In this document: positions 1 through 64,000 of the stretch, piece after piece | Numbering within the stretch: position 1 is the stretch's first letter | How the letters are laid out: every line of letters begins with the position of its first letter | Virus record (IMG/VR): IMGVR_UViG_3300045988_042432 | Direction: 5' to 3' (one strand) | Origin: a virus | Length of the DNA: 64,000 bases | The notes under the pieces: model-generated | The model's input: only the letters and a program-made list of their open reading frames with translations | Database searches by the model: none | Told to the model about the DNA's origin: nothing | Position numbers and translations under genes: made by a program

Positions 1-52
1 CTTTAGTACCGAACTTTGACTTAGCTTCGTCCATTGTTAGAAATTCTGCCAT
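1..52 (-). CDS. 5' end of a leftward gene running off the window (MAEFLTMDEAKSKFGTK...)
   Basis: ATG at 52 on the minus strand opens a frame still open at position 1; only 17 codons are visible. Confidence 0.25.
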   Translation of the reverse strand, partial: MAEFLTMDEAKSKFGTK

Positions 53-177
53 AATATATAAATATACTATACTTCCAAATTCGATATTGCAAAGTTACGT
101 TAAATTCTGGACATTACCAAATTATTTAACACTCGTTAACAATTAATTTATTGCATAGGTGGTTTTAGTAATCAGGT

Positions 178-210
178 ACAAACAAAGAAAGGCCGTCTAT
201 TGACGACCTT
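178..210 (-). terminator. hairpin plus T-run downstream of the last fibre gene
   Basis: On the minus strand, AAGGTCGTC-loop-GACGGCCTT (one mismatch) is followed by TTTCTTTGTTT. Confidence 0.5.
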
Positions 211-240
211 CTTAATGAAAACGTTATGAGATTATAATAA

Positions 241-1689
241 TTACTCTGCAAGTAATCTTCCAACTAGAGCTTCAAGTCTTGCAACTTTATCCTCTAGATA
301 TTTAATTTTAACCATAGCAAGTTCGTTATAGTTAACTGATTTAAATCCTTCACTATCAGTGTTCACCATTTCTGGATACACTTTCTCAAGTTCTTGAGCA
401 ATTACTCCATAGCCATGATGTTTTTTGTCTGTTCTATCAAACTCTACTAGTCTAACAGCATCAGCTCTACTTGCATCAATTTCTACTACGTTAGTTTTTA
501 CTCTAGCATCAGATGTATCAAAGAATCCATTAGCTGCATAGATAGCTGCTGTTGATGTAATTGCACCACCTTCAAATCCTTGCAAAGACATAAGAATTCC
601 ATCATCTTCTATGTAAACACCATTCTTACTGTAAGTTTGTGGATTAGCTCCTTGTGATGTAGCTCCAATTAGGTATAGTCTATCAGAAGAATTTGTTGCA
701 CCTGCTGTGTTCTTTGTATCTGTAAAGTCATCAAGTTTCTTCTTATCAACACCAGTTATTAAACCTGCACGACCTTGACTATTACCGCTTGCTGGAGAAG
801 CCATAGGTAAAGAAATGATTTTATGAGAAATAAACGCATCACTGTATGTAACATCTAATGGAACATACGCTGATTGCCAATCCGTACTGGGAGTTCCAGG
901 TTCTACTTGTTTAACTAAGGTAGGCTTGCTTGTGATTTCTGACCAGCTATAAGAAGGTTTAGAAGAACCAATCCATGATGGTTTACCTGTCACATTGCCC
1001 CATGCAACTGAGTCGGCTTCTCCACCACCTGTAGCAGATAGAACACCATTACTAATTGCCAAACCACTTCCTACTTTTACACCACCAAGTGTAGTAGCTG
1101 AAGCAGTAGGAAGAGTATATTTAGTATCAGTCCAAGGAACATTTACTACTGCTTGTTCATTACTATTAACCTGAACAGCATATGTTCTGCCTGAAGTTGT
1201 AGTAATTCCGTTAGGAGTTCCTCCCTGTGTGCTACTTGATAACTTGATACCTCCACGAGTACTGTTTGACGCTAATGGTAGTGTATATGAGGAACCAGAA
1301 GGTATATTTACTGTTTTAGCAGCACTACCGTCCCATGTACCTGTTACTGCACCAGTAAAGGTTAATACGTTTGGAGTAGGTAACTTAGTAGGAATTGTAG
1401 GCTTGTTACTCAAGTCATTATAATTACCTGAAGTAGCTACAGTAGCAAAGCTAGGTTTGCCTGTAATGGTACTCCATGTTACAGCGGTAGCATAGAACTG
1501 TCCGTGTGTCCAAATTTCTTTAGAATCTTTAATATAAACTATAGATTGATAGTTAATGTCAGGAGCTCCAGTCTGAACAGTTCCAGTACCTCCTACCTGA
1601 TATTGAGTATTAGAAGCATTGGCTGATAACTTCTGTGAGTTAAAAGTAGTTTTCTTATTAAAGTGAATTAATTTCTTATTAATTGCCAT
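241..1689 (-). CDS. tail fibre/spike protein with C-terminal intramolecular-chaperone (peptidase S74-like) domain
   Basis: 482-aa ORF with fibre motifs TWSTITGKPSF, AWGNVTGKPSW and SWSEITSKPT. The C-terminus ...TSDARVKTNV...GYGVIAQELEKVYPEMV... fits the autoproteolytic S74 chaperone pattern. Confidence 0.8.
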   Translation of the reverse strand: MAINKKLIHFNKKTTFNSQKLSANASNTQYQVGGTGTVQTGAPDINYQSIVYIKDSKEIWTHGQFYATAVTWSTITGKPSFATVATSGNYNDLSNKPTIPTKLPTPNVLTFTGAVTGTWDGSAAKTVNIPSGSSYTLPLASNSTRGGIKLSSSTQGGTPNGITTTSGRTYAVQVNSNEQAVVNVPWTDTKYTLPTASATTLGGVKVGSGLAISNGVLSATGGGEADSVAWGNVTGKPSWIGSSKPSYSWSEITSKPTLVKQVEPGTPSTDWQSAYVPLDVTYSDAFISHKIISLPMASPASGNSQGRAGLITGVDKKKLDDFTDTKNTAGATNSSDRLYLIGATSQGANPQTYSKNGVYIEDDGILMSLQGFEGGAITSTAAIYAANGFFDTSDARVKTNVVEIDASRADAVRLVEFDRTDKKHHGYGVIAQELEKVYPEMVNTDSEGFKSVNYNELAMVKIKYLEDKVARLEALVGRLLAE

Positions 1690-1754
1690 ATCACTTAAAT
1701 TTTAATCATTATAAAATAAAGGAGGGATGCTACTCCCTCCTTCTTGTACATATA

Positions 1755-3710
1755 TTATAGTTCAACCCAATCCCATGCAGCTTCTAGTTTACCAATAGCG
1801 GCATTAAGTGAATCACCAGCAGCAATTGCACCTGTATCTGACGGTTTGGTATAACCAGTCATTGCAGTTACCTTATTAGAAGCCAGATTGGCTAGAGTAG
1901 TAGCTAGTGTAACGTTAGCAGAACCATCTAAAGAAACACTTCCAGTTACACCACCACTAACTGTGATAGTACGAGCAGTAGCCCACTTAGCAGCAGTATC
2001 AGCCGCGCCAGCAGTAGCAGGTTTACCAATACTAACTGTTTGTTTAGAACCTCCAGAAGGAGTTACGCTGAATGAGCCGTTTCCTCCAACGAACGTATAA
2101 GTAGTATTAGTATCAGCTCCTGGAATACCCAAAGCTGTAATATCAGCCTTAGTAACAGCGGTTACTGAAGCAACGTGGCTAGTAGAATCTGTGCTGAATT
2201 TATAGAATCCAGAAGTTTTACTAGGAGCACCTCCAGCAGGGTGAGTATAAACTGTGTCCTTCTCTGCTTGCCATGCAGGACCACTAGCAGTGGCTTTCAA
2301 TACGTATCCAGCAGTACCATTAGCTAGAGCTTTAACAGTAGACCCACCGTTACCTAAAATTACTGCGTTAGCAGTTAGGGATTTGCCAGTAACAGCACCG
2401 TCTAAGTTTCTCTGAATAACTGACCAGTCACCATTTGCAGCAGTCGTTCCAGATTTAACACAGATAATCATGTCACCTGCTTCACAGCCTTCGCCCGCAA
2501 AGTTACCAGCAGCCTTAACTACGTAAGTATCTCCAACTGTGTGATTAGCTGGAAGTTCAGTTACATCACCGTCTGTGCCAATAGTTCCTTTGAATCTAAG
2601 TGCTTGAGCAGCAGAAATCTTACTTCCAATCTCGTTAATTACAAATGCAGTAGTTGCAATTTGAGTAGTATTAGTTCCACCAGCAGCAGTAGGAGCTGTA
2701 GGAGTTCCAGTAAACGCTGGGCTTGTAAACATTGTAGCCTTAGATTCATTTGTTACGTTACCTAAGCCTACATCAGCTTTAGTAACAGTAACATTAGCAC
2801 TAAGTGCATGTCCGTTTACAGTTCTAGTATTTGGAACAGCATTATCAGCCTTAGTACCTTGAGCAGCAGTTGCATATGCAGATGATGCTGTATATGCAGC
2901 AGAACCTAATCCTTTAACAGCAACATCAGTTCCGTCAATTGCAATAGTACCATTAGCAGAACCAGAAGCAGCCGTGGTTGCAGCACCATTAATTGTTACT
3001 TTACCAGTAGCATCAGCTGTAACTGTTACTTTACCAGTACCAGTAATTTGATGTGAGCTTCTTACTGCACCATTCTCAATTAAGTTCAAGAATGTAGTAG
3101 CATTAGTAGTTGCTGCATTAGCTGTAGCTGTAGCAGAAGCGCCAACAACATTCTTAGCTTGCCAGTTAGTAAATGAAGGAGCAGCTGGCATAGTCATTGT
3201 AGTGGTTCCTTTAGCTGTAACGTGTCCTTGTGCATCATAAGTAATGCTAGGAATAGTAAACGTTCCACCAAATGCTAATGTCTTACTATTATCACCTTTA
3301 GCTGTGCCAGCAGTTACTGAATTAGAGTGATTAATTGTAGTACCTTCAATAGAGATACCAGAACCTTGTGTGTATTTAGTATCTGTAGCGCTAATTGTTA
3401 CTCCATCTGTTCCGACAGTGATATTTACATTAGAGCCTTTGTTGAATTTAAGAGTTCCGTCATGAGAAGGAGACTCTGCAACATTAGTACCGTCAGAAAC
3501 TTTAGAGAAGGCCTTGGCAGCCTGTAAAGCTGCCACAGCACTCTCCAATGAAGTAATTTTGCCTTTGTAAGAATCAGGAATAGCGTAGAACGTTCCATGA
3601 GTATAAATCTCCTGTGAATCTTTAATGAAAACAATACTATTGGTGTATTGTTCTTGTAGTTCACTGGTAAATGTGGACTTCTTCGCTACGTGTACAAACA
3701 TTTTCTCCAT
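1755..3710 (-). CDS. tail fibre protein (Ala/Thr/Gly-rich)
   Basis: 651-aa ORF. The N-terminal module KKSTFTS...SIVFIKDSQEIYTHGTFYA is paralogous to the N-terminus of 241..1689. Confidence 0.7.
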   Translation of the reverse strand: MEKMFVHVAKKSTFTSELQEQYTNSIVFIKDSQEIYTHGTFYAIPDSYKGKITSLESAVAALQAAKAFSKVSDGTNVAESPSHDGTLKFNKGSNVNITVGTDGVTISATDTKYTQGSGISIEGTTINHSNSVTAGTAKGDNSKTLAFGGTFTIPSITYDAQGHVTAKGTTTMTMPAAPSFTNWQAKNVVGASATATANAATTNATTFLNLIENGAVRSSHQITGTGKVTVTADATGKVTINGAATTAASGSANGTIAIDGTDVAVKGLGSAAYTASSAYATAAQGTKADNAVPNTRTVNGHALSANVTVTKADVGLGNVTNESKATMFTSPAFTGTPTAPTAAGGTNTTQIATTAFVINEIGSKISAAQALRFKGTIGTDGDVTELPANHTVGDTYVVKAAGNFAGEGCEAGDMIICVKSGTTAANGDWSVIQRNLDGAVTGKSLTANAVILGNGGSTVKALANGTAGYVLKATASGPAWQAEKDTVYTHPAGGAPSKTSGFYKFSTDSTSHVASVTAVTKADITALGIPGADTNTTYTFVGGNGSFSVTPSGGSKQTVSIGKPATAGAADTAAKWATARTITVSGGVTGSVSLDGSANVTLATTLANLASNKVTAMTGYTKPSDTGAIAAGDSLNAAIGKLEAAWDWVEL

Positions 3711-3728
3711 TTTAATATATTATGTGTT

Positions 3729-4712
3729 TTATTCAGTTACTTCGTGCCAAGCCATAGCTGCATCGATAGCTGTATTAATTGTCGAAACTACAGTAGTGGT
3801 GATTCCAACAAGTTTAGCCTCGTTAGCAGCAACTCTAACTTCTAGAGCATCAATATCTGAAGCGTTAGTGTCAATAAGTGCAAGTTTAGTTTCTGGAATC
3901 AGAGTACTACCTTCTACCTTATCAACTTTATTAGCTACTAAATTACTAACATCACTAACTTTAGTATCTGCATAATCTTTAGCCTGTTTCAGAGTATTAG
4001 CTAGAGAACCTTCAGCATCAGCACTACCATTAATCTTAGCAATAGCTTGAGTATTAGTAGTAATTTTACCGTCTAATGCAGTATCAGCTGCTTCTCTTAA
4101 AGTCTTCTCTGCATCAACAGCAGCTGCAATTGCAGCATCTGCTTGAGTCTTATTGTAGTATGCAGACAGGTCAATAGCTCCACCCAGAGCATCCCATGCT
4201 GTACCAGTCCATGCCCAGTTAGTACCAGCTGGATGATTGTCATGAGCTTCCTCTACATTCCATACATCACCTGCTGCTGCATCACTAGGAAGTTCTGCAT
4301 AAGTAGCTTTGGAGCCTTTGTATGAATATACAGAAGAAATTTTGCCCTCAAGAGTAGTAACTCTCTGTCCTAATACCTTACCTTGATTAGCTGACAATGC
4401 AGCAGTGGTAGAAGAAGAATTTAAGTTGTCAATAATCTCTACTGTCTGTGCAGCAGCAACGTCCATTTGTTTCCATCCGGAGTAATCTGCTTCCAGAATT
4501 TTATCTTTATCAACTAGCATATAAATTGCCTTATCAGCAGCAACGGCTACTAGCAATCCATTATATACGTAGATAGTATCGCCATCATACGGCCAAGTCT
4601 CTTTATTAATAAGTTCAGACTTATTATCTACTAAGATTCTTGGGTCTAAAGCACCTTGAAGTTTAACCTCAAAGTTGGCTGCAAATTGGAATGTACCTTT
4701 ATTTCTTGCCAT
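3729..4712 (-). CDS. fibre-associated structural protein (putative)
   Basis: 327-aa ORF in the fibre gene run with an Ala-rich coiled-coil-like C-terminal half. Confidence 0.55.
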   Translation of the reverse strand: MARNKGTFQFAANFEVKLQGALDPRILVDNKSELINKETWPYDGDTIYVYNGLLVAVAADKAIYMLVDKDKILEADYSGWKQMDVAAAQTVEIIDNLNSSSTTAALSANQGKVLGQRVTTLEGKISSVYSYKGSKATYAELPSDAAAGDVWNVEEAHDNHPAGTNWAWTGTAWDALGGAIDLSAYYNKTQADAAIAAAVDAEKTLREAADTALDGKITTNTQAIAKINGSADAEGSLANTLKQAKDYADTKVSDVSNLVANKVDKVEGSTLIPETKLALIDTNASDIDALEVRVAANEAKLVGITTTVVSTINTAIDAAMAWHEVTE

Positions 4713-4720
4713 ATGTCAAA

Positions 4721-5797
4721 TTAGAATTTAGCGATTAAAGTTACTGAACCTCTAGTAGAACCATTGTAAGTGTAAACTGAATAAGTTACAGGTGTGGTTC
4801 CAATAGTAATCTCTTCTTCTGTCTTAGTCCAGTCACTAAGTCCTATAACTTCCATGTTACCTGATACTGTGTTCAACATTTGAAGTTGAGTGACAGCTCT
4901 TGGCAGCTTGAATACCTGTGGAAGAGTACCAGAAGGTTGTAATTCAAATCTAGGAGTAGTCATAGCTCCAGTAGAAGTATTCCAAGCAATAAGAGCTTGT
5001 TTAACCACAGGCGTACCAGAAGAAGCTGTACTTGTAGATGCATACCAAGGATATGTACCATTAAGTGTGATAGCTGAAGAGTTAACCGAACCAGCTGCAA
5101 GTGGAGTGCTATAATTGTTTCCTTTGTTATCTTTAGGTTGAGGTCCTTGCAAATAAGCTGCCTTATAAGTATAAGTAGTATTACCAAGTGTTACAGTAGT
5201 AGGCAGAGTTGTGTTAGACTCTTGTCCATTTACGAAGATAAATGAATTATCTGCATCTAAGTTACCAGACCTGTCTGCTTGTTTTGTTCCATTTAAGGTA
5301 ATAGCTCCCTTATTAAGACTAGTGTTGAAGTTAGCAGCAGTAGGTGCAGTAGCTCCAACTTCTTGAGGAGTTGAATAACTCTTAAATGAGATGCTTGCAG
5401 TAGGAGCAGTAAATGTAGGATTAATAGTAGGGAACAGCAGTTCATCCCACATATAATCATATGTCTGTCCTTCCAGAGCACTTACCTTAGTTCCTTTAGC
5501 GATACCACCGACAGCATTAGGCATAGCTAAATCTTTGTCCTCAATAGCTGATGTATACTTACCGCTACCTACTTCAATCTCTGTTGTAGTAGTATCAGAG
5601 TAAGTAATGACCAGTTTGCTTTTATCAGAAGACAAGGCTACATTAGTAACGACTTTACCAGCAGCTAGAGCTCCTGTGTAAGCCTTACCATTCATAAGGA
5701 TTTCATTGGTGTCTGTAGCAAAGTAAATCCCATCCTTGTGAGTAGTTTCAGCTACGTAATTGGCTTTTAACCCTCTGTAAAATTTTAATTGTGCCAT
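4721..5797 (-). CDS. fibre-associated structural protein (putative)
   Basis: 358-aa ORF. The N-terminus KDGIYFATDTNEILMNGKAYTG resembles the shared N-terminal module of the neighbouring fibre genes. Confidence 0.55.
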   Translation of the reverse strand: MAQLKFYRGLKANYVAETTHKDGIYFATDTNEILMNGKAYTGALAAGKVVTNVALSSDKSKLVITYSDTTTTEIEVGSGKYTSAIEDKDLAMPNAVGGIAKGTKVSALEGQTYDYMWDELLFPTINPTFTAPTASISFKSYSTPQEVGATAPTAANFNTSLNKGAITLNGTKQADRSGNLDADNSFIFVNGQESNTTLPTTVTLGNTTYTYKAAYLQGPQPKDNKGNNYSTPLAAGSVNSSAITLNGTYPWYASTSTASSGTPVVKQALIAWNTSTGAMTTPRFELQPSGTLPQVFKLPRAVTQLQMLNTVSGNMEVIGLSDWTKTEEEITIGTTPVTYSVYTYNGSTRGSVTLIAKF

Positions 5798-5811
5798 AAA
5801 ATTTAATGATG

Positions 5812-7416
5812 TTATTTAATAAATATGTTAATAGGGAGCACAGTATTATCACTGAATCTTACCTCCCCGCCAGTTATTTCACCACTGGCATTCTTATACA
5901 AATCTACTCCAGTTGGAGTTATAGTTCCATATGTTTCCCAAGTTTCTCCATTCCAAGCATAGTTAGCACCGTCATTAATAACGTTGTAAATATCACCTAC
6001 TTCTGGAGCAGAAGGTAAATACATACGAGTAGCTACAGACCCCTTATATCTAATAGCTGTAGAATCAGAAGATATAAGTATATCTCCATTACCGAGTACT
6101 GACTTACCATTAATCTTCTTAATGTTAACTCCACTAACAAGCTTATCTTGTTTAGTAGATAGTAAGTACTCCATAGTATCTTTCAATGTATTAATTGATT
6201 GTTGTATATGTGTTAAGTCAATAGATACATCTTCGGAACCGTCGTAACTAACCTCTCCTTCAGAATGCTTAACTGTTAAAGTTCCTACTGGATAACTCTC
6301 TGGTAAATCAGCGAGTCTGGTAGCTTTAGCAGTAGTTACTTCATTCCAAGTATAAGAAGTCAAGTCTGACATTAATGCAAGTGAATCAGTGTCTTCCCCT
6401 ACTACAACAGCTGGTCTTGTGTTAGTATATATCTCCAGATAAGAATTAACATTACCAAGTTTAAACCCTCCGGAATTGTCAGATGATATTAAATTCTGAA
6501 CACCGTCTCTACGATTAACCACAATTCCTTGACCTTCCTCTAATACTATATTACCATCAACCAAACTAACTTTATTGTCTAAATCACTTTCGATATTAGA
6601 TATAAGAGCGTCAGTTTCTGATTTAGTATAATATAAGTCAGGGTCTAAACCTCCACCACCTTCAGAGGCATATTTAACTCCATTAAGGTAAATAGACTTA
6701 ATGTCCTTTATGAAGTAAATGGTATTAGGTTCCAAAGTCTGTAGTAAATACTCATCGTAAGTATCTACGGCTTTAATTCTTACTGGGTATTCTGTACCTT
6801 CCCAACTAAATTTACAAACAACTCCTTTATCACCCTTAGTAATAACTATGTTAGAATCAGCATCAGTATCAACTACTAAGTCTGCCCTAACTCCAAAGTT
6901 TGAAGCTAATAAATCTACAGACCTATTAGTAATTGGATTATTAATTTTTAATTCTGATGCAATATTACCATTCTTAGTCTGGGTAATAATAGTATTAGTT
7001 ATTTGTCCTTTAGCTACAAAGTCTTCCAGAGACACTTCAAATCTATCTCCATTAGAAGCAGTAAGTATCAGCCATTCCTCATTCAGTGCATTACCGAATC
7101 CGTTATCTATATCCTCTTGTGTTATAAGATGTCTTTCAAACGAAACTATCTTAGTATCTTTATCAAGAAGGATTGATGATATTTCCTCACCACTTCCTCC
7201 TTTACCTATAACTCTAACCTTATTACCTTCTTCTTGAGTATCGAGTTCTACTATACCAGTTACCTGAGTAGCAATAGCATCTTTGATAGCTTTAGAAGAA
7301 GGAATAGAGTCTTCAACGTCTATTGAGTCCGACACCGTATATGGGCCATATGTTGTCCACAAGTAGTCCAACTGGCTCATATTAGCGGGTCTATTAGGAT
7401 ACTGTTTCTTCATCAC
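5812..7416 (-). CDS. structural protein, function unassigned
   Basis: 534-aa ORF packed tightly in the fibre run; overlaps the upstream gene by 23 nt. Confidence 0.55.
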   Translation of the reverse strand: MMKKQYPNRPANMSQLDYLWTTYGPYTVSDSIDVEDSIPSSKAIKDAIATQVTGIVELDTQEEGNKVRVIGKGGSGEEISSILLDKDTKIVSFERHLITQEDIDNGFGNALNEEWLILTASNGDRFEVSLEDFVAKGQITNTIITQTKNGNIASELKINNPITNRSVDLLASNFGVRADLVVDTDADSNIVITKGDKGVVCKFSWEGTEYPVRIKAVDTYDEYLLQTLEPNTIYFIKDIKSIYLNGVKYASEGGGGLDPDLYYTKSETDALISNIESDLDNKVSLVDGNIVLEEGQGIVVNRRDGVQNLISSDNSGGFKLGNVNSYLEIYTNTRPAVVVGEDTDSLALMSDLTSYTWNEVTTAKATRLADLPESYPVGTLTVKHSEGEVSYDGSEDVSIDLTHIQQSINTLKDTMEYLLSTKQDKLVSGVNIKKINGKSVLGNGDILISSDSTAIRYKGSVATRMYLPSAPEVGDIYNVINDGANYAWNGETWETYGTITPTGVDLYKNASGEITGGEVRFSDNTVLPINIFIK

Positions 7417-8785
7417 CTTCTACGTCAATCCAAGTTACTTCACCACCTATATCATCTGGAAGTTGTTCTTTAGGAACCTTTCCGCTTACTAAATCTGCTT
7501 TAGACTTTAGTAGAATTTCAACTTCGGGCAAAGAAATGGCTCCAATCTGTGCTGGAGTGACTCTATGTGGATTGTTGAAATCTTTAAGGTGGCTATCAAT
7601 ATCACTTTGTAATTCGCTAATAACAACATCCAAGGCTTTAGAATCATGTGTAATGTTATCGGAAGTACCTTTAACATACAGAGCATTTCCTTCTTTTACT
7701 AAGATGTTATCTTTAGCTATATGTAACCTAACGTCAGCAGAAAGCTTATCAGCGCCAGTTCCTAATGATAACACTTTCTCCAATTCTACTACCTTATCAG
7801 GAATAGAGTTATCAACTTCCCATTCTCTAATAAGAGTTCCAACTGGAATCCTAACTACTTGCTTATCACCAGTTAGAAGTTTAAATACTATAACTAGCTC
7901 TTCCGTATCTGGGTCGTACTTAGCATCCTCTACGATAGCTGACAAACCAATTTGATGTTGCCCTATAACATTATCGTTAACCTTAATAGTTAAGAGTCCG
8001 TCTAAATATTCAGTAGTTAGTTTATAGAATAGACCGTCATTCTTTATGGTAATTCCGTTACCACTATCAGTAGATACCTTAACATTACCAGATATTGTAG
8101 TTCCAGTAATCTGTCTATCAATATCTAATTCAATGCTTGGAGTATCTTCTAGTGTAACCCAGTTAAAGTGAATAGCATGATTCACTAATTCGTCTAGCTT
8201 GCGCAGAGAATCCATTACAGATGTAGAGTCTTTAAGGTAAGTAGTTTCAGTATCAGGAACATAAGCTCCGTCTTCTCCCAAACCTACTCCTTCTTGTGTC
8301 TTATCGAGTTCGGCTTGCACCTTATCAATATTACTCTGTAATTCCTCATCAGTGCTGTCTAGATTACCTAGATGCTCTCTAATTTTAGTAATTTCCTCTG
8401 CAATGTCCTTCAGACTGTTTAAGTCCTCTGGTACACTAGTATGGTCAACACTTCCCCAGATAGCATCGTCTGCTGTCTTTCTATCTTTAATTTCCTGCTC
8501 TAATCTAGTTATCAAGTCAGCTATAGTTTCATCACTCTTAGAAGTAATAAGTTTAGTAAACTCTAACTCATCGTTAGTCTCCTTTCTAGTGACCCAATAT
8601 AGTGCTTGATTACCATCTCCGTCATTTTCAACTACCTTTAACAATCCCTTGTGTAAAATAGCATTCTCTTCAGGAGATGAATAAAATTCTTTCAGTTTCG
8701 CTTCAGTTTCGAAGATATAGTCAGCTTCTATAGGGAACGGACCACCTCTTCTAAAACTTGCTATAATTTCACTATATGCTCTCAT
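7394..8785 (-). CDS. structural protein with coiled-coil segment, function unassigned
   Basis: 463-aa ORF in the late module. Confidence 0.55.
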   Translation of the reverse strand: MRAYSEIIASFRRGGPFPIEADYIFETEAKLKEFYSSPEENAILHKGLLKVVENDGDGNQALYWVTRKETNDELEFTKLITSKSDETIADLITRLEQEIKDRKTADDAIWGSVDHTSVPEDLNSLKDIAEEITKIREHLGNLDSTDEELQSNIDKVQAELDKTQEGVGLGEDGAYVPDTETTYLKDSTSVMDSLRKLDELVNHAIHFNWVTLEDTPSIELDIDRQITGTTISGNVKVSTDSGNGITIKNDGLFYKLTTEYLDGLLTIKVNDNVIGQHQIGLSAIVEDAKYDPDTEELVIVFKLLTGDKQVVRIPVGTLIREWEVDNSIPDKVVELEKVLSLGTGADKLSADVRLHIAKDNILVKEGNALYVKGTSDNITHDSKALDVVISELQSDIDSHLKDFNNPHRVTPAQIGAISLPEVEILLKSKADLVSGKVPKEQLPDDIGGEVTWIDVEGDEETVS

Positions 8786-8790
8786 ACTTA

Positions 8791-10560
8791 TTAAATGTTA
8801 GCTGGGTCAAACTTAAATGTTACCTCCAAGTTGAGAGTTACTAGAGACTCCTTGAATACATATATCTTATATATTTTACTATTTGACAATCCAGGAATTT
8901 CAAATGGGATATCGCTAATAATGTCAAACGATTCAAGACCAAACTGTTGAGAAGGCGTTGTCATTTGAACTAAGTCTGGATATTCCTTAGGCATTGCTAC
9001 AAATATTTGCTTAAGCTCTCTAGGACTTGAGAAATTATATTTGTGTTTGATTTCTGATACTAAATCACCAGAACTGTCAATGCTATTGTTCTCTGGGTCT
9101 GATTGAACTAGCTGAAGTAAGTAATCATAATTAACATTAGAGGCTGCATACCATTTAGGTAAGATTCCTACAAATATATCATATGCTACTTTAGTAGTAC
9201 AACTAGCTTCCAGATATGTACCATTAGGATAGAATACTTTAAACGTAAAAGTAGTTTCTTCGTTAATAGGTAAACTCTTTACAGTCAACTGTCCTAATTC
9301 GAAATCGTCCTTAGTATATGTTCCAATAAGCTCATCGTTCTGCCATAATTCAGCATAAGATATCACTCCAGTAGAACCTCTAACGAATAGTTCAACGTCT
9401 ACTATAGAACCCAATAAAGCATACGCAGGAGCTTTAACATCTACAGATTTACCGTAGAAGATTGCATCCATAACCTCTTGAAGATTCAATTTCTCTCCTG
9501 GGTCAGTTTCATCTTCAACGAAGCCTACTGTAGTCTGAACTGGTCCACTAGTAATCCAAACAGGCTCTTCTACAATAGAAGCATCCAGTTGTCTCTTAGT
9601 TACTAATTCGTCATCTTCTACAGCATCTACTCCCTTCTGTGGGGCAGTAAATGGAACTGAACCATCACGAGGTACATAATGCTTACTATAGATTTCTTTA
9701 AGAGTTCCATGAGGGTCATATTGATTGATATGTTCCTCAATAGCCCCTCTAGCCGCATCAATTACCAATTGATTAATAATGGCATCAATTTGAGCTCTTG
9801 AATAAGTCTCTGCTCTAGAGTAAGTTTCAGTCTTCCTGAAATAGTTGTTTAGTCTCTGATTAAGTAACGTTACAAATCCGTGAGGGTCTGCATCAACTAA
9901 ATGTTTAAACATTACATCATCTACATATTTCTTAGTAGATAGATGCCCATCAGCTACTGGAGTAACTCCTAACTGTGGTTTTAAAAATGCAGTAGTTCCG
10001 TCACGTCTAACGAAATTCTTGATTAAGTCGTCAACTTGTTCTCTAGTATATAACTCTACCTTCCTATAAATCTGGTCAGTAGTTACATATACTTTAAGTA
10101 TTTCCTCTACAAGAGGAATTATATTATGTGGGTCTGTTTTAGCTAAATGACTGTCCATTAAAGCAGTCACGAATCTCTTGGTTGTTAAATGAAAGTCTGT
10201 CAACGGGTCAACACCTGTTTGAGGTGCTAAGAATGGTGTGGTTCCATCCTCTTTAACAAAACCCTCCAGTTTACTTTCTATAGTAGGAATTATATTATGT
10301 GGGTCTTCAGTAGCTAGGTGAGTATCCATTGAGGTCTTAACTGCCTCTAATGTCTTTAAATCTGCTGAAGTCTTATCATAGACATCATTAATGCCAGCAG
10401 CTCCAAGATTAATTCTAGCAATTTGTTTATCTGACTCACTCTCAAACTCCCCTAAGCGGTAATCTACTTTCAGAAATTGTGAAGTATCAATTTGTTCGTT
10501 AACAGGATTGATACATTCATTTCCAGAACCACCTGGTGTTAAAATAGAGTTATCTGCCAT
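8791..10560 (-). CDS. tail fibre protein with tandem repeats
   Basis: 589-aa ORF with four roughly 45-aa repeats, each containing DPH(N/G) and DG(T/S)xxF(L/T)xPQxGV...(T/S)K(R/K)(F/Y)V. Confidence 0.65.
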   Translation of the reverse strand: MADNSILTPGGSGNECINPVNEQIDTSQFLKVDYRLGEFESESDKQIARINLGAAGINDVYDKTSADLKTLEAVKTSMDTHLATEDPHNIIPTIESKLEGFVKEDGTTPFLAPQTGVDPLTDFHLTTKRFVTALMDSHLAKTDPHNIIPLVEEILKVYVTTDQIYRKVELYTREQVDDLIKNFVRRDGTTAFLKPQLGVTPVADGHLSTKKYVDDVMFKHLVDADPHGFVTLLNQRLNNYFRKTETYSRAETYSRAQIDAIINQLVIDAARGAIEEHINQYDPHGTLKEIYSKHYVPRDGSVPFTAPQKGVDAVEDDELVTKRQLDASIVEEPVWITSGPVQTTVGFVEDETDPGEKLNLQEVMDAIFYGKSVDVKAPAYALLGSIVDVELFVRGSTGVISYAELWQNDELIGTYTKDDFELGQLTVKSLPINEETTFTFKVFYPNGTYLEASCTTKVAYDIFVGILPKWYAASNVNYDYLLQLVQSDPENNSIDSSGDLVSEIKHKYNFSSPRELKQIFVAMPKEYPDLVQMTTPSQQFGLESFDIISDIPFEIPGLSNSKIYKIYVFKESLVTLNLEVTFKFDPANI

Positions 10561-10781
10561 TTATTATTAAGATAAAATTGTTCTACAAATTCAGACCTAT
10601 TAACTTCATTCTCTTCTAGCAATTCGATGAGACTTATCTCTTCGAGAATTAGTTGGTAGTCATATCTATGCCCCCGTTCTAAATACTTAAGCAGTTCTTT
10701 GTATTCACAAATCACCTTATCTTTGAGAGCATCCACAGCCTTGCTCTGGCCATTTGCTGTATTCTGATTTACACAAGCCAT
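10539..10781 (-). CDS. hypothetical protein
   Basis: 80-aa ORF with no internal Met; overlaps both neighbours. Confidence 0.45.
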   Translation of the reverse strand: MACVNQNTANGQSKAVDALKDKVICEYKELLKYLERGHRYDYQLILEEISLIELLEENEVNRSEFVEQFYLNNKWQITLF

Positions 10782-11475
10782 TACAACCTCCTATTTGTTC
10801 TATGATTCGTTCAGCTTCAGCTAACTGATTAGATTGAACCATATATTTGATTACATTAATAGCCATCCAGACTAAATCTCTCTTGTAGGATAATTCGGCC
10901 GCTACAGCATTCTTACTCCAACATTTACTGAAACCTCTGCTATTAAATATTTGCTGGCACAAAGATATATAACATTTCTTAAGAAAACAAATAGACACGT
11001 AATTATTATATGTCCTAGAAATTGTAGTATCTTCTATGTTCCTCTCTACTATCTCATCTACAGTTACGGTCGTAGATGTGCCATTAAAATACTTATAGAT
11101 GTAGATGCCGTCCGAATAGTACACAGTGGCATACATAGTTACAGCTGAACCAGCCGTTTTACCTATCTCTCTATCAAACCAATCTTTAGTCGGCAGAACT
11201 ATATGATATACATTAAACCACCCATCAAACCCTACTGGCATAGTTACTGACTTATTACCGTCATCATGTAAAGTGTAAACAGGAAGTTGTATTTCAGGCC
11301 CATCTGCCTTATTATGTTGTAAGACATCAATAGATACAGTGTCAGAGTACTTGAATCTGTTCTTGACGATGACTGAAGAAGATTCAGGCAAATAGCCATT
11401 CTCTCCTGTACCAGTATCGTCAAGTATGATTACCTTACAGCTATCGTTAGTGCAAACTTTAATTTTTAATTCCAT
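10717..11475 (-). CDS. hypothetical structural-module protein
   Basis: 252-aa ORF whose start abuts the stop of the portal-sized gene. Confidence 0.6.
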   Translation of the reverse strand: MELKIKVCTNDSCKVIILDDTGTGENGYLPESSSVIVKNRFKYSDTVSIDVLQHNKADGPEIQLPVYTLHDDGNKSVTMPVGFDGWFNVYHIVLPTKDWFDREIGKTAGSAVTMYATVYYSDGIYIYKYFNGTSTTVTVDEIVERNIEDTTISRTYNNYVSICFLKKCYISLCQQIFNSRGFSKCWSKNAVAAELSYKRDLVWMAINVIKYMVQSNQLAEAERIIEQIGGCNGLCKSEYSKWPEQGCGCSQR

Positions 11476-13676
11476 TATACGTTCTTCACTTCGTTATTCT
11501 GCTGATTCCCATCGTACAATTGGGCTATCTCAATATCTGTTCTTTTGGTGTCATTATCAGAAGTACTCTGCTTATAATCTCTATCAGCGTTAGCCTTAAT
11601 AAGGCCAATCTCATAGTCATATTCAACCTTCTGCCTATCAATAGCAATCTTAGCTTCATTAAGAGATGCAATCTTATTATTAAGCTGCTCTTTCTCTTGT
11701 TCCGCCTTTTGAAGTTGCTTCTGTAGCTCTTCGTTCTGTTGTTGCATCTGTGCAGTGTTCTGAGTTTCTTCTCTTCTCTTTTGAAATGCCTTAGACAATT
11801 TAGACTTAAGTTCAGTCATACTTCTGGCAGTCATACACTCCATAGCTATGTCTGGGTCTAATTGACCACTCTTAATGAATTCAATCATTAATTGTTGCAT
11901 GTTCTGCATTTCCTCCATAATTCTACTACTAGCTATTACATGAATATCATAATCAGTAAAAGTAAAATGTTCAGGGAGAGCAGTGAACACTTTCTGTAGT
12001 TTGTCACCTAGCACTAAAGTTCCAGTAAGTGGTTTATGTTTCCATACCTTCTTAGCACAATTAAGAGAATCAATCAGAATATCCTCTGCCAAAGTATCCA
12101 TTTGCTGATAGTAAGATTTAGTAATGATATAAGAATTTCTCATACCTGCCTTAACATTACTAACAGCATCCCTGGTTTCTATTCCATTTAATCTCTCTCT
12201 AAACACTCCAGTAATAGATGATGTCTGCTCTTCTAACATCTGCAACGCCATATTAAATGCCTGAATAGTATCAGCTTTTAATAAGTCATCGAATCCAGCA
12301 AAAGAAGTATTGTTGTTAAATGCCCTACCTTCTTGTGAAGTATCAATAGGAGCCACACCAGTCTTCTTATAGGCAATGAATTTCTGCAATCTTTCAGTCA
12401 AATCATCACCAAGAGCCATAGGTAGCATACTAAAGTCAATCCAGTCTCCACTAGTACCACTATTAGCAATTACATTGTCCCTAAAGAAAGTAATCAAATC
12501 ATACTTGTCTTGAAGATGTGAACATGCAAGCACAAGTGAATATGGTTCGTTACTTCTGTTTACAAAGAACAAACCATTAACTGACAATCCACAGTGTGTA
12601 GGATTATCTTTAGTTCTAACTACATCAGGAGACTTACCAGTAAGAATGTAAATAGATTCTCCGATTTTAACTCCTTCATATCTATTCTCTACATAATCTT
12701 CTCCTTCTTTATCAACATCAATCCACTCAACTTCAAACACAGGTATTAACTTATAATTGTAAGTCTCATAGTAGTCGGTAGGGAATCCAGGTATTACTTC
12801 TTTACCCGCCTCGAGTCCGTCTGTAATAGGAGCTCCAGTAGCTTGATTGCTCATAGCGCGTACATATATATAACTACTATCGTAATATCCCTCAAACATC
12901 TCCTCTAATTCATTGATACTACTTGTATCTAGTTGAGGACCATATTTATTAAGTATTTGTTGCTTAGTTAACCAACGTCTAATAACTACTCTGTAGCTAT
13001 CTCTAACATATACAGATTCTGGATTTCTATCAACGAATACATTACGTGGGTCTAATACCTCTATTTCTATATTAGTTCTCTTCCTACTAGGATGAACCTG
13101 GTAAAAGCTCATGCCAGTTACTAGTAAGTCAAGTAACAGGTTCTTTAACTTAGTAAGTAAGTTAATATCTCTAGATTGGATTATATACTCAACAACATTC
13201 TGTGCAGCTATTTCATACTCGCTAACAAAGCTATTATTAATATCTTCTACTAACTTATTAAGTTGAGCCTCTACAGCCTTATCAGTTACTTCTTGTCCTC
13301 CTAAGAACGCTAGTATCTGATTGTTAAGATGTTGTTGTAAGTATTGATATACTTCTTTATTAATTTGTAATTCCTTATCTCTAGATATCTTAGATATAGT
13401 TTCTTTATCCTTGCATGACACTTTAGGCAGTAATGGAGTACCTAGGTATTCTCCAAGTAAAGCATCAACATGCTTCCTGATAAGAGGAGTAAATTCTATA
13501 GAAGTAGGATTACCTATTCCAAAATTCTCTTCTAGATACCTATATTGTTCGGCATCTCTATATCCATTATAATAATTATATGCTTTCTGTAATTTGTACT
13601 TAGGAAATACTAATTCTGACACTGCCTTATCAATATGCTCCATTAAGTACTCATCACTCCTGTTCTGTGCACTCAT
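11475..13676 (-). CDS. portal protein (assigned by size and synteny only)
   Basis: 733-aa ORF just downstream of the large terminase, with a Gln/Glu-rich coiled-coil C-terminus. Confidence 0.55.
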   Translation of the reverse strand: MSAQNRSDEYLMEHIDKAVSELVFPKYKLQKAYNYYNGYRDAEQYRYLEENFGIGNPTSIEFTPLIRKHVDALLGEYLGTPLLPKVSCKDKETISKISRDKELQINKEVYQYLQQHLNNQILAFLGGQEVTDKAVEAQLNKLVEDINNSFVSEYEIAAQNVVEYIIQSRDINLLTKLKNLLLDLLVTGMSFYQVHPSRKRTNIEIEVLDPRNVFVDRNPESVYVRDSYRVVIRRWLTKQQILNKYGPQLDTSSINELEEMFEGYYDSSYIYVRAMSNQATGAPITDGLEAGKEVIPGFPTDYYETYNYKLIPVFEVEWIDVDKEGEDYVENRYEGVKIGESIYILTGKSPDVVRTKDNPTHCGLSVNGLFFVNRSNEPYSLVLACSHLQDKYDLITFFRDNVIANSGTSGDWIDFSMLPMALGDDLTERLQKFIAYKKTGVAPIDTSQEGRAFNNNTSFAGFDDLLKADTIQAFNMALQMLEEQTSSITGVFRERLNGIETRDAVSNVKAGMRNSYIITKSYYQQMDTLAEDILIDSLNCAKKVWKHKPLTGTLVLGDKLQKVFTALPEHFTFTDYDIHVIASSRIMEEMQNMQQLMIEFIKSGQLDPDIAMECMTARSMTELKSKLSKAFQKRREETQNTAQMQQQNEELQKQLQKAEQEKEQLNNKIASLNEAKIAIDRQKVEYDYEIGLIKANADRDYKQSTSDNDTKRTDIEIAQLYDGNQQNNEVKNV

Positions 13677-13965
13677 TACAACTCTCTAATCCGTTATATT
13701 GTTTATATCCTAGGAAATAATGTGTGTCGCCTAATCTTCTATCTCTTAATTCCTGTCTAAGAAATTTAAGATACGCTACTTCACCACCCTCAAACGATAT
13801 AATAAGTGGCTTGTCTATATTATTCATGCCAAGTGTTAACTTATAACCCCTATGTGTCCCCTCGGCAGTTTGTAGCTCTTCTAGCTTTAATTTAGCCACA
13901 TATTCTTTATGATAAATCTGTTTGAATAAATCTCTGATTGCTACTTCTAATTCTTGTAGGGTCAT
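13654..13965 (-). CDS. hypothetical protein
   Basis: 103-aa ORF between the terminase and portal genes; overlaps both. Confidence 0.5.
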   Translation of the reverse strand: MTLQELEVAIRDLFKQIYHKEYVAKLKLEELQTAEGTHRGYKLTLGMNNIDKPLIISFEGGEVAYLKFLRQELRDRRLGDTHYFLGYKQYNGLESCNECTEQE

Positions 13966-16183
13966 CGTATTGTGTAGGCCATAAATTAAACTTAGGTACT
14001 ATCTGTTGTTTCTCTGGAATAACTCCTTTATGTCTAATTCCTCTTTCGTCAACCCAATAACCGAAAGGTCTTAGTTTGTTATTAGGACTGTCCATTTCTT
14101 TAGGAACTACCCCCATTAATTCCTCGTCTCCTAGTTCGCACATACCCCATGCAGCTATAATATCAAACTTACGTTTATTCTCATAACTGTATTTAATTGC
14201 TTCTTCTAGAATTTCTTCAAACCATATATTATGACAATAATCTTCTATATGTTGAGCTATTAAATCTAATTGATGCCTAATTACTACTTCAGTAGCAGGA
14301 GCTCCGAATTGTTTACTACGACCTCCTTGTATGTCAGATTGAGTAGCTCTAGGTCTTCTCATCAAATGTCTATTCTCTTTATGTTTCTCTCTAAAGAATT
14401 GCAGAGTAGACATTCTAGTAGATTCAAGAACAGCCTGACAATCGTAATACTGCAATATCTTAAGACATGTCATATGTGCTTCACGTAAAGTCTTAGGTCT
14501 GTCCCTATAATAGCACACTATTTTAGGTTCATCTAACCCATAAGCTCTCTTTTTAACTACTACACAGAAATCAGAAGGGTCTTGAGTCTTATCAGAAGTG
14601 TCTTCACCACCCATATCAATACCGTCAATACCAGCAACATATAAATTTCTAGGTACAGCTCCATGTTCTCCTCTAATCGGATGTTCAAGTATCTTAACCT
14701 TACCTTTAGGATTACTAACAAATCTTACACTATCAATTGCTTCCTCTGTGTGCTGGTTGTTAGTAAAATTATACTCTAACTGGCCTACATCAATATGTGG
14801 TCCCAGTTTATGTAATTTAATATTAGCAAGTTGCTCACTTAACAATACAGTATTAAACTGATTATCTCCTTCAAGAGCCAAAGCATCATCAGGAGTAAAA
14901 CAGAACTCTGCACATGCAATTAAATGCTCCTTCGGGTTAGCTAGTAGAGCTTCTCTTTGGTCTAAATAGAACTTCTTAGCCTTCGCAGTATTAGTAACTC
15001 CTCTATCGTCTACATATCCATTTGCTGCTACGAATGTATAGGCAGGTATGAAGAATGAGGTAAAAGCATAAGACCCGTCTTTAGTATGGTTATGTTTATA
15101 AGGTAAGAAATTATATCCAGCTGGATTATAAAACATCTTACTAAGTCCGTCAAGTGCAGGTCCCTGGTCTCCACCTGTTCCCCACACAAATCTAGTTCCA
15201 AACTTATTACCTAGAATTTCTACAAGAGCTGTACTCTGTAAGTAAGTCTTTACTAGGATTGGGTTAGAACCAGATTCTTCAAAGAACAATCTATCCACAC
15301 GGTCTCCACGGAGTTTACGAGGAACATCTACTACGAAACCAATAATGTCTGACATGAATCCAAATTCTTCTCTGTCTTTAGTAAGAAGAGAAGCTCTCTT
15401 ATGCATATCAGAATTATACTTCTGTCTTAGATGTCTCATGCCGCCTTCTGTATCAGCATTTAAATATTCAAGCTGTTCCCAGCATTTACGAAGCACGTCA
15501 CTAACGAATTTCTCGGTAAATGCTACATATACTGTATGTGAACCTCTAACAGTTGTATATAACCTAACTCCTAAAGATGCTGCAATTTCAGAGAATCCGA
15601 CTCCACGAGCTTTAAGGGCGCACACATCCTTCTTCAACTTCTCACACATTTCTATGTAATGGAAGTACTCATACTGCTTACTAAAGAATGAAGGGAATGT
15701 AGTTTCACGACCGGTACCAGCTTGAGACACATCGGTGTTCTTTAGTCTATAATAATTAAGGAAGAAGTAATTATCACCTGTGATTCTATACCCATGTGAT
15801 TCATATCCTTGATTACATCTTCTATGTTCTTCAGTCCAGAAGTCATTATACTTCTTAGTTCCTTTAGGATAGGCACAGTATTTACCGTCTCTTAATTTAA
15901 TCTGTCTAGCTTCAGTGAACCACTCTGGATTAAAATCTAATCCTCTTTCTTCATCCACTGGTCGATATCCAGTCAGCTCATAAGATAGAGTAGGGTCGAA
16001 ATGCTTAATCTCAGTATCTAATGTTACATCCCATACAATGTTAGACGTACTAACTGATTTATCTTCTATAATAGGGTCTACGTATGGAATAGCCTCTATC
16101 AATTCTGGTTCTACTCTTTGTATTAACTCTTGAACTGTTTCTGGAACTTCGACTTTCTTCTTAGGTCTACCACGTCCAGCCAT
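13907..16183 (-). CDS. terL: terminase large subunit
   Basis: 758-aa ORF with an ATPase-like segment ...LKARGVGFSEIAA... and a later acidic nuclease-type segment ...LYVAGIDGIDMGGEDTSD.... Size and position next to the portal-sized gene also fit. Confidence 0.7.
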   Translation of the reverse strand: MAGRGRPKKKVEVPETVQELIQRVEPELIEAIPYVDPIIEDKSVSTSNIVWDVTLDTEIKHFDPTLSYELTGYRPVDEERGLDFNPEWFTEARQIKLRDGKYCAYPKGTKKYNDFWTEEHRRCNQGYESHGYRITGDNYFFLNYYRLKNTDVSQAGTGRETTFPSFFSKQYEYFHYIEMCEKLKKDVCALKARGVGFSEIAASLGVRLYTTVRGSHTVYVAFTEKFVSDVLRKCWEQLEYLNADTEGGMRHLRQKYNSDMHKRASLLTKDREEFGFMSDIIGFVVDVPRKLRGDRVDRLFFEESGSNPILVKTYLQSTALVEILGNKFGTRFVWGTGGDQGPALDGLSKMFYNPAGYNFLPYKHNHTKDGSYAFTSFFIPAYTFVAANGYVDDRGVTNTAKAKKFYLDQREALLANPKEHLIACAEFCFTPDDALALEGDNQFNTVLLSEQLANIKLHKLGPHIDVGQLEYNFTNNQHTEEAIDSVRFVSNPKGKVKILEHPIRGEHGAVPRNLYVAGIDGIDMGGEDTSDKTQDPSDFCVVVKKRAYGLDEPKIVCYYRDRPKTLREAHMTCLKILQYYDCQAVLESTRMSTLQFFREKHKENRHLMRRPRATQSDIQGGRSKQFGAPATEVVIRHQLDLIAQHIEDYCHNIWFEEILEEAIKYSYENKRKFDIIAAWGMCELGDEELMGVVPKEMDSPNNKLRPFGYWVDERGIRHKGVIPEKQQIVPKFNLWPTQYDDPTRIRSSNQRFIQTDLS

Positions 16184-16185
16184 AA

Positions 16186-16764
16186 TTATCTGTCGTTAAA
16201 ACCTATTTCACTTTCACCTCTAACTCCAGTCTCTTCCTCTTGCTCTTTCTTGTACATATACTCAAGAGTTTTAAGTTCTTCTATAACCTTAGAAACTGAT
16301 TGCATTTCTTTCATTACATCAGCCACTTTCCAAACAGGTTTATTATTAACTGGGTCTCTTTCGGATAAATCTATGGTGTCAAAGTAATCAGTAATTCTAT
16401 CAACTACACTTTGAGCAGACTTAATGAGTTTAAGTGCTCTAGATTCGTTTTGAATATCTCTGTACTTCCTACATGCGGCTCTGAAGATTGGGTCTGCCCA
16501 TTCCTCTTCACTTAAATTAGCATCCTGAAGACATGCTTGATGCCTTTCCTGTTCTGTATAATCAGAGTATGGAGATGCCCAATCTAACATTAGCCATATG
16601 TAAACAAGCTCTCTATAAGCTCTTGATTTGCAAACTCCCGTAGGGTCTTCTTTGGTCTTATTCCTTTCATTAGTCCATAGAGCTGCGAACTCCTTAATAA
16701 GAAGAACCTCTGGCTCATTCACAATCACCGAATTAGTACCATTATCAAATAGGAATACTTTCAT
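16186..16764 (-). CDS. hypothetical protein
   Basis: 192-aa ORF directly upstream of terL. Confidence 0.6.
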   Translation of the reverse strand: MKVFLFDNGTNSVIVNEPEVLLIKEFAALWTNERNKTKEDPTGVCKSRAYRELVYIWLMLDWASPYSDYTEQERHQACLQDANLSEEEWADPIFRAACRKYRDIQNESRALKLIKSAQSVVDRITDYFDTIDLSERDPVNNKPVWKVADVMKEMQSVSKVIEELKTLEYMYKKEQEEETGVRGESEIGFNDR

Positions 16765-16766
16765 AT

Positions 16767-17594
16767 TTATTTGTTTTTATAAGGCTTACCAGCTAGTGCT
16801 TTCCTCTGAAACCCATTAAATTTCATTTCTCTAGTGCTATCTGCTGAGCCTGGTCCACCTTTAATGTGTTTAATAGCATCACCGCTAGCTTTACTAGGAA
16901 TACTCCATTTATTGCTAACAGTTCCGCCCATATTCTTCTTAATTCTCTTCTTAGCCATTCCTCCGCACTTGAACGAAGTAATAGTGCCACCGCTTAACTT
17001 TTTACCTATATTACTACCTCTAGTTGCACCTGCTCCGCTAGCACCTCTGCCGTTGGCCTGGTCTTTCATATCAACTTTCATTTTGTCTTTTAAAGGTAGT
17101 CCTTTGTAATCTGCTTTGGACATCTTCTTATAAGGGAGCTTCTTATTACTAACATTATATACTCCCTTACTGGTGTGTACAGTATCAGTCTTATTAACTG
17201 CTATTTTATCACCATTCTCGCTCTTCTTAATGCGTCTCTTGGCTTTACCTCCACATTTATCTTTGAATACGTCCATAGCTTTACTGCCTTCAGCCATTGC
17301 TTTCCTTCTACATTTAACACATCCTCCAGCCATGAATCTCTCTACCTCATAACCTTCTGGACACTTACCTTGCAATCTGCTAATGTAGTTAATTTTGGCT
17401 CCCATCTTAGCCATGATAGTTTGATTATTCTCCATACTCTTGTATTGTTTATAGATTTCATTAATTTCCCTCTCTGAGAGTTTGGATATAGTATCCTCAA
17501 ACTCCTGCTGAGACTTAGGCTTAAATAACTTAATAAGGTAGGCAGAGAACAACTCTTGGTCGTCCTGCCCACCTTGTTGAAACTTAGTTGCCAT
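16767..17594 (-). CDS. basic Lys-rich protein with duplicated KCGG(K/M)AK(R/K)RIKK motif
   Basis: 275-aa ORF. KKRIKK and QQG motifs recur in 23834..27430. Confidence 0.6.
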   Translation of the reverse strand: MATKFQQGGQDDQELFSAYLIKLFKPKSQQEFEDTISKLSEREINEIYKQYKSMENNQTIMAKMGAKINYISRLQGKCPEGYEVERFMAGGCVKCRRKAMAEGSKAMDVFKDKCGGKAKRRIKKSENGDKIAVNKTDTVHTSKGVYNVSNKKLPYKKMSKADYKGLPLKDKMKVDMKDQANGRGASGAGATRGSNIGKKLSGGTITSFKCGGMAKKRIKKNMGGTVSNKWSIPSKASGDAIKHIKGGPGSADSTREMKFNGFQRKALAGKPYKNK

Positions 17595-17818
17595 TATAGT
17601 TTAATTAAGTCTTTAGTATTAAAGATAGCTTCTTGTAGCTCTCCTCTTGTAGAGAACCATCTACATCTAATACCCTTGAAATATTCATCTTTCTTCTCAT
17701 CCTTAGATGGTCTAAACGTCATCGTCTCTTTCTTAACTACAATCATCTGAGGTTTATATGGGATGTCTTGTCTTAATGTTACTACATCTCCTGGTTGATA
17801 AAACACTTTCTCTTCCAT
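17594..17818 (-). CDS. hypothetical protein
   Basis: 74-aa ORF with start and stop abutting its neighbours. Confidence 0.55.
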   Translation of the reverse strand: MEEKVFYQPGDVVTLRQDIPYKPQMIVVKKETMTFRPSKDEKKDEYFKGIRCRWFSTRGELQEAIFNTKDLIKL

Positions 17819-18369
17819 TATTCTATACTTTTAAATCGTTCTTTTAAACCTTCATTAATAACCACCTGCACTTGCTGTTCAGCTACAACTTCAAATCCTT
17901 GTCTGAAGAACGGAACAGGTACTCCAGAAGAACGCCTATAATATATATCGTCTCCCGGTTTAATAAACTTACACAAAGGACTTACTTCTATAACATTAGC
18001 TACAACTGAAAGTTGATACTCTGTATCTTTCTCTCCGGTGTCTGGATTCTTAAATGCTCCGTCATATTCTGGTATAATAAGTCCGCCTTTAGTCACTTCT
18101 ATCTTTTGATACGGATTCTTAGCATAAGGTCTAACCAATACGTATGAATTAATAGGCATAATTTCCATACTATTCATCTTCTCTGTTACTTCCTCCGCTT
18201 TCTCCAATTCATCTTTAATGTTCTTATTAAGTGCTTTAGTGTAAGTATCTACTGCTTTATTATGTGCTTCCACAGCAGCTTCTTTCTTTAAATCTTTAAA
18301 TCCATCTGCACCGGCAAAGCTTAATCCTTTACCCCCAAACATTACATCCATTGTTCCGTTATTACTCAT
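17818..18369 (-). CDS. GroES/Cpn10-like co-chaperonin domain protein (tentative)
   Basis: 183-aa ORF. The C-terminal 115 aa (IMPINSYVLVRP...TKGGLIIPE...IKPGDDIYY...) follow the Cpn10 pattern. Confidence 0.4.
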   Translation of the reverse strand: MSNNGTMDVMFGGKGLSFAGADGFKDLKKEAAVEAHNKAVDTYTKALNKNIKDELEKAEEVTEKMNSMEIMPINSYVLVRPYAKNPYQKIEVTKGGLIIPEYDGAFKNPDTGEKDTEYQLSVVANVIEVSPLCKFIKPGDDIYYRRSSGVPVPFFRQGFEVVAEQQVQVVINEGLKERFKSIE

Positions 18370-18381
18370 AATTTAAATCAT

Positions 18382-18651
18382 TTACCATTTACATGCTGGA
18401 CATGAAGACTTAATATCTCTAACTTTAGCATTAAGTCTACACCCGCATCCACGTTTATAACCATCTTTACGTTCTGTTGATATATCTCCTGTTTTAGGGT
18501 TTAGCCACAGTTTACTGCTACATACATACCCCATAAACGAATCCTTCATAATAGGACATTTCTTACATATTCTAATACGAGCTTTAGCTATTTCTTCGTT
18601 ATTACCCAGTAACTCGTTCAAGTGCCCATTTACAATATTAGTAATTCCCAT
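18382..18651 (-). CDS. Cys-rich zinc-finger-like protein
   Basis: 89-aa ORF with CKKCP...C...CGC...CPAC. Confidence 0.55.
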   Translation of the reverse strand: MGITNIVNGHLNELLGNNEEIAKARIRICKKCPIMKDSFMGYVCSSKLWLNPKTGDISTERKDGYKRGCGCRLNAKVRDIKSSCPACKW

Positions 18652-18737
18652 AGATTTCTAATGAGCTTTAATTATACTTTACTTTTAATATCTCAAATCC
18701 CAGTTTGAAAGATACTCTATGATTATGAACTAGCTCA

Positions 18738-19661
18738 TTAGAACTCTATAGGCTTTCTCTTCTCCTTGATTTCCTCAAGTATACACTGTTTTTTCCAATG
18801 CTTACACATACGTTCCACATCATCTTTAAGATAATCTAACTCATGTTCTGTAACGTTACCATTATGGTCATAATGTATAAGCAATAGCTTCTTAATAACA
18901 AAATCAGGATTTAATTTCTGAAGCATCCATGCATAGGTAGATAGTTGTAAAGTATAATGTACTTTATTACAGTCCATTAAGTTATTCATAGGATACTTCA
19001 TCATTTGACTCTTCTTAGTCCTGGTATCAAAGTAAGATTTCTCGTCAATACTTTTATTAGTCTTGTAGTCAACAATGTAAATGTCATTTCCGTCCTTAAT
19101 AAGTAAGTCAATTTGACCTGCCAACCTAAACTTATTGTCGTCCGACCTTCTGTATATCATATATTCAGGGAAGACTCCTCTTTCTATGCTTAGTAGGTCT
19201 AAGTTATTCTTCTCTAAAGATTCATTAGTATTAACTTCAAAAGTTCCGCCTAAACCGTAACTTCTCATTTGGCATGAACTCTTACCTAAGTATTGATGTT
19301 CCAAATCACTATGAATCTTTGTACCTCTTTCCTTGGAATCGGCATTAGTTTTAGACCACTCATCCAGTATATCCTGTTGTGCAGAATTAAACTCCGTCTC
19401 ATTTAAATCGTACATGTCTAAGAAGTACTTCTTATCAAAACGTTTAGTTTCTAATAGTCTCTTCTTCTCCATGGCAAACTGTTCAGCACCTAATAGCTTC
19501 TGTAATGCTTTGTATTGCGACCAGAAATCACTGTCGAACTTTTGACAGAACTCATGTATCATTGTTGTTACTGAAGTGTATATAGTATTGTCGATTTCAC
19601 TCCAATACATATGGGAAGAATCGTTGTAACATATTTCCTTGTTCCTCTTGTCTACTTTCAT
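18738..19661 (-). CDS. PD-(D/E)XK (RecB/Cas4-like) nuclease
   Basis: 307-aa ORF with GQIDLLIKDGNDIYIVDYKTNKS followed by YTLQLSTYAWML (QxxxY). Confidence 0.7.
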   Translation of the reverse strand: MKVDKRNKEICYNDSSHMYWSEIDNTIYTSVTTMIHEFCQKFDSDFWSQYKALQKLLGAEQFAMEKKRLLETKRFDKKYFLDMYDLNETEFNSAQQDILDEWSKTNADSKERGTKIHSDLEHQYLGKSSCQMRSYGLGGTFEVNTNESLEKNNLDLLSIERGVFPEYMIYRRSDDNKFRLAGQIDLLIKDGNDIYIVDYKTNKSIDEKSYFDTRTKKSQMMKYPMNNLMDCNKVHYTLQLSTYAWMLQKLNPDFVIKKLLLIHYDHNGNVTEHELDYLKDDVERMCKHWKKQCILEEIKEKRKPIEF

Positions 19662-20355
19662 AATTCATTTTAAATTTCTTCCTAATTGAGTTATAATCTA
19701 ATAAGGTAGATAGAGGTTGGATACACGGAGCAATAACGGAGTTATAGTACCCCAAATAGTACTCTTTAGTAACTGGATAAATAACAACAATCATTCCTAT
19801 AGGTCCATCAATTCCAGCAATCGGATACATCGCAGCAGACTTTGCTCCAGATTCTTCTAATAAAGCTACTAAATTAGGGAATGTTCTGTAGTAGTTCTCA
19901 ATAGTGTCCATTCTAATGAATTGGTTGTCATTAATCCTTCCAAGCTCATCACCGTAGTTAATATACTCCAACTCTTTCCATATCTTAATAGTTGCCTTAG
20001 TTTCATACCCTCTTCTCTTCTCTGTAAGAGCTGTTAAATAGCGATATGATAAACCATGTGTACTTTGTAAGGTATTATGGTAATTCAATAACAAGACATT
20101 CGACGCATCCTTATCTTCCATAAGAATATGCTCTATGTGCCCGTTAACTTGTGGAGTAATCATCTCTGTATATTTCTCAGCTAATACCTTCTCCGTAACA
20201 GCTGCCTGTCTATAATCTTCTAAAATAGCTTTAGTGTGTGAAGAGAAATGAAGCTCTACCATCAAGAATGCAAGCATTATAATGACTATCGTCTTAACAC
20301 CAGAACTCCAACTGTCAATCCACCTGTACACCTCTTTTAGTTTGCCCAATAACAT
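19597..20355 (-). CDS. membrane-anchored protein, function unknown
   Basis: 252-aa ORF with an N-terminal hydrophobic helix (VKTIVIIMLAFLMV). Confidence 0.55.
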   Translation of the reverse strand: MLLGKLKEVYRWIDSWSSGVKTIVIIMLAFLMVELHFSSHTKAILEDYRQAAVTEKVLAEKYTEMITPQVNGHIEHILMEDKDASNVLLLNYHNTLQSTHGLSYRYLTALTEKRRGYETKATIKIWKELEYINYGDELGRINDNQFIRMDTIENYYRTFPNLVALLEESGAKSAAMYPIAGIDGPIGMIVVIYPVTKEYYLGYYNSVIAPCIQPLSTLLDYNSIRKKFKMNYESRQEEQGNMLQRFFPYVLE

Positions 20356-20446
20356 TAATCTACTGATTTAAAGGTTAGAGATTAATAATAGTTTAGTTTC
20401 TTTATTACTTATTTACATTGACACCTTAAATCATTAATTCATCTGA

Positions 20447-20482
20447 TTTGTTTGATAATGTGCAAATTTAGCAATACCTTTG
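20447..20482 (+). promoter_or_regulatory. Bacteroides-type promoter (TTTG about 20 nt upstream of TAccTTTG)
   Basis: TTTGTTTG at 20447-20454 and TACCTTTG at 20475-20482, 35 nt before the ATG at 20517. Confidence 0.45.
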
Positions 20483-20516
20483 TGAATAAAAAAGTGATTT
20501 AACATGTAATTTAATT

Positions 20517-20819
20517 ATGGAATTTAACGCAGAGGAATTATCAAGAATTAATGAGGCTCTGAAAGAGTTACTCGATGATGCGGACCTAGAAGAGGTTCCC
20601 ATGTTTAGATGTGGTAGTAAGTTAGTAAGGAAAGATAAAAATGGAAGCAAGATTCATATTAAGAAGAAGAATCGCGGCAAATTTACGGCATCAGCTAAGA
20701 AAGCTGGACAGAGTGTTCAAGAACATGCTAGGTCTGTACTTAACAATCCTAATGCGACTCCGTTACAGAAGAAGAGAGCTAATTTTGCACGGAATGCGGC
20801 GTCTTGGTCTAAGAAGTAA
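20517..20819 (+). CDS. small basic protein
   Basis: 100-aa ORF, first gene of the rightward block. Confidence 0.6.
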   Translation: MEFNAEELSRINEALKELLDDADLEEVPMFRCGSKLVRKDKNGSKIHIKKKNRGKFTASAKKAGQSVQEHARSVLNNPNATPLQKKRANFARNAASWSKK

Positions 20820-20821
20820 AC

Positions 20822-21493
20822 ATGAAGAAAGAAGAAAGATTGCAACAGCAATGTGACGTATGTGGGAGGTTGCTAGACAAGAATATAAGCAACTTCAGAA
20901 AGTATTCACGCAAGACAAACGGCTTAAACTTTCACACTACATGTAGGGATTGTGAAGACCGAATCAAATTGAATACCGAATGGAAAGATGGGAAGCTCTT
21001 ATGCCACATATGTGGAGAATATAAAGAGCCTAGTGAGTTTACTTATGCAGGGGCTAATAAATACACTTTACGTCAGAATAAGGAGTGTAGGTGCAATTCC
21101 TGTAAACTAGAACAAAGGAAAGCTGCTATAGCTACTTATGATAACGACGTTAAACTAGAGAAGGTTTTACAAGCACGTTGGCTTGCAGCTAAATCCAGAG
21201 CTATAGACAAATCTATACCTTTCACTATTACTAAAGAAGATTTACTAACCGTATGGAAGGCACAAAATGGCAAGTGTGCAATTTCTGGATTAGACATGAC
21301 TTATGAATTAGGAGAAGGTCGAATCTATACGAATGTTAGCATTGACCAGATAATGCCCTCAAAAGGTTATACTATAGATAATATACAATTAGTATGTATG
21401 GCAGTTAATCAACTTAAGTCAGATTTAGATATGGATACTATTTTAATTCTGTGTTCTGCAATAGTTGATAATGCCGCTAAATGGAAGCATTAA
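20822..21493 (+). CDS. Cys-rich HNH/EndoVII-type nuclease-like protein
   Basis: 223-aa ORF with several CxxC pairs and a C-terminal CAISGL...SIDQIMPSKGYTIDNIQLVCMAVNQLK, as in phage proteins annotated as HNH. Confidence 0.5.
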   Translation: MKKEERLQQQCDVCGRLLDKNISNFRKYSRKTNGLNFHTTCRDCEDRIKLNTEWKDGKLLCHICGEYKEPSEFTYAGANKYTLRQNKECRCNSCKLEQRKAAIATYDNDVKLEKVLQARWLAAKSRAIDKSIPFTITKEDLLTVWKAQNGKCAISGLDMTYELGEGRIYTNVSIDQIMPSKGYTIDNIQLVCMAVNQLKSDLDMDTILILCSAIVDNAAKWKH

Positions 21494-21495
21494 CT

Positions 21496-21861
21496 ATGAA
21501 ATTTAAGTACGACAAATCTAAAGGATTGCTATTCTTTATCAATCCGTTACTTCCGGTAAAAGGATATTCATTTATGAATATTTGTGCTATTATGTTTACT
21601 AGAAGTGAGGATTATATAAAGAGAATGAGTCAAGCTACAGTTACACATGAGAAGACTCACACGAAACAGATATTAGAAATGGGAATAGTATTCTTCTATT
21701 TATGGTATGTAATAGAGTGGTTTATTAAATTACTAGCTAGTGGCAATGCTCACACTGCCTATAGAAACATATCATTTGAAAGAGAAGCTAGATACGCGGC
21801 TGAACATCTTGAATACGAGAGGAAGACTTTCAGCTATGGCTGGTTTAAGTGGTTATTATGA
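21496..21861 (+). CDS. membrane protein with HExxH motif (putative zinc metallopeptidase-like)
   Basis: VTHEKTHTKQ...FEREA plus a hydrophobic helix. Start moved to the ATG just after the upstream stop. Confidence 0.5.
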   Translation: MKFKYDKSKGLLFFINPLLPVKGYSFMNICAIMFTRSEDYIKRMSQATVTHEKTHTKQILEMGIVFFYLWYVIEWFIKLLASGNAHTAYRNISFEREARYAAEHLEYERKTFSYGWFKWLL

Positions 21862-21916
21862 GAATCTCAACTAAAACAGATACAAACTAACGTAGAATTA
21901 TTAAACAATAACAATC

Positions 21917-22307
21917 ATGACTTTAATTCAAAATGAAGACAACAAATGCCCTACCACTAAACAGGTGAATGATGCACTCGAGTCTATGGGGGGGGGTTCA
22001 GACCCTGGTTTTAACAACATATAATTTAATTAACACAGATAGAAGTAGTCCCTTAGAAGTAAACAGTTCAGACCAGGCGGTGATGGATACTGTAAAGTCT
22101 AATGCGGAGAAAAATATTCCATTTCAATTACTGTACTATGGAGTAATTAGTGGAACTAGTTCAGTACAATTACTTCCAGTATCACTATATGGTATACCGT
22201 TAGCTAATGTGTTCACATTATACGTAAATCAAAGTGGTTTACAGCACTTTAGCCTTAACAAAGGCTCCAATCAAAAGTGGACTGCTTCTACACTTAGTAA
22301 TTCTTAA
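21917..22307 (+). CDS. G-tract family member P1, frame-broken at G9
   Basis: ATG 21917 gives MTLIQNEDNKCPTTKQVNDALESMGGG and then stops. The long frame 21969..22307 continues only if the tract is 8 or 11 G. Confidence 0.6.
21988..21996 (+). repeat. homopolymer G9
   Basis: Read directly: ATGGGGGGGGGTTCAG. Confidence 0.95.
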
Positions 22308-22338
22308 CATTTAAGAATTAAAGTACATTAATCGCAGT

Positions 22339-22542
22339 ATGAGAAATTTTATATTTGACGTCTGGGTTTGGTCTAAAGCCAAACACTCCAGACTACTTAA
22401 GCAAATAAGGGTAAAGGCACTATCGTTTCCTTCAGACATGTTCTGTTTGAACGAAGCTGCTAAAGATGCAGATGTATCACCCTACATGAAATCAGATGAA
22501 TTTGAAGTAACAATTGGTAATTTAAGAGAATATCAAGAATAA
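22339..22542 (+). CDS. hypothetical protein
   Basis: 67-aa ORF; its stop overlaps the ATG of P2 (TAATG). Confidence 0.55.
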   Translation: MRNFIFDVWVWSKAKHSRLLKQIRVKALSFPSDMFCLNEAAKDADVSPYMKSDEFEVTIGNLREYQE

Positions 22543-23037
22543 TGGAAAGTACTAATGAATTAGTAACAGCAGCTGAAGCTAGAGCAGAAGGCTTAAGCTT
22601 AGACGGAGTTGCGAACAATAGATGTATCACTAAGCAACAATTCAACGATAACCTACCGTCGGGGGGGGGGTATTGCTGACGCTATAGATTTATTAAACGG
22701 TTCACTAAGCGGTAGCACCCTAATATTCTTTAATAACACTACTGTAGACACTACAATGGGTATATCAATCATAAATATGTATGGTCAAAGCACATCGGCT
22801 ACACCAGATATTCCTGCTTCATCTATGGTGGTATACCCTATAGCAGGTGCTATAAGAAATGTAGCTTTGTTTGGCAATAGTGTGATTGGAAGTAATACTT
22901 ACGTAGCATTCCTATTAAATAATGCAAAGAATATGAATTACTATTCTAATTATGAAACAGATAAACTTATTATAGGAACTAATCAGAATTTGCCAGTACA
23001 GGGTCTACTTGCCGTTATGTGTATAAACAATACATAG
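22542..23037 (+). CDS. G-tract family member P2, frame-broken at G10
   Basis: ATG 22542 gives MESTNELVTAAEARAEGLSLDGVANNRCITKQQFNDNLPSGGGYC-stop. The frame 22609..23037 continues only if the tract is 9 or 12 G. Confidence 0.6.
22661..22670 (+). repeat. homopolymer G10
   Basis: Read directly: CCGTCGGGGGGGGGGTATTGC. Confidence 0.95.
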
Positions 23038-23049
23038 CAAGTATTTAAA

Positions 23050-23592
23050 ATGACAAATAAAATTGCAACAGAACAATATTTAATTAATTTAGCTGGTGGA
23101 GGTACAAATACTCCAACCAAGTGTGCCACTAGAGATAGAGTAGAGTTCTTCGGACTTGAAACTAACGATAATTACGCTAATAATCAGTTAGTTAAGGAAG
23201 AGGATATACAGTTGTCAACATTTCAGTATGACTTCAATATACATGTTTCAATAACTAACTCTGGGCTTACGTCTAAATCCTATGACTTTGTAGCAGATGT
23301 TTACATAGATGGAGTTCCAGATGGGTTTATAACAATTCCTAGGTCTGGAACTCTAGACTATCAAGGGGCAACTTTCTTTGACAGAAACTTCCACTTTAAT
23401 TTACCAACTGATTTAACTAGTGTCTCTAAATTATTGTTCACTGGATATTTCAGTACATACAGGGTGACTGTAGATGCGGATAGTGTAACAAATAATGCAG
23501 TATGCCAATCTGGGGTAACTACTGAAATACCAATAAATCAGGCATATATAGGAGGTGACACAGCTAATATTTCTATAAATGTAATTATATAA
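23050..23592 (+). CDS. G-tract family member P3 (intact, no homopolymer)
   Basis: 180-aa ORF MTNKIATEQYLINLAGGGTNTPTKCATRD...NNQLVKEEDI. The GGG is encoded by GGTGGAGGT at 23095-23103. Confidence 0.75.
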   Translation: MTNKIATEQYLINLAGGGTNTPTKCATRDRVEFFGLETNDNYANNQLVKEEDIQLSTFQYDFNIHVSITNSGLTSKSYDFVADVYIDGVPDGFITIPRSGTLDYQGATFFDRNFHFNLPTDLTSVSKLLFTGYFSTYRVTVDADSVTNNAVCQSGVTTEIPINQAYIGGDTANISINVII

Positions 23593-23834
23593 TGAAGTTT
23601 GTAACATTCTTAAAGCAAGTATTCACATCCCACTCTGGCATATCATCTAAGAGACTCTGCGGAGTAGTAGGGTGGTTTGTCTGCTTGGGAGTGTTAATAT
23701 ACTGTGCAATAAACGTAATTCAAGCCCCATTAATGATAGACACAGTCCTGTTGTGTTGTATGGGATTGCTTGGCATAGATTCAGTAACAGGAATATGGAA
23801 GAGATTCACCAATAACGATAAATCGAATAAATAA
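23592..23834 (+). CDS. small two-TM membrane protein (holin-like; speculative)
   Basis: 80-aa ORF with two hydrophobic helices; start and stop overlap its neighbours. Confidence 0.5.
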   Translation: MKFVTFLKQVFTSHSGISSKRLCGVVGWFVCLGVLIYCAINVIQAPLMIDTVLLCCMGLLGIDSVTGIWKRFTNNDKSNK

Positions 23835-26800
23835 TGAAAGTAATACCTAAACTACAACAAGGAAACACCATAGAGTCCGATAATACTAAAGTAGTTAGGC
23901 CAGAAATTCATGAACCTATTAAAGCTAAACCTAGACAGTATTCCATTGTAGATTTAGGTGGAGAACCTTCTAATGATACCAGGTCAGCTGCTGAAAGAAA
24001 TAGAGACTATTGGCATCCTATTAAGGGAGCTAAAGCCAGATTCAAGGCTTCTATGTCCAATGAGACTAATCCTCTAGTTGGAATAGAAAGAACTATACTT
24101 CCTTCAGCAGCTGGTGCTGCATTAGTAACAACTCCAGCCGCTGTTGTAGGAGGAGCTTTAGGTAATATGACTGTGGATAAGCTTACCGGGGGCTGGGGTA
24201 ATTGGTTAGAAGATAAGACTGGCATTCCGTCTGAAATTGGAATTTATACTAATCCAGGAGCTTGGTATGGTGGTGCTAAAGGATATAAGATTGGAAAGAA
24301 CAAGCTAATAACTAAATCAATTAAAGGTGATGCTGACCTAGCTTGGAATCCTATTAACAAGAATCATTGGATATTTAATAAGGAAGCAAGGACTCCTTCT
24401 AATATAGCAATGGCAACAGCTAACAGAATTACTCCATTTCTATCTAAGGTAGAGAAATTACCATTAAAAGTGGCTGCTTATAAAGCTGCCAAGAGAACTA
24501 ACGGTAATGCATCAGTAAGTTTGCAAGATATAAAAACAATGCCAGCCGACTACACAGGTTCTTCAATATTAGGTGGAGGAAATTTAGAAGGTAGGAATCT
24601 ATTAGCTAAATATATATTTGATGAGAATCCAGTAGTTAAAAGAATGTTCTTTAATAAAGCTACTAGTAATATCAAACCTATTAGCCGTAATGAAGCAAGG
24701 AGAGGATTTAGTCATGGGGATAGATATGAGCAGCTTTATCCTGGAGTTCATAACAGAAGATACGAAATGAGTGCAGTAGTACCCTCTGGTAGACCTCTTA
24801 AGTTTGAGAATGTTACAAAGTTTACTGATTATGCTGGAAAGAATCCAATCGGCAAGGTTGTTGGTAAGGAGACTGAACCAGTAATGCGTATGGGAGATAA
24901 AGAGTTTATGACCTTTAGGCAGCCAGGAACCGATTATATAGGTCCTATTGATGACGTTGCTGGACACTTGGTTAAGTTTCAAATGAATAAGGGTAAGCTT
25001 AGACAGACTTCTCAAGATATGTGGAAATTTAATCCTGCTGACTATGCTAAGAGGTGGAATGATTCTCCTAATACTGCTAACCAAGTTAGGCTTATTAAAC
25101 AAGCTGCATTAATGGATAAAGTAGGTCGTCCTTTCATATTGCAGCAATCTAATCCTATATGGATTGAAGGTAAGTCTGTTAGAAATCCGGAATTGGTAAC
25201 TATGGCACATGGTGGAAGATTTGATTTTAAGAAGTCCCCTCTGCTAAAGAAACAAGAAGAGATTAACGGTAAGAGGGATATGCGTAAGAAGTTCATCAAA
25301 TCAAGTCGCCCAACCTATAAGAAGCGAATCAAGAAAGCTCAACAAGGAATGAAGTTCGTAAGTTATAATCCAGTAAGTAATCCTACAATAGATTACACTG
25401 ATATTACTAATCCTATTAATCCATTTAGTGAGTATAATTATAATACAACTTACGATAAACCAGAAGCTTTAGTAGTACCAGTAAGAGATACTGAAGAAAC
25501 TGATGTAGTAGCTAATAATCCTACAGTAGAGCCAGTAATTAATAAGCCAGTAGCTAGTAATCCTGTTACCAATAAACCTGTTACTGCCAACTCAACTTGG
25601 AAGAGTCCATATACTAACAGAAGACAATGGTCTACAGAACTTATTAATGCCTATAAGAAGGCAGGTATTACTAATGATAATGCAATTAGAATGCTATTAG
25701 CACAAGACGCATTAGAATCTAGTTGGGGTAAGTCTGCACAAGGTAAGTACAACTTTGGCAATTTAACTACTGGTAGTTCATGGAAAGGTGATTATGTAAC
25801 TGGTAATGATAAAAATGCTAGAGGTGAAGCTATTAAGCAGAAGTTTAGGTCTTATAATTCTATGGATGAGTATGCAGCAGATAAGATACAATTCTTAAAG
25901 AGACTATATGACTTTGATGAGAATGATGATATTAATAAGTTTGTAGCTAAGCTTACTGGTTCTAATAAAGGTAAGAGAAGATATGCAGAAGCTAAGGAGT
26001 ATGCCAATTCATTAAGAGGCGTGTATAATAGTTTCAAAGCAGGTGGTATTATTAAATATCAAGAACCAGCACAACCTATAGCTAGAAGAGATGCTATTAA
26101 GGATTACAGACCTGAAATTCCACTTAGTCCTATTAAGCAACCAGTTAAACCTTATATGCCAACTCAACAGCCAGTGCTATCTTCTGATAATAGAACTGGT
26201 TGGGAGAAAGAAGTATCTAGGCAAATCAAAGCTGATAAAGCTAAGAATGATAAACTTTATGGTAATCAGCATACTTGGAACTGGTCTGCACCATTTACCA
26301 ATGCTAGAATTACTAAAGATAATGCTAGTGCTATATTTGATTTTGATAAGTCAGCAGCTATGAGTACATTTGCAATTGGACAGGGAATTGCTAGTCCTGT
26401 TACTACTGCAACATCTATAGCAGGTTCACTAGTTGGAGCTGGTATAGGTAATAAGGTAGCAGGAGAGAAAGGTGCTCTAGTCGGTGGATTTGTTGGTGGA
26501 ATGGTTAATCCTAGGTTTAGATTTGGGAAGAGTAGTTCTACTAAGAGACGGGAACATGGTAATGTAGCAGATAACGTTAATTTACATAGTAAGATGAATT
26601 TCGATGATTATGACCAAATTGTTAATGCAATAGATAATGAGGAGGAGTTATATAGACTTTATCTACAGAATGAAACTGTAGCTAAGAGAATACGTGAAGT
26701 TTCTCCGTCTTATGTAAAGGAGGTTAATAACTTTATTAAGACTAAAATCAAGAAGAGGTTTGGTAAGCCAACTAATGGTAATTATCAGGCTGCCAATAGA

Positions 26801-27430
26801 GTAGCAGATGATGCTCCAGAAGTTACATTTGGAGGAGTTCCGTTTAAGTATCAAGAGAATGTCTACAATATAGAACCAGGTAAACCTATACCCCATTTGG
26901 AGTTTGTAGCACATGAGAATAGCCATGGAATAGACAGGGCTGTGAGTAGATTACTAAGTACTGATTATCTAAGGAATTTATTGAATCCAAGTGACAAACT
27001 TCCGTTTAACAAATGGATTAATGAAGTTAAGAAGAGTAAGGCTGTAGTTGATTATATAAAGAGAAGTAGAAATTTAGATGTAAACAACCCAGCAGATTAC
27101 TCTAAAATAGAGAAGGAAGTTTATAAATACTTCTCTGACCCTACAGAGATTAAGGCATACTTCAGTAGGATTCCATTTGAGAAGTATAAGAAGTCAGTAG
27201 ATAGGAGCTTTGACGGGAAGGTTATTAATAATCCAGTATCAAAGGATATATTCCAAATCACTGATGCAGATATACTAGATGATGTTAGATTACAACTTAT
27301 AGCTTCTATCTATAAACGAAACGACATGGCGTCTTATGAAGCATTAAAGAGTAATCTTACTAATAAATTATGGGGAGTGTCTGCACTAGGTATTCCTGCA
27401 ATCAACACATTAATTAATGGATATGAATGA
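23834..27430 (+). CDS. large virion-associated cell-wall hydrolase (FlgJ/glucosaminidase-like domain) with C-terminal HExxH
   Basis: 1198-aa ORF with LLAQDALESSWGKSAQGKYNFGNL...KFRSYNSMDEYAADKIQFL (glucosaminidase pattern) and a later FVAHENSHGID. Confidence 0.7.
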   Translation: MKVIPKLQQGNTIESDNTKVVRPEIHEPIKAKPRQYSIVDLGGEPSNDTRSAAERNRDYWHPIKGAKARFKASMSNETNPLVGIERTILPSAAGAALVTTPAAVVGGALGNMTVDKLTGGWGNWLEDKTGIPSEIGIYTNPGAWYGGAKGYKIGKNKLITKSIKGDADLAWNPINKNHWIFNKEARTPSNIAMATANRITPFLSKVEKLPLKVAAYKAAKRTNGNASVSLQDIKTMPADYTGSSILGGGNLEGRNLLAKYIFDENPVVKRMFFNKATSNIKPISRNEARRGFSHGDRYEQLYPGVHNRRYEMSAVVPSGRPLKFENVTKFTDYAGKNPIGKVVGKETEPVMRMGDKEFMTFRQPGTDYIGPIDDVAGHLVKFQMNKGKLRQTSQDMWKFNPADYAKRWNDSPNTANQVRLIKQAALMDKVGRPFILQQSNPIWIEGKSVRNPELVTMAHGGRFDFKKSPLLKKQEEINGKRDMRKKFIKSSRPTYKKRIKKAQQGMKFVSYNPVSNPTIDYTDITNPINPFSEYNYNTTYDKPEALVVPVRDTEETDVVANNPTVEPVINKPVASNPVTNKPVTANSTWKSPYTNRRQWSTELINAYKKAGITNDNAIRMLLAQDALESSWGKSAQGKYNFGNLTTGSSWKGDYVTGNDKNARGEAIKQKFRSYNSMDEYAADKIQFLKRLYDFDENDDINKFVAKLTGSNKGKRRYAEAKEYANSLRGVYNSFKAGGIIKYQEPAQPIARRDAIKDYRPEIPLSPIKQPVKPYMPTQQPVLSSDNRTGWEKEVSRQIKADKAKNDKLYGNQHTWNWSAPFTNARITKDNASAIFDFDKSAAMSTFAIGQGIASPVTTATSIAGSLVGAGIGNKVAGEKGALVGGFVGGMVNPRFRFGKSSSTKRREHGNVADNVNLHSKMNFDDYDQIVNAIDNEEELYRLYLQNETVAKRIREVSPSYVKEVNNFIKTKIKKRFGKPTNGNYQAANRVADDAPEVTFGGVPFKYQENVYNIEPGKPIPHLEFVAHENSHGIDRAVSRLLSTDYLRNLLNPSDKLPFNKWINEVKKSKAVVDYIKRSRNLDVNNPADYSKIEKEVYKYFSDPTEIKAYFSRIPFEKYKKSVDRSFDGKVINNPVSKDIFQITDADILDDVRLQLIASIYKRNDMASYEALKSNLTNKLWGVSALGIPAINTLINGYE

Positions 27431-27800
27431 AATTAATTTGGTTTTACAGAAGTTTCCAAGCATAAATAGGGAAGAATTATTGACACTAACAGATGCCCTA
27501 CTTTGCTATTTGTATAACAAATGCCCGAAGTCTTTAGCTTCTCTTAAAGCTAAAGTTGATAAATGGTGTAGTGATACTATGCCAATTCCAAACTACTACT
27601 TAATGGGGTATAAAGAAATTGTTGAATCAGAAGAGTTCTTTAATCTACTTAGTAAAGTAGAGAAGTACGAGCACCTTAGTGGTAATCTATTTACTACAGG
27701 ACTTAAAGTAATTGGGACTGATATTAAATTAAATGAGTATTCAGATGTCATTCCAGAAAGAGGTGACGGACCAATAATAGATAATTTCTTTGAAATGTAA
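27417..27800 (+). CDS. hypothetical protein
   Basis: 127-aa ORF. Confidence 0.6.
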   Translation: MDMNEINLVLQKFPSINREELLTLTDALLCYLYNKCPKSLASLKAKVDKWCSDTMPIPNYYLMGYKEIVESEEFFNLLSKVEKYEHLSGNLFTTGLKVIGTDIKLNEYSDVIPERGDGPIIDNFFEM

Positions 27801-27885
27801 GTAATTTCACATTATAGATAAGGAACGTAATGGTTATCGAAATGGTCAACTATAATTGGTACTCCGGTAACTATATCTAAAATGA

Positions 27886-28050
27886 ATGAATATGATAACA
27901 GCAGAATATTGGATGGAAGGAATCAATAAAGTGCTTGATAGATATGGACTATCAAGAGAGGAGTTTTGGAAAGACCCCGAAGCATTCATTAATAATTTGG
28001 AAGATAAGGATGCAAAGCTTACATTGGAGTTCTACATGCAAATAGTATAA
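27886..28050 (+). CDS. small hypothetical protein (54 aa, below the ORF-track cutoff)
   Basis: Own translation: MNMITAEYWMEGINKVLDRYGLSREEFWKDPEAFINNLEDKDAKLTLEFYMQIV. Confidence 0.45.
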   Translation: MNMITAEYWMEGINKVLDRYGLSREEFWKDPEAFINNLEDKDAKLTLEFYMQIV

Positions 28051-28074
28051 CTAATAATAATTAAATGAATTAAT

Positions 28075-28335
28075 ATGACTAATGAACAATTAAATCAATA
28101 CTATAGTAAGGATGCAGATAAGAAGCAGTGTTGGGTAAGTAAAGACCATAACTGTCCATTAAAGGAACAATGTAATGGACTTGTTAAGCCAGAATGTAAA
28201 GAGCATATAGACAATGAAGAAGCCTGCCATGTTGTTGATAAGATGATAGAATGGTATTACCAAGTGGAAGAACCTGAATTTCTAAAGTTCTATAATTGTC
28301 ACTTAGAGATGTTAGAGAGACATGGAAGGAATTAG
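28075..28335 (+). CDS. Cys-rich small protein
   Basis: 86-aa ORF; ends in TAG. Confidence 0.55.
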   Translation: MTNEQLNQYYSKDADKKQCWVSKDHNCPLKEQCNGLVKPECKEHIDNEEACHVVDKMIEWYYQVEEPEFLKFYNCHLEMLERHGRN

Positions 28336-28616
28336 TTATTCCTTCCTCTGTTAGCAGGGATATTTAATGGACGTAAATTATTAAGCTTATTAGTACCACC
28401 TTCAGAAATTGGTTTAATATGGTCTACTTCCCAACCCCAAGGATGTTCAGCTTTACCATAAGCATCACGATGTATATATTCACCACTGGCATCTTTGCGA
28501 AGTCCGTCCTGTACTAAAGTGGCTTTACTGAATATTATATCCAGTTCTTCTTCTGTCCATTTAGGTCTTACTTCCATAATCTTAGATATTAGAATTAATA
28601 ACTGCAAATATAGCAA
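28332..28616 (-). CDS. HNH endonuclease
   Basis: 94-aa ORF with WEVDHIKPISEGGTNKLNNLRPLNIPANRGRNN. Confidence 0.75.
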   Translation of the reverse strand: MLYLQLLILISKIMEVRPKWTEEELDIIFSKATLVQDGLRKDASGEYIHRDAYGKAEHPWGWEVDHIKPISEGGTNKLNNLRPLNIPANRGRNN

Positions 28617-28791
28617 TAATTATTAATATTCCAAGACATCCTAAGAGAGTATGGAACGCATTGACAGGTAAGTATTTTGTTTATCCATTAATAGGAACTA
28701 CACTAATAGGAGGAATGAATTATGAGAAGATTTAATAAATATGGATTTGGTACAACAGCTCCAGCAATTATAAATAATAGAGAGTAATATT

Positions 28792-29058
28792 ATGGAAGAA
28801 TATCCTTATACAGAGGTTGTAGACGGTAAAGAGTACACCTATATTAATATGGGTACGTACTATGTAACTAACTTAGAGACTGGAGACAGAAGACTTGTAC
28901 AGAGAGAAGTGCCATTCTTATTCGATGATGAGTATGATACAGGTGTAAAAGATGAAGATGATACTGATTGCTTAACTGGGCATGAAGAGATTCTTAACCC
29001 ATTTAAAGCAGAATATGATGAGAATGGTAAGGAGATATTTATACCTAAAACCAAATGA
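28792..29058 (+). CDS. acidic small protein
   Basis: 88-aa ORF. Confidence 0.55.
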   Translation: MEEYPYTEVVDGKEYTYINMGTYYVTNLETGDRRLVQREVPFLFDDEYDTGVKDEDDTDCLTGHEEILNPFKAEYDENGKEIFIPKTK

Positions 29059-29071
29059 AGAAATAAATACA

Positions 29072-30155
29072 ATGAGTAGAATAGTAACACAAAGTAAATT
29101 AAACGAATTAACAGGTAAGAATATAGATTACGGGAGGGGGGGGGTATTGTCCTCACTACCAAACCATAGTTAGTCTCTGGGGTAGCGTAGTTGCGTCTAG
29201 TAACTACCAGCCAAATCAATTAGTTAAAGAAGAAGATATAGTTGTAGACAAAGACCTATTCCTTATTAATGCGGAGACAGGTAGTTTATACTTTGCTGGC
29301 GGTGGTACCTATGCTCAAATTCCAGCTATAGACGGCCATGAGGATTTTATATACATAGCTGGAGGAGGTGAAGCAATTGGAGCATTGTCTATGCTTGGAG
29401 GATTGTATGTAGTTAATCAGTCTACCAAACAGTGGGAATTAAAATACAAAGATACTGTAAGAGCTTATGGTTATGCTCACTTGGCTAGGTTCTCTACTGG
29501 CTGGGTATTTTATAAGGGAGCAGGAGGAGACGGTAAGAACTATGTTATTATAGTGTATGATGACGGTACAGTAAAGGAGCGTAGTGTTGTAGGCCCAGTC
29601 AGTAGCATATCAACTGGGCCTTATGATTACTGCTGTGTTGGGGCATCATATCAGGGAGGAGCTAGAATATATACCTTCTTGGCTACATCTGTACCAGATT
29701 CTCTTACTTATTATACTCCAGGAATGTTTACACCAAGTGCAGTAATACAAGGGTTTCATTCTTCGCCAAGAAGTGTAGTATATAGCACTACAAGTAATTA
29801 TACATACGTTAGTACTAACCCAACTGGAACTCAATGGACTGCTGCAACCACTAGACCACAACTAACAGGTTTGACTAAAGGATTGTATGTAAATGAAGCT
29901 GGGACTAATACATTTATGCTTATAGGAAATAATATGAAGAGTGTGTCTACAGATAGGGGTAATAATTGGACTACATCTACACTAGGTGAATATACTCTTA
30001 CTGATTTAATATATGTAGATTCAAATTGGTATGCAATTGGTTCGAATGGAACTAAAAGACTCCTATTGCAGAATACAGCTTCTACATTTGACCAAAGTAA
30101 TAAAATACTTGACTTGCCTGACTATTCTAGACAAGTAATTAAAATTAATACATAA
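29072..30155 (+). CDS. G-tract family member P4, frame-broken at G9; C-terminal beta-propeller-like domain with Asp-box
   Basis: ATG 29072 gives MSRIVTQSKLNELTGKNIDYGRGG... and then stops. The other frame is open from the tract to 30155 and contains NYQPNQLVKEEDI (family motif) and STDRGNNWT. It is in frame with 8 or 11 G. Confidence 0.6.
29136..29144 (+). repeat. homopolymer G9
   Basis: Read directly: CGGGAGGGGGGGGGTATTGT. Confidence 0.95.
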
Positions 30156-30170
30156 CAGGTTGATATAATA

Positions 30171-30215
30171 AAGCCCGAGCCTAGTAATTAAACTAAGTTC
30201 GGGCTTTGTTGTTTA
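30171..30215. terminator. hairpin between convergent genes
   Basis: AGCCCGA...TCGGGCT stem followed by TTGTTGTTT. Confidence 0.45.
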
Positions 30216-30337
30216 TAATAAGATTCCGTCTCGGTAAGTGAGAATACGTCAGAGCACACTGTCGTAGACCACCAAGACGAAGATGTAAAAACTATCTTAG
30301 GCTTTGTGCTTAGCATCTACTGGCTGGTATCAATTTA

Positions 30338-31192
30338 TTATATAGCTGTAGTGTCTATAGAGAATGTCACGTACCACCAATATAAATCATCTGCATTATC
30401 TATCCCAACTTCCAGTAGCTGTGACCAAGTTACTCCTTTGCATTTCCGTAAGTCCTTAAGTACATTCAGCACATCTTCCATGGGATTAATGATACATCCT
30501 TCAGCCCCATTTGTTCCATTGCTAATTGTCATATAAACTTGTAATTTAGATTCACCTCTAGGAACAACGGCAAATGTTTCATAATGGTCTTTTATGTTCA
30601 AAATAATATCTTCTATATGTTCTAGAACATTGGCTTGTAAGGGTTCGCCAGTCAGGTTACACATTCTTAAGCCTTTGGGAGTTCTTTCATAATATAAATT
30701 CTTTAAAGCTCCAAATGTATCATACCAAGTTCCAGAGTTAAACAGTTTAATTACTTGTTTACGTTCCTCCTCATTATAAGGACTCCACCTATTCCCAAAT
30801 CCTCTACTGGTTCTATCATTATATGTTTCTGTTCCCGATTGTACTATATAGTCAATAATAGTGTCCAAATTAGATTCTATTATTTCAGTAGCATAGTCTA
30901 AGGGATACTTTCCGTCAACTACTTTAGTAGTATCAGTATCAAGAATGGGATATTCTTCATGCGAGAACAATAGCTCTCTAGTTTCGGAAGTAGAAAATAT
31001 GCAGGCATTTGTGTCAAATAGAAAGCTGTCAGCCTGATGTTTTACCCCTGTTAGACAGTCAATACAGAATTGTTTTATCTTATCTCTTTGTGCCTTTAAT
31101 GATGATGCTATATCATTACAATTGAACTGTAAATTTATAGATTGCATATCAAAGTAAAGGATTAGCCATTTATTATACTCCTCATTTATCAT
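30338..31192 (-). CDS. hypothetical protein
   Basis: 284-aa ORF. Confidence 0.65.
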   Translation of the reverse strand: MINEEYNKWLILYFDMQSINLQFNCNDIASSLKAQRDKIKQFCIDCLTGVKHQADSFLFDTNACIFSTSETRELLFSHEEYPILDTDTTKVVDGKYPLDYATEIIESNLDTIIDYIVQSGTETYNDRTSRGFGNRWSPYNEEERKQVIKLFNSGTWYDTFGALKNLYYERTPKGLRMCNLTGEPLQANVLEHIEDIILNIKDHYETFAVVPRGESKLQVYMTISNGTNGAEGCIINPMEDVLNVLKDLRKCKGVTWSQLLEVGIDNADDLYWWYVTFSIDTTAI

Positions 31193-31198
31193 AGTTCA

Positions 31199-31480
31199 TC
31201 AATCAAAACTTCCAAAACTAGCTACTAAGCTCATTGGTATGTGTATTGTATCTTTTACTCTGCGAGTACCGTCCTCATCACAATGATTCTCAATACCTCT
31301 TCCCAATATTATTGATTTGTCGTCCATATATGCCAAGTAGCCCACTGTGGTTATCAAATTCTCATCCGGACATTCTCCTAGTATATGTCCTCCACGCCAT
31401 ACGTATCTATCGTCCCAATGAACCCACATAGGTTCTCCTACTTCATATCCTAGTTTCTGTACATTTAATTTATTATCCAT
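31199..31480 (-). CDS. hypothetical protein
   Basis: 93-aa ORF. Confidence 0.6.
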   Translation of the reverse strand: MDNKLNVQKLGYEVGEPMWVHWDDRYVWRGGHILGECPDENLITTVGYLAYMDDKSIILGRGIENHCDEDGTRRVKDTIHIPMSLVASFGSFD

Positions 31481-31481
31481 A

Positions 31482-31937
31482 TTAACTACCTACAAGTATT
31501 TTAACATTACCAGTCTCTATATCGAGAGTAGCTTTCTCAAGCCATAAATCTTCTATACGATGTCCCCATATTCCATACTTACCTGGATTCTCCTTCTCTT
31601 CTTCGTAAATCCTTCTATATGCAAGGGTTATTTCATTTATTAAATCATTCAAATTGCGGCATTTAGCAGTGAATGTATACGGATTCTTTAATGGATAACT
31701 AATAGTTATATTTACTGTATGGTCTTTAAAGTAGTCAGCAGCGTTGCTAAATAGACTTACTGCACAGTTAATAGAGTATTTATGAATCTTTATATTTACT
31801 CCTTTAGGAAGCAACTCTTGTTCTTTCTCTATTGTGAATTTAGATGGAAGTCTGTTTATCACTTCCTGTACATCGAAGTCCTTGTCCCTATACACACTTA
31901 TCCCAGATTCTTTATGCTCCACATATATACAATACAC
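31482..31937 (-). CDS. hypothetical protein
   Basis: 151-aa ORF. Confidence 0.6.
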   Translation of the reverse strand: MYCIYVEHKESGISVYRDKDFDVQEVINRLPSKFTIEKEQELLPKGVNIKIHKYSINCAVSLFSNAADYFKDHTVNITISYPLKNPYTFTAKCRNLNDLINEITLAYRRIYEEEKENPGKYGIWGHRIEDLWLEKATLDIETGNVKILVGS

Positions 31938-31977
31938 TAGTCTATACTGACTATCTCCTCCACTTCATCAACATTAA

Positions 31978-32187
31978 TTAATCGCTTTCCCATTCTTCTT
32001 CTAATGTATTATATAATTTAATAAAATCTTCTCCTTTATATTCACATACACATTCATTATCCTTATTAAAGATAGTAAGCATGTGCATATCCTTAGATTG
32101 TCCATTGTCTACATAAGAATACATCCCGTGTACCAATACGTATTCGGGATGTTTCTCATTCCAGTTATTTACAAGTTCCTTCATCAC
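31978..32187 (-). CDS. hypothetical protein
   Basis: 69-aa ORF. Confidence 0.55.
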   Translation of the reverse strand: MMKELVNNWNEKHPEYVLVHGMYSYVDNGQSKDMHMLTIFNKDNECVCEYKGEDFIKLYNTLEEEWESD

Positions 32188-32425
32188 TAAGTGTTATTCC
32201 ATTACTAGCATAAGATATAAATGTACCTGTGTCATATGGTCTCCAGCCACTATTATCTCTACGTATAGTAGTTGTCTGTCCTACGTTAAATTGTGGAATC
32301 TCTACTATGTTATCAAGAACTCTAAATAAGTCCTCTATTGATAAGTTTGGAAGTATCTGATGTAAATTCTCTAATGTCTTTCTAACGTCAATCATAATAG
32401 TATATTTTAGCAAATTGTACATCAC
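32165..32425 (-). CDS. hypothetical protein
   Basis: 86-aa ORF. Confidence 0.55.
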   Translation of the reverse strand: MMYNLLKYTIMIDVRKTLENLHQILPNLSIEDLFRVLDNIVEIPQFNVGQTTTIRRDNSGWRPYDTGTFISYASNGITLSDEGTCK

Positions 32426-32627
32426 CTATACTAATATTAGGCAGTAGTACCTTGTGTAGTTCTGTAGATTCAAATGTATCTTTATATTCCCTAGGAACTA
32501 ACAGAGTATCAACATGATGTCCTCTAGATATTCTAGCTAGATAGGAGATTTTACTGTCATCAAAGTCTGTAAGTTCCAACATAATGGCATTATGATGCCT
32601 AGGACAATTTCCACTAAGTATTATCAT
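32388..32627 (-). CDS. hypothetical protein
   Basis: 79-aa ORF. Confidence 0.55.
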   Translation of the reverse strand: MIILSGNCPRHHNAIMLELTDFDDSKISYLARISRGHHVDTLLVPREYKDTFESTELHKVLLPNISIGDVQFAKIYYYD

Positions 32628-32629
32628 AA

Positions 32630-32788
32630 TTACTTCTCCTGTAGTAAGATTCTCATCTCTTCCTTCCAGTTCTTATACCACTGTTCATTAATAAGGTCTT
32701 CTGATTCAATTAATTCAATCAAATCCTTAGTGCCATTATGAATTTGGCTACATAAATACTGTGCTAATTGGTTCTTTAATTCATCCAT
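32630..32788 (-). CDS. small hypothetical protein (52 aa, not in the ORF track)
   Basis: Own translation: MDELKNQLAQYLCSQIHNGTKDLIELIESEDLINEQWYKNWKEEMRILLQEK. It fills the gap between its neighbours exactly. Confidence 0.45.
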   Translation of the reverse strand: MDELKNQLAQYLCSQIHNGTKDLIELIESEDLINEQWYKNWKEEMRILLQEK

Positions 32789-32793
32789 AATTA

Positions 32794-32991
32794 TTAGTCT
32801 TTAGTTTTAACATAAAGTTGGCAATGGCAAGTCCCTTCTTCCATTTCCCTAAACTCTTTACACATACATACTGTATCTTCATCTCTTACTAAAGAGCATG
32901 GACAATACTTCTTACCATACTTCTCTTTATTCCTTTTAAGTCCTGCTAGGACTGTTTCCTTTACTTCTTTATTATCAGTTACTTTAATCAT
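32794..32991 (-). CDS. small Cys-rich protein, ferredoxin-thioredoxin-reductase catalytic-chain-like motif (tentative)
   Basis: 65-aa ORF with CPC-x9-CMC-x11-CHC spacing. Confidence 0.4.
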   Translation of the reverse strand: MIKVTDNKEVKETVLAGLKRNKEKYGKKYCPCSLVRDEDTVCMCKEFREMEEGTCHCQLYVKTKD

Positions 32992-33635
32992 TGCGCTGAC
33001 GCTGTATACAGTTCTATGTTTAGGTCTATTTCCCCACCAGTAAATCTAAATACTCTACCAGAATTATTCATTTTGACCCACCTTCCAGATGAAGGGAATG
33101 TTACTCCTTCTGCCCAATTCTCAGATTGAGAATCTACTGCTAATGTAATTTGAGACACTTGCCTAAGCATCACGTATCCCTCAAAACGTATCCAAACAGG
33201 TGTATTATATGGGTCTTGGTTAGAAGGTGCTAATTTCTCTAAGTAATATTTAAGAGGATTTGCTAAAGTCTTAGTGTACGTTCGTTCTCCTTGCTCTAAT
33301 CTTGGAGTAATTGCAAAGTACATAGTATTGTCAGAATACGTAAACGGCTCTCCATTCACTGAACTCTCATTAACAAATGAGAAACGTACTCTAAATTGCT
33401 GTATATTATTAATTGGCATATCCTGCCAACCATAATGAAGGATTACATTTGGAGCAGTTATAGCTGCCTCTATACCTTCTAACTCCACTAACTGATTATC
33501 AGTATAACTAAATCCACTTTTAATCTGACATCCTAATTCAAGTGCTCTAGCTTTAGTACAGCACTTATTATCAATTACCGAGAGAGTCCCCCCCCCCATA
33601 GTCTTAGCTTCTAATTCTGTTGCTATTTTACTCAT
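32988..33635 (-). CDS. G-tract family member P5 (in frame through G10)
   Basis: 215-aa ORF MSKIATELEAKTMGGGTLSVIDNKCCTKARALELG...DNQLVELEGIE. Met-Gly-Gly-Gly is encoded by ATG+G9, seen as C10 on the plus strand. Confidence 0.75.
   Translation of the reverse strand: MSKIATELEAKTMGGGTLSVIDNKCCTKARALELGCQIKSGFSYTDNQLVELEGIEAAITAPNVILHYGWQDMPINNIQQFRVRFSFVNESSVNGEPFTYSDNTMYFAITPRLEQGERTYTKTLANPLKYYLEKLAPSNQDPYNTPVWIRFEGYVMLRQVSQITLAVDSQSENWAEGVTFPSSGRWVKMNNSGRVFRFTGGEIDLNIELYTASAQ
33588..33597 (-). repeat. homopolymer G10 (C10 on the plus strand)
   Basis: Read directly: GAGAGTCCCCCCCCCCATAG. Confidence 0.95.
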
Positions 33636-33864
33636 GGTTCTTGTATCGTTCTGTAATATTAATTAAATCCTTGTTGTCATGCAGTAACTCTAAGAAAGCC
33701 TTGTCTACTGCTATATCAAATGCAGTATTAGTAATGATTGGTTCTTTATGCACTCTCTCAATCTCTTCTCTAATCATTTGTTCAGATAATTGAGTGTATA
33801 ATCGTCTGGTATAATCATTATACCAAGGCTCTTTAAATGTTACTATAATTTCTTCTCCTGTCAT
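33628..33864 (-). CDS. hypothetical protein
   Basis: The track ORF starts at a TTG. The ATG at 33864 overlaps the stop of the upstream mini-ORF (ATGA). Confidence 0.55.
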   Translation of the reverse strand: MTGEEIIVTFKEPWYNDYTRRLYTQLSEQMIREEIERVHKEPIITNTAFDIAVDKAFLELLHDNKDLINITERYKNHE

Positions 33865-33971
33865 AAATATATTGTCTTTAGTAATCCAGGTAGGCAATAC
33901 TTCCAGCCTGGATATATGTATGCATTCCTATACAATGCTTCTTCTACTAATTCTACTTCTTGTGTTATCAT
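33861..33971 (-). CDS. 36-aa mini-ORF linked to both neighbours by ATGA overlaps
   Basis: Own translation: MITQEVELVEEALYRNAYIYPGWKYCLPGLLKTIYL. Confidence 0.35.
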   Translation of the reverse strand: MITQEVELVEEALYRNAYIYPGWKYCLPGLLKTIYL

Positions 33972-34279
33972 TGATTAGCCTTTGCTCTTGCTAAATAGTC
34001 TCTAGTTTGCCATCTGCCATCATATTCCATATCCCATGGAGCTACCTTATTTAGTATTTGTAGTAGCTCCTCACCACTTATAGAGTCTCTATGTTTGAGT
34101 GTATGAAGTATTTCATCCTTAAGGTTTCTAATATAGAAGTCTCTCATATGTATGTTAGCATATAATTCCTTTATATAATCCCTCATATACTCTGCTAATT
34201 CATAGTCATTAGTCTTTAATAATTCTAGAGCTCTCTGGTCTACATTATCATAATCACCTGGTATCTGTTCTAGTTTCAT
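33968..34279 (-). CDS. hypothetical protein
   Basis: 103-aa ORF. Confidence 0.6.
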   Translation of the reverse strand: MKLEQIPGDYDNVDQRALELLKTNDYELAEYMRDYIKELYANIHMRDFYIRNLKDEILHTLKHRDSISGEELLQILNKVAPWDMEYDGRWQTRDYLARAKANQ

Positions 34280-34650
34280 TGAAGTTTCTCTAAGTTCTTT
34301 ACTATCGTGAATAGCTCATCTGGTTCGAATGATGTGATATCATTAATAACATCAACCATATACTCTTTAACTTCATCTAGAGTCATTATTTTAAATTCAT
34401 CCTTAGATAGACCTTTAGTTTTGATAAATTTACTAAATATGTCTATAATCTGGACTAAGTTGTGCTTATCTTGTAAATAGAACTCACCCTTCTCTGGATG
34501 AGATGCTAATTTAAATATATCTGCATTGTCTGTAATTACTTGTTCATATTCCTCATCACTAAGAAGATTCATTAACGCTACAGCTTTATCATATAGCAAT
34601 TTAACTTCCTTCTCTTCATACTGCTTATTAATTCTATCAATATGTCTCAT
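34276..34650 (-). CDS. hypothetical protein
   Basis: 124-aa ORF. Confidence 0.6.
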   Translation of the reverse strand: MRHIDRINKQYEEKEVKLLYDKAVALMNLLSDEEYEQVITDNADIFKLASHPEKGEFYLQDKHNLVQIIDIFSKFIKTKGLSKDEFKIMTLDEVKEYMVDVINDITSFEPDELFTIVKNLEKLQ

Positions 34651-34652
34651 TA

Positions 34653-34907
34653 TTAGCGAATGTTATTATAAATGCAAGATAGTTGCATTAAATATTCAAT
34701 ACCAGCTCCATTAGCTAGTCCGTCTTGCAATTTATTTAATAATTCTAATTTTACATCTGTTGTTTTATTGTCTAACTTCACCCAGTTAGTTGCCTTTGAT
34801 TCATTACATCCTAAATCAGTATTTACTGGACATTCTGACAAACTAGTCTTTAATATTTTTACTTCATCTACTTCTTTACTTGTTAAGTCTTTAACTTCTT
34901 TAGCCAT
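34653..34907 (-). CDS. hypothetical protein (first gene of the leftward block)
   Basis: 84-aa ORF. Confidence 0.6.
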   Translation of the reverse strand: MAKEVKDLTSKEVDEVKILKTSLSECPVNTDLGCNESKATNWVKLDNKTTDVKLELLNKLQDGLANGAGIEYLMQLSCIYNNIR

Positions 34908-35040
34908 TGGTATAAATTTTAGTTATTGTTAATAATTCTGATTTAAGTTCGCAAATATATTATTATTTAATTTGACAATACAAAATTAGTTATATATTTC
35001 AATATTACCAAATGGTAATATAATTATTAATATATATTAT

Positions 35041-35252
35041 ATATTGCCAACTCAAATTCACAGTTAATATTAAGTATATTGCCAACTCGGAACTTCATGA
35101 CGTGCTGTGGCAATCTGCGCCCCTTCGGGGCTTGCTTGCAATTAGTAAGATGAATAGAAATTAATATATATTGCCAACTCACAAGTACGGGTGCTCAAAA
35201 TCACACCCCTCCCACTCCCGGGGTGGGTTGTCATATTATATATTGCCAACTC
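35041..35252 (+). repeat. four direct copies of ATATTGCCAACTC in the divergent intergenic region
   Basis: Exact copies at 35041-35053, 35076-35088, 35168-35180 and 35240-35252, with a partial copy at 35284-35290. GC-rich hairpins lie between the copies. Confidence 0.9.
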
Positions 35253-35560
35253 GGATGCTGGGTGAATATTGCAAGATTTGTGTATATTGCGGATACGACA
35301 GTCGTGTTACCCCTCACACCCCTCACCCATGTTTGGAGAAAATCAAAAGATTTATATCATTTGGTTTTGCTTTATAATATTCATTTTAAAATTATTAGCT
35401 TATGTACACTATTTTATCAAACGGTTTAGTTCGTGTCAATCTTACAGGTTGTTATATCACAATGTCAGAATATAAAGAACTAATTGCAAACGTATAAAAT
35501 TAAATCAAGAACGGGTAAATAAGCCCGTTCTATATTGTTTCACTAATAAATTATTAAACT

Positions 35561-36043
35561 ATGAATTTAGCAGAATTACAAGAAGTTAACAAGAAGTTAC
35601 CGAAAGCAAGCAAAAACGAAATTGCGGCAGCTTTAAACCGTTTGGGTGTGAATCCTGATTCTATCAAGGTAGGCGACAAATTGAAGTTTCCCGCTGAAAT
35701 TAACGAATTTAACGGAACAATCACAAAAGGAGTTGTGAACGGTAATACATTCTTTCAAGTTGCAGTAGAGGTTAACGGAACGGCAAGAAACGTGTCTATC
35801 AATTCTTTGTTCCGGTCTTTTAACGACCGTGAAAACAACAAGCGTATTACACCGGTTGACATTCTTCCAGAGGCGGACAAAGACAAATGTATTTTCAATA
35901 TGTTTGAAAATAAGACAATAGCGGAATGTCTTGCAGATTTACAAGGTACGGAAGTAACCGCAAAGGCGATAGAAACGTTTGAAAGCGTCGCAAGAGACGG
36001 CAACCAAATGAACGTAAATGTCATTGCATATTGCAAGGAATAA
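35561..36043 (+). CDS. hypothetical protein (first gene of the rightward block)
   Basis: 160-aa ORF. Confidence 0.65.
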   Translation: MNLAELQEVNKKLPKASKNEIAAALNRLGVNPDSIKVGDKLKFPAEINEFNGTITKGVVNGNTFFQVAVEVNGTARNVSINSLFRSFNDRENNKRITPVDILPEADKDKCIFNMFENKTIAECLADLQGTEVTAKAIETFESVARDGNQMNVNVIAYCKE

Positions 36044-36060
36044 CAAAGTACTTCTTATTG

Positions 36061-36099
36061 AAAGGCACATTTAGAAAGTCTATTTGTGTCTTTCTTTTT
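36061..36099 (+). terminator. rho-independent-type terminator
   Basis: AAAGGCACA-loop-TGTGTCTTT followed by CTTTTT. Confidence 0.55.
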
Positions 36100-36115
36100 A
36101 TCATGCTTATTCAGA

Positions 36116-36123
36116 TATATTTG
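36116..36123 (+). promoter_or_regulatory. Bacteroides-type -7 box TAtaTTTG
   Basis: TATATTTG lies 28 nt upstream of the ATG at 36151. Confidence 0.35.
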
Positions 36124-36150
36124 TTAGTATGTAGTTAGCTGAATAGTGAA

Positions 36151-36348
36151 ATGAAAGCGAAGAAATCAAAATTAAGAACTGTATTTGGACGTAATCGGAA
36201 CGATGCAATTCATGCAAATAATGGTATAATGTATAAACTGACAAATCCTCTGTTTGAGGAAGCAGTAGGCTATTATTTGCTTGAACAAATCTCCACTTGG
36301 AGTGGGACGAGATATAAAGTACTAAAGTACGTAGTTCAGACCGTTTGA
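36151..36348 (+). CDS. hypothetical protein
   Basis: 65-aa ORF. Confidence 0.5.
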   Translation: MKAKKSKLRTVFGRNRNDAIHANNGIMYKLTNPLFEEAVGYYLLEQISTWSGTRYKVLKYVVQTV

Positions 36349-36440
36349 ATGTGTAAAATGAATATTATTAAGAGTATGTAGGTCTGTGATAGATATGCAT
36401 ACTCACCTTTTGTTTGAGTTGACAATAATACTATATATTT

Positions 36441-36695
36441 ATGGACTACATCGAAGACGATTTCACAGATGCTCTAATTGATGCAATTTGTGAGAAATCA
36501 CCAAGCACTTGGTATACCTTAATAGGAGAGAACTTTGACCCAGACGAAGAGACAATAGTCAAGGAAGCTGACAATAAGAAGGACATTGAAGATGCATTTA
36601 ATGAAAGCAAAGACGACTTTGATTTATTATATGTAGTACTTAATGATGAATCTTATGCGGCATGTTCCAAAGGCTCTAAACTTATTTGGAAGTAA
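36441..36695 (+). CDS. acidic small protein
   Basis: 84-aa ORF. Confidence 0.55.
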   Translation: MDYIEDDFTDALIDAICEKSPSTWYTLIGENFDPDEETIVKEADNKKDIEDAFNESKDDFDLLYVVLNDESYAACSKGSKLIWK

Positions 36696-36706
36696 ATAAC
36701 GATTAA

Positions 36707-36733
36707 AACCTCATGGTGTATAGGTTAACCATG
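36707..36733 (+). promoter_or_regulatory. R-hairpin copy 1 (AACCT / stem / GTATAGGTTA loop / stem)
   Basis: Stem CATGGT/ACCATG; the ATG at 36731 lies in the 3' arm. Confidence 0.7.
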
Positions 36734-37030
36734 CGCACATTTATGGTATTCGAATACGTTCATTCAAGCGGAATTAAACTACGTCCAGCTAGACCTTTGA
36801 CTAACAGCATATTATACATTTACAATCCAATTGGCAACGAATGGATGCATTTGTGTAAAGAGGACATACATGGACATCTAGAGCTATTGACATGCTTTAG
36901 TAATGGTGCTACTATGTATCAAGTAATTGAAGGTCTTAAGAAGGTAGTAGAGTACTGGGGAGATGACTATCTCGTAGGTCGCAGAGACTTTTACAAAGAG
37001 ATTATAGACATCTATTCCTCACACCGATAA
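36731..37030 (+). CDS. hypothetical protein
   Basis: Track ORF 36713..37030; start moved to the ATG that follows the hairpin loop. Confidence 0.55.
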   Translation: MRTFMVFEYVHSSGIKLRPARPLTNSILYIYNPIGNEWMHLCKEDIHGHLELLTCFSNGATMYQVIEGLKKVVEYWGDDYLVGRRDFYKEIIDIYSSHR

Positions 37031-37268
37031 CATCACAGGGTTTAGCTCTTCTAAGTAGTTGCAAATGCTTGGAATCCTTTACGTGCAAAATGGACATAAT
37101 GCATGTATTGCCCAAATTAAAACGTTCCTGTTTCACGCGTTAAAGCAGGAGTCCATTATGGTTGTTTTAATTACATTAATCTTTAAGTTTTAAACAGCGT
37201 CCTACATTGTTTGTGGGTTTTGGTATGGCTCCTCTGCCAAGTAATGCGTACAAAGAGCCACTAATCAA

Positions 37269-37295
37269 AAACCTCACACTGAATAGGTAAAGTGT
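37269..37295 (+). promoter_or_regulatory. R-hairpin copy 2
   Basis: AACCT, stem ACACT/AGTGT, loop GAATAGGTAA. Confidence 0.7.
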
Positions 37296-37303
37296 ACATA
37301 GTT

Positions 37304-37591
37304 ATGAGTAAATACGATGATTATCACAGAGTTGACAATAGATATACCACAGCTATAGGAATGAGCGTGTGGAGATTCTTTAATATTGGCAAATATAAGA
37401 ATCAGAAAGTAAAAGACGTCTGTTACTCCAATCCATTCTATGTAGCATGGTGTCTGGAGAACTGGCAAGGATTCAGTCTTACTAGCTACGAACGTTCCAA
37501 TTACATGAAAGGATTAGAACGTCAGTTAGAGAAAGACCCTGAAGACCAAGAACTCATCTTAAAGGTGAGTAAATGTAAAACCATTGTATGA
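37304..37591 (+). CDS. hypothetical protein
   Basis: The track ORF starts at a GTG; first ATG at 37304 (MSKYDDYH...). Confidence 0.55.
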   Translation: MSKYDDYHRVDNRYTTAIGMSVWRFFNIGKYKNQKVKDVCYSNPFYVAWCLENWQGFSLTSYERSNYMKGLERQLEKDPEDQELILKVSKCKTIV

Positions 37592-37616
37592 TTATTTTTA
37601 CAGAAATGATATAGTC

Positions 37617-37774
37617 ATCCACCATAATGGGTACGCCCGGAGACTAATGCAGAGCATCTCTTATACCAAACAGTATCTTCCTTTAATACTGGAGAGATGT
37701 CTTATCGTGAGATAAGGCAAAGGAGTGTGGCACAGGAAGGTGGATTCCTTTACTTGTAATAATATTTTTGTTCG
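37617..37774 (+). ncRNA. candidate small RNA A1 (TAATGGGTACGC ... GCACAGGAAG ... TTTTTGTTC)
   Basis: ORF-free. Closing stem ATCCACC/GGTGGAT. Shares two boxes and a U-rich end with 41978-42044. Confidence 0.35.
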
Positions 37775-37888
37775 TTTTATTACAGCATATCCTCCCGTGA
37801 CGGGAGTGGCATCATGACTAAGCCTTTACGTGGCGATGCTATAAGTAAGTCAATAGACTGAAACTAATTAGTCATAATTAACCATTAA

Positions 37889-37915
37889 AGACCTCACAAC
37901 GTATAGGTAAGTTGT
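37889..37915 (+). promoter_or_regulatory. R-hairpin copy 3
   Basis: GACCT, stem ACAAC/GTTGT, loop GTATAGGTAA. Confidence 0.7.
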
Positions 37916-37923
37916 AGTAAATC

Positions 37924-38214
37924 ATGAAACAGTATTTTTATTTAGTGACTAAATTAGTAAATGGAGAACTGACTCCACTTAGAATCTTTTTGCAATATAA
38001 GCTAGCCATTAGATTTGGAAGAAATTACGCAACTAAACACCCATATGCTTTAGTAGGTTTACACAAACAAGTAATATCTAACAGTGCAGACATTACTTGG
38101 ATATGTAATCTATATCCTTGGAATCAGGTAGAACCAGACATGATTGAAGCGGAAGAGGAGGTAATGCTTGATATCCTTGCTGATAACAACATGCTTATTG
38201 ACCGTAAATCTTGA
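37924..38214 (+). CDS. hypothetical protein
   Basis: 96-aa ORF. Confidence 0.6.
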   Translation: MKQYFYLVTKLVNGELTPLRIFLQYKLAIRFGRNYATKHPYALVGLHKQVISNSADITWICNLYPWNQVEPDMIEAEEEVMLDILADNNMLIDRKS

Positions 38215-38244
38215 TTACATCATTAATAATTAACGTTTCACTAA

Positions 38245-38270
38245 AACCTTGCATTGTATAGGTAAAATGC
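38245..38270 (+). promoter_or_regulatory. R-hairpin copy 4
   Basis: AACCT, stem GCATT/AATGC, loop GTATAGGTAA; the ATG follows immediately. Confidence 0.7.
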
Positions 38271-39098
38271 ATGAAGATTATGGAATTATCACTTGTTAAC
38301 AAACTGAAACAATTACCAATCGAACCGACTTACGTGGTTACAGAGAAGAATGCCGACATATTGAACGGCCTTCATCTTCTTGAGACAAACAGGGAAATTA
38401 AGTCTAACAAGGTAAACGACCTAGTTAAGGCTATTCAAGAAGGGCTCTTCATTCCTCCTATCATTGTGTCTGCTGGAACATTCACTGTCATCGAAGGTGC
38501 TCACAGAACATCTGCATATAGAGAATGCTTGCGCAGAGGTATTCCCTTTACTATGAAGTTGTACTTGGTAAAGGATGTTGAAGCAACCGAAACGTGTATG
38601 CTTATCAATAACACACAGAAGAGTTGGAAGGCAAATGACAGACTCATATCATATGTCAAGCAAAAGAAGAGCTCATACATAATACTGAAATCCTTCATGG
38701 AGAAGCATTCTAAGTATTTCATGAAAGGTACAATGTATAACGTGACGGCAGCTCTAGCACTTCTAAGTCCTCTATCTTCTAATAATGCTGAAGCTGCATT
38801 CAGAGACGGCACCTTGGTTATTACGGAAGAAATGGTGAAGAAAGCTATGCCTACGCTTAATCAACTGAAACTTATTGGCGAAATCCTTGGTGCTAGAAGA
38901 GGTACAGGAGAGGCTGACTTGTCTCCGTTTAGGAGATATAGAATCAAGGATTGGATACGAGCCAGAGATATTATGAATATTTCTGTAGACCAGTTCATGA
39001 ATCGGTTGAAGCGTAGAGTCGATTCCGGTAGGTGGGAAGAACCTTCAGAAAAGAATTGGTTCAATTCTTACATAGAAGTGGCATCGTTAAAACGCTAA
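38271..39098 (+). CDS. ParB-like nuclease-domain protein
   Basis: 275-aa ORF with LFIPPIIVSAGTFTVIEGAHRTSAYRE, which fits the ParB/Srx N-terminal domain pattern. Confidence 0.55.
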   Translation: MKIMELSLVNKLKQLPIEPTYVVTEKNADILNGLHLLETNREIKSNKVNDLVKAIQEGLFIPPIIVSAGTFTVIEGAHRTSAYRECLRRGIPFTMKLYLVKDVEATETCMLINNTQKSWKANDRLISYVKQKKSSYIILKSFMEKHSKYFMKGTMYNVTAALALLSPLSSNNAEAAFRDGTLVITEEMVKKAMPTLNQLKLIGEILGARRGTGEADLSPFRRYRIKDWIRARDIMNISVDQFMNRLKRRVDSGRWEEPSEKNWFNSYIEVASLKR

Positions 39099-39124
39099 GG
39101 AGTATTACATTTCCATATTTTTAG

Positions 39125-39151
39125 AACCTGGCAGTGAGTAGGTTAACTGCC
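39125..39151 (+). promoter_or_regulatory. R-hairpin copy 5
   Basis: AACCT, stem GGCAGT/ACTGCC, loop GAGTAGGTTA. Confidence 0.7.
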
Positions 39152-39160
39152 AACTTATCT

Positions 39161-39673
39161 ATGACTAATGAATTAGCAGAGGAATACAGAGAGCTTAAAC
39201 GTAACTTAATACCCATATTGTTACAGACATGTGGTAAAGAGCGTTTATGTGATGCTGTAGACAAATGGTTATTAGTAAAATCCGGTATCAAAGTAATATC
39301 TAAATCATGGTATGAAGGTGGATTGCCTGGTAAAGAGTATGTGGTAATTAAGGATACTTCAGTACTTGCTAGCTATCCCTCTAAAGGTGCTAATTATGAA
39401 CATCGTCTTGCGAGGTATAGAGCCTACACTAAGGCATTTAACCATGTAAGAGAAGAAGGAATACCTTTGGCTCCTATACAGGTTGATAAATTTACCAAAG
39501 TACTTGTCAATGGAGTAACACTATGCCTTATCGGAACTTTTGAAGGTAAATCAGAGAATGACTTTATCAAAGAGATATCTGGTAAGGTTTACGTAAAGGC
39601 AGGTACTGATTCGGTAGATGTTATTAATCTACAAACTAGAAGAACTAAAAGATATAAAGTTCAGTACACATGA
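39161..39673 (+). CDS. hypothetical protein
   Basis: The track ORF starts at a GTG inside the hairpin; first ATG at 39161 (MTNELAEEY...). Confidence 0.6.
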   Translation: MTNELAEEYRELKRNLIPILLQTCGKERLCDAVDKWLLVKSGIKVISKSWYEGGLPGKEYVVIKDTSVLASYPSKGANYEHRLARYRAYTKAFNHVREEGIPLAPIQVDKFTKVLVNGVTLCLIGTFEGKSENDFIKEISGKVYVKAGTDSVDVINLQTRRTKRYKVQYT

Positions 39674-40014
39674 AACTATACTTTAACTATACACAGAACT
39701 TCATCCTTGCAGATTGTGAGGGTGAGGTTATTGATATGAGAACTGGTCAGCCCTCTGATGCCAAACTACAATCTCGTCTTAATAGCTACAAAGATGAAAC
39801 TACATCTAAGTGGATTCCTATTAAGGACTTGGGAGATTTGTATGATATGTCAGATAGTGATGTGACAGTTTCTGGCAGCTTAATCACGATGTCCATTGAC
39901 GGACACAAGGTTACAGCTAGACATAAGGTGTCAGCAGGAGTTAATTATGTACAACTGACTGGACACTTCCCTCGCTACTTCTGGAAAGGATTTGCTAACT
40001 TATTAACTAAGTAA
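39670..40014 (+). CDS. hypothetical protein
   Basis: 114-aa ORF with an ATGA overlap. Confidence 0.6.
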   Translation: MKLYFNYTQNFILADCEGEVIDMRTGQPSDAKLQSRLNSYKDETTSKWIPIKDLGDLYDMSDSDVTVSGSLITMSIDGHKVTARHKVSAGVNYVQLTGHFPRYFWKGFANLLTK

Positions 40015-40016
40015 CA

Positions 40017-40250
40017 ATGTTATCGCAGATACAATTTAGGAAACAGAGAATACCATGTACTCTCAATCATCAATCTGTTACTTCTCGTGAAGGTAAATTG
40101 CTTCTTGGGTTTGGAACTAACCAGCCCATGATGCAGCAAGCCGAAAGACAAATTGCTAAACATCAGGTTCCTTATGAGACATCTGATTTAAACGGCATGC
40201 TTTCAATCATTATCGATTATTCTATTATCAGCAGTGTAACAACAATCTAA
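40017..40250 (+). CDS. hypothetical protein
   Basis: 77-aa ORF. Confidence 0.5.
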   Translation: MLSQIQFRKQRIPCTLNHQSVTSREGKLLLGFGTNQPMMQQAERQIAKHQVPYETSDLNGMLSIIIDYSIISSVTTI

Positions 40251-40260
40251 CCTTTAAACA

Positions 40261-40503
40261 ATGGATATAAAGAACAGCCCTATAGTTAAACATGCAATTA
40301 ACAATGACAAATCTCTTCTTCCCGGAATCATCGCTTACAGCTGCAAAGAAGCTATAGTAATCGCTAAGAGAGAATGCGGTGATTTTATAGACTTCGCCAA
40401 GGAGTGGATACAGTCCTCCAAACAGCTTTGCGAAGAAGAGAACATTCCATGGGAACAGATTAGGACAGCAACTGGAGATTCTATTGATAATTATATATCA
40501 TAA
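40261..40503 (+). CDS. hypothetical protein
   Basis: 80-aa ORF. Confidence 0.55.
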   Translation: MDIKNSPIVKHAINNDKSLLPGIIAYSCKEAIVIAKRECGDFIDFAKEWIQSSKQLCEEENIPWEQIRTATGDSIDNYIS

Positions 40504-40521
40504 TCTCCTTTCCGTCTAAAA

Positions 40522-40595
40522 GAGAGTCTGATGAGTCGTTGAAAATTACGACGAAACTTCACTGTGATTTGGCACGTCACGGTGGAGTCACTCTT
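40522..40595 (+). ncRNA. type I hammerhead ribozyme
   Basis: GAGAGU-CUGAUGA-[GUCGU/ACGAC helix II]-GAAA-[11-bp helix III]-U-C(cleavage after 40589)-ACUCUU. All core nucleotides are present, and helix I pairs GAGAGU with ACUCUU. Confidence 0.85.
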
Positions 40596-40612
40596 AACCA
40601 ATATTAGTAATT

Positions 40613-40774
40613 ATGAAACTCACTAAGAATAAGAAAGACAATATAATAATTAGTTCTGCCATTGGAGCATTAGTAATTATTAATATCATGTTGCCTACAG
40701 CTGGCGATTTTACATATGTAGCCGGAGCTATAGGTATTGTTGCGGCCATAGGAGTCTGGTTCTTACCAGACTAA
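40613..40774 (+). CDS. 53-aa membrane peptide (not in the ORF track)
   Basis: Own translation: MKLTKNKKDNIIISSAIGALVIINIMLPTAGDFTYVAGAIGIVAAIGVWFLPD. Confidence 0.45.
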   Translation: MKLTKNKKDNIIISSAIGALVIINIMLPTAGDFTYVAGAIGIVAAIGVWFLPD

Positions 40775-40815
40775 TCAAATAATTAATAAATCAAACTCTT
40801 TAAATTTAGAAGGAA

Positions 40816-41439
40816 ATGAAGAAATTACAAGAACGCCTGAAAGCTGGTATTGATTTCAATCCAAAGAAAGACCCATGCTATGATTCTATCGTAGAAGAAG
40901 CTGAAACTATTCTTGGGCATGTGCTCGATGCCGCTGAAGGTAAAGAAGTTCCTTACAAGAACTTCACTGTTGGTGGCGGTTATGACGAAAGGAAAGACCG
41001 TGAAATCGTCATTGTTCGTGGTGACGGTGAAGACTTGCTCGTTATGGAAGTTAAAGACGAATCTATTCGTGTGCAACCTCATGAACGTCATGCTGTCACT
41101 CTGAATGAGGATGACGAAGCTTCTGCCCGTGAAATCTTTGACATTCTTATGAAAATGAGAGACCAAAGACAAGGCTCTACATTTAAAGTCGAAGAAGGCA
41201 AAAAAGCTTTGTTTGAGTTTCTGAAGGATATATCTAAGGCTATCGGTGCTGATGTTGAAGGTGTTGAAACGCCAGAAGAGCTATTAAAAGCTCTCAAGGC
41301 TAGAGAAGAAGGCAATGAAGGAGCCATAGAAGATTTGATGCGTGAACAACGCATTCATCTTACTATGCACATGCTTGACTGTTCCCGTGAGAAGGCAGAG
41401 AAGATTGTAAAGAACTTTGAAGAAGCTGTGAAGCGTTAA
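40816..41439 (+). CDS. acidic hypothetical protein
   Basis: 207-aa ORF. Confidence 0.65.
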   Translation: MKKLQERLKAGIDFNPKKDPCYDSIVEEAETILGHVLDAAEGKEVPYKNFTVGGGYDERKDREIVIVRGDGEDLLVMEVKDESIRVQPHERHAVTLNEDDEASAREIFDILMKMRDQRQGSTFKVEEGKKALFEFLKDISKAIGADVEGVETPEELLKALKAREEGNEGAIEDLMREQRIHLTMHMLDCSREKAEKIVKNFEEAVKR

Positions 41440-41449
41440 TAATGCCAAG

Positions 41450-41518
41450 AGAGGATTAGTTTAATGGTAGAAGGCTAGTTGCGAACTGGCGGAGGGAGTT
41501 CGAATCTCCCATCCTCTC
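41450..41518 (+). tRNA. tRNA, anticodon GCG (Arg) if my fold is right; compact core
   Basis: Acceptor AGAGGAT/ATCCTCT, anticodon arm GCTAG-TTGCGAA-CTGGC, T arm GGGAG-TTCGAAT-CTCCC. Confidence 0.65.
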
Positions 41519-41600
41519 CCAATCATTTTAAAGTTTTGTATAGTTTAGGCTTGCCCCAGTCATGTTGTGAAACACACTTGGGCTTTTAATTAATAAGTGT

Positions 41601-41954
41601 ATGAATCAGAATGCAGTTAATTCTTTAAGGAATGCCAAGAGGCATATTCTTATTAGCGATGTTGATAAGTTCAATAGCCATTTATTGTATTACATATTAA
41701 ATGTTATATATGGAACACATGACCATATTAAATTAAATACGATACGTGAAAGACTTGAACGTGAGCTTAAATGGTCATTGGATGAGCATATTCCTGATAA
41801 GGATGTAATTAGAGAATGGCTTGACAATGATTACCCTCTTATATGCATAACAGAGTTATCGTTTGACAGTTGTATTAAACTTGCCAACGATTTCCCAGAT
41901 TATGAAATTGTAGTTTATAGTTGGATGAAACATGAAGGGAACTTACCATTTTAA
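41601..41954 (+). CDS. hypothetical protein
   Basis: 117-aa ORF. Confidence 0.6.
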   Translation: MNQNAVNSLRNAKRHILISDVDKFNSHLLYYILNVIYGTHDHIKLNTIRERLERELKWSLDEHIPDKDVIREWLDNDYPLICITELSFDSCIKLANDFPDYEIVVYSWMKHEGNLPF

Positions 41955-41977
41955 ATGGAATAAAAATAACTCCTAGG

Positions 41978-42044
41978 CTATTAAGTCTGTAATGGGTACG
42001 CTACTCAATGTAGCACAGGAAGATACTGATAGCTTTTTTGTTCA
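41978..42044 (+). ncRNA. candidate small RNA A2 (short version of A1)
   Basis: TAATGGGTACGC at 41990-42001, GCACAGGAAG at 42013-42022, closing stem CTATTA/TGATAG followed by T6. Confidence 0.35.
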
Positions 42045-42090
42045 GGTTTGAGAGACCTCCTGGCATGAGAGGATAATCATGCCGTTCTAT

Positions 42091-42609
42091 GGGCCTAGAT
42101 TTGGTTTTGACAGGCGATTACAAGTTAGTAAGACGTGTAGAGTTCGTACCAACTCTTTAATAATGATACAGCAATTTAAGTGGAAACACTGAAGTAAGAA
42201 TGGCAGCCTAAGCTGCTGGCTTATCTATTAATTTAGCTCTAAGTCGGGTTAATTGGAGAGACCTAGAAACAGAAGAGGTGTGGGAAGAAGCGTATAGAGC
42301 AGCCCACTTAACTTGAAAGCCAAAGGTTAGTAAAGCTGAAATCTCCACTACCTATCTATGGGTTACAAATAGAAACGTTCTCCAACGTAAATGGAGTGGT
42401 GGAGCGACCGTTCGGTCAAGCCCAGTTTGGTAGTTTGTGAACAACTAAGTCGTAGCCCTACGAGGGAGACGTAATTGGTGAATTAACACTCGGCTTCTTA
42501 GTAAAACTACCTACATGCTGAACTCAACAGCTGATGTAATAAAATAGAGACACACGTAATCTTATTAATGAGGGTTGTTTGGACGGCGGTTCGACTCCGC
42601 CTAGGTCCA
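42091..42609 (+). ncRNA. ssrA: tmRNA (ssrA-like)
   Basis: The 5' end GGGCCUAGAUUUGGUUUUGACAGGCGAUU resembles the canonical tmRNA 5' end. The 3' end has GGCGG-UUCGACU-CCGCC-UAGGUCC-A. The acceptor GGGCCUA/UAGGUCC carries G3:U70. A possible tag frame is GGA AAC ACT GAA GTA AGA ATG GCA GCC TAA (42182-42211, GNTEVRMAA). Confidence 0.7.
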
Positions 42610-42637
42610 CTATTATTAACGTTTAAATATCAATTTT

Positions 42638-42991
42638 ATGGGATTATTTATTATTGCAGTGATTGTTTTACTTATTTGTGTATGTCTTTCGCGAGTAGGG
42701 TCTAAAGACCTAAGAGAAGTTGCAGTGGCAGTTGAGATTGTATTCTCAATGGCAACAGTTGTGGCAGCGATTTCATTACCATTCGCTATTAAGGGAAATA
42801 CTCAAATTATTGGCAAGCATGCAGTGCTAAAAGAAACATTGGAGGCTACTGATAGGAAGAATTACTATCTTATATCTAGTGATGTTTTAGAGCTCAATTA
42901 TACTATTATGAATCATAGGAACTTTGTAGACAATTTCTGGATTGGGATATGGTATGATAAGGACGTAGCTAAATTGGAACTATTAAAATGA
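42638..42991 (+). CDS. membrane protein
   Basis: 117-aa ORF with two N-terminal hydrophobic helices. Confidence 0.6.
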   Translation: MGLFIIAVIVLLICVCLSRVGSKDLREVAVAVEIVFSMATVVAAISLPFAIKGNTQIIGKHAVLKETLEATDRKNYYLISSDVLELNYTIMNHRNFVDNFWIGIWYDKDVAKLELLK

Positions 42992-43269
42992 AAGCAAGGT
43001 TATTAAAGAAACTTCGTAAGGAGTCAAAGAAGCTGAAATTAATAAGAGGTGAGGATTATCAATACATAGTTACTGATAGTCCTCATGACATATTAAGACC
43101 AAAGCTTGATACTTACTACAGTGGCACATACTACTGTGGTCAAGAATTATTATTTGACGAAGATGTAATTGCATGGTTACATCAATGCAGACGTAATTGG
43201 ATTCTGTCCGAGATTAAACGAATGCGTGTACATCTACGTAAATCTCGAATTAGAATATATAAAGAGTAA
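42988..43269 (+). CDS. basic small protein
   Basis: 93-aa ORF with an ATGA overlap. Confidence 0.6.
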   Translation: MKARLLKKLRKESKKLKLIRGEDYQYIVTDSPHDILRPKLDTYYSGTYYCGQELLFDEDVIAWLHQCRRNWILSEIKRMRVHLRKSRIRIYKE

Positions 43270-43295
43270 TTGTTTCACTAAAAGTTATTGAAATT

Positions 43296-43793
43296 ATGGG
43301 AAAGAGGTCAATATCCGACGATGACATCGTTCGGATTTTTAACACGGTAAAGGCAATGAATCCTGGGCCTTTTAAGATTACAGATGTAGTCAGGGATTTA
43401 AAGAAGAATGGCTTCCCAAGGCCAGAGAACTTCATGGCTGTTTTGCGTAAGCAGGGAGTGATTGAACCTGACGGTGCTATCTATACTAAAGGATTTATGT
43501 GGAAAGAACATGGCCCTTTGTATAAGACTAGAGTCATTGAATTGATAACTATCAGCAGGAAAGAAATGGCTAAGATACAGAGAGATGCATATGCTAAGAG
43601 AATGGCTATTAAAGCTGGCACTTACGTAGCACCTCCTAAACCTAAGCCACAAGCTGAAATGGAAGCTGTTACAGAAGCGGAAGAAGACAAACATCTGATT
43701 CCTATTACACAGGCTGAAATGGAAGCAATCAAATTCCTGAAATCGAGAGGTTATAGAATCACTAAATTAATAACAGTTGAACAGATAGTATGA
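43296..43793 (+). CDS. hypothetical protein
   Basis: 165-aa ORF. Confidence 0.6.
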   Translation: MGKRSISDDDIVRIFNTVKAMNPGPFKITDVVRDLKKNGFPRPENFMAVLRKQGVIEPDGAIYTKGFMWKEHGPLYKTRVIELITISRKEMAKIQRDAYAKRMAIKAGTYVAPPKPKPQAEMEAVTEAEEDKHLIPITQAEMEAIKFLKSRGYRITKLITVEQIV

Positions 43794-44485
43794 AGTTTAC
43801 AGTACAAGGGAACACGCCATTCAGTGCACATATTTGCCAATATCTATATGATTTGGAAAGCAACTTTGCCAAGGAGAAATTATCATTGCCACTTAGTCAG
43901 ATTATAGCTCATATCTTATATGGGACTAAGAGAATCAGACTTGGTAATGAAGCTATTCCGTCCGAAGCAATCACTATTTTGGAAGAATGTATTGAAGCTA
44001 ATCAGCCAATACCAGTCAATTGTATCTTCGGCAGTTCTGAATCGGAGAAAGACTATGTTGATGTTGCTGAATTTCAATCTCTTCAAACGTTGAAGGATAT
44101 AAGCAGGAGAGTTGCTAAATTCTACTATCCAGGCTTGAACATAAGACTAGATGTAGTAGGCGATTCAAAATATGTTAGTAAGGTGATGAGACTGGCAACA
44201 GTCTTAGGTGGTTTTACCATAGGCACACACCAATCAGCTATTAATGTATCATTCGCTCACTACCGGCCAGCACACTATTATTATAAGTCTATTCCGTCTC
44301 GAAACATTCTACGAGGTGGATATGTTCCAGCTTGGGACGGTAGAGGTTATTTATACTTAGAATCCCCACATGATATTGTGAGTATGATAACTACAGCTGA
44401 CAATCCTGACATTCTTTCGACGACTGTGGTGTTAGAAGCAAACGAAGAGACGGTAGACCTTCGTGTGGACTATCTAATACCGTAA
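43790..44485 (+). CDS. hypothetical protein
   Basis: 231-aa ORF. Confidence 0.65.
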   Translation: MKFTVQGNTPFSAHICQYLYDLESNFAKEKLSLPLSQIIAHILYGTKRIRLGNEAIPSEAITILEECIEANQPIPVNCIFGSSESEKDYVDVAEFQSLQTLKDISRRVAKFYYPGLNIRLDVVGDSKYVSKVMRLATVLGGFTIGTHQSAINVSFAHYRPAHYYYKSIPSRNILRGGYVPAWDGRGYLYLESPHDIVSMITTADNPDILSTTVVLEANEETVDLRVDYLIP

Positions 44486-44865
44486 ATCCACTATTGACGA
44501 ATAGTGGTAGCAAAACTTGGTCTGAAGAACCAGTAGACATATTCCGGAGTATGTCTATGACTTAAAGGCTATATCAAAGAGTTGAAACCTGTATCTATTC
44601 GAACAGTAGGAGTTCACCTGATTAAGCATCAGAAAACAGTAGTGCAAATCTACTATAGATATTGTGTAAGAGAGAATCTACACGGTCTGTATTATATAAT
44701 CAGCATGCAGATAGGTCACCAAGCAAACCTCTTTCCTGCCTGGTCAAGTGTGCATTACGGTCTGTAAGTGGCGAGCGGGTTAACGTATGTCCGATTGCCG
44801 TAATGCCGCTTGTTTATTGTTTAGAATAAAGAAAGACTCTCATAACAATAAATTTAAACAAAGAG
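44486..44865 (+). ncRNA. ORF-poor hairpin-rich segment (candidate structured RNA)
   Basis: Hairpins include CCACTATT/AATAGTGG, TTGGT-CTGAAGA-ACCAG (a mimic of the tRNA-Phe anticodon arm) and TAGACATA/TATGTCTA. GC content is higher than in the flanks. Confidence 0.3.
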
Positions 44866-46560
44866 ATGGAAATGAAAGGAGCACAAAGGCCAAGGAGGCC
44901 TTACCCTAATGCCGCACGTCAAAGGCGGGATGAGAATAAACCTAAGTTTGTGGATAATAATCAGTTATTCATAGACCAGTTTGTTAATCTTAAGAAATGT
45001 CTTCAGCCACGTACCTACGTGCAAGTGGCTAAAGATATGTATCCTTTATGGAAAGCTAATCCATTACTATGTACTAAGTTTACTGCATATACGAGAATGA
45101 TAACTCGTAAATGTAGAATAATTACCCCGGAAGGAGTTATACAACTTGATACACAGCAAGGAGAAGGTTTGAAGAATGAAGGTATAATGAGAATGTTGTG
45201 GTTGGCAATCTATCACAAACCCACATTCCATGCCAACATTGCTTATTTTGCAGCAGCTGGATGCTGGAAAGATTTCATTACTATGATGGCTTTAGATGTT
45301 CAACTCCATGGCTTTAAGCACAGATTGGATTGGGACTTCTTCAAGAAAGTCATATTCGCAGGTCTTGCCAACGGTCAGACATGTGATTTAGTAAAGAAGT
45401 ATCTTCCTCGTGTTCGTTCCAGTGTTGCATGTAAGACAGATGAGGCAAAAGCACGTAATACAGTAGCCAAATTCTTGGCGGAAGGCCTTTATGGTAAACC
45501 TAAGGATGAAGGAGACTATTCAACCTATCGTAAATATAGGAAGATGAAGAATAGCGGGAAAGCAGCCCAATGGCAGCAGTTAATCAGTCAAAAGAAATTC
45601 TTGGAAATCGATTTTGACACTGTTACTGGAAAGGCACTGGCACAGCTAGTAGGCTCTAAATTCCTCAAACATCAAGGTCTTAAAGAGAAGTATCAGAACT
45701 GGTTGAAGAACCGTAAGAAGCCCTCTAATAGCGGATTTCTACATACTCTGTTCAAACCATACGGATTGGATAAAATTGCCGAAGAGATTCCAGAATTTAT
45801 GGAAACTTCTATTAATGCAAGTTTCAATGTATTTGTTGATAATGCTAAACGCAATAGAGTAGCTCCGTTGTTGGTAGTAAGAGATATAAGTCATTCTGCT
45901 AATGGTGAGATAGAGAATAGCGAAACATCTGCTTACAGTTTGGGTAAAGTATATGCTTTATATCACTCTGAATTACTTCCTACAATATTCAAAAACTCCT
46001 ATGCCGTGTTAGAAGATAACATGGTTCTACATAAGTTCAAAGGTCAGAATGTCATTGAGAAATGGAAAGCTGACAAAGAAGAAGCATTATGCCAGAATCC
46101 TTCTATTATTAATATAGCAGAAATGCTGTGTAAAATGAAAGAAGATTATGGTGTGGATGAAGGAGAGTTCCCTAGAGGTTGTGTGGTAATTACTAACCAT
46201 ACATATTTTACCAAGTTGAACAACCAAGCATTCGTGGAATTTAAGCAAAGACTGCTTAAAGCAAATTTCAGTAAGGAATTTGTAAGAGCATTCAAAGTTA
46301 TCATTTGGAGAGTTCCTTTAGCATATAAGGGAAGACCTAATGTGGCTTTGGTTCCAGGAGTGTCAAATTGCTTCTTAGTAAATGGACTTAATAATTCAAC
46401 ATCCTCATTTATTACTGGAGAGAAGAGGTTCCAGGTGCCTAAAACCACTAGAGACATCTTTAAGCATGCTATGAATCAAGAGTTGCTTAATATGATGATT
46501 CTAGAGAAGGATGTTGTCAAGAAGAATGCAAGCGTGCAGAAGAAGCCTGTGAAGGTCTAA
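44866..46560 (+). CDS. vWA-domain protein (MIDAS-like DISHS); N-terminal region possibly DUF2828/TROVE-like
   Basis: 564-aa ORF with ...PLLVVRDISHSANGE... in the C-terminal half. The N-terminal call is from memory only. Confidence 0.5.
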   Translation: MEMKGAQRPRRPYPNAARQRRDENKPKFVDNNQLFIDQFVNLKKCLQPRTYVQVAKDMYPLWKANPLLCTKFTAYTRMITRKCRIITPEGVIQLDTQQGEGLKNEGIMRMLWLAIYHKPTFHANIAYFAAAGCWKDFITMMALDVQLHGFKHRLDWDFFKKVIFAGLANGQTCDLVKKYLPRVRSSVACKTDEAKARNTVAKFLAEGLYGKPKDEGDYSTYRKYRKMKNSGKAAQWQQLISQKKFLEIDFDTVTGKALAQLVGSKFLKHQGLKEKYQNWLKNRKKPSNSGFLHTLFKPYGLDKIAEEIPEFMETSINASFNVFVDNAKRNRVAPLLVVRDISHSANGEIENSETSAYSLGKVYALYHSELLPTIFKNSYAVLEDNMVLHKFKGQNVIEKWKADKEEALCQNPSIINIAEMLCKMKEDYGVDEGEFPRGCVVITNHTYFTKLNNQAFVEFKQRLLKANFSKEFVRAFKVIIWRVPLAYKGRPNVALVPGVSNCFLVNGLNNSTSSFITGEKRFQVPKTTRDIFKHAMNQELLNMMILEKDVVKKNASVQKKPVKV

Positions 46561-46723
46561 GTATTTCGCGCACCGTTTATTTAATAGTTGAATTAATGTT
46601 CTGATTGGATAGAAGATAGATTTCATTATGCATGGAGAAGAGCGCATATTTGGTATAGTAATCTTTGTGCATATCTAGTAACACTAGGTGGGAATTTATT
46701 GGATGATTCCATAGGGACTGGAT

Positions 46724-46797
46724 AGAGATATAGTTCAGTGGTAGAACAGCTAAAGTCAATCTTTAGAAGAACATCAGTTCGAATCTGGTTATCTCTA
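46724..46797 (+). tRNA. atypical tRNA, anticodon CAA, anticodon arm 2 nt too long, short variable region
   Basis: Acceptor AGAGATA/TATCTCT, D arm GTTC/GAAC, T arm ATCAG-TTCGAAT-CTGGT. The anticodon arm is CTAAA-GTCAATC-TTTAG with an extra G.A layer. Confidence 0.6.
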
Positions 46798-46900
46798 CAC
46801 CATTTTATTAATATGATTCTTTCAACATATGCAGTGTCATTTCTATCTCGACTCATAGTCATTATTACGAGTTAAAGTATCTGCAATTGTTGAATAACTA

Positions 46901-46936
46901 CTAAGCTCATCGGTTCGAGAGAATATGTGAGCTTAG
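46901..46936 (+). repeat. T-hairpin copy 1 (loop GGTTCGAGAGAATA)
   Basis: Stem CTAAGCTCA/TGAGCTTAG. Confidence 0.7.
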
Positions 46937-47002
46937 TTTAATACCGAGCAAACTTCTATCGTATTTAATACATATTAACTTTTACATGTGGGGAAGATTC
47001 AT

Positions 47003-47010
47003 TACCTTTG
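47003..47010 (+). promoter_or_regulatory. Bacteroides-type -7 box TAccTTTG upstream of tRNA-Tyr
   Basis: TACCTTTG lies 38 nt before the tRNA. The following 16-mer AATTCACAGTTAATAT is repeated exactly at 35055-35070. Confidence 0.4.
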
Positions 47011-47047
47011 CACTCACAATTCACAGTTAATATGGATTGTGTGATTC

Positions 47048-47131
47048 GGGCACGTAACCGGTAATTGGTAGCCGCGTAGACTGTAAATCTACTCCTTAAT
47101 TGGACTGGAGGTTCGAGTCCTCCCGGGCCCA
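47048..47131 (+). tRNA. tRNA-Tyr (GTA), long variable arm
   Basis: Anticodon arm GTAGA-CTGTAAA-TCTAC, T arm GGAGG-TTCGAGT-CCTCC, 3-bp D stem. Confidence 0.8.
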
Positions 47132-47184
47132 CTCACACTGCGATAATTAAATACAATATCTGTTGAGGTCAAACTCGACAAACC

Positions 47185-47212
47185 CTTCTATGGTTCGAGA
47201 GAATAGTAGAAG
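47185..47212 (+). repeat. T-hairpin copy 2
   Basis: Stem CTTCTA/TAGAAG, loop TGGTTCGAGAGAATAG; ends 6 nt before tRNA-Gly. Confidence 0.65.
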
Positions 47213-47218
47213 TAAACT

Positions 47219-47290
47219 GCGGGATTCGTATAATGGTTATTATAACAGCCTTCCAAGCTGAAGATGACAGTTCAATTCTGTTATCCCGCT
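47219..47290 (+). tRNA. tRNA-Gly (TCC)
   Basis: Acceptor GCGGGAT/ATCCCGC, anticodon loop CTTCCAA. Confidence 0.8.
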
Positions 47291-47313
47291 CATTATTAAT
47301 AATAGATGAGATT

Positions 47314-47571
47314 ATGAAAGAGACATCATTTAAGGCAGGTGTTATTGGTGGATTATGTGGAGTATTTACCTTCTTGGCATTATTTGCAACCACAAGTAAA
47401 GCATCAATTAATGAGTCTGCTGCTACTAATGGAGATTATAAAATCAACAGAGTGCAGTATGAATTTATTAACGAACTAACCATTTATAAGGTATCAGGTC
47501 CTGGTATTCCAGGTATTAAGTATGTGCTTAGAGATTCCGAGAAAGGTGGTTTATGTGTATTAAATCCATGA
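47314..47571 (+). CDS. small secreted/membrane protein
   Basis: The track ORF 47233.. overlaps tRNA-Gly. The internal ATG gives MKETSFKAGVIGGLCGVFTFLALFATTSKA... Confidence 0.5.
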   Translation: MKETSFKAGVIGGLCGVFTFLALFATTSKASINESAATNGDYKINRVQYEFINELTIYKVSGPGIPGIKYVLRDSEKGGLCVLNP

Positions 47572-47849
47572 GTGAACACTGTCTTATTAAGAAGAATACT
47601 CCAGAACTTCGTAAGAAACTAGAGGATGCTGGGTTAAGTGTGTGTATATGTACTACATTTGAGGATGCTGATTGGCTTAGTTGCTGGGGTTCTCATATGT
47701 CATATGATGTACATGGTGTGTATCCGGATGACGTGGACGATTTGTCTAAAGAAGCCTATCTGGAGATGTATCTCAAGGAAACGAATCCGATTATATGTGA
47801 ATCGGATGATGAGTTTATTAACATGTGTAAACAAATTAAAGGGAAATGA
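47568..47849 (+). CDS. hypothetical protein
   Basis: ATGA overlap with the upstream stop. Confidence 0.55.
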   Translation: MSEHCLIKKNTPELRKKLEDAGLSVCICTTFEDADWLSCWGSHMSYDVHGVYPDDVDDLSKEAYLEMYLKETNPIICESDDEFINMCKQIKGK

Positions 47850-47938
47850 TTATGCGGTAGATTACTTACAAGCCACCATAAGATAGTTGATTATTAATTA
47901 AGGCAATTTATTTATTAACTTATTAACAATTAACTATC

Positions 47939-48277
47939 ATGGCAACAATTAAACAATTTAAACAAGAAATCGCGAATTTAGTAAAAGCACAGAAAGCAGC
48001 TAAGAATATTAATGACTGCTCATCAGTTTATTACAACAGAGGAAGATTACATGCAATGTATGTAGCTTATTACATATTAAAGCATAAACTAATCGGAGAA
48101 GCTATGAATGAGTATCTAGCTAAAGTTATCAAAGAATGGAAATCACTTGAAACTCAAGGTTGGTGTGGTTATTCTAAGATGTATAGTGGAGAGAAGTATT
48201 TCCGAGAAAGAGTTGATTCACTGATTGATACATATTCTGATGAAGAGATTGTATGTGCTGATAGACCAGAAGCTTGA
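47939..48277 (+). CDS. hypothetical protein
   Basis: 112-aa ORF. Confidence 0.6.
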   Translation: MATIKQFKQEIANLVKAQKAAKNINDCSSVYYNRGRLHAMYVAYYILKHKLIGEAMNEYLAKVIKEWKSLETQGWCGYSKMYSGEKYFRERVDSLIDTYSDEEIVCADRPEA

Positions 48278-48527
48278 TGCAGTTTATGGTTGTGTACAAG
48301 GAGGTCATGCAGTAGCACAGTGGTTATTAGAACATCCTAATCAAGAGTGGAATAATAGCTATTTAATCTACTTATATGCAGACTTAGACAAATGGAAAGT
48401 AAGATTAGACTTAGTAAATAAGGACTACTCTTCATTCTATGAACCAGACCTTGACAATCAATTAACAGCAATCGCATTACAAGATGACGGTCGCATGTTC
48501 AAGAAACTTAAATTAGTAAGAGAATGA
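48240..48527 (+). CDS. PTH2-like peptidyl-tRNA hydrolase (tentative)
   Basis: MKRLYVLIDQKLDAVYGCVQGGHAVAQ...LTAIALQDDGRMFKKLKLV loosely follows the PTH2 pattern. Confidence 0.35.
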   Translation: MKRLYVLIDQKLDAVYGCVQGGHAVAQWLLEHPNQEWNNSYLIYLYADLDKWKVRLDLVNKDYSSFYEPDLDNQLTAIALQDDGRMFKKLKLVRE

Positions 48528-48829
48528 TATACAAACGAGATTATTATGTCAGTATAGGTGACGAACAGGTAATTATTACTAAGAACGCCATTATGCCATA
48601 TAATGTAATGGAGTCTAGAAACAAATACTTTTATAAAGTTGGAGATAAGGTTTTAACTCCGTTCGGAATACAAACTATTAAGGACATTATAAAGGATTAT
48701 AGTTCTCAACCAGGTCATGAATGGATTATCCTAGTAGAGGAGAATGGCAATCAGTATAAGCCGTGTGAGTTAATTGGCATAGTAGTCAAGGAACTTACAC
48801 TTGAACAGTGGAATCAAATTATCGAATAG
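48524..48829 (+). CDS. hypothetical protein
   Basis: 101-aa ORF; ends in TAG. Confidence 0.6.
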   Translation: MIYKRDYYVSIGDEQVIITKNAIMPYNVMESRNKYFYKVGDKVLTPFGIQTIKDIIKDYSSQPGHEWIILVEENGNQYKPCELIGIVVKELTLEQWNQIIE

Positions 48830-48866
48830 TTGATGAGTTGTGGGTAATCTCGTAAAACCCTCATTC

Positions 48867-48938
48867 GCCCCATTACTTCAGTGGTAGAAGAGCAAATTCT
48901 AAACTTGTATGGCGTTGGTTCGAGTCCAACATGGGGCA
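48867..48938 (+). tRNA. suppressor tRNA, anticodon CTA (reads TAG)
   Basis: Clean cloverleaf: GCCCCAT-TA-CTTC-AGTGGTA-GAAG-A-GCAAA-TTCTAAA-CTTGT-ATGGC-GTTGG-TTCGAGT-CCAAC-ATGGGGC-A. Confidence 0.8.
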
Positions 48939-48940
48939 CT

Positions 48941-49019
48941 TGCGGAAGAATGAAACGGATATATAAATCATACTAGTCTCATAAGCTAGTTATATTGGGT
49001 TCGACTCCCATTTCCGCAA
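48941..49019 (+). tRNA. tRNA with CAT anticodon (Met or Ile2), enlarged D loop, U1:A72
   Basis: Acceptor TGCGGAA/TTCCGCA, anticodon arm CTAGT-CTCATAA-GCTAG. Confidence 0.6.
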
Positions 49020-49055
49020 CTACAGTCATTGTACATTTGCATTTTCAGAATGCTA

Positions 49056-49113
49056 AGAAGACAAACAGCAATTTCCTGTATGTTGGCATAAGTAAATGAA
49101 TCTATTGTCTTCT
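49056..49113 (+). repeat. H-hairpin copy 1 (tRNA leader hairpin)
   Basis: Stem AGAAGACAA/TTGTCTTCT, ACAGCAA after the 5' arm; 6 nt before tRNA-Ile. Confidence 0.7.
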
Positions 49114-49119
49114 GATGAT

Positions 49120-49192
49120 GGGTGTATAACTCAGGTGGTAGAGTAACACGCTGATAACGTGTAAGTCCTTGGTTCAAGTCCAAGTACACCCA
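49120..49192 (+). tRNA. tRNA-Ile (GAT)
   Basis: Acceptor GGGTGTA/TACACCC, anticodon arm ACACG-CTGATAA-CGTGT. Confidence 0.85.
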
Positions 49193-49222
49193 CAATACAA
49201 CAATTTTCAATAGCTTTGAATA

Positions 49223-49288
49223 AGAAGTCTTACGGCACGAAAGAAAGTGTTTCATATTTTATGATTTTAATTAAACTAAGAGACTTCT
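49223..49288 (+). repeat. H-hairpin copy 2
   Basis: Stem AGAAGTCT/AGACTTCT, TACGGCAC after the 5' arm; 6 nt before tRNA-Pro. Confidence 0.65.
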
Positions 49289-49294
49289 GTAGTC

Positions 49295-49367
49295 CGGGAT
49301 GTAGTTCAGTAGATAGAATGCGTGGTTTGGGACCACGAGGTCGCTGGTTTGAATCCAGTCATCCCGA
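49295..49367 (+). tRNA. tRNA-Pro (TGG)
   Basis: Acceptor CGGGATG/CATCCCG, anticodon arm CGTGG-TTTGGGA-CCACG. Confidence 0.85.
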
Positions 49368-49421
49368 CCCCTGTAGCATCCAAGAGAGGATGCTGATAAT
49401 CCCATAATAATAAATGTGGAC

Positions 49422-49451
49422 AACTACTCCGTTCGTGAGAATAGAGTAGTT
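49422..49451 (+). repeat. T-hairpin copy 3
   Basis: Stem AACTACTC/GAGTAGTT, loop CGTTCGTGAGAATA. Confidence 0.7.
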
Positions 49452-49591
49452 TTAATAAGAACCATAATTAACACAATAATATATAGTTTCACTAAACAAT
49501 CATCAAATCAACTCAACAATCAACCCAACAACTTTTAATTTATGATTTGATTAACCTGTTTCATAGTTAAGCCCATAAGTCGTATTGATAT

Positions 49592-49663
49592 GTGGGCTTG
49601 CCCGAGAGGTTTAGGGGCTGGTCCGCAAAACCAGTTAGGACGGTTCGATTCCGTCAGCCCACT
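49592..49663 (+). tRNA. tRNA-Cys (GCA) with C at position 33
   Basis: Acceptor GTGGGCT/AGCCCAC, anticodon arm CTGGT-CCGCAAA-ACCAG. Confidence 0.75.
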
Positions 49664-49682
49664 CTCGATTTAGTGAAACATA

Positions 49683-49740
49683 AGAAGGCGTACAGCACTA
49701 ATCATTGTACAGTTTACATGTTTTTGATAACGCGCCTTCT
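49683..49740 (+). repeat. H-hairpin copy 3
   Basis: Stem AGAAGGCG/CGCCTTCT, TACAGCAC after the 5' arm; 6 nt before tRNA-Lys. Confidence 0.7.
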
Positions 49741-49746
49741 GTGGAT

Positions 49747-49818
49747 GATTCCGGAGCATGTATGGATATGCTATAGACTTTTAATCTATAGAACAGGGTT
49801 CAAGTCCCTGCGGAATCA
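49747..49818 (+). tRNA. tRNA-Lys (TTT)
   Basis: Acceptor GATTCCG/CGGAATC, anticodon arm ATAGA-CTTTTAA-TCTAT. Confidence 0.85.
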
Positions 49819-49859
49819 CATATGTACTAAGATTGTACATGATGTCAAAGAACGAGTTT

Positions 49860-49889
49860 AACCACTCAGTCTGTGAAGATAGAGTGGTT
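49860..49889 (+). repeat. T-hairpin copy 4
   Basis: Stem AACCACTC/GAGTGGTT, loop AGTCTGTGAAGATA. Confidence 0.65.
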
Positions 49890-50142
49890 TATTTAGATTA
49901 CTTATTTATTGACTAAAACTGATGTATTATGAGACTATTTAAGTTAATTAAGAAAGCAGTTCGTTGGTATTTCAAAGTGTCAGCTGATAGCTACACGTGG
50001 TATCCAACAGGAGTAGTTCCTTACCATAGGGATTAACTCCGATGCAATCGGGATAGGTCAATTAAACATTATGGCGAGTTTATTAACAAGCGTTGACACC
50101 TTTTAACTTGCGGTTTGACTTAATTCTTAGTATCTTTGTTTT

Positions 50143-50499
50143 ATGGAAAGACAAAGAGAAATAAGAATATGTTCTAAACACGGAGAAACAGAGTTTGCTC
50201 TTGAGAAATCTGGACGCTGGCGTTGCCTAAAATGTCAAGTAGAAGCAACTCAAAAGAGACGTAACAAAGTTAAAGAGATGGCTGTAGAGTACAAAGGTGG
50301 TAAATGTTCTGTTTGTGGATATGACAGATGTGCGGATGCTTTAGAGTTTCATCATTTAGACCCTTCCAAAAAGGATTTTGGAATATCTTCTAAAGGATAT
50401 ACCAGGTCTTGGGATAAAGTAAAAGAGGAGCTTGATAAATGTATCTTGGTATGCTCTAACTGTCATAGAGAAATACATTCAGGACTTATAAAGACATAA
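50143..50499 (+). CDS. HNH homing-type endonuclease
   Basis: 118-aa ORF with CSVCGYDRCADALEFHHLDPSKKDF...LVCSNCHREIH. TAtcTTTG lies 4 nt upstream. Confidence 0.8.
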   Translation: MERQREIRICSKHGETEFALEKSGRWRCLKCQVEATQKRRNKVKEMAVEYKGGKCSVCGYDRCADALEFHHLDPSKKDFGISSKGYTRSWDKVKEELDKCILVCSNCHREIHSGLIKT

Positions 50500-50506
50500 A
50501 ATCAAT

Positions 50507-50593
50507 GTGCAGTTGGCCGAGTGGTCGAAGGCAATAGACTGTTAATCTATCGTGACGAAAGTCCCACCGCAAGTTCGAATCTTGCACTGCACG
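50507..50593 (+). tRNA. long-variable-arm (type II, Ser-like body) tRNA with GTT (Asn) anticodon
   Basis: GTGCAGT-TG-GCC-GAGTGGTCGAA-GGC-A-ATAGA-CTGTTAA-TCTAT-[18-nt variable arm]-GCAAG-TTCGAAT-CTTGC-ACTGCAC-G. Confidence 0.7.
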
Positions 50594-50718
50594 CAAACAC
50601 ATTAGATTATTAACATTAAATTATAAGATTATGCATAGTTTTGGTGCTTACATTGTGGGAGCTATAGTGCTAGTAGTATTGTATTACATCTTTAAAGATT
50701 CCACAATCTAAAATTGAT

Positions 50719-50793
50719 GCGTCCTTAGCTCAATCGGTAGAGCCCCTGTCTCCAAAACTGGGTGTGTTGCATGTTCGAGTCGTGCAGGGCGTG
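50719..50793 (+). tRNA. tRNA-Trp (CCA), slightly irregular stems
   Basis: Anticodon loop CTCCAAA, T arm GCATG-TTCGAGT-CGTGC. Confidence 0.7.
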
Positions 50794-50803
50794 CTTATTA
50801 ATT

Positions 50804-50889
50804 GGAAGTATGGCAGAGTTGGTCGATTGCACTGGTCTTGAAAACCAGAGGTCCTTCGGGGTCCGGGGGTTCGAATCCCTCTGCTTCCT
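50804..50889 (+). tRNA. tRNA-Ser (TGA)
   Basis: Anticodon arm CTGGT-CTTGAAA-ACCAG with a long variable arm. Confidence 0.85.
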
Positions 50890-50908
50890 CAACTAATTTG
50901 AATGTATT

Positions 50909-51232
50909 ATGAAGTTTAAAGTGAAATTAAGGAGAGTGTCTACGTTAAGTAGAAACCAAATTTGTAGAGTGTACGAATCTGGAATGCGAGTAATGGTGAA
51001 ACGTCCCACATTAGTTAGAGTCCTTCTTAAGGATTACAAAACTAAAGAAGATGTTAATGCTTTACTTGAGCAATTAAGCGAAGCAAGTAGAGCCGCTGAA
51101 CAGGATTTATATGCAGAGTACCCAAAGTTGCCCAGAAAGGCTAAGAAGGAACTCAAGAAGAGGCTGAATGCAGTTAATAATGCCTATTGTGTTGGTATTA
51201 CTTTATTGCTGGCTGAATCAGATGGCTTATAA
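50909..51232 (+). CDS. hypothetical protein
   Basis: 107-aa ORF. Confidence 0.6.
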   Translation: MKFKVKLRRVSTLSRNQICRVYESGMRVMVKRPTLVRVLLKDYKTKEDVNALLEQLSEASRAAEQDLYAEYPKLPRKAKKELKKRLNAVNNAYCVGITLLLAESDGL

Positions 51233-51515
51233 ATTCATACCTACTCGATATGTAGACAATAACTCCAAGTTGTTGGCAAGAATTTACTTAAATAGGCAAA
51301 ATTCTCGCCGAGTGGTATTACGAGGATACTATGATTTTGATAAAGAGAAGTTTTACATTTCATCTATATCAAAGAAGGCTAATACAAGGTCTGTGATGAA
51401 GTTCTTACTAAAGACTATAGAATGTAGTAGATTTCATTGGGAGTATTCAGGGAACTATGATGATAAGCTCTATCAAGAGTGGTTAAAGGAACATGCAGTA
51501 TTTAATAGATTGTAA
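51222..51515 (+). CDS. hypothetical protein
   Basis: Start moved to the ATG (MAYKFIPTRY...) that overlaps the upstream stop region. Confidence 0.55.
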   Translation: MAYKFIPTRYVDNNSKLLARIYLNRQNSRRVVLRGYYDFDKEKFYISSISKKANTRSVMKFLLKTIECSRFHWEYSGNYDDKLYQEWLKEHAVFNRL

Positions 51516-51524
51516 AATTATCGT

Positions 51525-51716
51525 ATGAAAGGAATTAATTTAACAGGATTGGACATGAAGAAGTTTGTTGGAACTGGCTACAACCCGTCTCAAGACATTA
51601 TTAACACTAATGGTAGAGACGATGGAAGAACTAAGAACGGAGAAACTGAAGGATTCACTAATCCAAAGAAACAAAAGGTGGAGGAACCTAAAGAAAGACC
51701 AGAAGTATATTACTAG
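51525..51716 (+). CDS. hypothetical protein
   Basis: 63-aa ORF; ends in TAG. Confidence 0.45.
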   Translation: MKGINLTGLDMKKFVGTGYNPSQDIINTNGRDDGRTKNGETEGFTNPKKQKVEEPKERPEVYY

Positions 51717-51915
51717 GATTAAACTCCACGCTGCCTACTGGTATAATCCAGATAAAACGGCAAGAGGTAGACATTGGACAGAATTATATAATTCTAAATA
51801 TACGTTTGCCTATAAAACAACCAGTACTCCTTGTAGTTGTCCTATATGTAAAGGAGAACGCTATAATAGGAGACAGTTTAAGAAAGAGACAAGAGAATTA
51901 CTTAATCTAGAATAA
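51565..51915 (+). CDS. hypothetical Cys-containing protein; true start unclear
   Basis: 116-aa ORF whose first 150 nt overlap 51525..51716 in another frame. There is no ATG after 51716. Confidence 0.4.
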   Translation: MLELATTRLKTLLTLMVETMEELRTEKLKDSLIQRNKRWRNLKKDQKYITRIKLHAAYWYNPDKTARGRHWTELYNSKYTFAYKTTSTPCSCPICKGERYNRRQFKKETRELLNLE

Positions 51916-51931
51916 CTGAATGGGTAATATA

Positions 51932-51979
51932 AGAAGGCATCAGCACTTTTACTGTGTCATGTAGTTCAATTTGCCTTCT
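51932..51979 (+). repeat. H-hairpin copy 4
   Basis: Stem AGAAGGCA/TGCCTTCT, TCAGCAC after the 5' arm; 6 nt before tRNA-Arg. Confidence 0.7.
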
Positions 51980-51985
51980 GATGAT

Positions 51986-52058
<73 letters not shown>

Positions 52059-52073
52059 CTAATAGTGGTTAAC

Positions 52074-52376
52074 ATGATTGGGTTCATAGAGTATTTAATT
52101 AGTAAAGGGTATAAACCTTATCGCAAGGTAATGTCTAAGAAGGGTTCTACATATGTAGAGGATTCTAATATAGGATTTTATTCTTCTATGTCAGAGCATA
52201 TTGACCTTCGTCTTATTAAAGGTAAGAAGGAAGTAGTGTATGGATTACATGAGAGAGGACATTCTCCTACTCTTATATATCCTAGACCTAAATGGGTTAA
52301 ATCTGATGCAGATATGGATAGACTATTTCTGAATTATTCATTTGAAGAAATTGCTGAAATGATAGGTTTAAAATAG
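52074..52376 (+). CDS. hypothetical protein
   Basis: The track ORF starts at a GTG inside the tRNA flank; first ATG at 52074. Ends in TAG. Confidence 0.55.
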   Translation: MIGFIEYLISKGYKPYRKVMSKKGSTYVEDSNIGFYSSMSEHIDLRLIKGKKEVVYGLHERGHSPTLIYPRPKWVKSDADMDRLFLNYSFEEIAEMIGLK

Positions 52377-52480
52377 TGCACAATGAGGAGGGTATGCATG
52401 TAGAGTTCTATAACATGCTATGGGTTGGAGTCGGAGACTGACAAGAACAGTTGGGGCATGACTAAGTAATTGTGCATTTT
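52377..52480 (+). ncRNA. candidate structured RNA domain
   Basis: 8-bp closing stem TGCACAAT/ATTGTGCA followed by TTTT, with an internal hairpin GCATGT/ACATGC. Confidence 0.3.
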
Positions 52481-52563
52481 ATAGGTTATCAGACCGGTAG
52501 GTAACCTTCCGTAATCAGTCGGACGTTGGGAGCTGATAGCCCTACGATAGTGTGGCTAAATAT

Positions 52564-52636
52564 GGGCTGTGTAGTGTAAATGGCTAACACATCACTCTTG
52601 CACAGTGAAGTTGGAGTTCGAGTCTCACACGGTCCA
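52564..52636 (+). tRNA. tRNA-Ala (TGC)
   Basis: Anticodon arm TCACT-CTTGCAC-AGTGA. The acceptor GGGCTGT/ACGGTCC carries G3:U70. Confidence 0.75.
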
Positions 52637-52664
52637 CAGATTGTTGAACTTAAATTGAAAGGTA

Positions 52665-53243
52665 ATGAATCGAGAAGAATTAGAAGATTTGAAAATAACC
52701 AAGATTAGTGAAGAGGAATATGAACGCCTTAAAGATTCAGACGAAGGAGAAGCTATGGAAGTGTCAATTGACTCATTAAAAGCTGAACAAGAGAAGCTAA
52801 AAGAGTCAGCATCATTACTTGATGAAGCAAAGAAGGCATTTTCAGCTTATTGGTTCTTACTGTCCCTCTTTATAGGACAGAATCTATGTTTGGGTGTTGT
52901 ATTGTGTCAAATCTATTCAGCATGGTCTAAAGGAGAACCCCTCGGATTTATGGTACTATGTGCCATATCAATAATAGTGGCTGCTTCATATTCATGGAAT
53001 GCAATAAGACCATATCGAGAACGATATAAGAACTATAAACAAGTTCGCACTGCTTATAGTCGTCTGGTTGAAGCTAATAGAGCTGTGTTGGAATTACTGG
53101 AATATGTAGAATCTAAGCCCAAAGAAGAAAGAGCTGAAGAAGCCGAAGAGTTAGCAGAGCCAGTAGTTATGGCTGTAGCTGAACTATTCTTTGCTAGAAT
53201 GGCATATACTAGGGCACTAAAAGAAGGATTAGAGTTGCAATAA
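52665..53243 (+). CDS. membrane protein with acidic termini
   Basis: 192-aa ORF with two central hydrophobic helices. Confidence 0.6.
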   Translation: MNREELEDLKITKISEEEYERLKDSDEGEAMEVSIDSLKAEQEKLKESASLLDEAKKAFSAYWFLLSLFIGQNLCLGVVLCQIYSAWSKGEPLGFMVLCAISIIVAASYSWNAIRPYRERYKNYKQVRTAYSRLVEANRAVLELLEYVESKPKEERAEEAEELAEPVVMAVAELFFARMAYTRALKEGLELQ

Positions 53244-53251
53244 CTCAATAT

Positions 53252-53325
53252 GGTGGCATTAGCTCAATTGGCAGAGCATTAGGTTGTGGTTCTAAGGGTT
53301 ACGAGTTCAAGTCTCGTATGTCACC
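53252..53325 (+). tRNA. tRNA-His (GTG) with G-1:C73
   Basis: G-GTGGCAT...ATGTCAC-C, anticodon arm TTAGG-TTGTGGT-TCTAA. Confidence 0.85.
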
Positions 53326-53624
53326 CAATTCTGCTGTTTAAGTATAAACGTATCATAAATCTTCCTGTTTGGTTTGACTTATTCAGCAGAGTTATATTTT
53401 ATCTTGAAACGGAATGCCGAGGATGTGGTTAGGTGAAAATCCTAAAGTGGAATGTAGGGTACGTTGCGTGACGAAGTAATGGGAGTAGGTGCGATGGCAG
53501 ATTAATTAATGTTGAGGCCTCGTTAATATATGTATAGCTGTACAGCACCGAAGGATTTAGACTGTCCAAAGCAACTGGCGTAATAAAGCATAAAATCCAG
53601 TGAAGACGTATGTGTAGGCAGTAT

Positions 53625-53696
53625 GGGGCGGTAGCTCAATGGTAGAGCGCAGGTCTGAAGAACCTGGCGTTGGGGGTTCGATTCCCTTCTGCCCCA
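53625..53696 (+). tRNA. tRNA-Phe (GAA)
   Basis: Acceptor GGGGCGG/CTGCCCC, anticodon arm CAGGT-CTGAAGA-ACCTG. Confidence 0.85.
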
Positions 53697-53701
53697 CCTA
53701 T

Positions 53702-54172
53702 ATGGGAACTTTAATAAGTAAATTTAGTGATGAAGAGTTTAGTAATATAGTTAAGGAATCTGAAACAGTTTCCGAAATAGCTTCTAAGCTCGGCTATAAG
53801 TCAAAGGGAGGTGGAGTTACTAGACTGATTAAAGATAAGATAGAAGAGCTGGGTATAGACATATCTCATTTTAATAGATATGCTAAAAATCATTCGCCTG
53901 AAAGGTATAAGTCCTTAGAAGATATTCTAGTAGAAGATTCTACTTATACCAACAACACTTCTTTAAAGAAGAGGCTATTGGAATCTAATTTACTAGAATA
54001 TAAGTGTAGTATATGTGGTATTAATGAGTGGCAAGGAAAGCCGTTATCATTACAACTGGACCATATTAATGGGAATAACAAGGATAATAGAATAGAAAAT
54101 CTTAGATTGCTATGTCCTAATTGCCATTCCCAAACTGATACGTTTTCAGGTAAAAACGCATCACATTATTAA
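53702..54172 (+). CDS. HNH homing-type endonuclease
   Basis: The track ORF begins inside the tRNA. The ATG at 53702 gives MGTLISKF...CSICGINEWQGKPLSLQLDHINGNNKDNRIENLRLLCPNCHSQ. Confidence 0.8.
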   Translation: MGTLISKFSDEEFSNIVKESETVSEIASKLGYKSKGGGVTRLIKDKIEELGIDISHFNRYAKNHSPERYKSLEDILVEDSTYTNNTSLKKRLLESNLLEYKCSICGINEWQGKPLSLQLDHINGNNKDNRIENLRLLCPNCHSQTDTFSGKNASHY

Positions 54173-54208
54173 AATCCAGAGATAATGGTTCGACTCCATT
54201 TCGCCCCA
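54171..54208 (+). pseudogene. orphan 3' half of a second tRNA-Phe-like gene
   Basis: AAAATCCAG-AGAT-AATGG-TTCGACT-CCATT-TCGCCCC-A. The 3' acceptor strand is complementary to GGGGCGG of the intact tRNA-Phe. Confidence 0.6.
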
Positions 54209-54237
54209 CTTTAATAGATTAAATAATTATTAGTAAG

Positions 54238-54759
54238 ATGGACAATAACTTGTATTATATCTTAGGAGGCATCGCCTATGGTATATTTATCCTACAATTC
54301 ATAATATCATGGGTTGCTGGGGAGTTCGATGTCGATGTAGACTTTGATGGTGATGCTGATTTTGATGTCAGTGATGTTGTATCCTTTAAAGGATTTATCC
54401 ATTTCTTCATGGGATTCGGAGGATGGACATCTATTAAGCAATTATTAGGTTATGAAGTAACCTGGATTGATTGGTTAATAGGATTCTTTATAGGTCTTGT
54501 GTTTGTATTTATGCTGTATCATTTATATAAGTTCTGTATGAAATTGCAGAACCTTCCTAAAGACGAACCGAAGACTAACTTAGTTGGCAGAACTGCTACT
54601 ATCTATGTACATTTAGGTGAAGGGCGCCATTTGGCATCCGTGAACATAAGTGGAGCATTGAGAGAAGTAGAAGTTGTATCTCTTAATAAGAAGATATATC
54701 CTGTCAATGAGCCAGTAACGATTCGTAAATACGAAGACAATAAATTATACATAGATTAA
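54238..54759 (+). CDS. NfeD-like membrane protein
   Basis: 173-aa ORF with N-terminal TM helices and a C-terminal soluble beta-rich domain, directly upstream of an SPFH gene. Confidence 0.55.
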   Translation: MDNNLYYILGGIAYGIFILQFIISWVAGEFDVDVDFDGDADFDVSDVVSFKGFIHFFMGFGGWTSIKQLLGYEVTWIDWLIGFFIGLVFVFMLYHLYKFCMKLQNLPKDEPKTNLVGRTATIYVHLGEGRHLASVNISGALREVEVVSLNKKIYPVNEPVTIRKYEDNKLYID

Positions 54760-54772
54760 TACCAATTTCAAG

Positions 54773-56734
54773 ATGGAAATGACATCATTAATTATCGTTG
54801 GTGTAGTTGTACTAGTTGCAATCATCACTATCATTGGGATTCTATCCCGCTACCGTAAATGTAAATCTGACGAATTGTTGGTAGTTTATGGTAAAACAGG
54901 CTCTCACAAAGAGAAAGTTAGCGAACGCGACGCTAAAGGTAATCTGGTTGACAGAGAAGTTGAAATTAAAACTGCCAAAGTTTATCATGGTGGTGCAGCT
55001 TTTGTATGGCCGATTATACAGGGTTATGAAGTAATGTCAATGCAGCCGATTCAATTGAATCTTGTATTGAAGAATGCTTTGTCAGCTCAAAATATTCGTG
55101 TAACTATCCCTACCACTGTAACTGTTGCTATTAGCCAAGAACCGCTGATTATGCAGAATGCTGCTAATCGCTTACTAGGTGCTGATGATGACGTTAAAGA
55201 AAGTTTGATTTCAGATATTGTTTATGGTCAGATGAGGCTTGTTATTGCTTCGATGACTATTGAAGAGCTTAACTCTGACAGAGACAAGTTCCTAGCTCAA
55301 GCTAGAGACAATATCAATACAGAATTGAACAAACTTGGTCTTTATCTGATGAATATCAATATCAGTGACATTCAAGATGCTGCTCAATATATTGATAATC
55401 TTGGTAAGAAAGAAGAGACTAAAGCAAGAGCGCAATCACAAGCTGATATCGCAGAAGAAGAGAAGAAAGGAGCAATCCAGATAGCTCAAACTACGAGAGA
55501 GAAGGAGATTGCAATTGCAGCAGCTACTAAGGAGCAAGAAACTATAGTGGCTGAAACTAACAGGGAGAAAGAAGTTGCTATTGCTAAGACCACTAAAGAG
55601 AAAGAAACTCAATTGGCCGAGCAGCATAAGGAGCAGCAAATTGCTGTTGCAGAGCAAAGAAAGGAACGTGAAATTGGTGTGGCTACAGCCCAAACTGAAG
55701 AAGCATCCAAAGTTGCCGAGCAAGAAGCATTAAGAGCTGCTAAGATTGCAGAGCAGCAAGCTTATGCAACTGCTAAAGAAGCAGAATTTACTGCCAAAGC
55801 TGAAGCCGCTAAGGCAGAAGCAGAAGCAGAGAAGGAAGTTCGTATGGCAGTAGCAGCACAAAACCAAGAAGCTGAAACTGTTAAAGCACAACAGGAAAAG
55901 GAAGCTAAAACTGCACAGTATGAATCAGAAGCCCGTCAAAAGGCAGCTGAAGCAGAGAAAGCAGCAGGAGTAGCTGAACAGAAAGCTACTATTGAAGTTT
56001 CCAAAGCTAAGGGAGAAGCAGAGAAAGCTAAAGCTGAAGCAGAAAGAGTAGCTGGTACTTCTAAAGTTGAAGCTCAAATGGCAGTTGCTAAAACAGAGCA
56101 AGAACGTCAGGTGGAAGTTAACGAAGCTAAAGCTAAAGCTGAAGAAGCTAAGCTTAAAGCTGAAGTAATTATACCTGCCGAGAAAGCCAAAGAGAAAGCT
56201 AAAATTGAAGCAGAAGCTGTTAAGAGTGTAGCCATTCTTGAAGCAGAAGCGGAAGCAGCTAAAATCTTGAAAGCAGCAGAAGCTAAAGCAAATGCTACTA
56301 AGATGCAACTGGAAGCAGAAGCTGAAGGTACCAAGAAGAAACTTCTTGCTGAAGCTGAAGGTAAGAAAGCATCTTTAATGGCAGAAGCTGAACAGAAACA
56401 GGCAATGGAAATGGCTCCGGCTCTTGCAGTTGAACATATGATTAAATCAGGTATGCATCCTGAAGCAATCGTTCAATATGCAATGACCGACAGGTGGAAA
56501 GAAGTTGCTGAAGCCAACGCTAAGGTGTTTGAACATATCCAGCTTGGTAATGTTACTGTGTATGGTGATTCCAATACTGCTGGGCAGTTCATGGCTAATA
56601 TGGCTAAGAATCTTGCTCCTAGCTTGGAAATTGCTCGCAATTTGCCCATTGCAGATTCGCTTAAGCAAATAATCACTGGCAAGAAGCCGGAAGAATCACC
56701 AGCTAAAGGTGATGAATTTCCTCCTGTAAAGTAA
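54773..56734 (+). CDS. flotillin-like SPFH/band-7 protein
   Basis: 653-aa ORF with an N-terminal TM helix, an SPFH-like segment (VYHGGAAFVWPIIQGYEVMSMQPIQL...TIEELNSDRDKF) and about 250 aa of Ala/Glu/Lys coiled coil. Confidence 0.7.
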   Translation: MEMTSLIIVGVVVLVAIITIIGILSRYRKCKSDELLVVYGKTGSHKEKVSERDAKGNLVDREVEIKTAKVYHGGAAFVWPIIQGYEVMSMQPIQLNLVLKNALSAQNIRVTIPTTVTVAISQEPLIMQNAANRLLGADDDVKESLISDIVYGQMRLVIASMTIEELNSDRDKFLAQARDNINTELNKLGLYLMNINISDIQDAAQYIDNLGKKEETKARAQSQADIAEEEKKGAIQIAQTTREKEIAIAAATKEQETIVAETNREKEVAIAKTTKEKETQLAEQHKEQQIAVAEQRKEREIGVATAQTEEASKVAEQEALRAAKIAEQQAYATAKEAEFTAKAEAAKAEAEAEKEVRMAVAAQNQEAETVKAQQEKEAKTAQYESEARQKAAEAEKAAGVAEQKATIEVSKAKGEAEKAKAEAERVAGTSKVEAQMAVAKTEQERQVEVNEAKAKAEEAKLKAEVIIPAEKAKEKAKIEAEAVKSVAILEAEAEAAKILKAAEAKANATKMQLEAEAEGTKKKLLAEAEGKKASLMAEAEQKQAMEMAPALAVEHMIKSGMHPEAIVQYAMTDRWKEVAEANAKVFEHIQLGNVTVYGDSNTAGQFMANMAKNLAPSLEIARNLPIADSLKQIITGKKPEESPAKGDEFPPVK

Positions 56735-56755
56735 TCCTTTTACAGTGAATTTCTA

Positions 56756-56814
56756 AGAAGACTTACAGCACTAAGGTAATCATAAGCGATTGATATAGCA
56801 TAAATAAGTCTTCT
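56756..56814 (+). repeat. H-hairpin copy 5
   Basis: Stem AGAAGACTTA/TAAGTCTTCT, CAGCAC after the 5' arm; 7 nt before tRNA-Ser. Confidence 0.7.
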
Positions 56815-56821
56815 GTGGATT

Positions 56822-56909
56822 GGAGAGTTGGGTGAGTGGCTTAAACCAGTCCCCTGCTAAGGGACCGAACCTCAAAAGGGTTCCGCTGGTTCGAATCCAG
56901 CACTCTCCG
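56822..56909 (+). tRNA. tRNA-Ser (GCT)
   Basis: Acceptor GGAGAGT/ACTCTCC, anticodon arm GTCCC-CTGCTAA-GGGAC, long variable arm, G73. Confidence 0.85.
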
Positions 56910-56961
56910 CGCTGGCTAATAAGAGTTTGCGAAAATCATTATTAACCTAATTATTAGAATT

Positions 56962-57249
56962 ATGGTGAAGGTATTAAATTCAAGAGAATTGAGGAGTATA
57001 GATTTAAAATCTATTCCTGATGCAGTTATCTTAGCTTTTAATACTTTAATAGTTAAGAACTGGAGTGGTAAAGCTTCTGAATTTAAGCAATCAGATGTAA
57101 TAGCCTATGTAGCATCTGAAGGTTTAACCGAAGAAGAGGTAATTAAGAACCATTGGTTAGATGTAGAACCTCTATATCGAGAGAATGGTTTTGATGTGAA
57201 GTATGTAAGATGTCCAGAAGGCAATAAGTTTGTATTCTGGAAAGCTTAA
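56962..57249 (+). CDS. hypothetical protein
   Basis: 95-aa ORF. Confidence 0.6.
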   Translation: MVKVLNSRELRSIDLKSIPDAVILAFNTLIVKNWSGKASEFKQSDVIAYVASEGLTEEEVIKNHWLDVEPLYRENGFDVKYVRCPEGNKFVFWKA

Positions 57250-57257
57250 TAAGGTAT

Positions 57258-57330
57258 ACTGGATTCGACTAGTGGTTTAGGTCGACGCACTTTCGATGCG
57301 TAAACAGGGGTTCGAATCCCCTATCCAGTG
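57258..57330 (+). tRNA. tRNA-Glu (TTC)
   Basis: Acceptor ACTGGAT/ATCCAGT, anticodon arm ACGCA-CTTTCGA-TGCGT. Confidence 0.8.
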
Positions 57331-57359
57331 CATTAGTAATGAATTAATAATTACAGCTT

Positions 57360-58253
57360 ATGAAAGAATGTAACAAAGTATTCTTTGGCGAGAAGGGATT
57401 AACCCAAACTTCTGCCAATCACCTGGCTAATATAGCTAAGGAGACAGTGGAATCTAATAGACAAGCTTTAGATTCTGTAGGGTTTGTGAATGTCAATATT
57501 AGCTTGTTAAGTGGAGGTAACTCCAGGACTGTAAAGACAGGTAGAAATGAGGCATATCTTGATAATGTACCTACATTACTTCAAGAAGTTGCTAATATGA
57601 ATGCCTTCTGCGCATGGATTCGTGAAGCTATTAAGGCTAGAGAAGAAGAACTTGAAATTATTAACAGGTACACTTGGGATGTATATGCTACAGATGTAGC
57701 TGGATTCAAGTTGGACACCCCGATTAAGGGTCATATCCTTACCGAAGAGGAAGCAATTGCTTCATTGAGCATTGCAGAACGTATGGAATATTATAGACTA
57801 GAAGCAGAAGCATCTGCTATTGGTAAGTATATTCATCCAATGCGTCCGTTTGCAAACGCCCGTAGAGCTTTAATGGATGCCTATACTAATCCTACTAAGG
57901 TTGAAGGTTCTGGCACTGACACAATCGTGTACTCGTATGACCCGTCTGTTAGTAGTGATAAGGTAGAGAATACATTCTTTGCATTGCAGCAGAAACACAG
58001 AGACATATCAGCTAGACTTAATAAGATTAAGTTCAAAATTGATAAAATGGTAAAGGATTCTGAATATGAAGTCAATCAGGCTTATAAACAAGCTGTTGAT
58101 AGATTCAATTTGGATGCCAAAACCCTGTCTCAACAATGTGAAACTTGGAAAGTTGAAGAACGTAAGAAACTATTGGAACTTAAGATAGTAATTCCTAATG
58201 AGTTACAAGCAACTTATGAGTTACTAACTAAGATTTCCAATCCAGATAAATAG
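57360..58253 (+). CDS. hypothetical protein
   Basis: 297-aa ORF; ends in TAG. Confidence 0.65.
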   Translation: MKECNKVFFGEKGLTQTSANHLANIAKETVESNRQALDSVGFVNVNISLLSGGNSRTVKTGRNEAYLDNVPTLLQEVANMNAFCAWIREAIKAREEELEIINRYTWDVYATDVAGFKLDTPIKGHILTEEEAIASLSIAERMEYYRLEAEASAIGKYIHPMRPFANARRALMDAYTNPTKVEGSGTDTIVYSYDPSVSSDKVENTFFALQQKHRDISARLNKIKFKIDKMVKDSEYEVNQAYKQAVDRFNLDAKTLSQQCETWKVEERKKLLELKIVIPNELQATYELLTKISNPDK

Positions 58254-58295
58254 GTGCTATAGTCTTGAATCTCATTGGATTCTAACATAGCTTTG

Positions 58296-58524
58296 CGTGA
58301 GTAGTATGAATTGCATCAAAGACTCTAGTCGATGCATTGTCGACAAATTAATCGTGTTCTGTATTCCATACAGGGACGATTTCCAGCATAATTAAGTATT
58401 ATTAATTCAAACCCTGTCAGTCTATTGCGAAGTTACAAAATTCCTTTGACTTTGCCCTAGATAGCAATAGGCTGGTCTTTGACTTTAATCTTAATTTTGT
58501 CATAGTTGCAATTAACTACTCACG
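58296..58524 (+). ncRNA. unassigned structured RNA (about 230 nt) closed by nested long-range helices
   Basis: CGTGAGTAGT (58296-58305) pairs with ACTACTCACG (58515-58524). AATTGCA pairs with TGCAATT. TCAAAGAC (58316-58323) pairs with GTCTTTGA (58475-58482). There are several internal hairpins and no ORF. Confidence 0.45.
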
Positions 58525-58536
58525 ACTATTTAACAC

Positions 58537-58609
58537 GCAGCTATCTACTAACTGGTTAGGTAATATGCCTCTCAAGCATAAAATACGGGTTCGAGTCCCG
58601 TTAGCTGTA
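58537..58609 (+). tRNA. tRNA-Glu (CTC)
   Basis: Acceptor GCAGCTA/TAGCTGT, anticodon arm TATGC-CTCTCAA-GCATA. Confidence 0.8.
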
Positions 58610-58913
58610 CCTCGTACATAATCCTTCCAATCAGGTAACTGGTTAGGCAATAATAATCATGTACACTCTAAGGCGACGTAAGGGATAGGAGCTTAGACGG
58701 TAGCTAGCGCTGTAGTACGCAATGGTGGGATAGAAACGGCTAGCACCCACTTTTTATGAATTGCCATGTCCCATTTGGCACATCTGAATAGTAATTGTGG
58801 GTTGGACACACGATTACAGTAAGAGAATAACTCAGCTAGCGGGAAGGGACAATATCTGAATAACTGATTGCCAGTCCAAGCATAGGTTTTGAGGGTAGGT
58901 TAAGCAAGCTTCA

Positions 58914-58986
58914 TGGTGCATTCGTTCAGTGATTAGGATGCCTCACTGTCTATGAGGAGACCACGGGTTTGAATCCCGTATGCACC
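58914..58986 (+). tRNA. tRNA-Asp (GTC)
   Basis: Acceptor GGTGCAT/ATGCACC, anticodon arm CCTCA-CTGTCTA-TGAGG. Confidence 0.8.
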
Positions 58987-59004
58987 GCTTTCTTTGATTT
59001 ACAA

Positions 59005-59037
59005 AGGAGATGTCAGCACACTTGGTAACATCGTCTC
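59005..59037 (+). repeat. H-hairpin copy 6 (shorter)
   Basis: Stem GGAGATG/CGTCTCC, TCAGCAC after the 5' arm; 8 nt before the next tRNA. Confidence 0.55.
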
Positions 59038-59045
59038 CTGTTTAT

Positions 59046-59128
59046 GCCGACTTCGCATAGTGGTTGATTGCACGTGACTTGTAATCACGAGAGGAAACTC
59101 CACGTCAGTTCGAATCTGACAGTCGGCT
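59046..59128 (+). tRNA. long-variable-arm (type II) tRNA with TGT (Thr) anticodon
   Basis: GCCGACT-TC-GCA-TAGTGGTTGAT-TGC-A-CGTGA-CTTGTAA-TCACG-[AGAGGAAACTCCAC]-GTCAG-TTCGAAT-CTGAC-AGTCGGC-T. Confidence 0.7.
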
Positions 59129-59215
59129 CGATTGTAATCCTAGATGATTACAGTTAGATTATAAATTACCACACAGAGATGCTTATTGAATTTAACATGT
59201 TAAATGTAAGTGTAA

Positions 59216-59596
59216 ATGAGCAGTTTTAAAGAGAAATTAAGTAAGAGTGGACAAAGTGTACTTGATGCAAGAGCGCAGAATCTGTATGAATTGGCTAAAA
59301 TCGAGGAAGACAGATTTGTTCAGGATTGTAAGTTGAAAGTACTCCGCATTCAGGGAGAAATCAACAAACACAATGACCTGGCTGTTAAATCAAGAGACTC
59401 TTTGAATCCGGGAGAAGGACTGAATCCGGCTGAATGGGTAAGAACAAGACATGAATTGGCACGTAAACTGCGTGTTGCAAAGATTGAACTTGCTCTAGCT
59501 ATGCAAGTCGATGCAGAAGAATTTCCCGCTGATGCATCAGAATCCATTAATTTGGATGACGTGAAAGATGACGCTGCTGCAACTGTAAATGAATAA
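59216..59596 (+). CDS. hypothetical coiled-coil protein
   Basis: 126-aa ORF. Confidence 0.6.
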   Translation: MSSFKEKLSKSGQSVLDARAQNLYELAKIEEDRFVQDCKLKVLRIQGEINKHNDLAVKSRDSLNPGEGLNPAEWVRTRHELARKLRVAKIELALAMQVDAEEFPADASESINLDDVKDDAAATVNE

Positions 59597-59599
59597 TTT

Positions 59600-60532
59600 A
59601 TGGGAGCAGGTAGTTATTCTAGAATTGCTTATGATGTAGAGGCCGGCAGTAGGGGTTTATATACCTCCACTAGGGATGAACTCTTTAAGAGCCATGCCAT
59701 TAATGCATGTAATACTGCTGCATCGCTTAACAACAATGTTAGGCAGTATAACACGCAGATAAGGCAAGAAATGGTTAACGTGGGTGTTCGTGAATCTCGT
59801 GATTCTAAAGAACATCCTTTCTCTACTCCGATAATCATTGCGCTAGACGTTACTGGTTCAATGATGGACACACCTTATGAAATGATTAGAGACCAATTCC
59901 CTAAGATTATGGACTCTCTCATTCAACTAGGTGTGCGTGACCCACAAATCATGTTTATGGCAGTTGGGGACCACGTTTATGACCGATATCCAATTCAAAT
60001 TGGTCAGTTTGAGTCTGATACAGCTAAAATCCTTGACACTTTACAGTCATTCGTGATTGAAGGTGGAGGAGGAGGTAATAGAGGTGAAAGCTATCTACTA
60101 TCTCACATCGTAGCGGGTTATCATACTGAAACTGATTCCTGGTTTGAAAGACACACTAAGGGATTCTTATTTACTATTGGAGATGAACCAAATCTCGATA
60201 AGGTAGAGGGATGTTACTTAGAACGTGTTCTAGGGTATCAAAAAGGTGCTAAAACCATTACTTGTCAAGAAGCTCTTGACAAAGCAAAGGAACAGTACCA
60301 TGTATTCCACATTCACATTACTAATGCCAGTCATGGCTCAAGGGTTGCTGAATCTTGGAAGACTTTACTTGGACAGAATGTATTGACATGTACATCTGGA
60401 GAAGTAGACAAGGTGATTGTCACCGCAATTAAAGAGAACTATGAGGAGCCTGTTGAAGGCTTAGCTCCTAGTGCTTCTGTTAGTCAGGAATGGCAAGATG
60501 TGCCGTCTGATAGTAATGACAAATTTTATTAA
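59600..60532 (+). CDS. von Willebrand factor A (vWA) domain protein
   Basis: 310-aa ORF with MIDAS-type IIIALDVTGSM, then GGGGGNRGES and FTIGDEPN. Confidence 0.7.
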   Translation: MGAGSYSRIAYDVEAGSRGLYTSTRDELFKSHAINACNTAASLNNNVRQYNTQIRQEMVNVGVRESRDSKEHPFSTPIIIALDVTGSMMDTPYEMIRDQFPKIMDSLIQLGVRDPQIMFMAVGDHVYDRYPIQIGQFESDTAKILDTLQSFVIEGGGGGNRGESYLLSHIVAGYHTETDSWFERHTKGFLFTIGDEPNLDKVEGCYLERVLGYQKGAKTITCQEALDKAKEQYHVFHIHITNASHGSRVAESWKTLLGQNVLTCTSGEVDKVIVTAIKENYEEPVEGLAPSASVSQEWQDVPSDSNDKFY

Positions 60533-60566
60533 ACTGAAATGATTAGTATTGTATTAGGAACAGTAC

Positions 60567-61316
60567 ATGGGTAAGAAATTGACCGAGGAGGAAGTAATAT
60601 CTAGGTTTAGAGATGTTCATGGAGACAAATACGACTATAGTAAAGTCGTCTATGTAGATATGAACTCTAAAGTAACCATTATATGTCCGGAGCATGGAGA
60701 GTTTGAACAAACTCCCGCCAAACATATTAATAGGAAGCATGGATGCCCTAAATGCAAGGGTACTAAACTAAGAAACCACTTCTCTTCTACTACCGAAGAA
60801 TTTGTAAGGAAGGCTGTTAGCAAACATGGCGACAGATATAACTACTCTAAAGTAGAGTATGTTAATTCTAGAACTAAGGTTTGTATCATGTGCAAAAAGC
60901 ACGGGGAATTTTACGTAACTCCAGATAACCATCTGAAAGGACGTGGATGTCCTAGATGCAAACAGTCTCGTGGAGAGAACATGATTGAAGCATGGTTACA
61001 ACGAAGTAATATTCGTTATGAACGACAATTCGTATTGATTAACCAGGAGATAGACAGGCCCTCACATAGATTAGTTATTGATTTCTTTGTAAAGCATAAA
61101 GGACGTCAGTATTTCATAGAGTACGATGGGGAACAGCACTTCAGCCCAACCTATAGATTCTATGATAGCATGGCTGATTTCCAAATGCAACAACACAGGG
61201 ACCAGCTACTTAATGATTTCTGTGATAGACATAAGGATGCAGTTACCTTGATAAGGGTGAATTGTAGACAATGTGAAGCAGAGATAACTCATACATTAAG
61301 TAGCACAATAGCATAA
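60567..61316 (+). CDS. putative homing endonuclease (Vsr/PD-(D/E)xK-like nuclease with duplicated zinc-ribbon modules)
   Basis: Two repeats of GD(K/R)Y(D/N)YSKV.Y......KV.I.C..HGEF...P..H...GCP(K/R)C, then VIDFFV...IEYDGEQHF. Confidence 0.6.
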   Translation: MGKKLTEEEVISRFRDVHGDKYDYSKVVYVDMNSKVTIICPEHGEFEQTPAKHINRKHGCPKCKGTKLRNHFSSTTEEFVRKAVSKHGDRYNYSKVEYVNSRTKVCIMCKKHGEFYVTPDNHLKGRGCPRCKQSRGENMIEAWLQRSNIRYERQFVLINQEIDRPSHRLVIDFFVKHKGRQYFIEYDGEQHFSPTYRFYDSMADFQMQQHRDQLLNDFCDRHKDAVTLIRVNCRQCEAEITHTLSSTIA

Positions 61317-61320
61317 TTTT

Positions 61321-62388
61321 ATGATAAATATAGTTTTAGGTAGTTTCTTCGGCGATTGCGGTAAGGGACAGACAGTTCACAACTTATGTAACAAGTACAT
61401 AGGTAAGCGAGAGTCTGTGTTAGTAGTCAGGTTTAGTGGTGGACATCAAGTAGGACATACTGTAAAGCATGGAGACATGATGCACACCTTTAGTAACTTT
61501 GGCAGCGGAACCTTACTTGGAGTGCCGACGTACTGGTCCGAATACTGTACTGTAGACCCAATTACCTCTATGTTGGAGGGTGCAGACTTAGCTAAAATGG
61601 GAGTTCATCCCATTGTTCAGTATCACCCTCACTGCCAAGTTGTAATTCCCTTCGATGTCTATTCCCAAGTTAATAACGAAGAGAACTTACGACATGGTAC
61701 TGTAGGTACAGGGTTTAAAGCTTGTTTGGACCGAGTTAAGGCAGGATACAGCTTAACAGTTGTAGATTGTATGAATCCTTACATACTGCGTGAGAAACTA
61801 AATGCCATAGTGGATAACTATTACAACATGTCTAGTAAATATCCTTCGATAGACCTAGACAACTGGTGTAGGTTAGCACATGCTTATTTCTTACATACAG
61901 GTACGGTTAATGAAGATTGCTTGTTGAATTATGATAACCTAGTGTTTGAAGGTTCACAGGGAATATTGCTTGACCAAAGATTCGGCATAATGCCTTATTG
62001 TACTCCGTCTAATACAACTTCACAAAACGCTTACGAGCTGTTGCGGAAAGCAGGTATACGTAAAGAAATCCAAACTTGTTATGTAACTCGTCCTTATATA
62101 ACAAGGCATGGTAACGGCCCGTTTCCTTCTGGAATGTCTGTTAGGGATGTCGATGACCCTAATAATAAGTTCAACGATTTCCAGAAGACGCTTAGGGCTA
62201 TTGATTTCGACAAAGACCTATTCGCACACAGTGTACGCATTAACCGTTCATTTAAGGTTCCTTATAGGAATGAACGAACGGAGAAATTGTACGTATCACA
62301 TTGGGATGAAGCATCTGACGCAGAGCGAGAAATGCTAGCAAATTTATGGATGTCGATACAGCCCATGATATTCGATAAGTTAGTTTAG
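61321..62388 (+). CDS. short adenylosuccinate-synthetase (PurA)-family enzyme, PurZ-like
   Basis: 355-aa ORF with FFGDCGKG, VVRFSGGHQVGHTV, FEGSQGILLDQRFGIMPYCTPSNTT and YVTRPYITRHGNGPFP, which align to PurA landmarks. The GTP-specificity (S/T)KLD box and the C-terminal roughly 80 aa of PurA are missing. Confidence 0.7.
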   Translation: MINIVLGSFFGDCGKGQTVHNLCNKYIGKRESVLVVRFSGGHQVGHTVKHGDMMHTFSNFGSGTLLGVPTYWSEYCTVDPITSMLEGADLAKMGVHPIVQYHPHCQVVIPFDVYSQVNNEENLRHGTVGTGFKACLDRVKAGYSLTVVDCMNPYILREKLNAIVDNYYNMSSKYPSIDLDNWCRLAHAYFLHTGTVNEDCLLNYDNLVFEGSQGILLDQRFGIMPYCTPSNTTSQNAYELLRKAGIRKEIQTCYVTRPYITRHGNGPFPSGMSVRDVDDPNNKFNDFQKTLRAIDFDKDLFAHSVRINRSFKVPYRNERTEKLYVSHWDEASDAEREMLANLWMSIQPMIFDKLV

Positions 62389-62407
62389 GAGTCTTCGGAC
62401 TCCTTTT
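62388..62407 (+). terminator. UUCG-loop hairpin plus T-run
   Basis: GGAGTC-TTCG-GACTCC-TTTT. Confidence 0.5.
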
Positions 62408-62409
62408 AC

Positions 62410-62481
62410 TGGGCTATGGTGTAGTGGTAGTCACACAAGGTTTTGGCTCTTGTAGCCCAGGTTCGAATCCTGGTAGCCCAA
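62410..62481 (+). tRNA. tRNA-Gln (TTG), U1:A72
   Basis: Acceptor TGGGCTA/TAGCCCA, anticodon arm CAAGG-TTTTGGC-TCTTG. Confidence 0.8.
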
Positions 62482-62575
62482 CTACTAATTATTTCAGTTT
62501 AAAATAGAATTTATCATGAAGTCACTAACAACACTACTCTTTGAGAACTGTTAATTGTGAGCGGATATAAACATT

Positions 62576-62660
62576 CAGGGACGTATCCCCTCTGCCTTAT
62601 ACGCTGTTGAAAGGGTAATTGGTCACATGTGGGTTCAATCCCCACCGTCCCTACACAGTT
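62576..62660 (+). other. tRNA-like element (acceptor plus T arm only; no foldable anticodon arm)
   Basis: AGGGACG ... GTGGG-TTCAATC-CCCAC-CGTCCCT-A. I found no 5-bp/7-nt anticodon arm in the 43-nt core. Confidence 0.35.
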
Positions 62661-62674
62661 AATAGTTGAATCGA

Positions 62675-62938
62675 ATGAGTAAGGTAGTAGGTAGCATTGA
62701 CGGCTACGATGTCATTTATGTGGAAGGCAAGAATATGATATTCTGTAAGAATACTATATTACCCTTTCCACTCATTAAAAGAATTATCAGAGGAGGTTTG
62801 TGTAGGGAAACAATCGAAGAGAAGAACCTGACTATCACTCAAGACGGTTCTATTATTCAACTTGGTTGTTTAACTACAACAAGAGAGAATTGTGAGGCAA
62901 TCATTAAAGAAGTAAATAAGATTAATAAACCTAATTAA
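62675..62938 (+). CDS. hypothetical protein
   Basis: The track ORF starts at a TTG; first ATG at 62675. Confidence 0.55.
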   Translation: MSKVVGSIDGYDVIYVEGKNMIFCKNTILPFPLIKRIIRGGLCRETIEEKNLTITQDGSIIQLGCLTTTRENCEAIIKEVNKINKPN

Positions 62939-62941
62939 GTA

Positions 62942-64000
62942 ATGGCAAAGAACATTATTCCGCAAGGAACTACAGCTGCTATTAAGCAGAGAGTTAACAA
63001 GTACGAGGAAACTCAGAAACAGAGAATGATTGAAGTGCTCCAAAGCAATGTGAAGTATGCTGATGCTCTGGGATTCATCGAAGGTGAAATCAAACAGTCC
63101 AAGAAAATGGCAAGTTTCAAATACTCGCTGCTTTGTTGGAAACCAGACGGTGTATATCAGTTGAACAGAGCAATCAATGAAATCTTCGGTTCTGCCGTTA
63201 GTAAGGAGGATAACAGTCCTTCTGGAAACAGCAACATTGATACCGTAGACGTTGTTCTGGCAGACGGTTCTCGTACCAAAGTTCCGTTTGGTAAAATTAG
63301 CCTTGAAGAATTGGGAGAAGATTCTGAAATCAACATCAACTATGACAATGACCGTCATTTGCTCCTTATTAAAGGACAATGCCAGTTCAAATACCAGTCA
63401 TTAATTGATGATATTGTTGACAGAACTAAAGAGCTATTGGCATCAGAATCTATCTACAAAAACCAGGCTTTGGAAATCAGTAATCTGTCTGAACCTACTA
63501 TCATGACACTTGCCGGCATTGAGAAACAATTCATGGTTCTTTCTAAGAAGACTGAATTTGAATTGCAACCGCTACGCTCAAGAATCTTGTATCCAGAGAA
63601 ATGTCTGGCTAAAGGTATTCCATTGAAGTATGGTTGTTTGCTGGAAGGTAAATATGGTACAGGTAAGACCTTGCTGGCATTTAAGCTGGCTAAAGATGCT
63701 GTAACAAACGGCTGGTCATTCGTGTATTTGAAGAATCCTTCTCTTCTTGCAGAAACTCTGCGCATGTGTAAAGTTGTTGACCGTTCGGGTCATGGTGTTG
63801 TTGTATTTGTTGAAGATATTGACCAAGTAACTAGAGGTAACAGAGATGCTGCTATGCAGGACATCCTGAATACTCTGGACGGTGGTGATACCAAAGACAT
63901 GAACGTAATCACCTTGTTCACTACTAATCACATTGAATTGATTGAACCTACCTTCTTAAGAGGTAAGAGAATCGGCTCTGTGATTACCATGGACTGTCTG
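62942..64000 (+). CDS. AAA+ ATPase (classical AAA clade), 3'-truncated by the window end
   Basis: Not in the ORF track because it has no stop. Own translation is open for 353 codons and shows Walker A LEGKYGTGKT, Walker B VVVFVEDID and sensor/SRH TTNHIELIEPTFLRGKRIG. Confidence 0.75.
   Translation, partial: MAKNIIPQGTTAAIKQRVNKYEETQKQRMIEVLQSNVKYADALGFIEGEIKQSKKMASFKYSLLCWKPDGVYQLNRAINEIFGSAVSKEDNSPSGNSNIDTVDVVLADGSRTKVPFGKISLEELGEDSEININYDNDRHLLLIKGQCQFKYQSLIDDIVDRTKELLASESIYKNQALEISNLSEPTIMTLAGIEKQFMVLSKKTEFELQPLRSRILYPEKCLAKGIPLKYGCLLEGKYGTGKTLLAFKLAKDAVTNGWSFVYLKNPSLLAETLRMCKVVDRSGHGVVVFVEDIDQVTRGNRDAAMQDILNTLDGGDTKDMNVITLFTTNHIELIEPTFLRGKRIGSVITMDCL

Follow-up and report, generated by a model that had tools for sequence, protein, structure and literature searches.

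Length-variable poly-G tracts as probable phase-variation switches in accessory genes of a putative crAss-like human-gut phage

Four genes (P1, P2, P4 and P5) in the 64-kb stretch of viral DNA analysed here (the window) carry a run of nine or ten G near the 5' end, and the lengths of these runs differ among closely related gut-phage genomes in a way that places the genes in or out of frame. The tracts are interpreted as slipped-strand phase-variation switches of accessory proteins, with a probability of roughly three in four. These proteins have variable C-termini and probably bind host surfaces. An ON/OFF contingency locus had been proposed for this region in a first-pass annotation made from the sequence of the window, and the proposal is strengthened by tract lengths of G6 to G11 that are decoupled from phylogeny, by the stability of control homopolymers, by intact downstream frames and by alleles in which the frame is locked.

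Poly-G tracts and reading frames

The window harbors four G/C runs of 9 to 10 nt, each on the sense strand of the gene in which it lies. The impression from the first-pass annotation that no other run of comparable length exists proved correct: all remaining G/C runs are 5 nt or shorter, and A/T runs do not exceed 6 nt. The genes and tracts are the following.

P1: 21917 to 22307, plus strand; N-terminal ORF of 35 aa as assembled, C-terminal frame open to TAA at 22305 to 22307
P1 poly-G tract: 21988 to 21996, plus strand; G9 in the window, OFF
67-aa ORF: 22339 to 22542, plus strand; between P1 and P2, stop codon overlapping the P2 start (TAATG)
P2: 22542 to 23037, plus strand; 45 aa as assembled, 164 aa with G9, stop codon TAG
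P2 poly-G tract: 22661 to 22670, plus strand; G10 in the window, OFF
P3: 23050 to 23592, plus strand; intact, 180 aa, member of the N-terminal module family
P4: 29072 to 30155, plus strand; 33 aa as assembled, 361 aa in frame
P4 poly-G tract: 29136 to 29144, plus strand; G9 in the window, OFF
P5: 32988 to 33635, minus strand; intact, 215 aa, strong match to the N-terminal module
P5 poly-G tract: 33588 to 33597, minus strand; C10 on the plus strand, ATG+G9, ON

The tracts are located 40–125 nt into P1, P2, P4 and P5 (about codons 15 to 45), and length changes therefore move the gene into or out of frame. As assembled, P1, P2 and P4 are frame-broken and are each repaired by removal of one G; P5 is in frame. 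The frame is restored by G8 or G11 in P1, by G9 or G12 in P2 and by G8 or G11 in P4, and the repaired or in-frame ORFs are open to their stop codons (130, 164, 361 and 215 aa for P1, P2, P4 and P5, respectively; 129–131 aa for full-length P1 at G8 or G11). The coordinates given earlier for the P1 and P2 tracts and the frame arithmetic derived from them were correct. The same applies to P3, said to encode the Gly tripeptide without a slippery run: its Gly motif is encoded by GGTGGAGGT and its ORF is uninterrupted.

A chance origin of the runs, doubted from the outset, is contradicted by a comparison with 100 dinucleotide shuffles, in which 0.05 matches to the G9 pattern were expected compared to 6 overlapping positions observed. 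GGG is the rarest glycine codon in the window (6.9% of 779), and a GGG-GGG pair is absent from the 69 Gly-Gly dicodons of 32 long ORFs.

Tract length across related genomes

Tract lengths were compared in approximately 45 related gut-phage contigs with 93–100% identical flanks, obtained from IMG/VR (including HMP-type contigs), GenBank (MT835470), JGI, ENA and Logan and stemming from many independent projects. Lengths from G6 to G11 were found. In P1 (27 contigs), G9 was the most frequent (13), followed by G8 (6), G7 and G10 (3 each), G11 (1) and the interrupted allele G6AG4 (1), and 7 of the 27 contigs carry a read-through allele. The P2 tract spans G6 to G11, with G9 (ON) as the mode and read-through in 13 of 27. 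P4-related loci carry G8 to G10 and are ON in 2 of 13 informative genomes; the in-frame protein variants read GKGGY, GKGGGY and GKGGGGY, the interrupted ones GKGRGY and GKGEGY. For P5, lengths range from G7 to G10, the gene is ON in 8 of 18 contigs, and the interrupted alleles G6AG3 and G9A occur. Interruptions of this kind (G6AG4, G6AG3, G9A; GRG or GEG in the protein) fix the frame and represent "locked" alleles. All four combinations of P1 and P2 ON/OFF states are present among the related genomes.

Two contigs (L014 and L015) without any difference in 3065 flanking bases differ in both the P1 and the P2 tract (G9 versus G10), and the P2 tract differs in about 70–100% of genome pairs in every divergence bin. 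A decoupling of tract length from phylogeny is strongly supported by these sequence comparisons. The tract deviated from the state in the window in 42 of 64 observations, compared to 6 of 247 for homopolymers of 5–6 nt in the related contigs. This control was adopted in place of the raw whole-locus indel count, which is unusable owing to the paired alignment gaps that arise in divergent segments. Between genomes, the tracts thus evolve far faster than their flanks; together with the toggling of the reading frame by length and the intact downstream frames of OFF alleles, this is the behaviour of a contingency locus.

Long G homopolymers are error-prone, and the range from G6 to G11 might reflect Illumina or assembler miscalls of tracts that are in fact fixed and in frame. 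If one G too many were called systematically, the result would be the pattern seen in the window, where P1, P2 and P4 all need one G less, and G9 is the commonest length at all four tracts irrespective of frame. However, six lengths distributed roughly symmetrically around 9 go far beyond the deviation of one nucleotide to be expected of a many-read consensus, and they recur in contigs of many independent projects. Whole-codon in-frame variants (GG, GGG, GGGG) and point-interrupted tracts also exist, and unrelated phages carry tracts at the same motif (see below). A sequencing or assembly artefact is therefore considered very improbable.

The modal assembled length, G9, leaves P1, P4 and P5 (in its ATG allele) OFF and P2 ON. 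Since it is OFF in three genes, selection for expression is invisible in consensus genomes. The mode fits a mutational equilibrium near G9 combined with dispensability of the genes.

Selection on the downstream frames

The frame following the tract is open in 68 of 68 cases (22 for P1, 26 for P2 and 20 for P5), regardless of whether the allele is ON or OFF. The dN/dS values for P5, P1 and P3 range from 0.28 to 0.57, the lowest being that of P5. Between clades, the C-terminal part of P1 shows only 77% nucleotide identity, and the tract is nonetheless kept. The C-terminal domain of P2, with a pooled dN/dS of approximately 2.1 and changes clustered at about a dozen positions, is by this measure under diversifying selection. 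Judging from these values, the downstream coding capacity is preserved by selection; pseudogene decay was rejected on the basis of the open post-tract frames and dN/dS. A diversity-generating retroelement as the source of P2 variability was rejected as well: the variable columns are without adenine bias (A 20, G 16, T 16, C 11), and no template repeat, nor any second copy of P1c or P2c, was found in the 64-kb window.

Alternatively, the genes could be dispensable and in the course of being lost, the tracts being mutational hot spots within them and the ON/OFF pattern without any adaptive role. For P1 and P4, consensus genomes are most often OFF; some related genomes lack P4 or P5 or have one of them fused; and the tract-free P3 is knocked out in five to six related genomes by deletion in a 5-bp TAGAG tandem repeat or by a 1-bp deletion. 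Loss alone is nevertheless judged distinctly unlikely, given the completely intact post-tract frames, the low dN/dS of P5, P1 and P3 (well below 1), the dN/dS of P2 (above 1, with clustered sites), the persistence of uninterrupted tracts across the 77%-identity clades despite genome-wide avoidance of GGG, and the tracts at the same motif in other phages.

Proposed mechanism of switching

According to the phase-variation reading, the polymerase would slip on G9 to G10 during phage DNA replication, with one G gained or lost. Such slippage presumably takes place within populations and is reversible, and a population would consist of a reversible mixture of up to 2^4 independently switching expression states of the four proteins. 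The switchable proteins would combine a short N-terminal part with fast-evolving or interchangeable C-terminal domains, and their most likely role would be host or surface recognition. OFF alleles are assumed to make no functional protein, but slippage of RNA polymerase or ribosomes on G9 to G10 could render them leaky. Switching may serve as adaptive bet-hedging against variable hosts.

Slippage at the RNA level could also be the actual route of expression, either during transcription or as a +1/−2 ribosomal frameshift, the variation in the DNA then being a neutral by-product. A run of G9 to G10 allows re-pairing of tRNA-Gly in any frame, the phage encodes its own tRNA-Gly(UCC), and with the modal G9 out of frame in three genes (in frame in P2) recoding would often be needed if the proteins matter. 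This route is regarded as unlikely, however: variation in the DNA is directly observed and sufficient for switching, the shift needed varies by allele (+1, −1 or 0), which is unsuited to a programmed frameshift, and the interrupted "locked ON" alleles suggest that the frame in the DNA matters. In passing, no stimulatory element was noticed.

Some OFF lengths might change the isoform instead of silencing the gene, with initiation at an ATG upstream of the tract and loss of the N-terminal 17–20 residues. With G9, P1 contains an ATG at 21969 in the frame of the C-terminal part (112-aa ORF), and in many P4 relatives the gene call begins at an ATG formed by TATGGGAAG, giving MGRGGYCPHY... as the N-terminus. 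On the other hand, the P4 allele of the window has TAC, not TAT, and therefore no upstream ATG, and P2 offers only TTG. An isoform switch, whose product could for instance be soluble or lack its anchor, is considered most improbable.

Phage affiliation and nature of the proteins

The best annotated matches of TerL are crAss-like phages (28–31% identity), and the portal protein matches phrog_6547. With a TerL about 30% identical to that of Crassvirales, the source virus appears to be a large crAss-like human-gut phage; the host is presumably a member of the Bacteroidota. Phages of this type rank among the most abundant human-gut viruses.

Searches of P1 to P5 against PHROGs, Pfam and PDB sequences yielded nothing above threshold, and none of the five shows detectable similarity to a known family of tail fibres or receptor-binding proteins, which speaks against such a role. 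Recognisable tail-fibre genes form a block elsewhere, at 241 to 8785, and the N-termini of their products differ from those of P1 to P5, for which a fibre-like or receptor-binding role is conceivable. P4 begins with a divergent form of the N-terminal module and continues with a predicted 7-bladed beta-propeller, as modelled with AF2 for a protein 97% identical to P4 (P0219; pLDDT 88.6, pTM 0.81). Single-sequence AlphaFold modelling of P5 gave no confident fold (pLDDT 32.6). In the models and domain assignments, the C-terminal domains resemble modules for binding (the propeller of P4; LRR and InlB domains in relatives). The diversifying selection on P2 and the tail-fibre-like neighbours of family genes (see below) point in the same direction, and we infer that the products of P1, P2, P4 and P5 are virion-associated receptor-binding proteins or adhesins.

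A family of N-terminal modules

A profile of the N-terminal module (approximately 55 aa) scored 88 bits with P5, 84 with P3, 19 with P4, 6.8 with P2 and 1.7 with P1. The first-pass annotation had placed all five proteins in one gene family; this holds for P3, P4 (also found in the A3 profile) and P5 but not for P1 and P2, which share a single 19-residue stretch (DNKCPTTKQVNDALESMGG in P1, NNRCITKQQFNDNLPSGGG in P2). The tract position had been taken as equivalent throughout, whereas the GGG precedes KCxTK in P3 and P5 and follows the motif in P1 and P2; the proposed K-(I/C)-x-T motif had merged two distinct ones, KIATE and KCxTK. The view that the C-terminal domains are unrelated agrees with pairwise BLASTP of P1 to P5, where the C-terminal parts gave one 37-residue match between P1 and P4 (E = 0.004) and E values of at least 0.9 for all other pairs.

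Proteins with the arrangement KIATE...IGG...NKCCTK...NQLV form 237 clusters at 50% identity, in which the module is always N-terminal; to all appearances, this is a large, undescribed family, new here. Relatives carry LRR_5 (BspA-type LRR) or InlB B-repeat domains, and in two loci (L058 and L067) family genes adjoin tail-fibre-like genes. Members with a tract recur in unrelated phages at the same Gly motif. Two of them (P0101 and P0135) have G11 at the IGGGG motif of the module, and a further contig (L066) contains two divergently transcribed family genes with G10 each at IGGGG, both OFF and both repaired by removal of one G. So far, these further lineages with tracts have turned up only in contigs of ENA and Logan.

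Other searches were less productive. A protein homologue search with module profiles brought up nothing but short fragments from close relatives, and a search for related loci with the consensus module returned one viral contig. In 50,697 GenBank phages, tblastn of the module detected MT835470 only. The pattern of G9, 9–30 nt and KCxTK was found in IMG/VR only in P5 of this clade, and in JGI metagenomes, among the matches listed, in the same clade and in chance hits.

Comparison with known systems

Poly-G/C tracts are familiar from bacterial contingency loci in the surface-structure genes of Neisseria, Haemophilus and Campylobacter. As in the phage described here, the homopolymer lies in the 5' part of the ORF, its length is decoupled from phylogeny, the downstream frame is intact and the presumed mechanism is slipped-strand mispairing. 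The tracts of C. jejuni likewise have a modal length near G9. In contrast to these loci, the carrier here is a virus, with a phage-encoded replisome and many rounds of replication per burst.

Phage-encoded variation of host-recognition proteins is known from the invertible tail-fibre segments of Mu (G segment) and phage P1 (C segment) and from Mtd of Bordetella phage BPP-1, which is diversified by a DGR. One P4–P5 inversion was found here as well (see below), but the primary switch is a frameshift.

The tracts had been thought to be without precedent in phage fibre-like genes. This does not stand, since tracts of 7–11 G are published for receptor-binding proteins of Fletchervirus, which infects Campylobacter (Sorensen et al. 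2021, Cell Rep 35:109214, as summarised in bioRxiv 10.1101/2025.10.21.683753 and PMC8766974). As far as these summaries describe them, both systems have intragenic G tracts in several genes per genome, ON/OFF states set by length, a mixed phage population and switched genes concerned with host recognition, receptor binding being a presumption in the present case. Fletchervirus phages are T4-like Campylobacter myoviruses, unlike the crAss-like gut phage studied here. The proteins also appear non-homologous: with P1 to P5, PHROG searches gave no family match and Pfam searches none above cut-off. Moreover, the tract here is seated in a conserved module at the N-terminus, and other phages have this module together with its tract. 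No report of poly-G ON/OFF genes in gut phages was found in the searchable literature.

Poly-A contingency loci have been described in agt and rIIA of T2/T4 (Gomez, Barrick & Waters, bioRxiv 10.1101/2025.10.21.683753), where phage homopolymers of 6–9 nt similarly lead to reversible frameshifts and bet-hedging. Those are A runs in defence-evasion and lysis-timing genes of AT-rich coliphages, whereas the G runs here stand out against genome composition and codon usage. The same study reports that SSRs are under-represented in tail-fibre genes.

crAss-like phages persist for years beside hosts that escape by capsule phase variation (for example PMC8375218). If the phase-variation reading is correct, the tracts would constitute a phage-side contingency system as the counterpart of host capsule phase variation, and would help to account for stable coexistence, for the apparent heterogeneity of host range and for "broken" genes in assemblies. 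Frame-broken genes at G9 to G10 tracts in such phages should be neither annotated as pseudogenes nor silently "corrected", and the 237 clusters of the module family offer a handle on further switchable genes in uncultured phages.

Possible exchange between P4 and P5

One related genome has a 4.56-kb inversion reaching from the P4 start to the P5 start, and the crossover falls within the ATGAGTA start that both genes share. A switch of the invertase type was considered unsupported: long inverted repeats and an invertase were not found, and only this one genome is inverted. Chimeras in which the N-terminal part of P4 is joined to the C-terminal part of P5 or P3 were seen, and together with the inversion they are evidence for a reshuffling of cassettes. 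Tentatively, at somewhat less than even odds, the module might be a widespread handle for cassettes of gut-phage host-interaction proteins, with a built-in poly-G switch at its conserved Gly motif. A phage would have several cassettes of this kind, differing in their binding domains, which toggle independently and are reshuffled by recombination or inversion at the module. This would provide an abundant crAss-like phage with a combinatorial, phase-variable repertoire for host range or adhesion that mirrors the phase-variable capsules of its Bacteroidota hosts. One module-only relative adjoins an IS1595 transposase in a bacterial chromosomal context, and the module is therefore not strictly a virion feature.

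Poly-G tracts and reading frames

The window originates from a large uncultured human-gut phage. Its large terminase is identical (100%) to that of MT835470, a GenBank entry of 117 kb from human faeces that lacks annotation, and shares 28-31% identity with those of crAss-like phages of Bacteroidota; contigs bearing relatives are 93-186 kb long. Downstream of the structural block, genes for an endonuclease VII-like and a protease-like protein, P1, a 67-aa ORF, P2 and P3 follow on the plus strand, succeeded by those for an 80-aa membrane protein (holin-like matches weak) and a protein of 1198 aa that contains a glucosaminidase domain.

Structural genes, genes P1 to P5 and their tracts in the window
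241-20355, minus strand: structural block, including tail-fibre-like genes, portal and large terminase
11475-13676, minus strand: portal
13907-16183, minus strand: large terminase
21917 (start), plus strand: P1; 35 aa as assembled, 130 aa with one G less or two G more (frame end 22307)
21988-21996, plus strand: P1 tract, G9
22542 (start), plus strand: P2; 45 aa as assembled, 164 aa with G9
22661-22670, plus strand: P2 tract, G10
23050-23592, plus strand: P3; intact, GGTGGAGGT in place of a tract
29072 (start), plus strand: P4; 33 aa as assembled, 361 aa with G8 or G11
29136-29144, plus strand: P4 tract, G9
33635-32988, minus strand: P5; in frame as ATG+G9, 215 aa
33588-33597: P5 tract, C10 on the plus strand (gene on the minus strand)

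The G+C content of the window is 36.9%. Runs of A or T reach at most 6 nt and, aside from the four tracts, runs of G or C at most 5 nt. All four runs carry G on the sense strand of the gene, 40-125 nt past the start codon. Recomputation on the window reproduced the tract coordinates and frame arithmetic of the first-pass annotation, which had also considered the tracts unlikely to be due to chance; the G9 pattern was indeed observed at six overlapping positions, compared to 0.05 expected from dinucleotide-preserving shuffles. In 32 long ORFs, GGG is the rarest glycine codon (54 of 779) and GGG-GGG is absent from the 69 Gly-Gly dicodons. The tracts are genuine, non-random and hypermutable.

Length variation between genomes

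Tract lengths were compared across 57 IMG/VR loci (L002-L057) and a single GenBank locus (L001), corresponding to about 45 distinct contigs with 93-100% identity to the window around the genes.

Tract lengths in related genomes
P1: G7 (3), G8 (6), G9 (13), G10 (3), G11 (1), interrupted G6AG4 (1); read through in 7/27
P2: G6-G11, mode G9; read through in 13/27
P4: G8-G10; read through in 2/13 informative
P5: G7-G10; read through in 8/18

The length of the poly-G tracts differed in 42 of 64 observations, that of control homopolymers (5-6 nt, in 15-41 kb) in only 6 of 247. Tract length is decoupled from relatedness: genomes L014 and L015 are free of substitutions across 3065 flanking bases but differ (G9 versus G10) at P1 and P2 alike, and the share of genome pairs with unlike P2 length is 0.7-1.0 in each divergence class. 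Among related genomes, all four combinations of in-frame (ON) and out-of-frame (OFF) states of P1 and P2 were found. In some alleles the frame is fixed by point mutations in or bordering the tract (G6AG4, G6AG3 and G9A alleles), and database proteins vary at the tract both by substitution (GKGRGY and GKGEGY) and by whole codons (GKGGY, GKGGGY, GKGGGGY).

Sequencing error is unlikely to be the main cause of this variation. All three broken window genes would be repaired by the same -1 correction, as might be expected from a systematic miscall, but six different tract lengths, whole-codon and interrupted variants, many independent data sources and the recurrence of tracts in other phages argue against it. 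Replication slippage is the best-supported explanation; on G runs it would generate heritable, presumably reversible frameshifts, rendering the tracts classical contingency loci in a phage. The contingency interpretation already proposed from the single sequence is supported at the between-genome level. Slippage of RNA polymerase or ribosome on G9-G10 could in addition make OFF alleles leaky, although the data are explained without it.

At each of the four tracts G9 is the most frequent length, including the three in which it breaks the frame; the consensus genomes therefore show no sign that the ON state is selected for. At least seven further P5 copies were found in JGI metagenomes, with G9 in five and G10 in two. 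In Campylobacter jejuni, shorter tracts tend to gain and longer ones to lose G; the G9 mode is taken here as a mutational equilibrium near G9 in dispensable genes.

Selection on the tract-bearing genes and P3

The frame behind the tract was open to the normal stop regardless of tract state in all related genomes (P1 22/22, P2 26/26, P5 20/20); no decay of the broken genes is under way. Pairwise Nei-Gojobori dN/dS ratios, pooled without phylogeny correction and hence indicative, were 0.28 for P5, 0.54 for P1, 0.57 for P3 and about 2.1 for P2. Between clades, the C-terminal part of P1 has diverged to 77% identity at the nucleotide level and shows in-frame indels, but the tract is kept in both.

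Replacements in P2 concentrate at about a dozen positions, while the scaffold is otherwise conserved. They lie in the C-terminal domain (22671-23037) of 27 near-identical genomes, for example S/G/N-G/D, I-I/M/T-N/S/D, N/Y/H/T-V/I/A/M and L-I/T/N/V/F. Judged from the sequences, clustered sites with a dN/dS of about 2 look like a ligand-binding surface in an arms race. A diversity-generating retroelement (DGR) was ruled out as the cause of this variability, because the variable columns show no adenine bias and a template repeat is absent from the window.

The tract-free P3 was knocked out independently in 5-6 genomes, either by loss of one TAGAG unit (5 bp) from the short tandem repeat TAGAGATAGAGTAGAG at 23134-23149 (L022, L023, L024, L026) or by 1-bp deletions (L021, L020), which fits genes that are frequently better off than on. 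Loss of the TAGAG unit represents a second, non-homopolymer way of turning off a family member.

The N-terminal module and its family

The first-pass annotation had placed all five genes in one family with the tract at a single conserved codon position; neither holds. P3, P4 and P5 have a N-terminal module of about 55 residues in common (consensus MGKIATEQEAYNIGGxGTPxxNKCCTKSRAEALGCKVSGSYxxNQLVQLxDLS), with profile scores of 84, 19 and 88 bits, respectively, compared to 6.8 for P2 and 1.7 for P1. The likeness of P1 and P2 is limited to a 19-residue stretch ending at the tract. Since GGG represents the "IGG" motif N-terminal of KCxTK in P3 and P5, while the tract is C-terminal of a KCxTK-like motif in P1 and P2, two layouts with two tract positions have to be distinguished. 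The C-terminal domains are unrelated, as described before.

An exhaustive profile search recovered the module in 237 clusters (50% identity), N-terminal in every one and ahead of unrelated C-termini that are 60-900 aa long, some of them BspA-type leucine-rich repeats (LRR) or InlB B-repeats. Of the 50,697 phage records of GenBank, MT835470 is the sole one to encode it. Members on other, unrelated contigs carry homopolymers exactly at the glycine motif. In P0101 (730 aa, on two independent contigs), ATA-G11-C encodes IGGGG; farther along, a stretch of nine glycines is encoded by mixed codons. The G11 is likewise present in P0135. The contig L066 harbors two divergently transcribed members. Each has a G10 at the motif and is out of frame in the assembly, and removal of one G repairs either gene. 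Non-slippery codons as in P3 are used in P0069 and its neighbour, P0087, P0119 and P0174. The tract is present in roughly half of the inspected GGG-bearing gene lineages (a small sample), and the module family appears to carry the switch repeatedly and family-wide.

Searches of Pfam, PHROG and PDB sequences gave no match for P1 to P5. A confident structure model of a P4 orthologue (27-sequence alignment; pLDDT 88.6, pTM 0.81) comprises a small N-terminal module and a 7-bladed beta-propeller, closest to Ycf48/BNR-like and other generic propellers (TM 0.5-0.6). One module gene lies amid tail-fibre-like genes on a viral contig (L058), and on a 240-kb contig (L067) an LRR member adjoins a fibre protein that carries an S74 chaperone domain. 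The earlier label "fibre" nevertheless needs correction: the recognisable fibre genes of this phage (241-8785) have N-termini unlike the module, and in two bacterial chromosomal settings a module-only relative is the neighbour of an IS1595 transposase. Taken together, fold types, neighbourhood and diversifying selection make the odds slightly better than even that P1 to P5 are anchored, swappable binding proteins for host or surface recognition.

The module-only relative (74 aa; L059 8001-8225, L060 8001-8225) directly follows the IS1595-family transposase and precedes a 364-aa ORF. This unit occurs in two different, Bacteroidota-looking chromosomal contexts, and the module is thus not restricted to phage genomes. 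L058 (IMG/VR 3300045988_048003; 29% G+C) has ORFs that appear fragmented in the standard code, and its module gene reaches a stop after 51 aa; this suggests a stop-codon reassignment in that phage.

Relation to known phase-variable phages

The first-pass annotation was not aware of such tracts in phage fibre-like genes, but they have been described before. Receptor-binding proteins of Campylobacter Fletchervirus reportedly contain poly-G tracts of 7-11 nt (Sorensen et al. 2021, via bioRxiv 10.1101/2025.10.21.683753, PMC8766974), giving rise to mixed populations capable of infecting hosts in which the phase-variable receptor is switched off. Poly-A contingency loci were demonstrated in T2 and T4, and poly-G tracts are mentioned in a methylase gene of BPP-1 and in a PB1-like baseplate gene (bioRxiv 10.1101/2025.10.21.683753). 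The working principle is alike, but the window genes are not homologous to the Fletchervirus system. Full-text literature searches found no poly-G contingency tracts in Crassvirales or gut phages; the mechanism itself is known, but its occurrence in an abundant lineage of human-gut phages is new.

Rearrangements and further features of the locus

P4 and P5 are convergent. In one related genome (IMG/VR 3300045988_033017; L021, L028, L049), the 4.56-kb block from the P4 ATG to the P5 ATG (29072-33635) is inverted, with the crossover within the common start ATGAGTA(G/A)AATAG. P4 is thereby placed behind the region preceding P5 in the window, which has an ATGA overlap with an 89-aa ORF (33628-33897). 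Neither long inverted repeats nor an invertase were found for this inversion. Chimeric or deleted forms (P0001, P0058, P0054; contig 046952, L003/L039) include a fusion of the P4 N-terminus with the P5 body whose junction is precisely the GGG tract, a P4 N-terminus joined to the P3 body at NQLVKEEDI, and a P5 N-terminus fused to a 65-aa ORF downstream; P4 is wholly absent from one genome. The module seems to serve as a recombination handle. The region of 26-32 kb is a hot spot of gene content.

The 1198-aa protein (23834-27430), with a central glucosaminidase domain (PF01832) and glycine-zipper-like segments, is translationally coupled through TAATG overlaps with both P3 and the holin-like ORF of 80 aa; its C-terminal part past about 26080 is swapped for other sequence in several related genomes.

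The P2 stop is a TAG in frame with P3 over a 12-nt spacer (TAG-QVFK-ATG, 23035-23049), an arrangement kept in 26/26 related loci; the in-frame placement alone has a chance of about 1 in 3. TAG terminates just 3 of 45 ORFs, one database protein (P0116) has Q at this codon, and a tRNA bearing a CTA anticodon (amber suppressor) is encoded at 48867-48939. Amber suppression could produce a P2-P3 fusion. This tRNA belongs to a cluster of 23 predicted tRNA genes (41450-62482) that covers most amino acids and includes two overlapping opposite-strand calls at 56822-56925.

Follow-up and report, generated by a model that had tools for sequence, protein, structure and literature searches.

Switching of gene expression by a homopolymeric run is familiar from the bacterial contingency loci of Neisseria, Haemophilus, Campylobacter, and Helicobacter, where a run in the 5' part of a gene undergoes reversible +/-1 frameshifts, several surface-related genes switch independently, and interrupted, "locked" alleles are found. 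To our knowledge, the poly-G strategy has so far been documented in phages only for those of Campylobacter, and we know of no poly-G phase variation in the presumed Bacteroidota host of the phage described here, whereas Campylobacter itself is known for it. How crAss-like phages and Bacteroidales coexist has mostly been put down to the phase-variable capsules of the host and, for the phage, to diversity-generating retroelements (DGRs). Hypermutable polyG tracts were reported in Campylobacter Fletchervirus phages by Sorensen et al. (2021, Cell Rep 35:109214); according to the accounts given in PMC10877375 and PMC12823448, several genes carry poly-G there, tract length toggles expression, phage populations are mixed, and the system is linked to multiple alternative receptor-binding proteins. 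Inversion of the Mu G segment and the P1 C segment, and the DGRs of BPP-1, Hankyphage, and Zeta and Epsilon crAss-like phages (PMC12386605, PMC11054128), provide alternative or diversified C-terminal domains for host recognition while the N-terminal part stays constant. These two reviews of crAss-like phages do not mention homopolymers or frameshifts, and searches of full-text literature turned up no report that crAss-like phages or phages of Bacteroides switch by a homopolymer or by poly-G.

Here, we describe T3, a gene at 29072-30155 (plus strand) of a 64,000-nt stretch of viral DNA, the window (IMG/VR virus record IMGVR_UViG_3300045988_042432). The phage carrying T3 is Crassvirales-related (crAss-like) and from the human gut. 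Poly-G phase variation is known from bacteria and Campylobacter phages; in a crAss-like phage it would be new as far as the literature searched shows. The T3 switch appears to work like the Fletchervirus polyG genes without being a homologous member: several genes carry poly-G, length toggles the frame, and populations would be mixed, the link to alternative receptor-binding proteins being putative for the T3 phage. The lineages differ, the fletcherviruses being T4-like Eucampyvirinae, and the Fletchervirus polyG proteins are unrelated, as neither T3 nor its paralogue T4 had a tblastn or megablast match among 50,697 GenBank phages. Unlike in Fletchervirus, all tracts of the T3 phage lie at one homologous Gly-linker position, in the shared N-terminal module of a paralogous family. 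T3 and its family resemble the bacterial contingency loci in all of the features named above, but the replicon is a lytic-type phage genome, and the phasotype would therefore be fixed while the phage replicates and be sorted with every infection. The goal of Mu, P1, and the DGRs seems to be shared, but the T3 family seems to use no invertase, long inverted repeats, or reverse transcriptase/TR-VR elements, and it would offer an ON/OFF choice among pre-made domains, whereas DGRs diversify sequence.

A split gene and its paralogues

The preliminary description of the window had read T3 as two frames split by a G9 run, to be fused by one G fewer or two more, and this was borne out throughout. The upstream frame, MSRIVTQSKLNELTGKNIDYGRGGVLSSLPNHS, stops at 29173, and from the tract (29136-29144) onward the +1 frame stays open as far as 30155 (Table 1). 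In silico, G8 yields a 360-aa ORF and G11 one of 361 aa; G7, G9, G10, and G12 yield 31-34 aa. The head of T3 comprises 21 codons, and the tract thus begins at codon 22, in the 5' part of the ORF; in relatives, the head is kept in the form MS[KR]IVTQ[SD]KLNELTG..IDYGK. Both motifs picked out earlier in the downstream frame, NYQPNQLVKEEDI and STDRGNNWT, are present, and the former is indeed common to P3, which carries NNQLVKEEDI (T4 has DNQLVELEGI). It is also true that TATTG follows the tract in both T3 and T2 (then called P2), but because this is only 5 nt, read in different frames (GGT ATT GCT in T2, TAT TGT in T3), we treat the shared context as insignificant. The terminator-like hairpin downstream of T3 was spotted by eye and then confirmed by folding, whereas scanning for sigma-70 promoters gave no useful signal.

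Table 1. Coordinates of T3, its parts, and its paralogues in the window.
Feature	Position	Strand	Description
T1	21917..22307	+	G9 at 21988-21996; OFF in window; G8 or G11 gives 129-130 aa
T2	22542..23037	+	G10 at 22661-22670; OFF in window; G9 or G12 gives 164-165 aa
P3	23050..23592	+	180 aa; same N-terminal module; Gly-Gly-Gly encoded by non-slippery GGTGGAGGT
T3 5' part	29072..29135	+	ATG (29072) to last base before tract; encodes MSRIVTQSKLNELTGKNIDYG(R), first half of family N-terminal module
T3 OFF-state product	29072..29173	+	33-aa ORF, stop codon included
G9 homopolymer, switch	29136..29144	+	Out of frame in window; in frame with G8 or G11
T3 downstream frame	29145..30155	+	336 codons plus stop (30153-30155); second half of N-terminal module (YCPHYQTIVSLWG...NQLVKEEDI), then ~300-aa predicted beta-propeller
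NQLVKEEDI junction	29214..29240	+	Adaptor module/C-terminal domain boundary; point of domain swaps among paralogues
Asp-box STDRGNNW (SxDxGxxW)	29946..29969	+	Read directly in the sequence
Hairpin with U-rich tail, terminator-like	30170..30215	+	Directly 3' of T3 stop, between convergent genes; -27.2 kcal/mol, z = -6.5
T4	33635-32988	-	215 aa; G10 (C10 on plus strand, 33588-33597); ON in window

T3 had also been taken for the fourth member of a G-tract family. An N-terminal module of ~56 aa is in fact common to five paralogues (T1, T2, P3, T3, and T4), four of which carry a G9-G10 tract, always at the Gly-Gly-Gly position of the module; the exception, P3, is judged constitutive (fixed ON) because its Gly-Gly-Gly codons are non-slippery. 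The tracts are not random. The G/C run-length spectrum of the 64-kb window contains 15514 runs of length 1, 3212 of 2, 446 of 3, 68 of 4, and 6 of 5, then none of 6-8, two of 9, and two of 10. Thus, the only four runs longer than 5 each fall in the N-terminal module of a paralogue, although GGG is the rarest glycine codon (7.3%); there are 10 overlapping G8 matches, where shuffled sequence leads one to expect 0.13. None of the five proteins could be placed in a family by Pfam or PHROGs, which gave P3 and T4 no more than sub-threshold hints of CARDB and H_lectin, and a profile search with the N-terminal module returned only fragments of 36-98 aa. A more distant form of the module exists, MATGTNGIATEGEAKSKL..NKCCTKARA..YTDNQLVKYDDI.

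Tract length in related loci

Tract lengths were scored in 49 related human-gut metagenome loci with near-identical flanks; these are assembly consensus lengths, with some error possible at G9-G10. The T3 tract ranged from 7 to 11 G and was in frame (ON) in 21 loci, or 43% of the total, and out of frame (OFF) in the other 28, OFF alleles occurring in both the +1 and -1 classes. For the context GGGAA-Gn-TATTGT, n = 7 and 10 are ON, whereas 8, 9 (the modal length), and 11 are OFF. Interrupted alleles locked in frame were also found (G6AG3, G8TG, and G9T, with proteins reading KGEGYC and KGGEYC). The sister tracts vary in relatives as well (T1, 7-10 G; T2, 6-10 G; T4, 7-11 G), and ten genomes with all four tract genes displayed six different ON/OFF combinations. 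At all four tracts the modal length is 9, whatever the frame, and OFF is modal at three; T2 was mostly called at an in-frame G9, and T1 at a G9 that is out of frame. A mode of 9 everywhere is consistent with a mutational equilibrium, but systematic miscalling of some kind could produce it as well. The ends of several contigs fall exactly within a tract, a hint of length heterogeneity, and one contig (L050) has an Illumina adapter at its start, directly at the tract.

The downstream ORF of ~336 codons was intact in 25 of the 26 OFF alleles with enough downstream sequence; since OFF alleles are otherwise intact, the switching is regarded as reversible and not as decay. Homologues of T3 (n = 339) are mostly full length (355-366 aa) and continuous through ..DYGKGGGYCPHYQ.., protein identity among relatives is 85-97% with many invariant residues, and variable sites are most numerous at third codon positions (102, compared with 79 at first and 54 at second). 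The third-position skew, the intact OFF ORFs, and the 339 homologues together point to selection for the full-length T3 product. The homologues and the intact OFF alleles establish that the downstream frame is coding in relatives, and the range of 7-11 G, with the interrupted variants, that tract length is not invariant, both as the preliminary description supposed. T3 thus has several traits of a contingency gene, namely, a 5' run that toggles the frame, polymorphic length, both ON and OFF alleles, and OFF alleles that are intact. Farther off, the orthologues P0123 and P0125 read through without any tract, which, like the interrupted in-frame alleles, speaks for selection of the full-length product. 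Note that G8 alleles reading ..GATTATGGGAA.. bring an ATG into frame, with a predicted product that lacks residues 1-20 (MGRGGYCPHYQ, in P0070 and P0108); some "OFF" alleles may therefore be "short" and not null.

Predicted fold, modularity, and neighborhood

The AF2 model of the fused T3 protein, made with an alignment that included a clade at 42-56% identity, reached pLDDT 87.2 and pTM 0.80; a model from 30 near-identical sequences alone (pLDDT 52.7, Foldseek matches at TM 0.2-0.3) was left out of the evidence. Among the top Foldseek matches listed from the PDB and viral libraries, all were beta-propeller or repeat-blade proteins (TM 0.5-0.64); the best target-normalised TM was 0.64, Ycf48 scored 0.61, and phage BNR, DUF6242, and short-tail-fibre proteins were also found. 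The fused protein therefore has fold support, and the model suggests that its C-terminal domain is a six- or seven-bladed beta-propeller that follows a short two-helix N-terminal adaptor.

The resemblance to a BNR/Asp-box noted earlier holds for the motif and for remote homology. Residues S292, D294, G296, and W299 of the Asp-box are invariant in 32 sequences, and T3 has one canonical box (STDRGNNW) in addition to degenerate ones (STNPTGTQW). Residues 246-357 match the Asp-box blades of P0159 (library E = 5.9e-7, 37% identity over 82 aa), a 912-aa tail-fibre-like protein that carries DUF6242 and eight SSDGTNWT repeats, to which the T3 Asp-box aligns; the P0159 blades match phage baseplate and host-specificity proteins. 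However, Pfam BNR (PF02012) had no match in T3 and scored only 13.7-13.9 bits in P0123/P0125, below the cut-off of 27. T3 is thus like Ycf48 (PDB 5OJR, 5OJ3) and the DUF6242/BNR domains of phage tail fibres and baseplates in its predicted propeller fold and SxDxGxxW hairpin, but unlike Asp-box (BNR-type) propellers in having a single canonical box, no sialidase/glycosidase signature, and a tiny, lineage-specific family. The glycosidase-like role once proposed for T3 is unsupported: no Pfam family was assigned, a PDB sequence search with the T3 family profile gave no match even at E <= 10, and the GH74 xyloglucanase was a single generic propeller match in Foldseek (TM 0.35-0.37). A sialidase or other glycoside hydrolase is likewise unsupported, as no catalytic signature and no family similarity were found in Pfam or the PDB.

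Domains have been shuffled at the NQLVKEEDI junction. P0146 joins a T3 head to a P3 body, P0168 and P0169 join a P3 head to the T3 propeller, and P0149 is a further chimera; the five paralogues and these chimeras display the architecture of receptor-binding proteins, i.e., a conserved N-terminal anchor with an exchangeable C-terminal domain. T3-family genes adjoin the terminase, portal, and tail-fibre block, and the neighbors are not clearly structural (a nuclease, a protease-like ORF, a holin-like ORF, a 1198-aa glucosaminidase-domain protein, and an HNH endonuclease). Between genomes, the T3 cassette differs in orientation, and the region is structurally plastic. An invertible-segment switch between the 5' ends of the paralogues, of the Mu G, P1 C, or shufflon type, was nevertheless rejected because adequate inverted repeats are absent: between 20000 and 35000 there was no long high-identity pair, the best being 43 nt at 74%. 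No recombinase was found among the neighboring ORFs scanned. The T3 family is very narrow, with 44 matches, mostly fragments, among 1.84 billion representative proteins. T1-T2-P3 is covered by a single GenBank phage record, the unannotated partial genome MT835470.1, and a scan of GTDB genomes for host assignment gave no match.

Probable phase variation and its alternatives

We think it likely that T3 is under a hypermutable poly-G contingency switch, by which slipped strands would make it a phase-variable accessory protein of the virion or of host recognition, with a C-terminal domain that can be swapped. The tract occupies the Gly-Gly(-Gly) linker of the ~56-aa N-terminal module, slipped-strand mispairing in phage DNA replication would add or remove G's, and each gain or loss would move the 336-codon frame into or out of register with the start codon. 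Under this scheme, the G9 allele of the window would make only the 33-aa stub, and G8 or G11 the adaptor plus propeller protein of 360 or 361 aa. T1, T2, and T4 have a like tract in the corresponding place of the module and would be governed alike, with P3 fixed ON. A phage population would therefore be a mixture of up to 16 expression states. Switching within a population is presumably frequent, and the T3-family proteins are putative accessory or receptor-binding modules of the virion surface, which would dock via the shared N-terminal adaptor. Bet-hedging against variable host surfaces would be the purpose, with host capsule recognition a putative role for T3.

Might the G run instead be a programmed slippery site, at which RNA polymerase stuttering or ribosomal frameshifting yields full-length protein at a set ratio from "out-of-frame" DNA, changes in DNA length being of secondary importance? 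With 9-10 G, the runs have the length that transcriptional slippage takes, although this is established mainly for A/T runs, and an OFF mode at three of the four tracts is odd for a protein that is needed; furthermore, Yutin et al. (2021; PMC7886860) left frameshifts in Zeta-group crAss-like genes unexplained and suggested unknown expression mechanisms. However, a fixed programmed site should keep one length, whereas the T3 tract varies, its OFF alleles fall in both classes, 43% of alleles are already in frame, and there are both locked interrupted alleles and more distant orthologues devoid of a tract. We therefore regard expression-level recoding as improbable, though slippage could add leakiness on top of DNA-level switching. 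Sequencing or assembly artefact, with short-read miscalls mimicking frameshifts in a gene that is always in frame, is more improbable still. Homopolymers of 9 or more are of course error-prone, contigs do break at tracts, and L050 starts with an adapter there; yet one discrete set of lengths (7-11) turns up again and again in ~50 independent assemblies that come from separate studies, OFF alleles are in the majority, an outcome that consensus error would not give, and base-substituted alleles show that the site has truly evolved in sequence. That the tracts are real and selected is also evident from the strongly bimodal spectrum of run lengths, and since G9 is in frame in most T2 calls but out of frame in T1, no single bias restores all frames. 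That T3 is a decaying pseudogene, a dispensable accessory gene being lost by frameshift, is hardly credible. It is true that the allele in the window is out of frame, that the family is narrow and largely fragmentary, and that the region is plastic, but no frameshift occurs anywhere except at the tract, the 336-codon ORF is free of further lesions in all but one of the 26 OFF alleles, 21 alleles are ON, and protein identity remains at 85-97% with many invariant residues.

A more serious contender, though still rather unlikely, is that the same switch serves another function, the five proteins not binding bacterial receptors but being adhesins for mucus or epithelium that decorate the capsid or tail, or non-virion factors such as those for superinfection exclusion or anti-defence. 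No homology to characterised receptor-binding proteins was detected (Pfam, PHROGs, GenBank phages, and PDB), the genes lie among ORFs that look non-structural, and modular, epithelium-binding adhesins are reported in gut phages, as far as the account in PMC13370021 goes. Conversely, the conserved adaptor with a swappable C-terminal domain, the propeller blades homologous to those of the tail-fibre-like protein P0159 and of baseplate and host-specificity proteins from phages, and the adjoining terminase, portal, and tail-fibre block all favor host recognition.

The wider reading of the switch, which we offer tentatively and at somewhat less than even odds, is a four-switch "phasome" in a prevalent, large crAss-like lineage, with interchangeable host-binding tips, attached to the virion by the shared ~56-aa adaptor and toggled by poly-G. 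The tips would include beta-propeller domains, beta-sandwich-like domains, and others, each with its own poly-G in the adaptor glycine linker. If this is true, each burst would be a mixture of up to 16 virion types; this bet-hedging would match, from the side of the phage, the phase variation that Bacteroidales hosts have in their capsules and surface proteins, and it could help to explain long-term coexistence in the gut. A simple-repeat phasome would then be a second, cheaper mechanism on the phage side, and the poly-G strategy would not be tied to hosts that use poly-G variation themselves. Because tract lengths record which accessory proteins are in use, such a phasome could be read directly from metagenomes. 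There is also a consequence for annotation, as genes of this family are systematically called as fragments or missed; cases in point are the 33-aa stub, a 256-aa ORF starting at TTG, and the many "proteins" of 40-100 aa that public catalogues contain.

Reading frames of the T3 gene

In T3, the gene under study (29072-30155, plus strand), the frame opened by the ATG at 29072 reads MSRIVTQSKLNELTGKNIDYGRGG through the G9 run and stops nine codons on at 29173, giving 33 aa, and beyond the run the +1 frame has no stop codon before 30153-30155; the split gene of the preliminary description was thus confirmed. When T3 was rebuilt in silico with runs of G7-G12, G8 gave a single 360-aa ORF and G11 one of 361 aa; G7, G9, G10, and G12 gave just 31-34 aa. 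The T3 stop codon is followed by a strong hairpin (-27.2 kcal/mol, z = -6.5) with a U-rich tail, and T3 is therefore the end of a plus-strand transcription unit facing convergent minus-strand genes.

The fused frame represents a real gene: its protein, used as a query, returned 339 homologues, mostly of 355-366 aa and 85-97% identity, from human-gut metagenome contigs that reach about 170-190 kb; most are uninterrupted across the tract site, as ..DYGKGGGYCPHYQ.. Some called proteins begin at the tract (MGRGGYCPHYQ...), their source being out-of-frame alleles where TAT-GGG makes an in-frame ATG, and G8 alleles with this ATG might yield a product without residues 1-20. The window has no such start because TAC stands there instead of TAT. 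The distant orthologues P0123 (56% identity) and P0125 (44%) are continuous, without a long tract, and their N-termini (MSNKIATE...TRCATKTKVEYYGL...YQDNQLVKEQDI) resemble those of the paralogues P3 and T4. When 1.84 billion representative proteins were scanned exhaustively with HMMER, just 44 matched, nearly all fragments of the T3 gene, the exceptions being P0123, P0125, and P0159. Dozens of 32-98-aa "proteins" in public catalogues (P0215-P0265, P0131-P0164) are stubs or fragments of family genes, some in clusters of tens of members; gene callers therefore systematically mis-annotate these loci.

Four tracts in one gene family

The window, at 36.9% G+C, contains exactly four G/C runs longer than 5 bases, every one 9 or 10 long. 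Runs of 3, 4, and 5 number 446, 68, and 6, a roughly seven-fold drop per base, followed by zero at lengths 6-8 and four at 9-10; GGG is the least used glycine codon (7.3%). The poly-G tracts are not due to chance. All four fall within codons 1 to 25-45 of small paralogous genes (T1-T4), at the Gly-Gly-Gly site of a common N-terminal module, M[ST]xI[AV]T[EQ]...GGG...xC.T[KR]...G...Y..NQLV[KE].E[DG]I, the elements of which stand in variant order in T1 and T2. The module is also present in P3 (23050-23592), but its GGG is coded as GGTGGAGGT. Of T1-T4, only T4 is in frame in the window.

Coordinates of tracts, motifs, and neighbouring genes in the window
Feature	Position	Strand	Remarks
T1 tract	21988-21996		
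T2 tract	22661-22670		
T3 tract	29136-29144	+	G9
T4 tract	33588-33597	-	
NQLVKEEDI module boundary	29214-29240		swap point
T3 Asp-box STDRGNNW	29946-29969		S292, D294, G296, W299 invariant in 32 sequences
80-aa holin-like or membrane ORF	23592-23834		precedes 1198-aa protein
1198-aa protein	23834-27430	+	central glucosaminidase (peptidoglycan hydrolase) domain, aa 607-735
HNH/homing-endonuclease-like ORFs (at least four)	20822-21493; 28332-28616 (-); 53639-54172; 60567-61316		
PurZ-type adenylosuccinate-synthetase-like gene, 355 aa	61321-62388	+	phrog_1211 E = 6e-45; Pfam Adenylsucc_synt E = 5e-33

Tract-length variation and its probable cause

Thirteen IMG/VR loci were gathered via the T3 protein and 41 metagenome loci via a DNA pattern just 3' of the tract, independent of tract state. 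In the commonest context, GGGAA-Gn-TATTGT, n = 7 and 10 are in frame and 8, 9, and 11 out of frame, the modal n being 9. Interrupted alleles fall into both classes: G6AG3 (at five loci), G8TG, and G9T keep the frame, and G6TGG and G7AG break it. Of the 49 scorable alleles in total, 21 are ON, with the downstream frame in register with the start codon, and 28 are OFF. Of 26 OFF alleles whose downstream sequence is long enough, 25 still have the ~336-codon frame open, and more sites vary at third codon positions (102) than at first (79) or second (54) positions. On sequence grounds, intact OFF frames with a third-position skew point to a reversible switch rather than to decay. The sister tracts also vary between nearly identical flanks (T1, 7-10 G; T2, 6-10 G; T4, 7-11 G), and ten genomes with all four genes display six distinct ON/OFF combinations.

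The best-supported explanation is slipped-strand mispairing of DNA at the poly-G run, which would toggle translation of an accessory protein, with four independent toggles in one gene family. Transcriptional slippage may add leakiness to such DNA-level switching; as the main cause, it is ruled out by the common in-frame and locked alleles and by OFF alleles in both frame classes. Several contigs stop within a tract, and one starts there with an Illumina adapter, the expected assembler effect of mixed populations or difficult homopolymers. A pure sequencing artefact is unlikely to lie behind the variation: OFF is the majority call in independent studies, no one bias would restore all four frames, and substituted alleles occur. 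With alleles of 7-11 G and OFF frames kept, the switch proposed earlier for T3 gained support, and we consider it probable. Both KGGYC and KGGGYC proteins occur; the glycine linker around the tract appears to tolerate GG or GGG, so in-frame length changes would be harmless.

Bacteria are the classical setting for homopolymer phase variation, and Sorensen et al. reportedly described it in 2021 in Campylobacter Fletchervirus phages. The switching mechanism is the same there, whereas the phage order and proteins of the T3 family are new. Also distinctive is the family's arrangement, the tract occupying one homologous linker position of a common adaptor in a paralogous, domain-shuffling family. 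Full-text literature searches found no report of such a switch in crAss-like or Bacteroides phages, and the T3 family would therefore be a further case of a known switch type. In a 2025 Nature gut-phage paper, Sorensen et al. 2021 is the sole citation for phage polyG tracts (PMC12823448). Recent analyses of Zeta/Epsilon crAss-like genomes treat diversity-generating retroelements, recoding, and polymerase swaps, with no word on homopolymers or frameshifts (PMC12386605, PMC11054128).

The predicted propeller domain

Pfam, PHROGs, and PDB sequence searches returned nothing for the T3 protein, and the Pfam BNR score was under threshold. Residues 246-357 align with blades of P0159 (37% identity over 82 aa), a 912-aa tail-fibre-like protein with eight repeats of 37-38 aa, of the form AITYGNNTFVAVGSNGLISTSSDGTNWTTQTVGS, that bear Pfam DUF6242; by tblastn, these repeats matched phage proteins that carry baseplate-wedge, PSII-assembly-factor (Ycf48)-like, and host-specificity annotations. 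A first AF2 model from near-identical sequences only was poor (pLDDT 52.7), and adding the divergent clade (alignment A2) gave pLDDT 87.2 and pTM 0.80. The model predicts two short N-terminal helices, then ~26 strands from residue ~62 to the C-terminus, forming six or seven four-stranded blades. The top Foldseek matches listed from PDB and BFVD consist of propeller or repeat-blade proteins, for example Ycf48 (5OJR, TM 0.61), WD40 proteins, and phage entries named "BNR repeat-like", "DUF6242", "short tail fiber", and "BNR repeat domain". The propeller-like domain suggested previously is supported by the predicted fold, and its Asp-box as a motif and by remote homology; the accompanying glycosidase idea is unsupported, with no sign of a hydrolase.

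Modularity and possible rearrangement

Heads and bodies are exchanged at the NQLVKEEDI boundary: P0146 combines a T3 head with a P3 body, P0168 and P0169 have the T3 propeller behind a P3-type head, and P0149 carries a third, unrelated body on a T3 head. This resembles the anchor and exchangeable tip typical of phage receptor-binding proteins. From this architecture we infer a receptor-binding-type role, and give host recognition by the virion roughly even chances. A P3-head::T3-propeller chimera lies at the P3 position in two metagenome contigs (L056, 10001-11056; L057, 10001-11074), in which the ~6 kb P3-T3 interval, including the 1198-aa glucosaminidase-domain gene, is absent; recombination at the NQLVKEEDI repeat may truly have deleted it, or the assembly may be mis-joined. 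The orientation of the T3 cassette (29066-33636) also differs among related genomes, the entire T3-start-to-T4-start segment being inverted relative to its flanks in L006 and only the T3 gene in L011 and L013. No long inverted repeats able to drive this were found at 20000-35000 of the window, and the inversion reflects either rearrangement during evolution or the assembly. A distant module version occurs in P0255 and P0258 (MATGTNGIATEGEAKSKL..NKCCTKARA..Y.DNQLVKYDDI), for which tblastn gave a weak counterpart (E = 0.07) in Dulem virus 41 (PP511520.1) of the lemur gut; the adaptor may occur beyond this phage lineage.

Genomic setting

The large terminase subunit (13907-16183, minus strand) has ~30% identity to crAss-like phage counterparts and 100% identity to its counterpart in MT835470.1, a 117-kb partial human-faecal genome without annotation; portal and tail-fibre genes lie upstream. 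MT835470.1 covers T1-T2-P3 (window 21800-23700) at 111936-113753 with just 94-96% identity, which implies that the family region changes more rapidly than the core genome. Its T1 is G9 (OFF) and its T2 G9 (ON), versus G10 (OFF) for T2 in the window. Three traits bring to mind the Zeta crAss-like group, described as having the largest genomes (Yutin et al., PMC7886860): a ~180 kb genome, abundant homing endonucleases, and use of the standard genetic code in the window. Scans of GTDB genomes gave no host match; because of the crAss-like affinity, the host is assumed to be Bacteroidota. The 1198-aa protein, encoded among the G-tract genes, may be a virion-associated lysin or ejected protein. The candidate PurZ hints that the phage may swap adenine for 2-aminoadenine (Z-genome); one HNH/homing-endonuclease-like ORF lies directly upstream of its gene.

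Follow-up and report, generated by a model that had tools for sequence, protein, structure and literature searches.

Does the run of ten G residues near the start of a phage gene, here called P5, act as a switch of its reading frame, and do the similar runs in other genes of the same genome form a combinatorial system with it? P5 lies in the window, the whole 64,000-nt stretch of IMG/VR record IMGVR_UViG_3300045988_042432 that was analysed, which comes from an uncultured phage of a distant crAss-like, podovirus-type human-gut lineage with a lytic-type genome and, presumably, a Bacteroidales host.

The P5 gene and its G10 tract

32988..33635, minus strand: P5, the gene of the finding; intact 215-aa ORF, in frame (ON) in this assembly
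33588..33597, minus strand: P5 G10 tract (C10 on the plus strand), spanning the last base of the Met13 codon and the codons of Gly14-16

On the minus strand, P5 opens with ATG AGT AAA ATA GCA ACA GAA TTA GAA GCT AAG ACT ATG GGG GGG GGG ACT, with codons 13-16 encoding Met-Gly-Gly-Gly as an in-frame ATG followed by nine G. This minus-strand reading confirms the earlier sequence-only reading of an opposite-strand gene with an in-frame G10 tract, a Met-Gly-Gly-Gly stretch and an intact 215-aa ORF. In-silico edits of -2, -1, +1 and +2 to the tract (G8, G9, G11 and G12) reduce the product to 19-21 aa, compared with 215 aa at G10; P5 is thus ON at G10 and OFF at G8, G9 and G11. Its start ATG overlaps the stop of an upstream 89-aa ORF (33628-33897; ATGAGTAA), and the gene resides within a minus-strand operon of small genes (an FTR-like 65-aa protein and unknowns), not beside recognisable tail genes.

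Three further tract genes and one tract-free paralogue are encoded on the plus strand:

21917..22307, plus strand: P1, tract gene; OFF here, G9 at 21988-21996; ON at G8 or G11, giving 129-130 aa
22542..23037, plus strand: P2, tract gene; OFF here, G10 at 22661-22670; ON at G9 or G12, G9 giving 164 aa
23050..23592, plus strand: P3, 180-aa paralogue sharing the N-terminal module; GGG encoded as GGT GGA GGT, no tract; intact here
29072..30155, plus strand: P4, tract gene; OFF here, G9 at 29136-29144; ON at G8 or G11, giving 360-361 aa

All four tracts carry G on the sense strand within the first 130 nt of the respective ORF, and the likeness previously drawn between the ACT ATG G(n) context of P5 and the TCT ATG G(n) of P1 is borne out in both sequences. 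The P1, P2 and P4 tracts are each one base out of frame in this assembly, and the frames agree with the proposed count of one tract copy ON (P5) and three OFF. A fifth copy had been described as hard-wired ON: P3 is indeed intact here without a tract, but it is frameshifted in some relatives (L001, L002, L014 and L005). P1-P3 are positioned directly 5' of the gene for a glucosaminidase-domain protein of 1198 aa, taken to be virion-associated, and the window also holds tail-fibre, portal and terminase genes.

Rarity of homopolymers in the genome

Homopolymers are otherwise depleted from this genome, and the G tracts are far beyond chance. The four tracts are the sole homopolymers of at least 7 nt in 64 kb of 36% GC DNA. 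Markov-1 simulation predicts ~11 A and ~9 T runs of at least 7 nt, with 0 observed, and ~0 G/C runs of at least 9 nt, with 4 observed. A5 runs are depleted as well (16 observed versus 85 expected), and the eight-G pattern has 10 matches against 0.13 expected, a count that no shuffle reached.

Tract length and state in related genomes

Across ~25 related IMG/VR genomes, the tracts of the same four genes range from G6 to G11, located at the same position between identical flanks, and the ON/OFF state varies at every one of the four loci, with 10 distinct patterns among 15 genomes. The P5 tract ranges from G6 to G10 across 20 related alleles. Among 37 independent human-gut metagenome contigs with exact P5 tract flanks, the tract reads G8 (7 contigs), G9 (12), G10 (9), G9A (7), G8A (1) or G7A (1), corresponding to 16 ON and 21 OFF alleles. 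Unequal tract lengths were found in 16 of the 21 P5 allele pairs that are at most 1% divergent over 597 nt downstream, all tract-length differences being differences between assemblies, with many of the supporting contigs coming from low-coverage short-read assemblies. Because run lengths are unequal between otherwise near-identical genomes, each gene appears to be switched on or off, and the mixed states, the 10 patterns in 15 genomes and the 16 of 21 close pairs together support the proposal that the assembled genome is a snapshot of a combinatorial switch.

Several sequencing platforms make errors in long G runs, the names of many supporting contigs give only ~1-6x coverage, and G9 is the modal run at each of the four loci, irrespective of the state it specifies; a sequencing or assembly artefact, with a constant, in-frame true length and homopolymer miscalls producing apparent OFF states, would account for these features. 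The G9 mode is consistent with a mutational equilibrium, although an assembly bias may account for part of it. We nevertheless regard an artefact as very unlikely. Lengths of G6-G11 recur across many studies and assemblers (IMG/VR, ENA and Logan), high-coverage contigs (e.g., cov 122 and cov 23) included, and P5 alleles from the metagenome contigs are in frame in 7/9 cases when the last G is replaced by A, versus 9/28 for pure-G alleles, which a uniform miscall rate would not give. In locked-ON alleles, the run is broken or shortened by a G>A substitution that leaves Gly in place (GGGGGGaGGG in L024, P1 in L035, and the G9A alleles), and protein clusters contain in-frame Gly-number variants (GGGG, GG and G) at the loop; both point to real length evolution at the Gly loop.

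Genomes with every tract gene OFF are missing from the set (0 observed versus 2.3 expected, P ~0.06-0.08, relatedness not corrected for). For the idea that every genome retains some tract gene in the ON state, this is a non-significant trend only.

OFF alleles retain their coding frames

In related loci, every OFF allele retains the full downstream frame (199 codons in P5). Selection on OFF alleles, measured for P5 only, is purifying, with a dN/dS of 0.25 for OFF-OFF, 0.26 for ON-OFF and 0.27 for ON-ON comparisons. The open frame and a dN/dS of ~0.25 in OFF as in ON alleles argue for hypermutable contingency loci and against decaying pseudogenes, upholding the earlier view that the tracts do not reflect simple pseudogene decay.

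Decay would make these genes dispensable remnants lost by frameshift at a mutational hot spot, as might be suspected from the three of four tract genes out of frame here, from P3 being frameshifted by other lesions in four relatives and from the absence of P4 from several relatives. Five of the 37 metagenome P5 alleles also carry further lesions downstream, so some error or real decay does exist. Besides the retained frames and state-independent dN/dS, alleles of both states are intermixed among near-identical sequences, and the tract has been kept in place of synonymous GGN codons across relatives with 75-99% identity in the flanking protein, in a genome otherwise purged of homopolymers. Decay is thus a highly improbable explanation.

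Programmed recoding is compatible with intact OFF frames: the G run would be a slippery site (RNA polymerase stutter or ribosomal -1/+1 shifting), OFF alleles would be leaky, and DNA length would act as a dose rheostat. The run forms a perfect X XXX XXX slippery heptamer, and most alleles of P1 (18/25) and P4 (10/12) in related loci have out-of-frame lengths, yet with intact frames, which a leaky OFF state would explain more easily. Classical sites, however, have both their length and their out-of-frame arrangement fixed among relatives, whereas the lengths here span G6-G11 and each of the four loci commonly has in-frame alleles. Recoding, which we consider unlikely, could add to DNA-level switching but not substitute for it.

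A shared N-terminal module with divergent C-terminal domains

33456..33635, minus strand: P5 N-terminal module, aa 1-60; KIATELEA-x-x-M/I-GGG ... NKCCTKARA ... LGC ... Y-x-DNQLV; E=4e-28 against an independent HMM
32991..33455, minus strand: P5 variable C-terminal domain; predicted all-beta sandwich, its place taken by unrelated domains in homologues

The N-terminal ~60 aa of P5 are nearly invariant across homologues, while the C-termini diverge. The N-module alone is common to 303 clusters at 50% identity, comprising proteins of 43-1121 aa. An HMM of the module, built from non-window sequences only (Z=1000), matches P5 (E=4e-28) and P3 (8e-14) significantly, but not P2 (0.037), P4 (0.073) or P1 (39). 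The claim of a five-member family therefore stands for P5 and P3 by HMM and does not reach significance for P1, P2 and P4, for which the shared features are limited to short motifs: NKCxTK, NQLVKEEDI and an MS[KR]I[AV]T start. A tract at the same IGGGG position (ATA followed by G11) recurs in a 730-aa distant member of this family, whereas four more distant members (L100-L103), found by a back-translated pattern search of viral contigs, have no tract, so the tract is not universal in the family.

Long N-module members bear BspA-type LRR or InlB B-repeat domains, identified by profile matches to LRR_5 and Flg_new_2 only, and one protein, P0077, is a natural chimera of the P5 N-module and the P4 C-domain. 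The P5 model has a pLDDT of 80.5, with C-domain blocks mostly at ~85-93 and dips to 66-75 around residues 90-110. Foldseek searches of this model against PDB and BFVD returned weak Ig-like or pilin-like and uncharacterised phage matches (TM <=0.31), and the family profile, searched against PDB sequences, matched only a titin Ig domain, by chance (E=0.5); for the modelled P5 C-domain, no fold assignment finer than "beta-sandwich" is warranted. The AF2 model of P4 is of low quality (pLDDT 56) and resembles Asp-box propellers, its C-terminal domain being probably an Asp-box beta-propeller at the level of fold class only. P5 has no Pfam or PHROG match, and family and structure matching identified no receptor-binding protein (RBP). 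P5 probably serves as a surface or binding module that can be exchanged.

Phase variation could also be real while the proteins are not virion RBPs, acting for example as intracellular or injected counter-defence or host-takeover factors targeted by the N-module and switched to evade host sensing, comparable to the T2 agt contingency locus. The position of P5 in a cluster of small, non-structural-looking genes (the FTR-like 65-aa protein and unknowns), the lack of a tail-fibre or RBP family match and the action of T-even contingency loci on defence evasion (PMC12633550) favour such a role, which we hold to be somewhat doubtful. The domains joined to the N-module are of types characteristic of extracellular binding (BspA LRR, InlB B-repeat, Asp-box propeller and Ig-like sandwich), P1-P3 directly precede the putatively virion-associated glucosaminidase-domain protein, and fibre proteins or RBPs usually combine a constant N-terminus with hypervariable C-termini.

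Inversion of the P4-P5 segment

29072..33636, no strand: segment bounded by the start codons of P4 and P5; opposite orientation in L005 and L024

In both of these relatives, the inversion breakpoints are the two ATGs, embedded in an imperfect inverted repeat, ATGAGTA[AG]AATAG, of ~13-20 bp; the two inversions may be one ancestral event. The 25 longest of 196 inverted pairs include no longer repeat at the P4-P5 ends, and Pfam detects no recombinase in or beside 29072-33636, only FeThRed_B, HNH and unknowns. Since neither a recombinase nor a long inverted repeat was found, a Gin/Cin-type switch was rejected for this inversion.

Proposed switching mechanism

Taken together, the G10 tract of P5 is likely an SSR contingency locus switched by slippage, accompanied by independent tracts in P1, P2 and P4, with a docking and binding role inferred for the module proteins. 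Slipped-strand mispairing during phage DNA replication would add or remove G residues in the P5 tract, yielding the 215-aa protein at G10 (or G7 or G13) and a stop after 19-21 codons at G8, G9 or G11. Because the P1, P2 and P4 tracts would change independently of that in P5, a population would be mixed, with up to 16 expression combinations, and the assembly would represent its consensus state, P5 ON and P1, P2 and P4 OFF. The tract encodes a Gly-rich loop (GGG) within the ~60-aa N-module that tolerates in-frame length changes, and the cost of an OFF allele is a short peptide only.

The N-module may dock each protein at a common site, most plausibly on the virion, with the variable C-domains serving as alternative ligand or receptor binders: the putative beta-sandwich in P5, the candidate Asp-box propeller in P4, and LRR or InlB B-repeat domains in distant relatives. 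Bacteroidales surface capsules are themselves phase-variable. On this reading, the switches would diversify adsorption or adhesion specificity as bet-hedging against such hosts. Bacteroides capsule variation operates mainly via invertible promoters, so a phage polyG system would not copy the host mechanism.

More tentatively, a widespread lineage of human-gut crAss-like phages could use a plug-in system, in which the ~60-aa adaptor docks many unrelated binders on the virion, at least four genes in this clade are gated by independent polyG switches located within the adaptor or shortly after it, module swaps and an invertible two-gene cassette add further variation, and the varied display of binders counters Bacteroidales capsule variation. 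We consider this broader reading possible but less likely than not. If true, the dominant gut phage group would have its first phage-side system of combinatorial phase variation.

Comparison with known systems

The nearest known case is that of Fletchervirus. PMC10877375, PMC11959909 and PMC12823448, citing Sorensen et al. 2021 (Cell Rep 35:109214), describe hypermutable polyG tracts in genes of Fletchervirus phages of Campylobacter jejuni, including those of receptor-binding proteins, and up to four such proteins (rbp1-4) per genome (PMC10877375). The resemblance covers polyG in phage ORFs, genes toggled by tract length, several such genes per genome and the idea of adsorption bet-hedging against phase-variable surface glycans. 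It is an analogy only, since P5 has no sequence homology by tblastn against 50,697 GenBank phage records (no match at E<=1e-3) and no PHROG match. Fletchervirus phages are Campylobacter myoviruses, whereas the present phage is a crAss-like podovirus-type gut phage with the tract in the Gly loop of a shared N-module and a candidate RBP role. PolyG-driven phage phase variation has been shown in one genus of Campylobacter phages, still termed exceptional in a 2025 review (PMC11959909), and it was only in 2025 that contingency loci were proposed for phages in general (PMC12633550). This device would be new in a distant crAss-like lineage and would mean that gut phages hedge their bets genetically, beyond DGRs or host-side capsule switching; our literature search, with most subscription journals outside its coverage, turned up no account of polyG switching in a crAss-like phage.

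The contingency loci of T-even and other phages undergo frequent reversible +/-1 frameshifts that generate population heterogeneity (PMC12633550). The tracts described here share with the T-even loci single-base repeats within ORFs and +/-1 frameshifts as the switch (PMC12633550; Gomez, Barrick & Waters 2025), but the latter are mostly short A runs of at least 6, numbering >100 per genome and spread over all gene classes (PMC12633550), in contrast to a genome purged of such runs except for four long G tracts in one modular kind of gene.

The bacterial SSR genes of Campylobacter, Neisseria and Haemophilus have in common with these tracts G8-G11 near the 5' end of the ORF, a mode of 9-10, frame-dependent ON/OFF states, combinatorial phasotypes and a retained OFF frame; unlike them, the present tracts reside in a lytic-type phage genome replicated by the phage's own machinery. 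The Mu G segment with Gin, the P1 C segment with Cin and the R64 shufflon combine a constant N-part with alternative receptor-binding C-parts, to which the N(P5)-C(P4) chimera is comparable, and the P4-P5 segment also occurs in both orientations. The inversion here, however, shifts whole genes between two expression slots without swapping C-termini, and no recombinase was found among the neighbours scanned. DGRs (BPP-1; gut "Quimbyviridae", PMC8008677) also target diversification to ligand-binding proteins of gut phages, but they rely on a reverse transcriptase and a template repeat, which are lacking here, and produce amino-acid hypervariation, not on/off variation.

Occurrence of the lineage and gene calls

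Megablast and tblastn of the locus found no annotated relative among GenBank phages. Only the unannotated record MT835470.1, from human faeces, shares window positions 20000-26080 at 96% and has a 100% identical TerL. Public human-gut assemblies contain this lineage in abundance, and its protein clusters reach >1000 member sequences. Protein-database clusters of 166-, 167- and 143-aa proteins hold from hundreds to >1000 members each, and in the four contigs checked, which carry the three cluster representatives, these truncated calls correspond to G8 or G9 OFF alleles. Tract genes are systematically mis-called as truncated ORFs.

G tracts set the reading frame of four genes

P5, a minus-strand gene whose ATG overlaps the stop codon of the 89-aa ORF upstream of it (ATGAGTAA) and which therefore lies within a minus-strand operon of small genes, begins ATG AGT AAA ATA GCA ACA GAA TTA GAA GCT AAG ACT ATG GGG GGG GGG ACT. 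Altering its tract in silico by -2, -1, +1 or +2 shortens the product to 19-21 aa. Besides this tract, the window holds exactly three homopolymers of at least 7 nt, each a sense-strand G run of a plus-strand ORF (P1, P2 and P4). ON denotes a tract length that is in frame and gives a full-length product, and OFF one that is out of frame and gives a short product.

Tract genes and the tract-less paralogue P3 (plus-strand coordinates)
33635..32988, minus strand: P5, open 215-aa ORF
33588-33597, minus strand: P5 tract, G10 (C10 on the plus strand); ATG plus nine G encodes Met13-Gly14-16
21988-96, plus strand: P1 tract, G9; ATG at 21917; OFF, one G too many; 129 aa after removing one G
22661-70, plus strand: P2 tract, G10; ATG at 22542; OFF, one G too many; 164 aa after removing one G
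29136-44, plus strand: P4 tract, G9; ATG at 29072; OFF, one G too many; 360 aa after removing one G
23050-23592, plus strand: P3; Gly-Gly-Gly spelled GGT GGA GGT, without a tract

Frame analysis thus agrees with the sequence-only reading, which had counted one tract gene ON (P5), three OFF (P1, P2 and P4) and one gene without a tract (P3). An eight-G pattern matches 10 times in the window, against 0.13 expected from dinucleotide shuffles. The whole window is depleted of homopolymers, whichever the base, with 16 A5 runs (85 expected), two A6 runs (26 expected), no A or T runs of at least 7 (~20 expected) and three G5 runs (nine expected). This suggests that runs prone to slippage are selected against, the four G tracts excepted. 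That a run-avoiding genome keeps four G9-10 runs, all on the sense strand and within the first 130 nt of the ORF, argues that the tracts are under selection to be kept.

Tract length varies between conserved flanks

Among 76 related loci collected around the gene for a 1198-aa protein, ~25 carry the same four genes with a G run at the same position and identical flanks. Lengths range over G6-G11 in P1 (ON in 7/25), G6-G11 in P2 (12/23), G8-G10 in P4 (2/12) and G6-G10 in P5 (8/20), and 15 genomes with enough coverage display 10 distinct ON/OFF patterns. G9 is the commonest run at each of the four loci, whether it is an ON or an OFF length there.

Public metagenome contigs were scanned for the P5 tract by exact match to 14 bases upstream and 17 downstream. 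The 37 independent human-gut contigs recovered comprise G8 (seven), G9 (12), G10 (nine), G9A (seven), G8A (one) and G7A (one), with 16 in frame versus 21 out of frame. Alleles in which an A replaces the last G are ON in 7/9 cases, and pure-G alleles in 9/28. Together with G9 as the commonest run, this suggests a mutational equilibrium near nine G rather than selection for one state. Close P5 allele pairs, defined by at most 6 differences over 597 downstream positions, differ in run length in 16 of 21 cases and in state in 10 of 21, so run length turns over far more rapidly than point substitutions build up. P5-family entries in the protein database fall into 215-aa clusters (1150 and 1636 members) and short clusters of 166, 167 and 143 aa (1253, 526 and 1337 members, respectively). 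The four contigs retrieved for the representatives of the three short clusters have G9 or G8 tracts between the same flanks as in the window, identifying the short gene calls as OFF alleles restarted at internal start codons.

By analogy with known simple-sequence contingency loci, slipped-strand mispairing during replication would generate frequent, reversible variants of plus or minus one G, leaving the phage population a mixture of phasotypes. A G run is also slippery for RNA polymerase and ribosomes, and OFF alleles may for this reason be leaky; such leakiness can add to the observed DNA-level variation but cannot replace it.

The closest known case is the polyG tracts of Fletchervirus, Campylobacter phages with up to four RBPs (Sorensen 2021, as cited in PMC10877375, PMC11959909 and PMC12823448), where the concept is the same, whereas the proteins are unrelated and phage order and host phylum differ. 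In T-even phages, short A runs have recently been described as contingency loci (PMC12633550). A literature search found no report of polyG switching in crAss-like phages. We regard the concept as already known; new are the adaptor module, which the proteins share, and the lineage's abundance in the gut.

OFF genes are maintained

The earlier argument against simple pseudogene decay is borne out: among related loci the downstream frame is complete in every OFF allele, and dN/dS, computed over the 199 codons that follow the P5 tract, is 0.27 for ON-ON, 0.26 for ON-OFF and 0.25 for OFF-OFF pairs, whatever the state. Locked-ON alleles bear a G>A change that keeps glycine (ATG GGG GGA GGG in locus L024, the G9A alleles, and P1 of L035), and protein clusters with G, GG, GGG or GGGG at the loop indicate that in-frame length changes are tolerated. 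Some decay is present, with extra lesions in 5/37 metagenome P5 alleles. P3, previously described as hard-wired ON, does lack a tract (GGT GGA GGT), but it is frameshifted at ~23130-23145 in four loci: L001, L002 and L014 have lost one unit of a TAGAG-TAGAG tandem pentanucleotide, and L005 lacks 1 bp of a CC.

A constant N-terminal module carries variable domains

The first ~60 aa of P5 homologues are nearly invariant (MSKIATELEAKTMGGGTLSVIDNKCCTKARALELGCQIKSGFSYTDNQLVELEGIE); beyond them, the homologues are at most 50% identical or unrelated. A profile search of 1.84 billion representatives returned 303 clusters of proteins of 43-1121 aa, nearly all matching only profile positions 1 to ~65, at the N-terminus. 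Long members carry InlB B-repeat (Flg_new_2) or BspA-type LRR domains, and one database homologue, P0077, joins the P5 module to the P4 C-domain as a natural chimera. The AlphaFold2 model of P5 (mean pLDDT 80.5) has disordered residues 1-18, including the Gly loop, followed by small N-terminal elements and a confidently predicted β-sandwich; the best that Foldseek returned for the model were weak hits, Ig-like or pilin-like. For P4 the model is poor (pLDDT 56), with Asp-box propellers (GH74, Ycf48 and the sortilin Vps10p domain) as its best matches, and an S-x-D-x-G-x-x-W motif (STDRGNNW) is visible by eye in the P4 sequence.

Phage fibres, receptor-binding proteins and decoration proteins are usually built this way, from a constant N-terminal adaptor and interchangeable binding domains, and from this architecture we infer that the module proteins are probably of these types. 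Pfam, PHROGs and cluster look-ups gave P1-P5 no family assignment or source name, and a non-virion role may apply instead of the preferred fibre, receptor-binding or decoration-type role.

The proposed family of five holds in part. A module HMM built from 11 non-window sequences matches P5 (E=4e-28) and P3 (E=8e-14), but not significantly P2 (0.037), P4 (0.073) or P1 (39). The MS[KR]I[AV]T start and the NYxxNQLVKEEDI motif are also present in P4; P1 and P2 are weakly alike (BLASTP 22% over 118 aa, E ~1e-3), with an NKCxTK motif preceding the tract in both. Tract placement differs as well: in P5 it falls within the module loop, and in P1 and P2 the tract closes a shorter N-terminal segment. A distant 730-aa member with an InlB B-repeat domain (L081) has ATA plus G11 (3052-3062) at the same IGGGG position; its 90% cluster also contains 640-aa members, which may be OFF calls. 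Four other distant members have no G run, and the tract, judged from these sequences, is not universal in the module family.

Genome context and rearrangement

Landmark genes of the window
13907-16183: terminase large subunit (phrog_6681, E=8e-70)
11475-13676: portal
241-10560: tail-fibre-like genes
23834-27430, plus strand: 1198-aa protein; glucosaminidase domain in its centre (PF01832, residues 607-735)

TerL matches MT835470.1, an unannotated record from human faeces, at 100% identity; its identity to crAss-like phages (cr1_1 and others) and to the crAss-like phages of Flavobacterium and Azobacteroides is only ~30%. The window genome belongs to a crAss-like gut phage that branches deeply; related IMG/VR contigs span 91-190 kb. 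The 1198-aa protein follows P1-P3 and an 80-aa membrane protein; relatives conserve only its N-terminal ~750-880 aa, and region 26080-29060 varies among genomes.

Relative to the window, the segment between the P4 ATG (29072) and the P5 ATG (33635) is inverted as a whole in loci L005 and L024, with breakpoints exactly at the two start codons, which share ATGAGTA[AG]AATAG. The inversion swaps P4 and P5 between two upstream contexts, placing P4 in the expression slot held by P5 in the window. No recombinase was found near 29072-33636, and no long inverted repeat at the segment's ends among the inverted pairs listed. The two genomes may share a single inversion event, and an active inversion switch is therefore not claimed. 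Only the P4 gene is on the other strand in L003 and L035.

Directly downstream of P5, a 65-aa Cys-rich ORF (32794-32991, minus strand) matches the ferredoxin-thioredoxin reductase beta chain (PF02943, E=1.5e-13), an unusual phage gene that is fused to P5 in some database gene calls. A 355-aa ORF (61321-62388, plus strand) matches phrog_1211 ('2-aminooxy adenylosuccinate synthetase', PurZ/PurA-like; E=6e-45), a possible hint of a genome with modified bases (2-aminoadenine). The divergent intergenic region 34908-35560, separating minus-strand from plus-strand gene blocks, contains a bidirectional terminator-like hairpin at 35508-35531 and, at 35040-35255, four copies of TATATTGCCAACTC[GA][GA]A that could be promoter or operator repeats.
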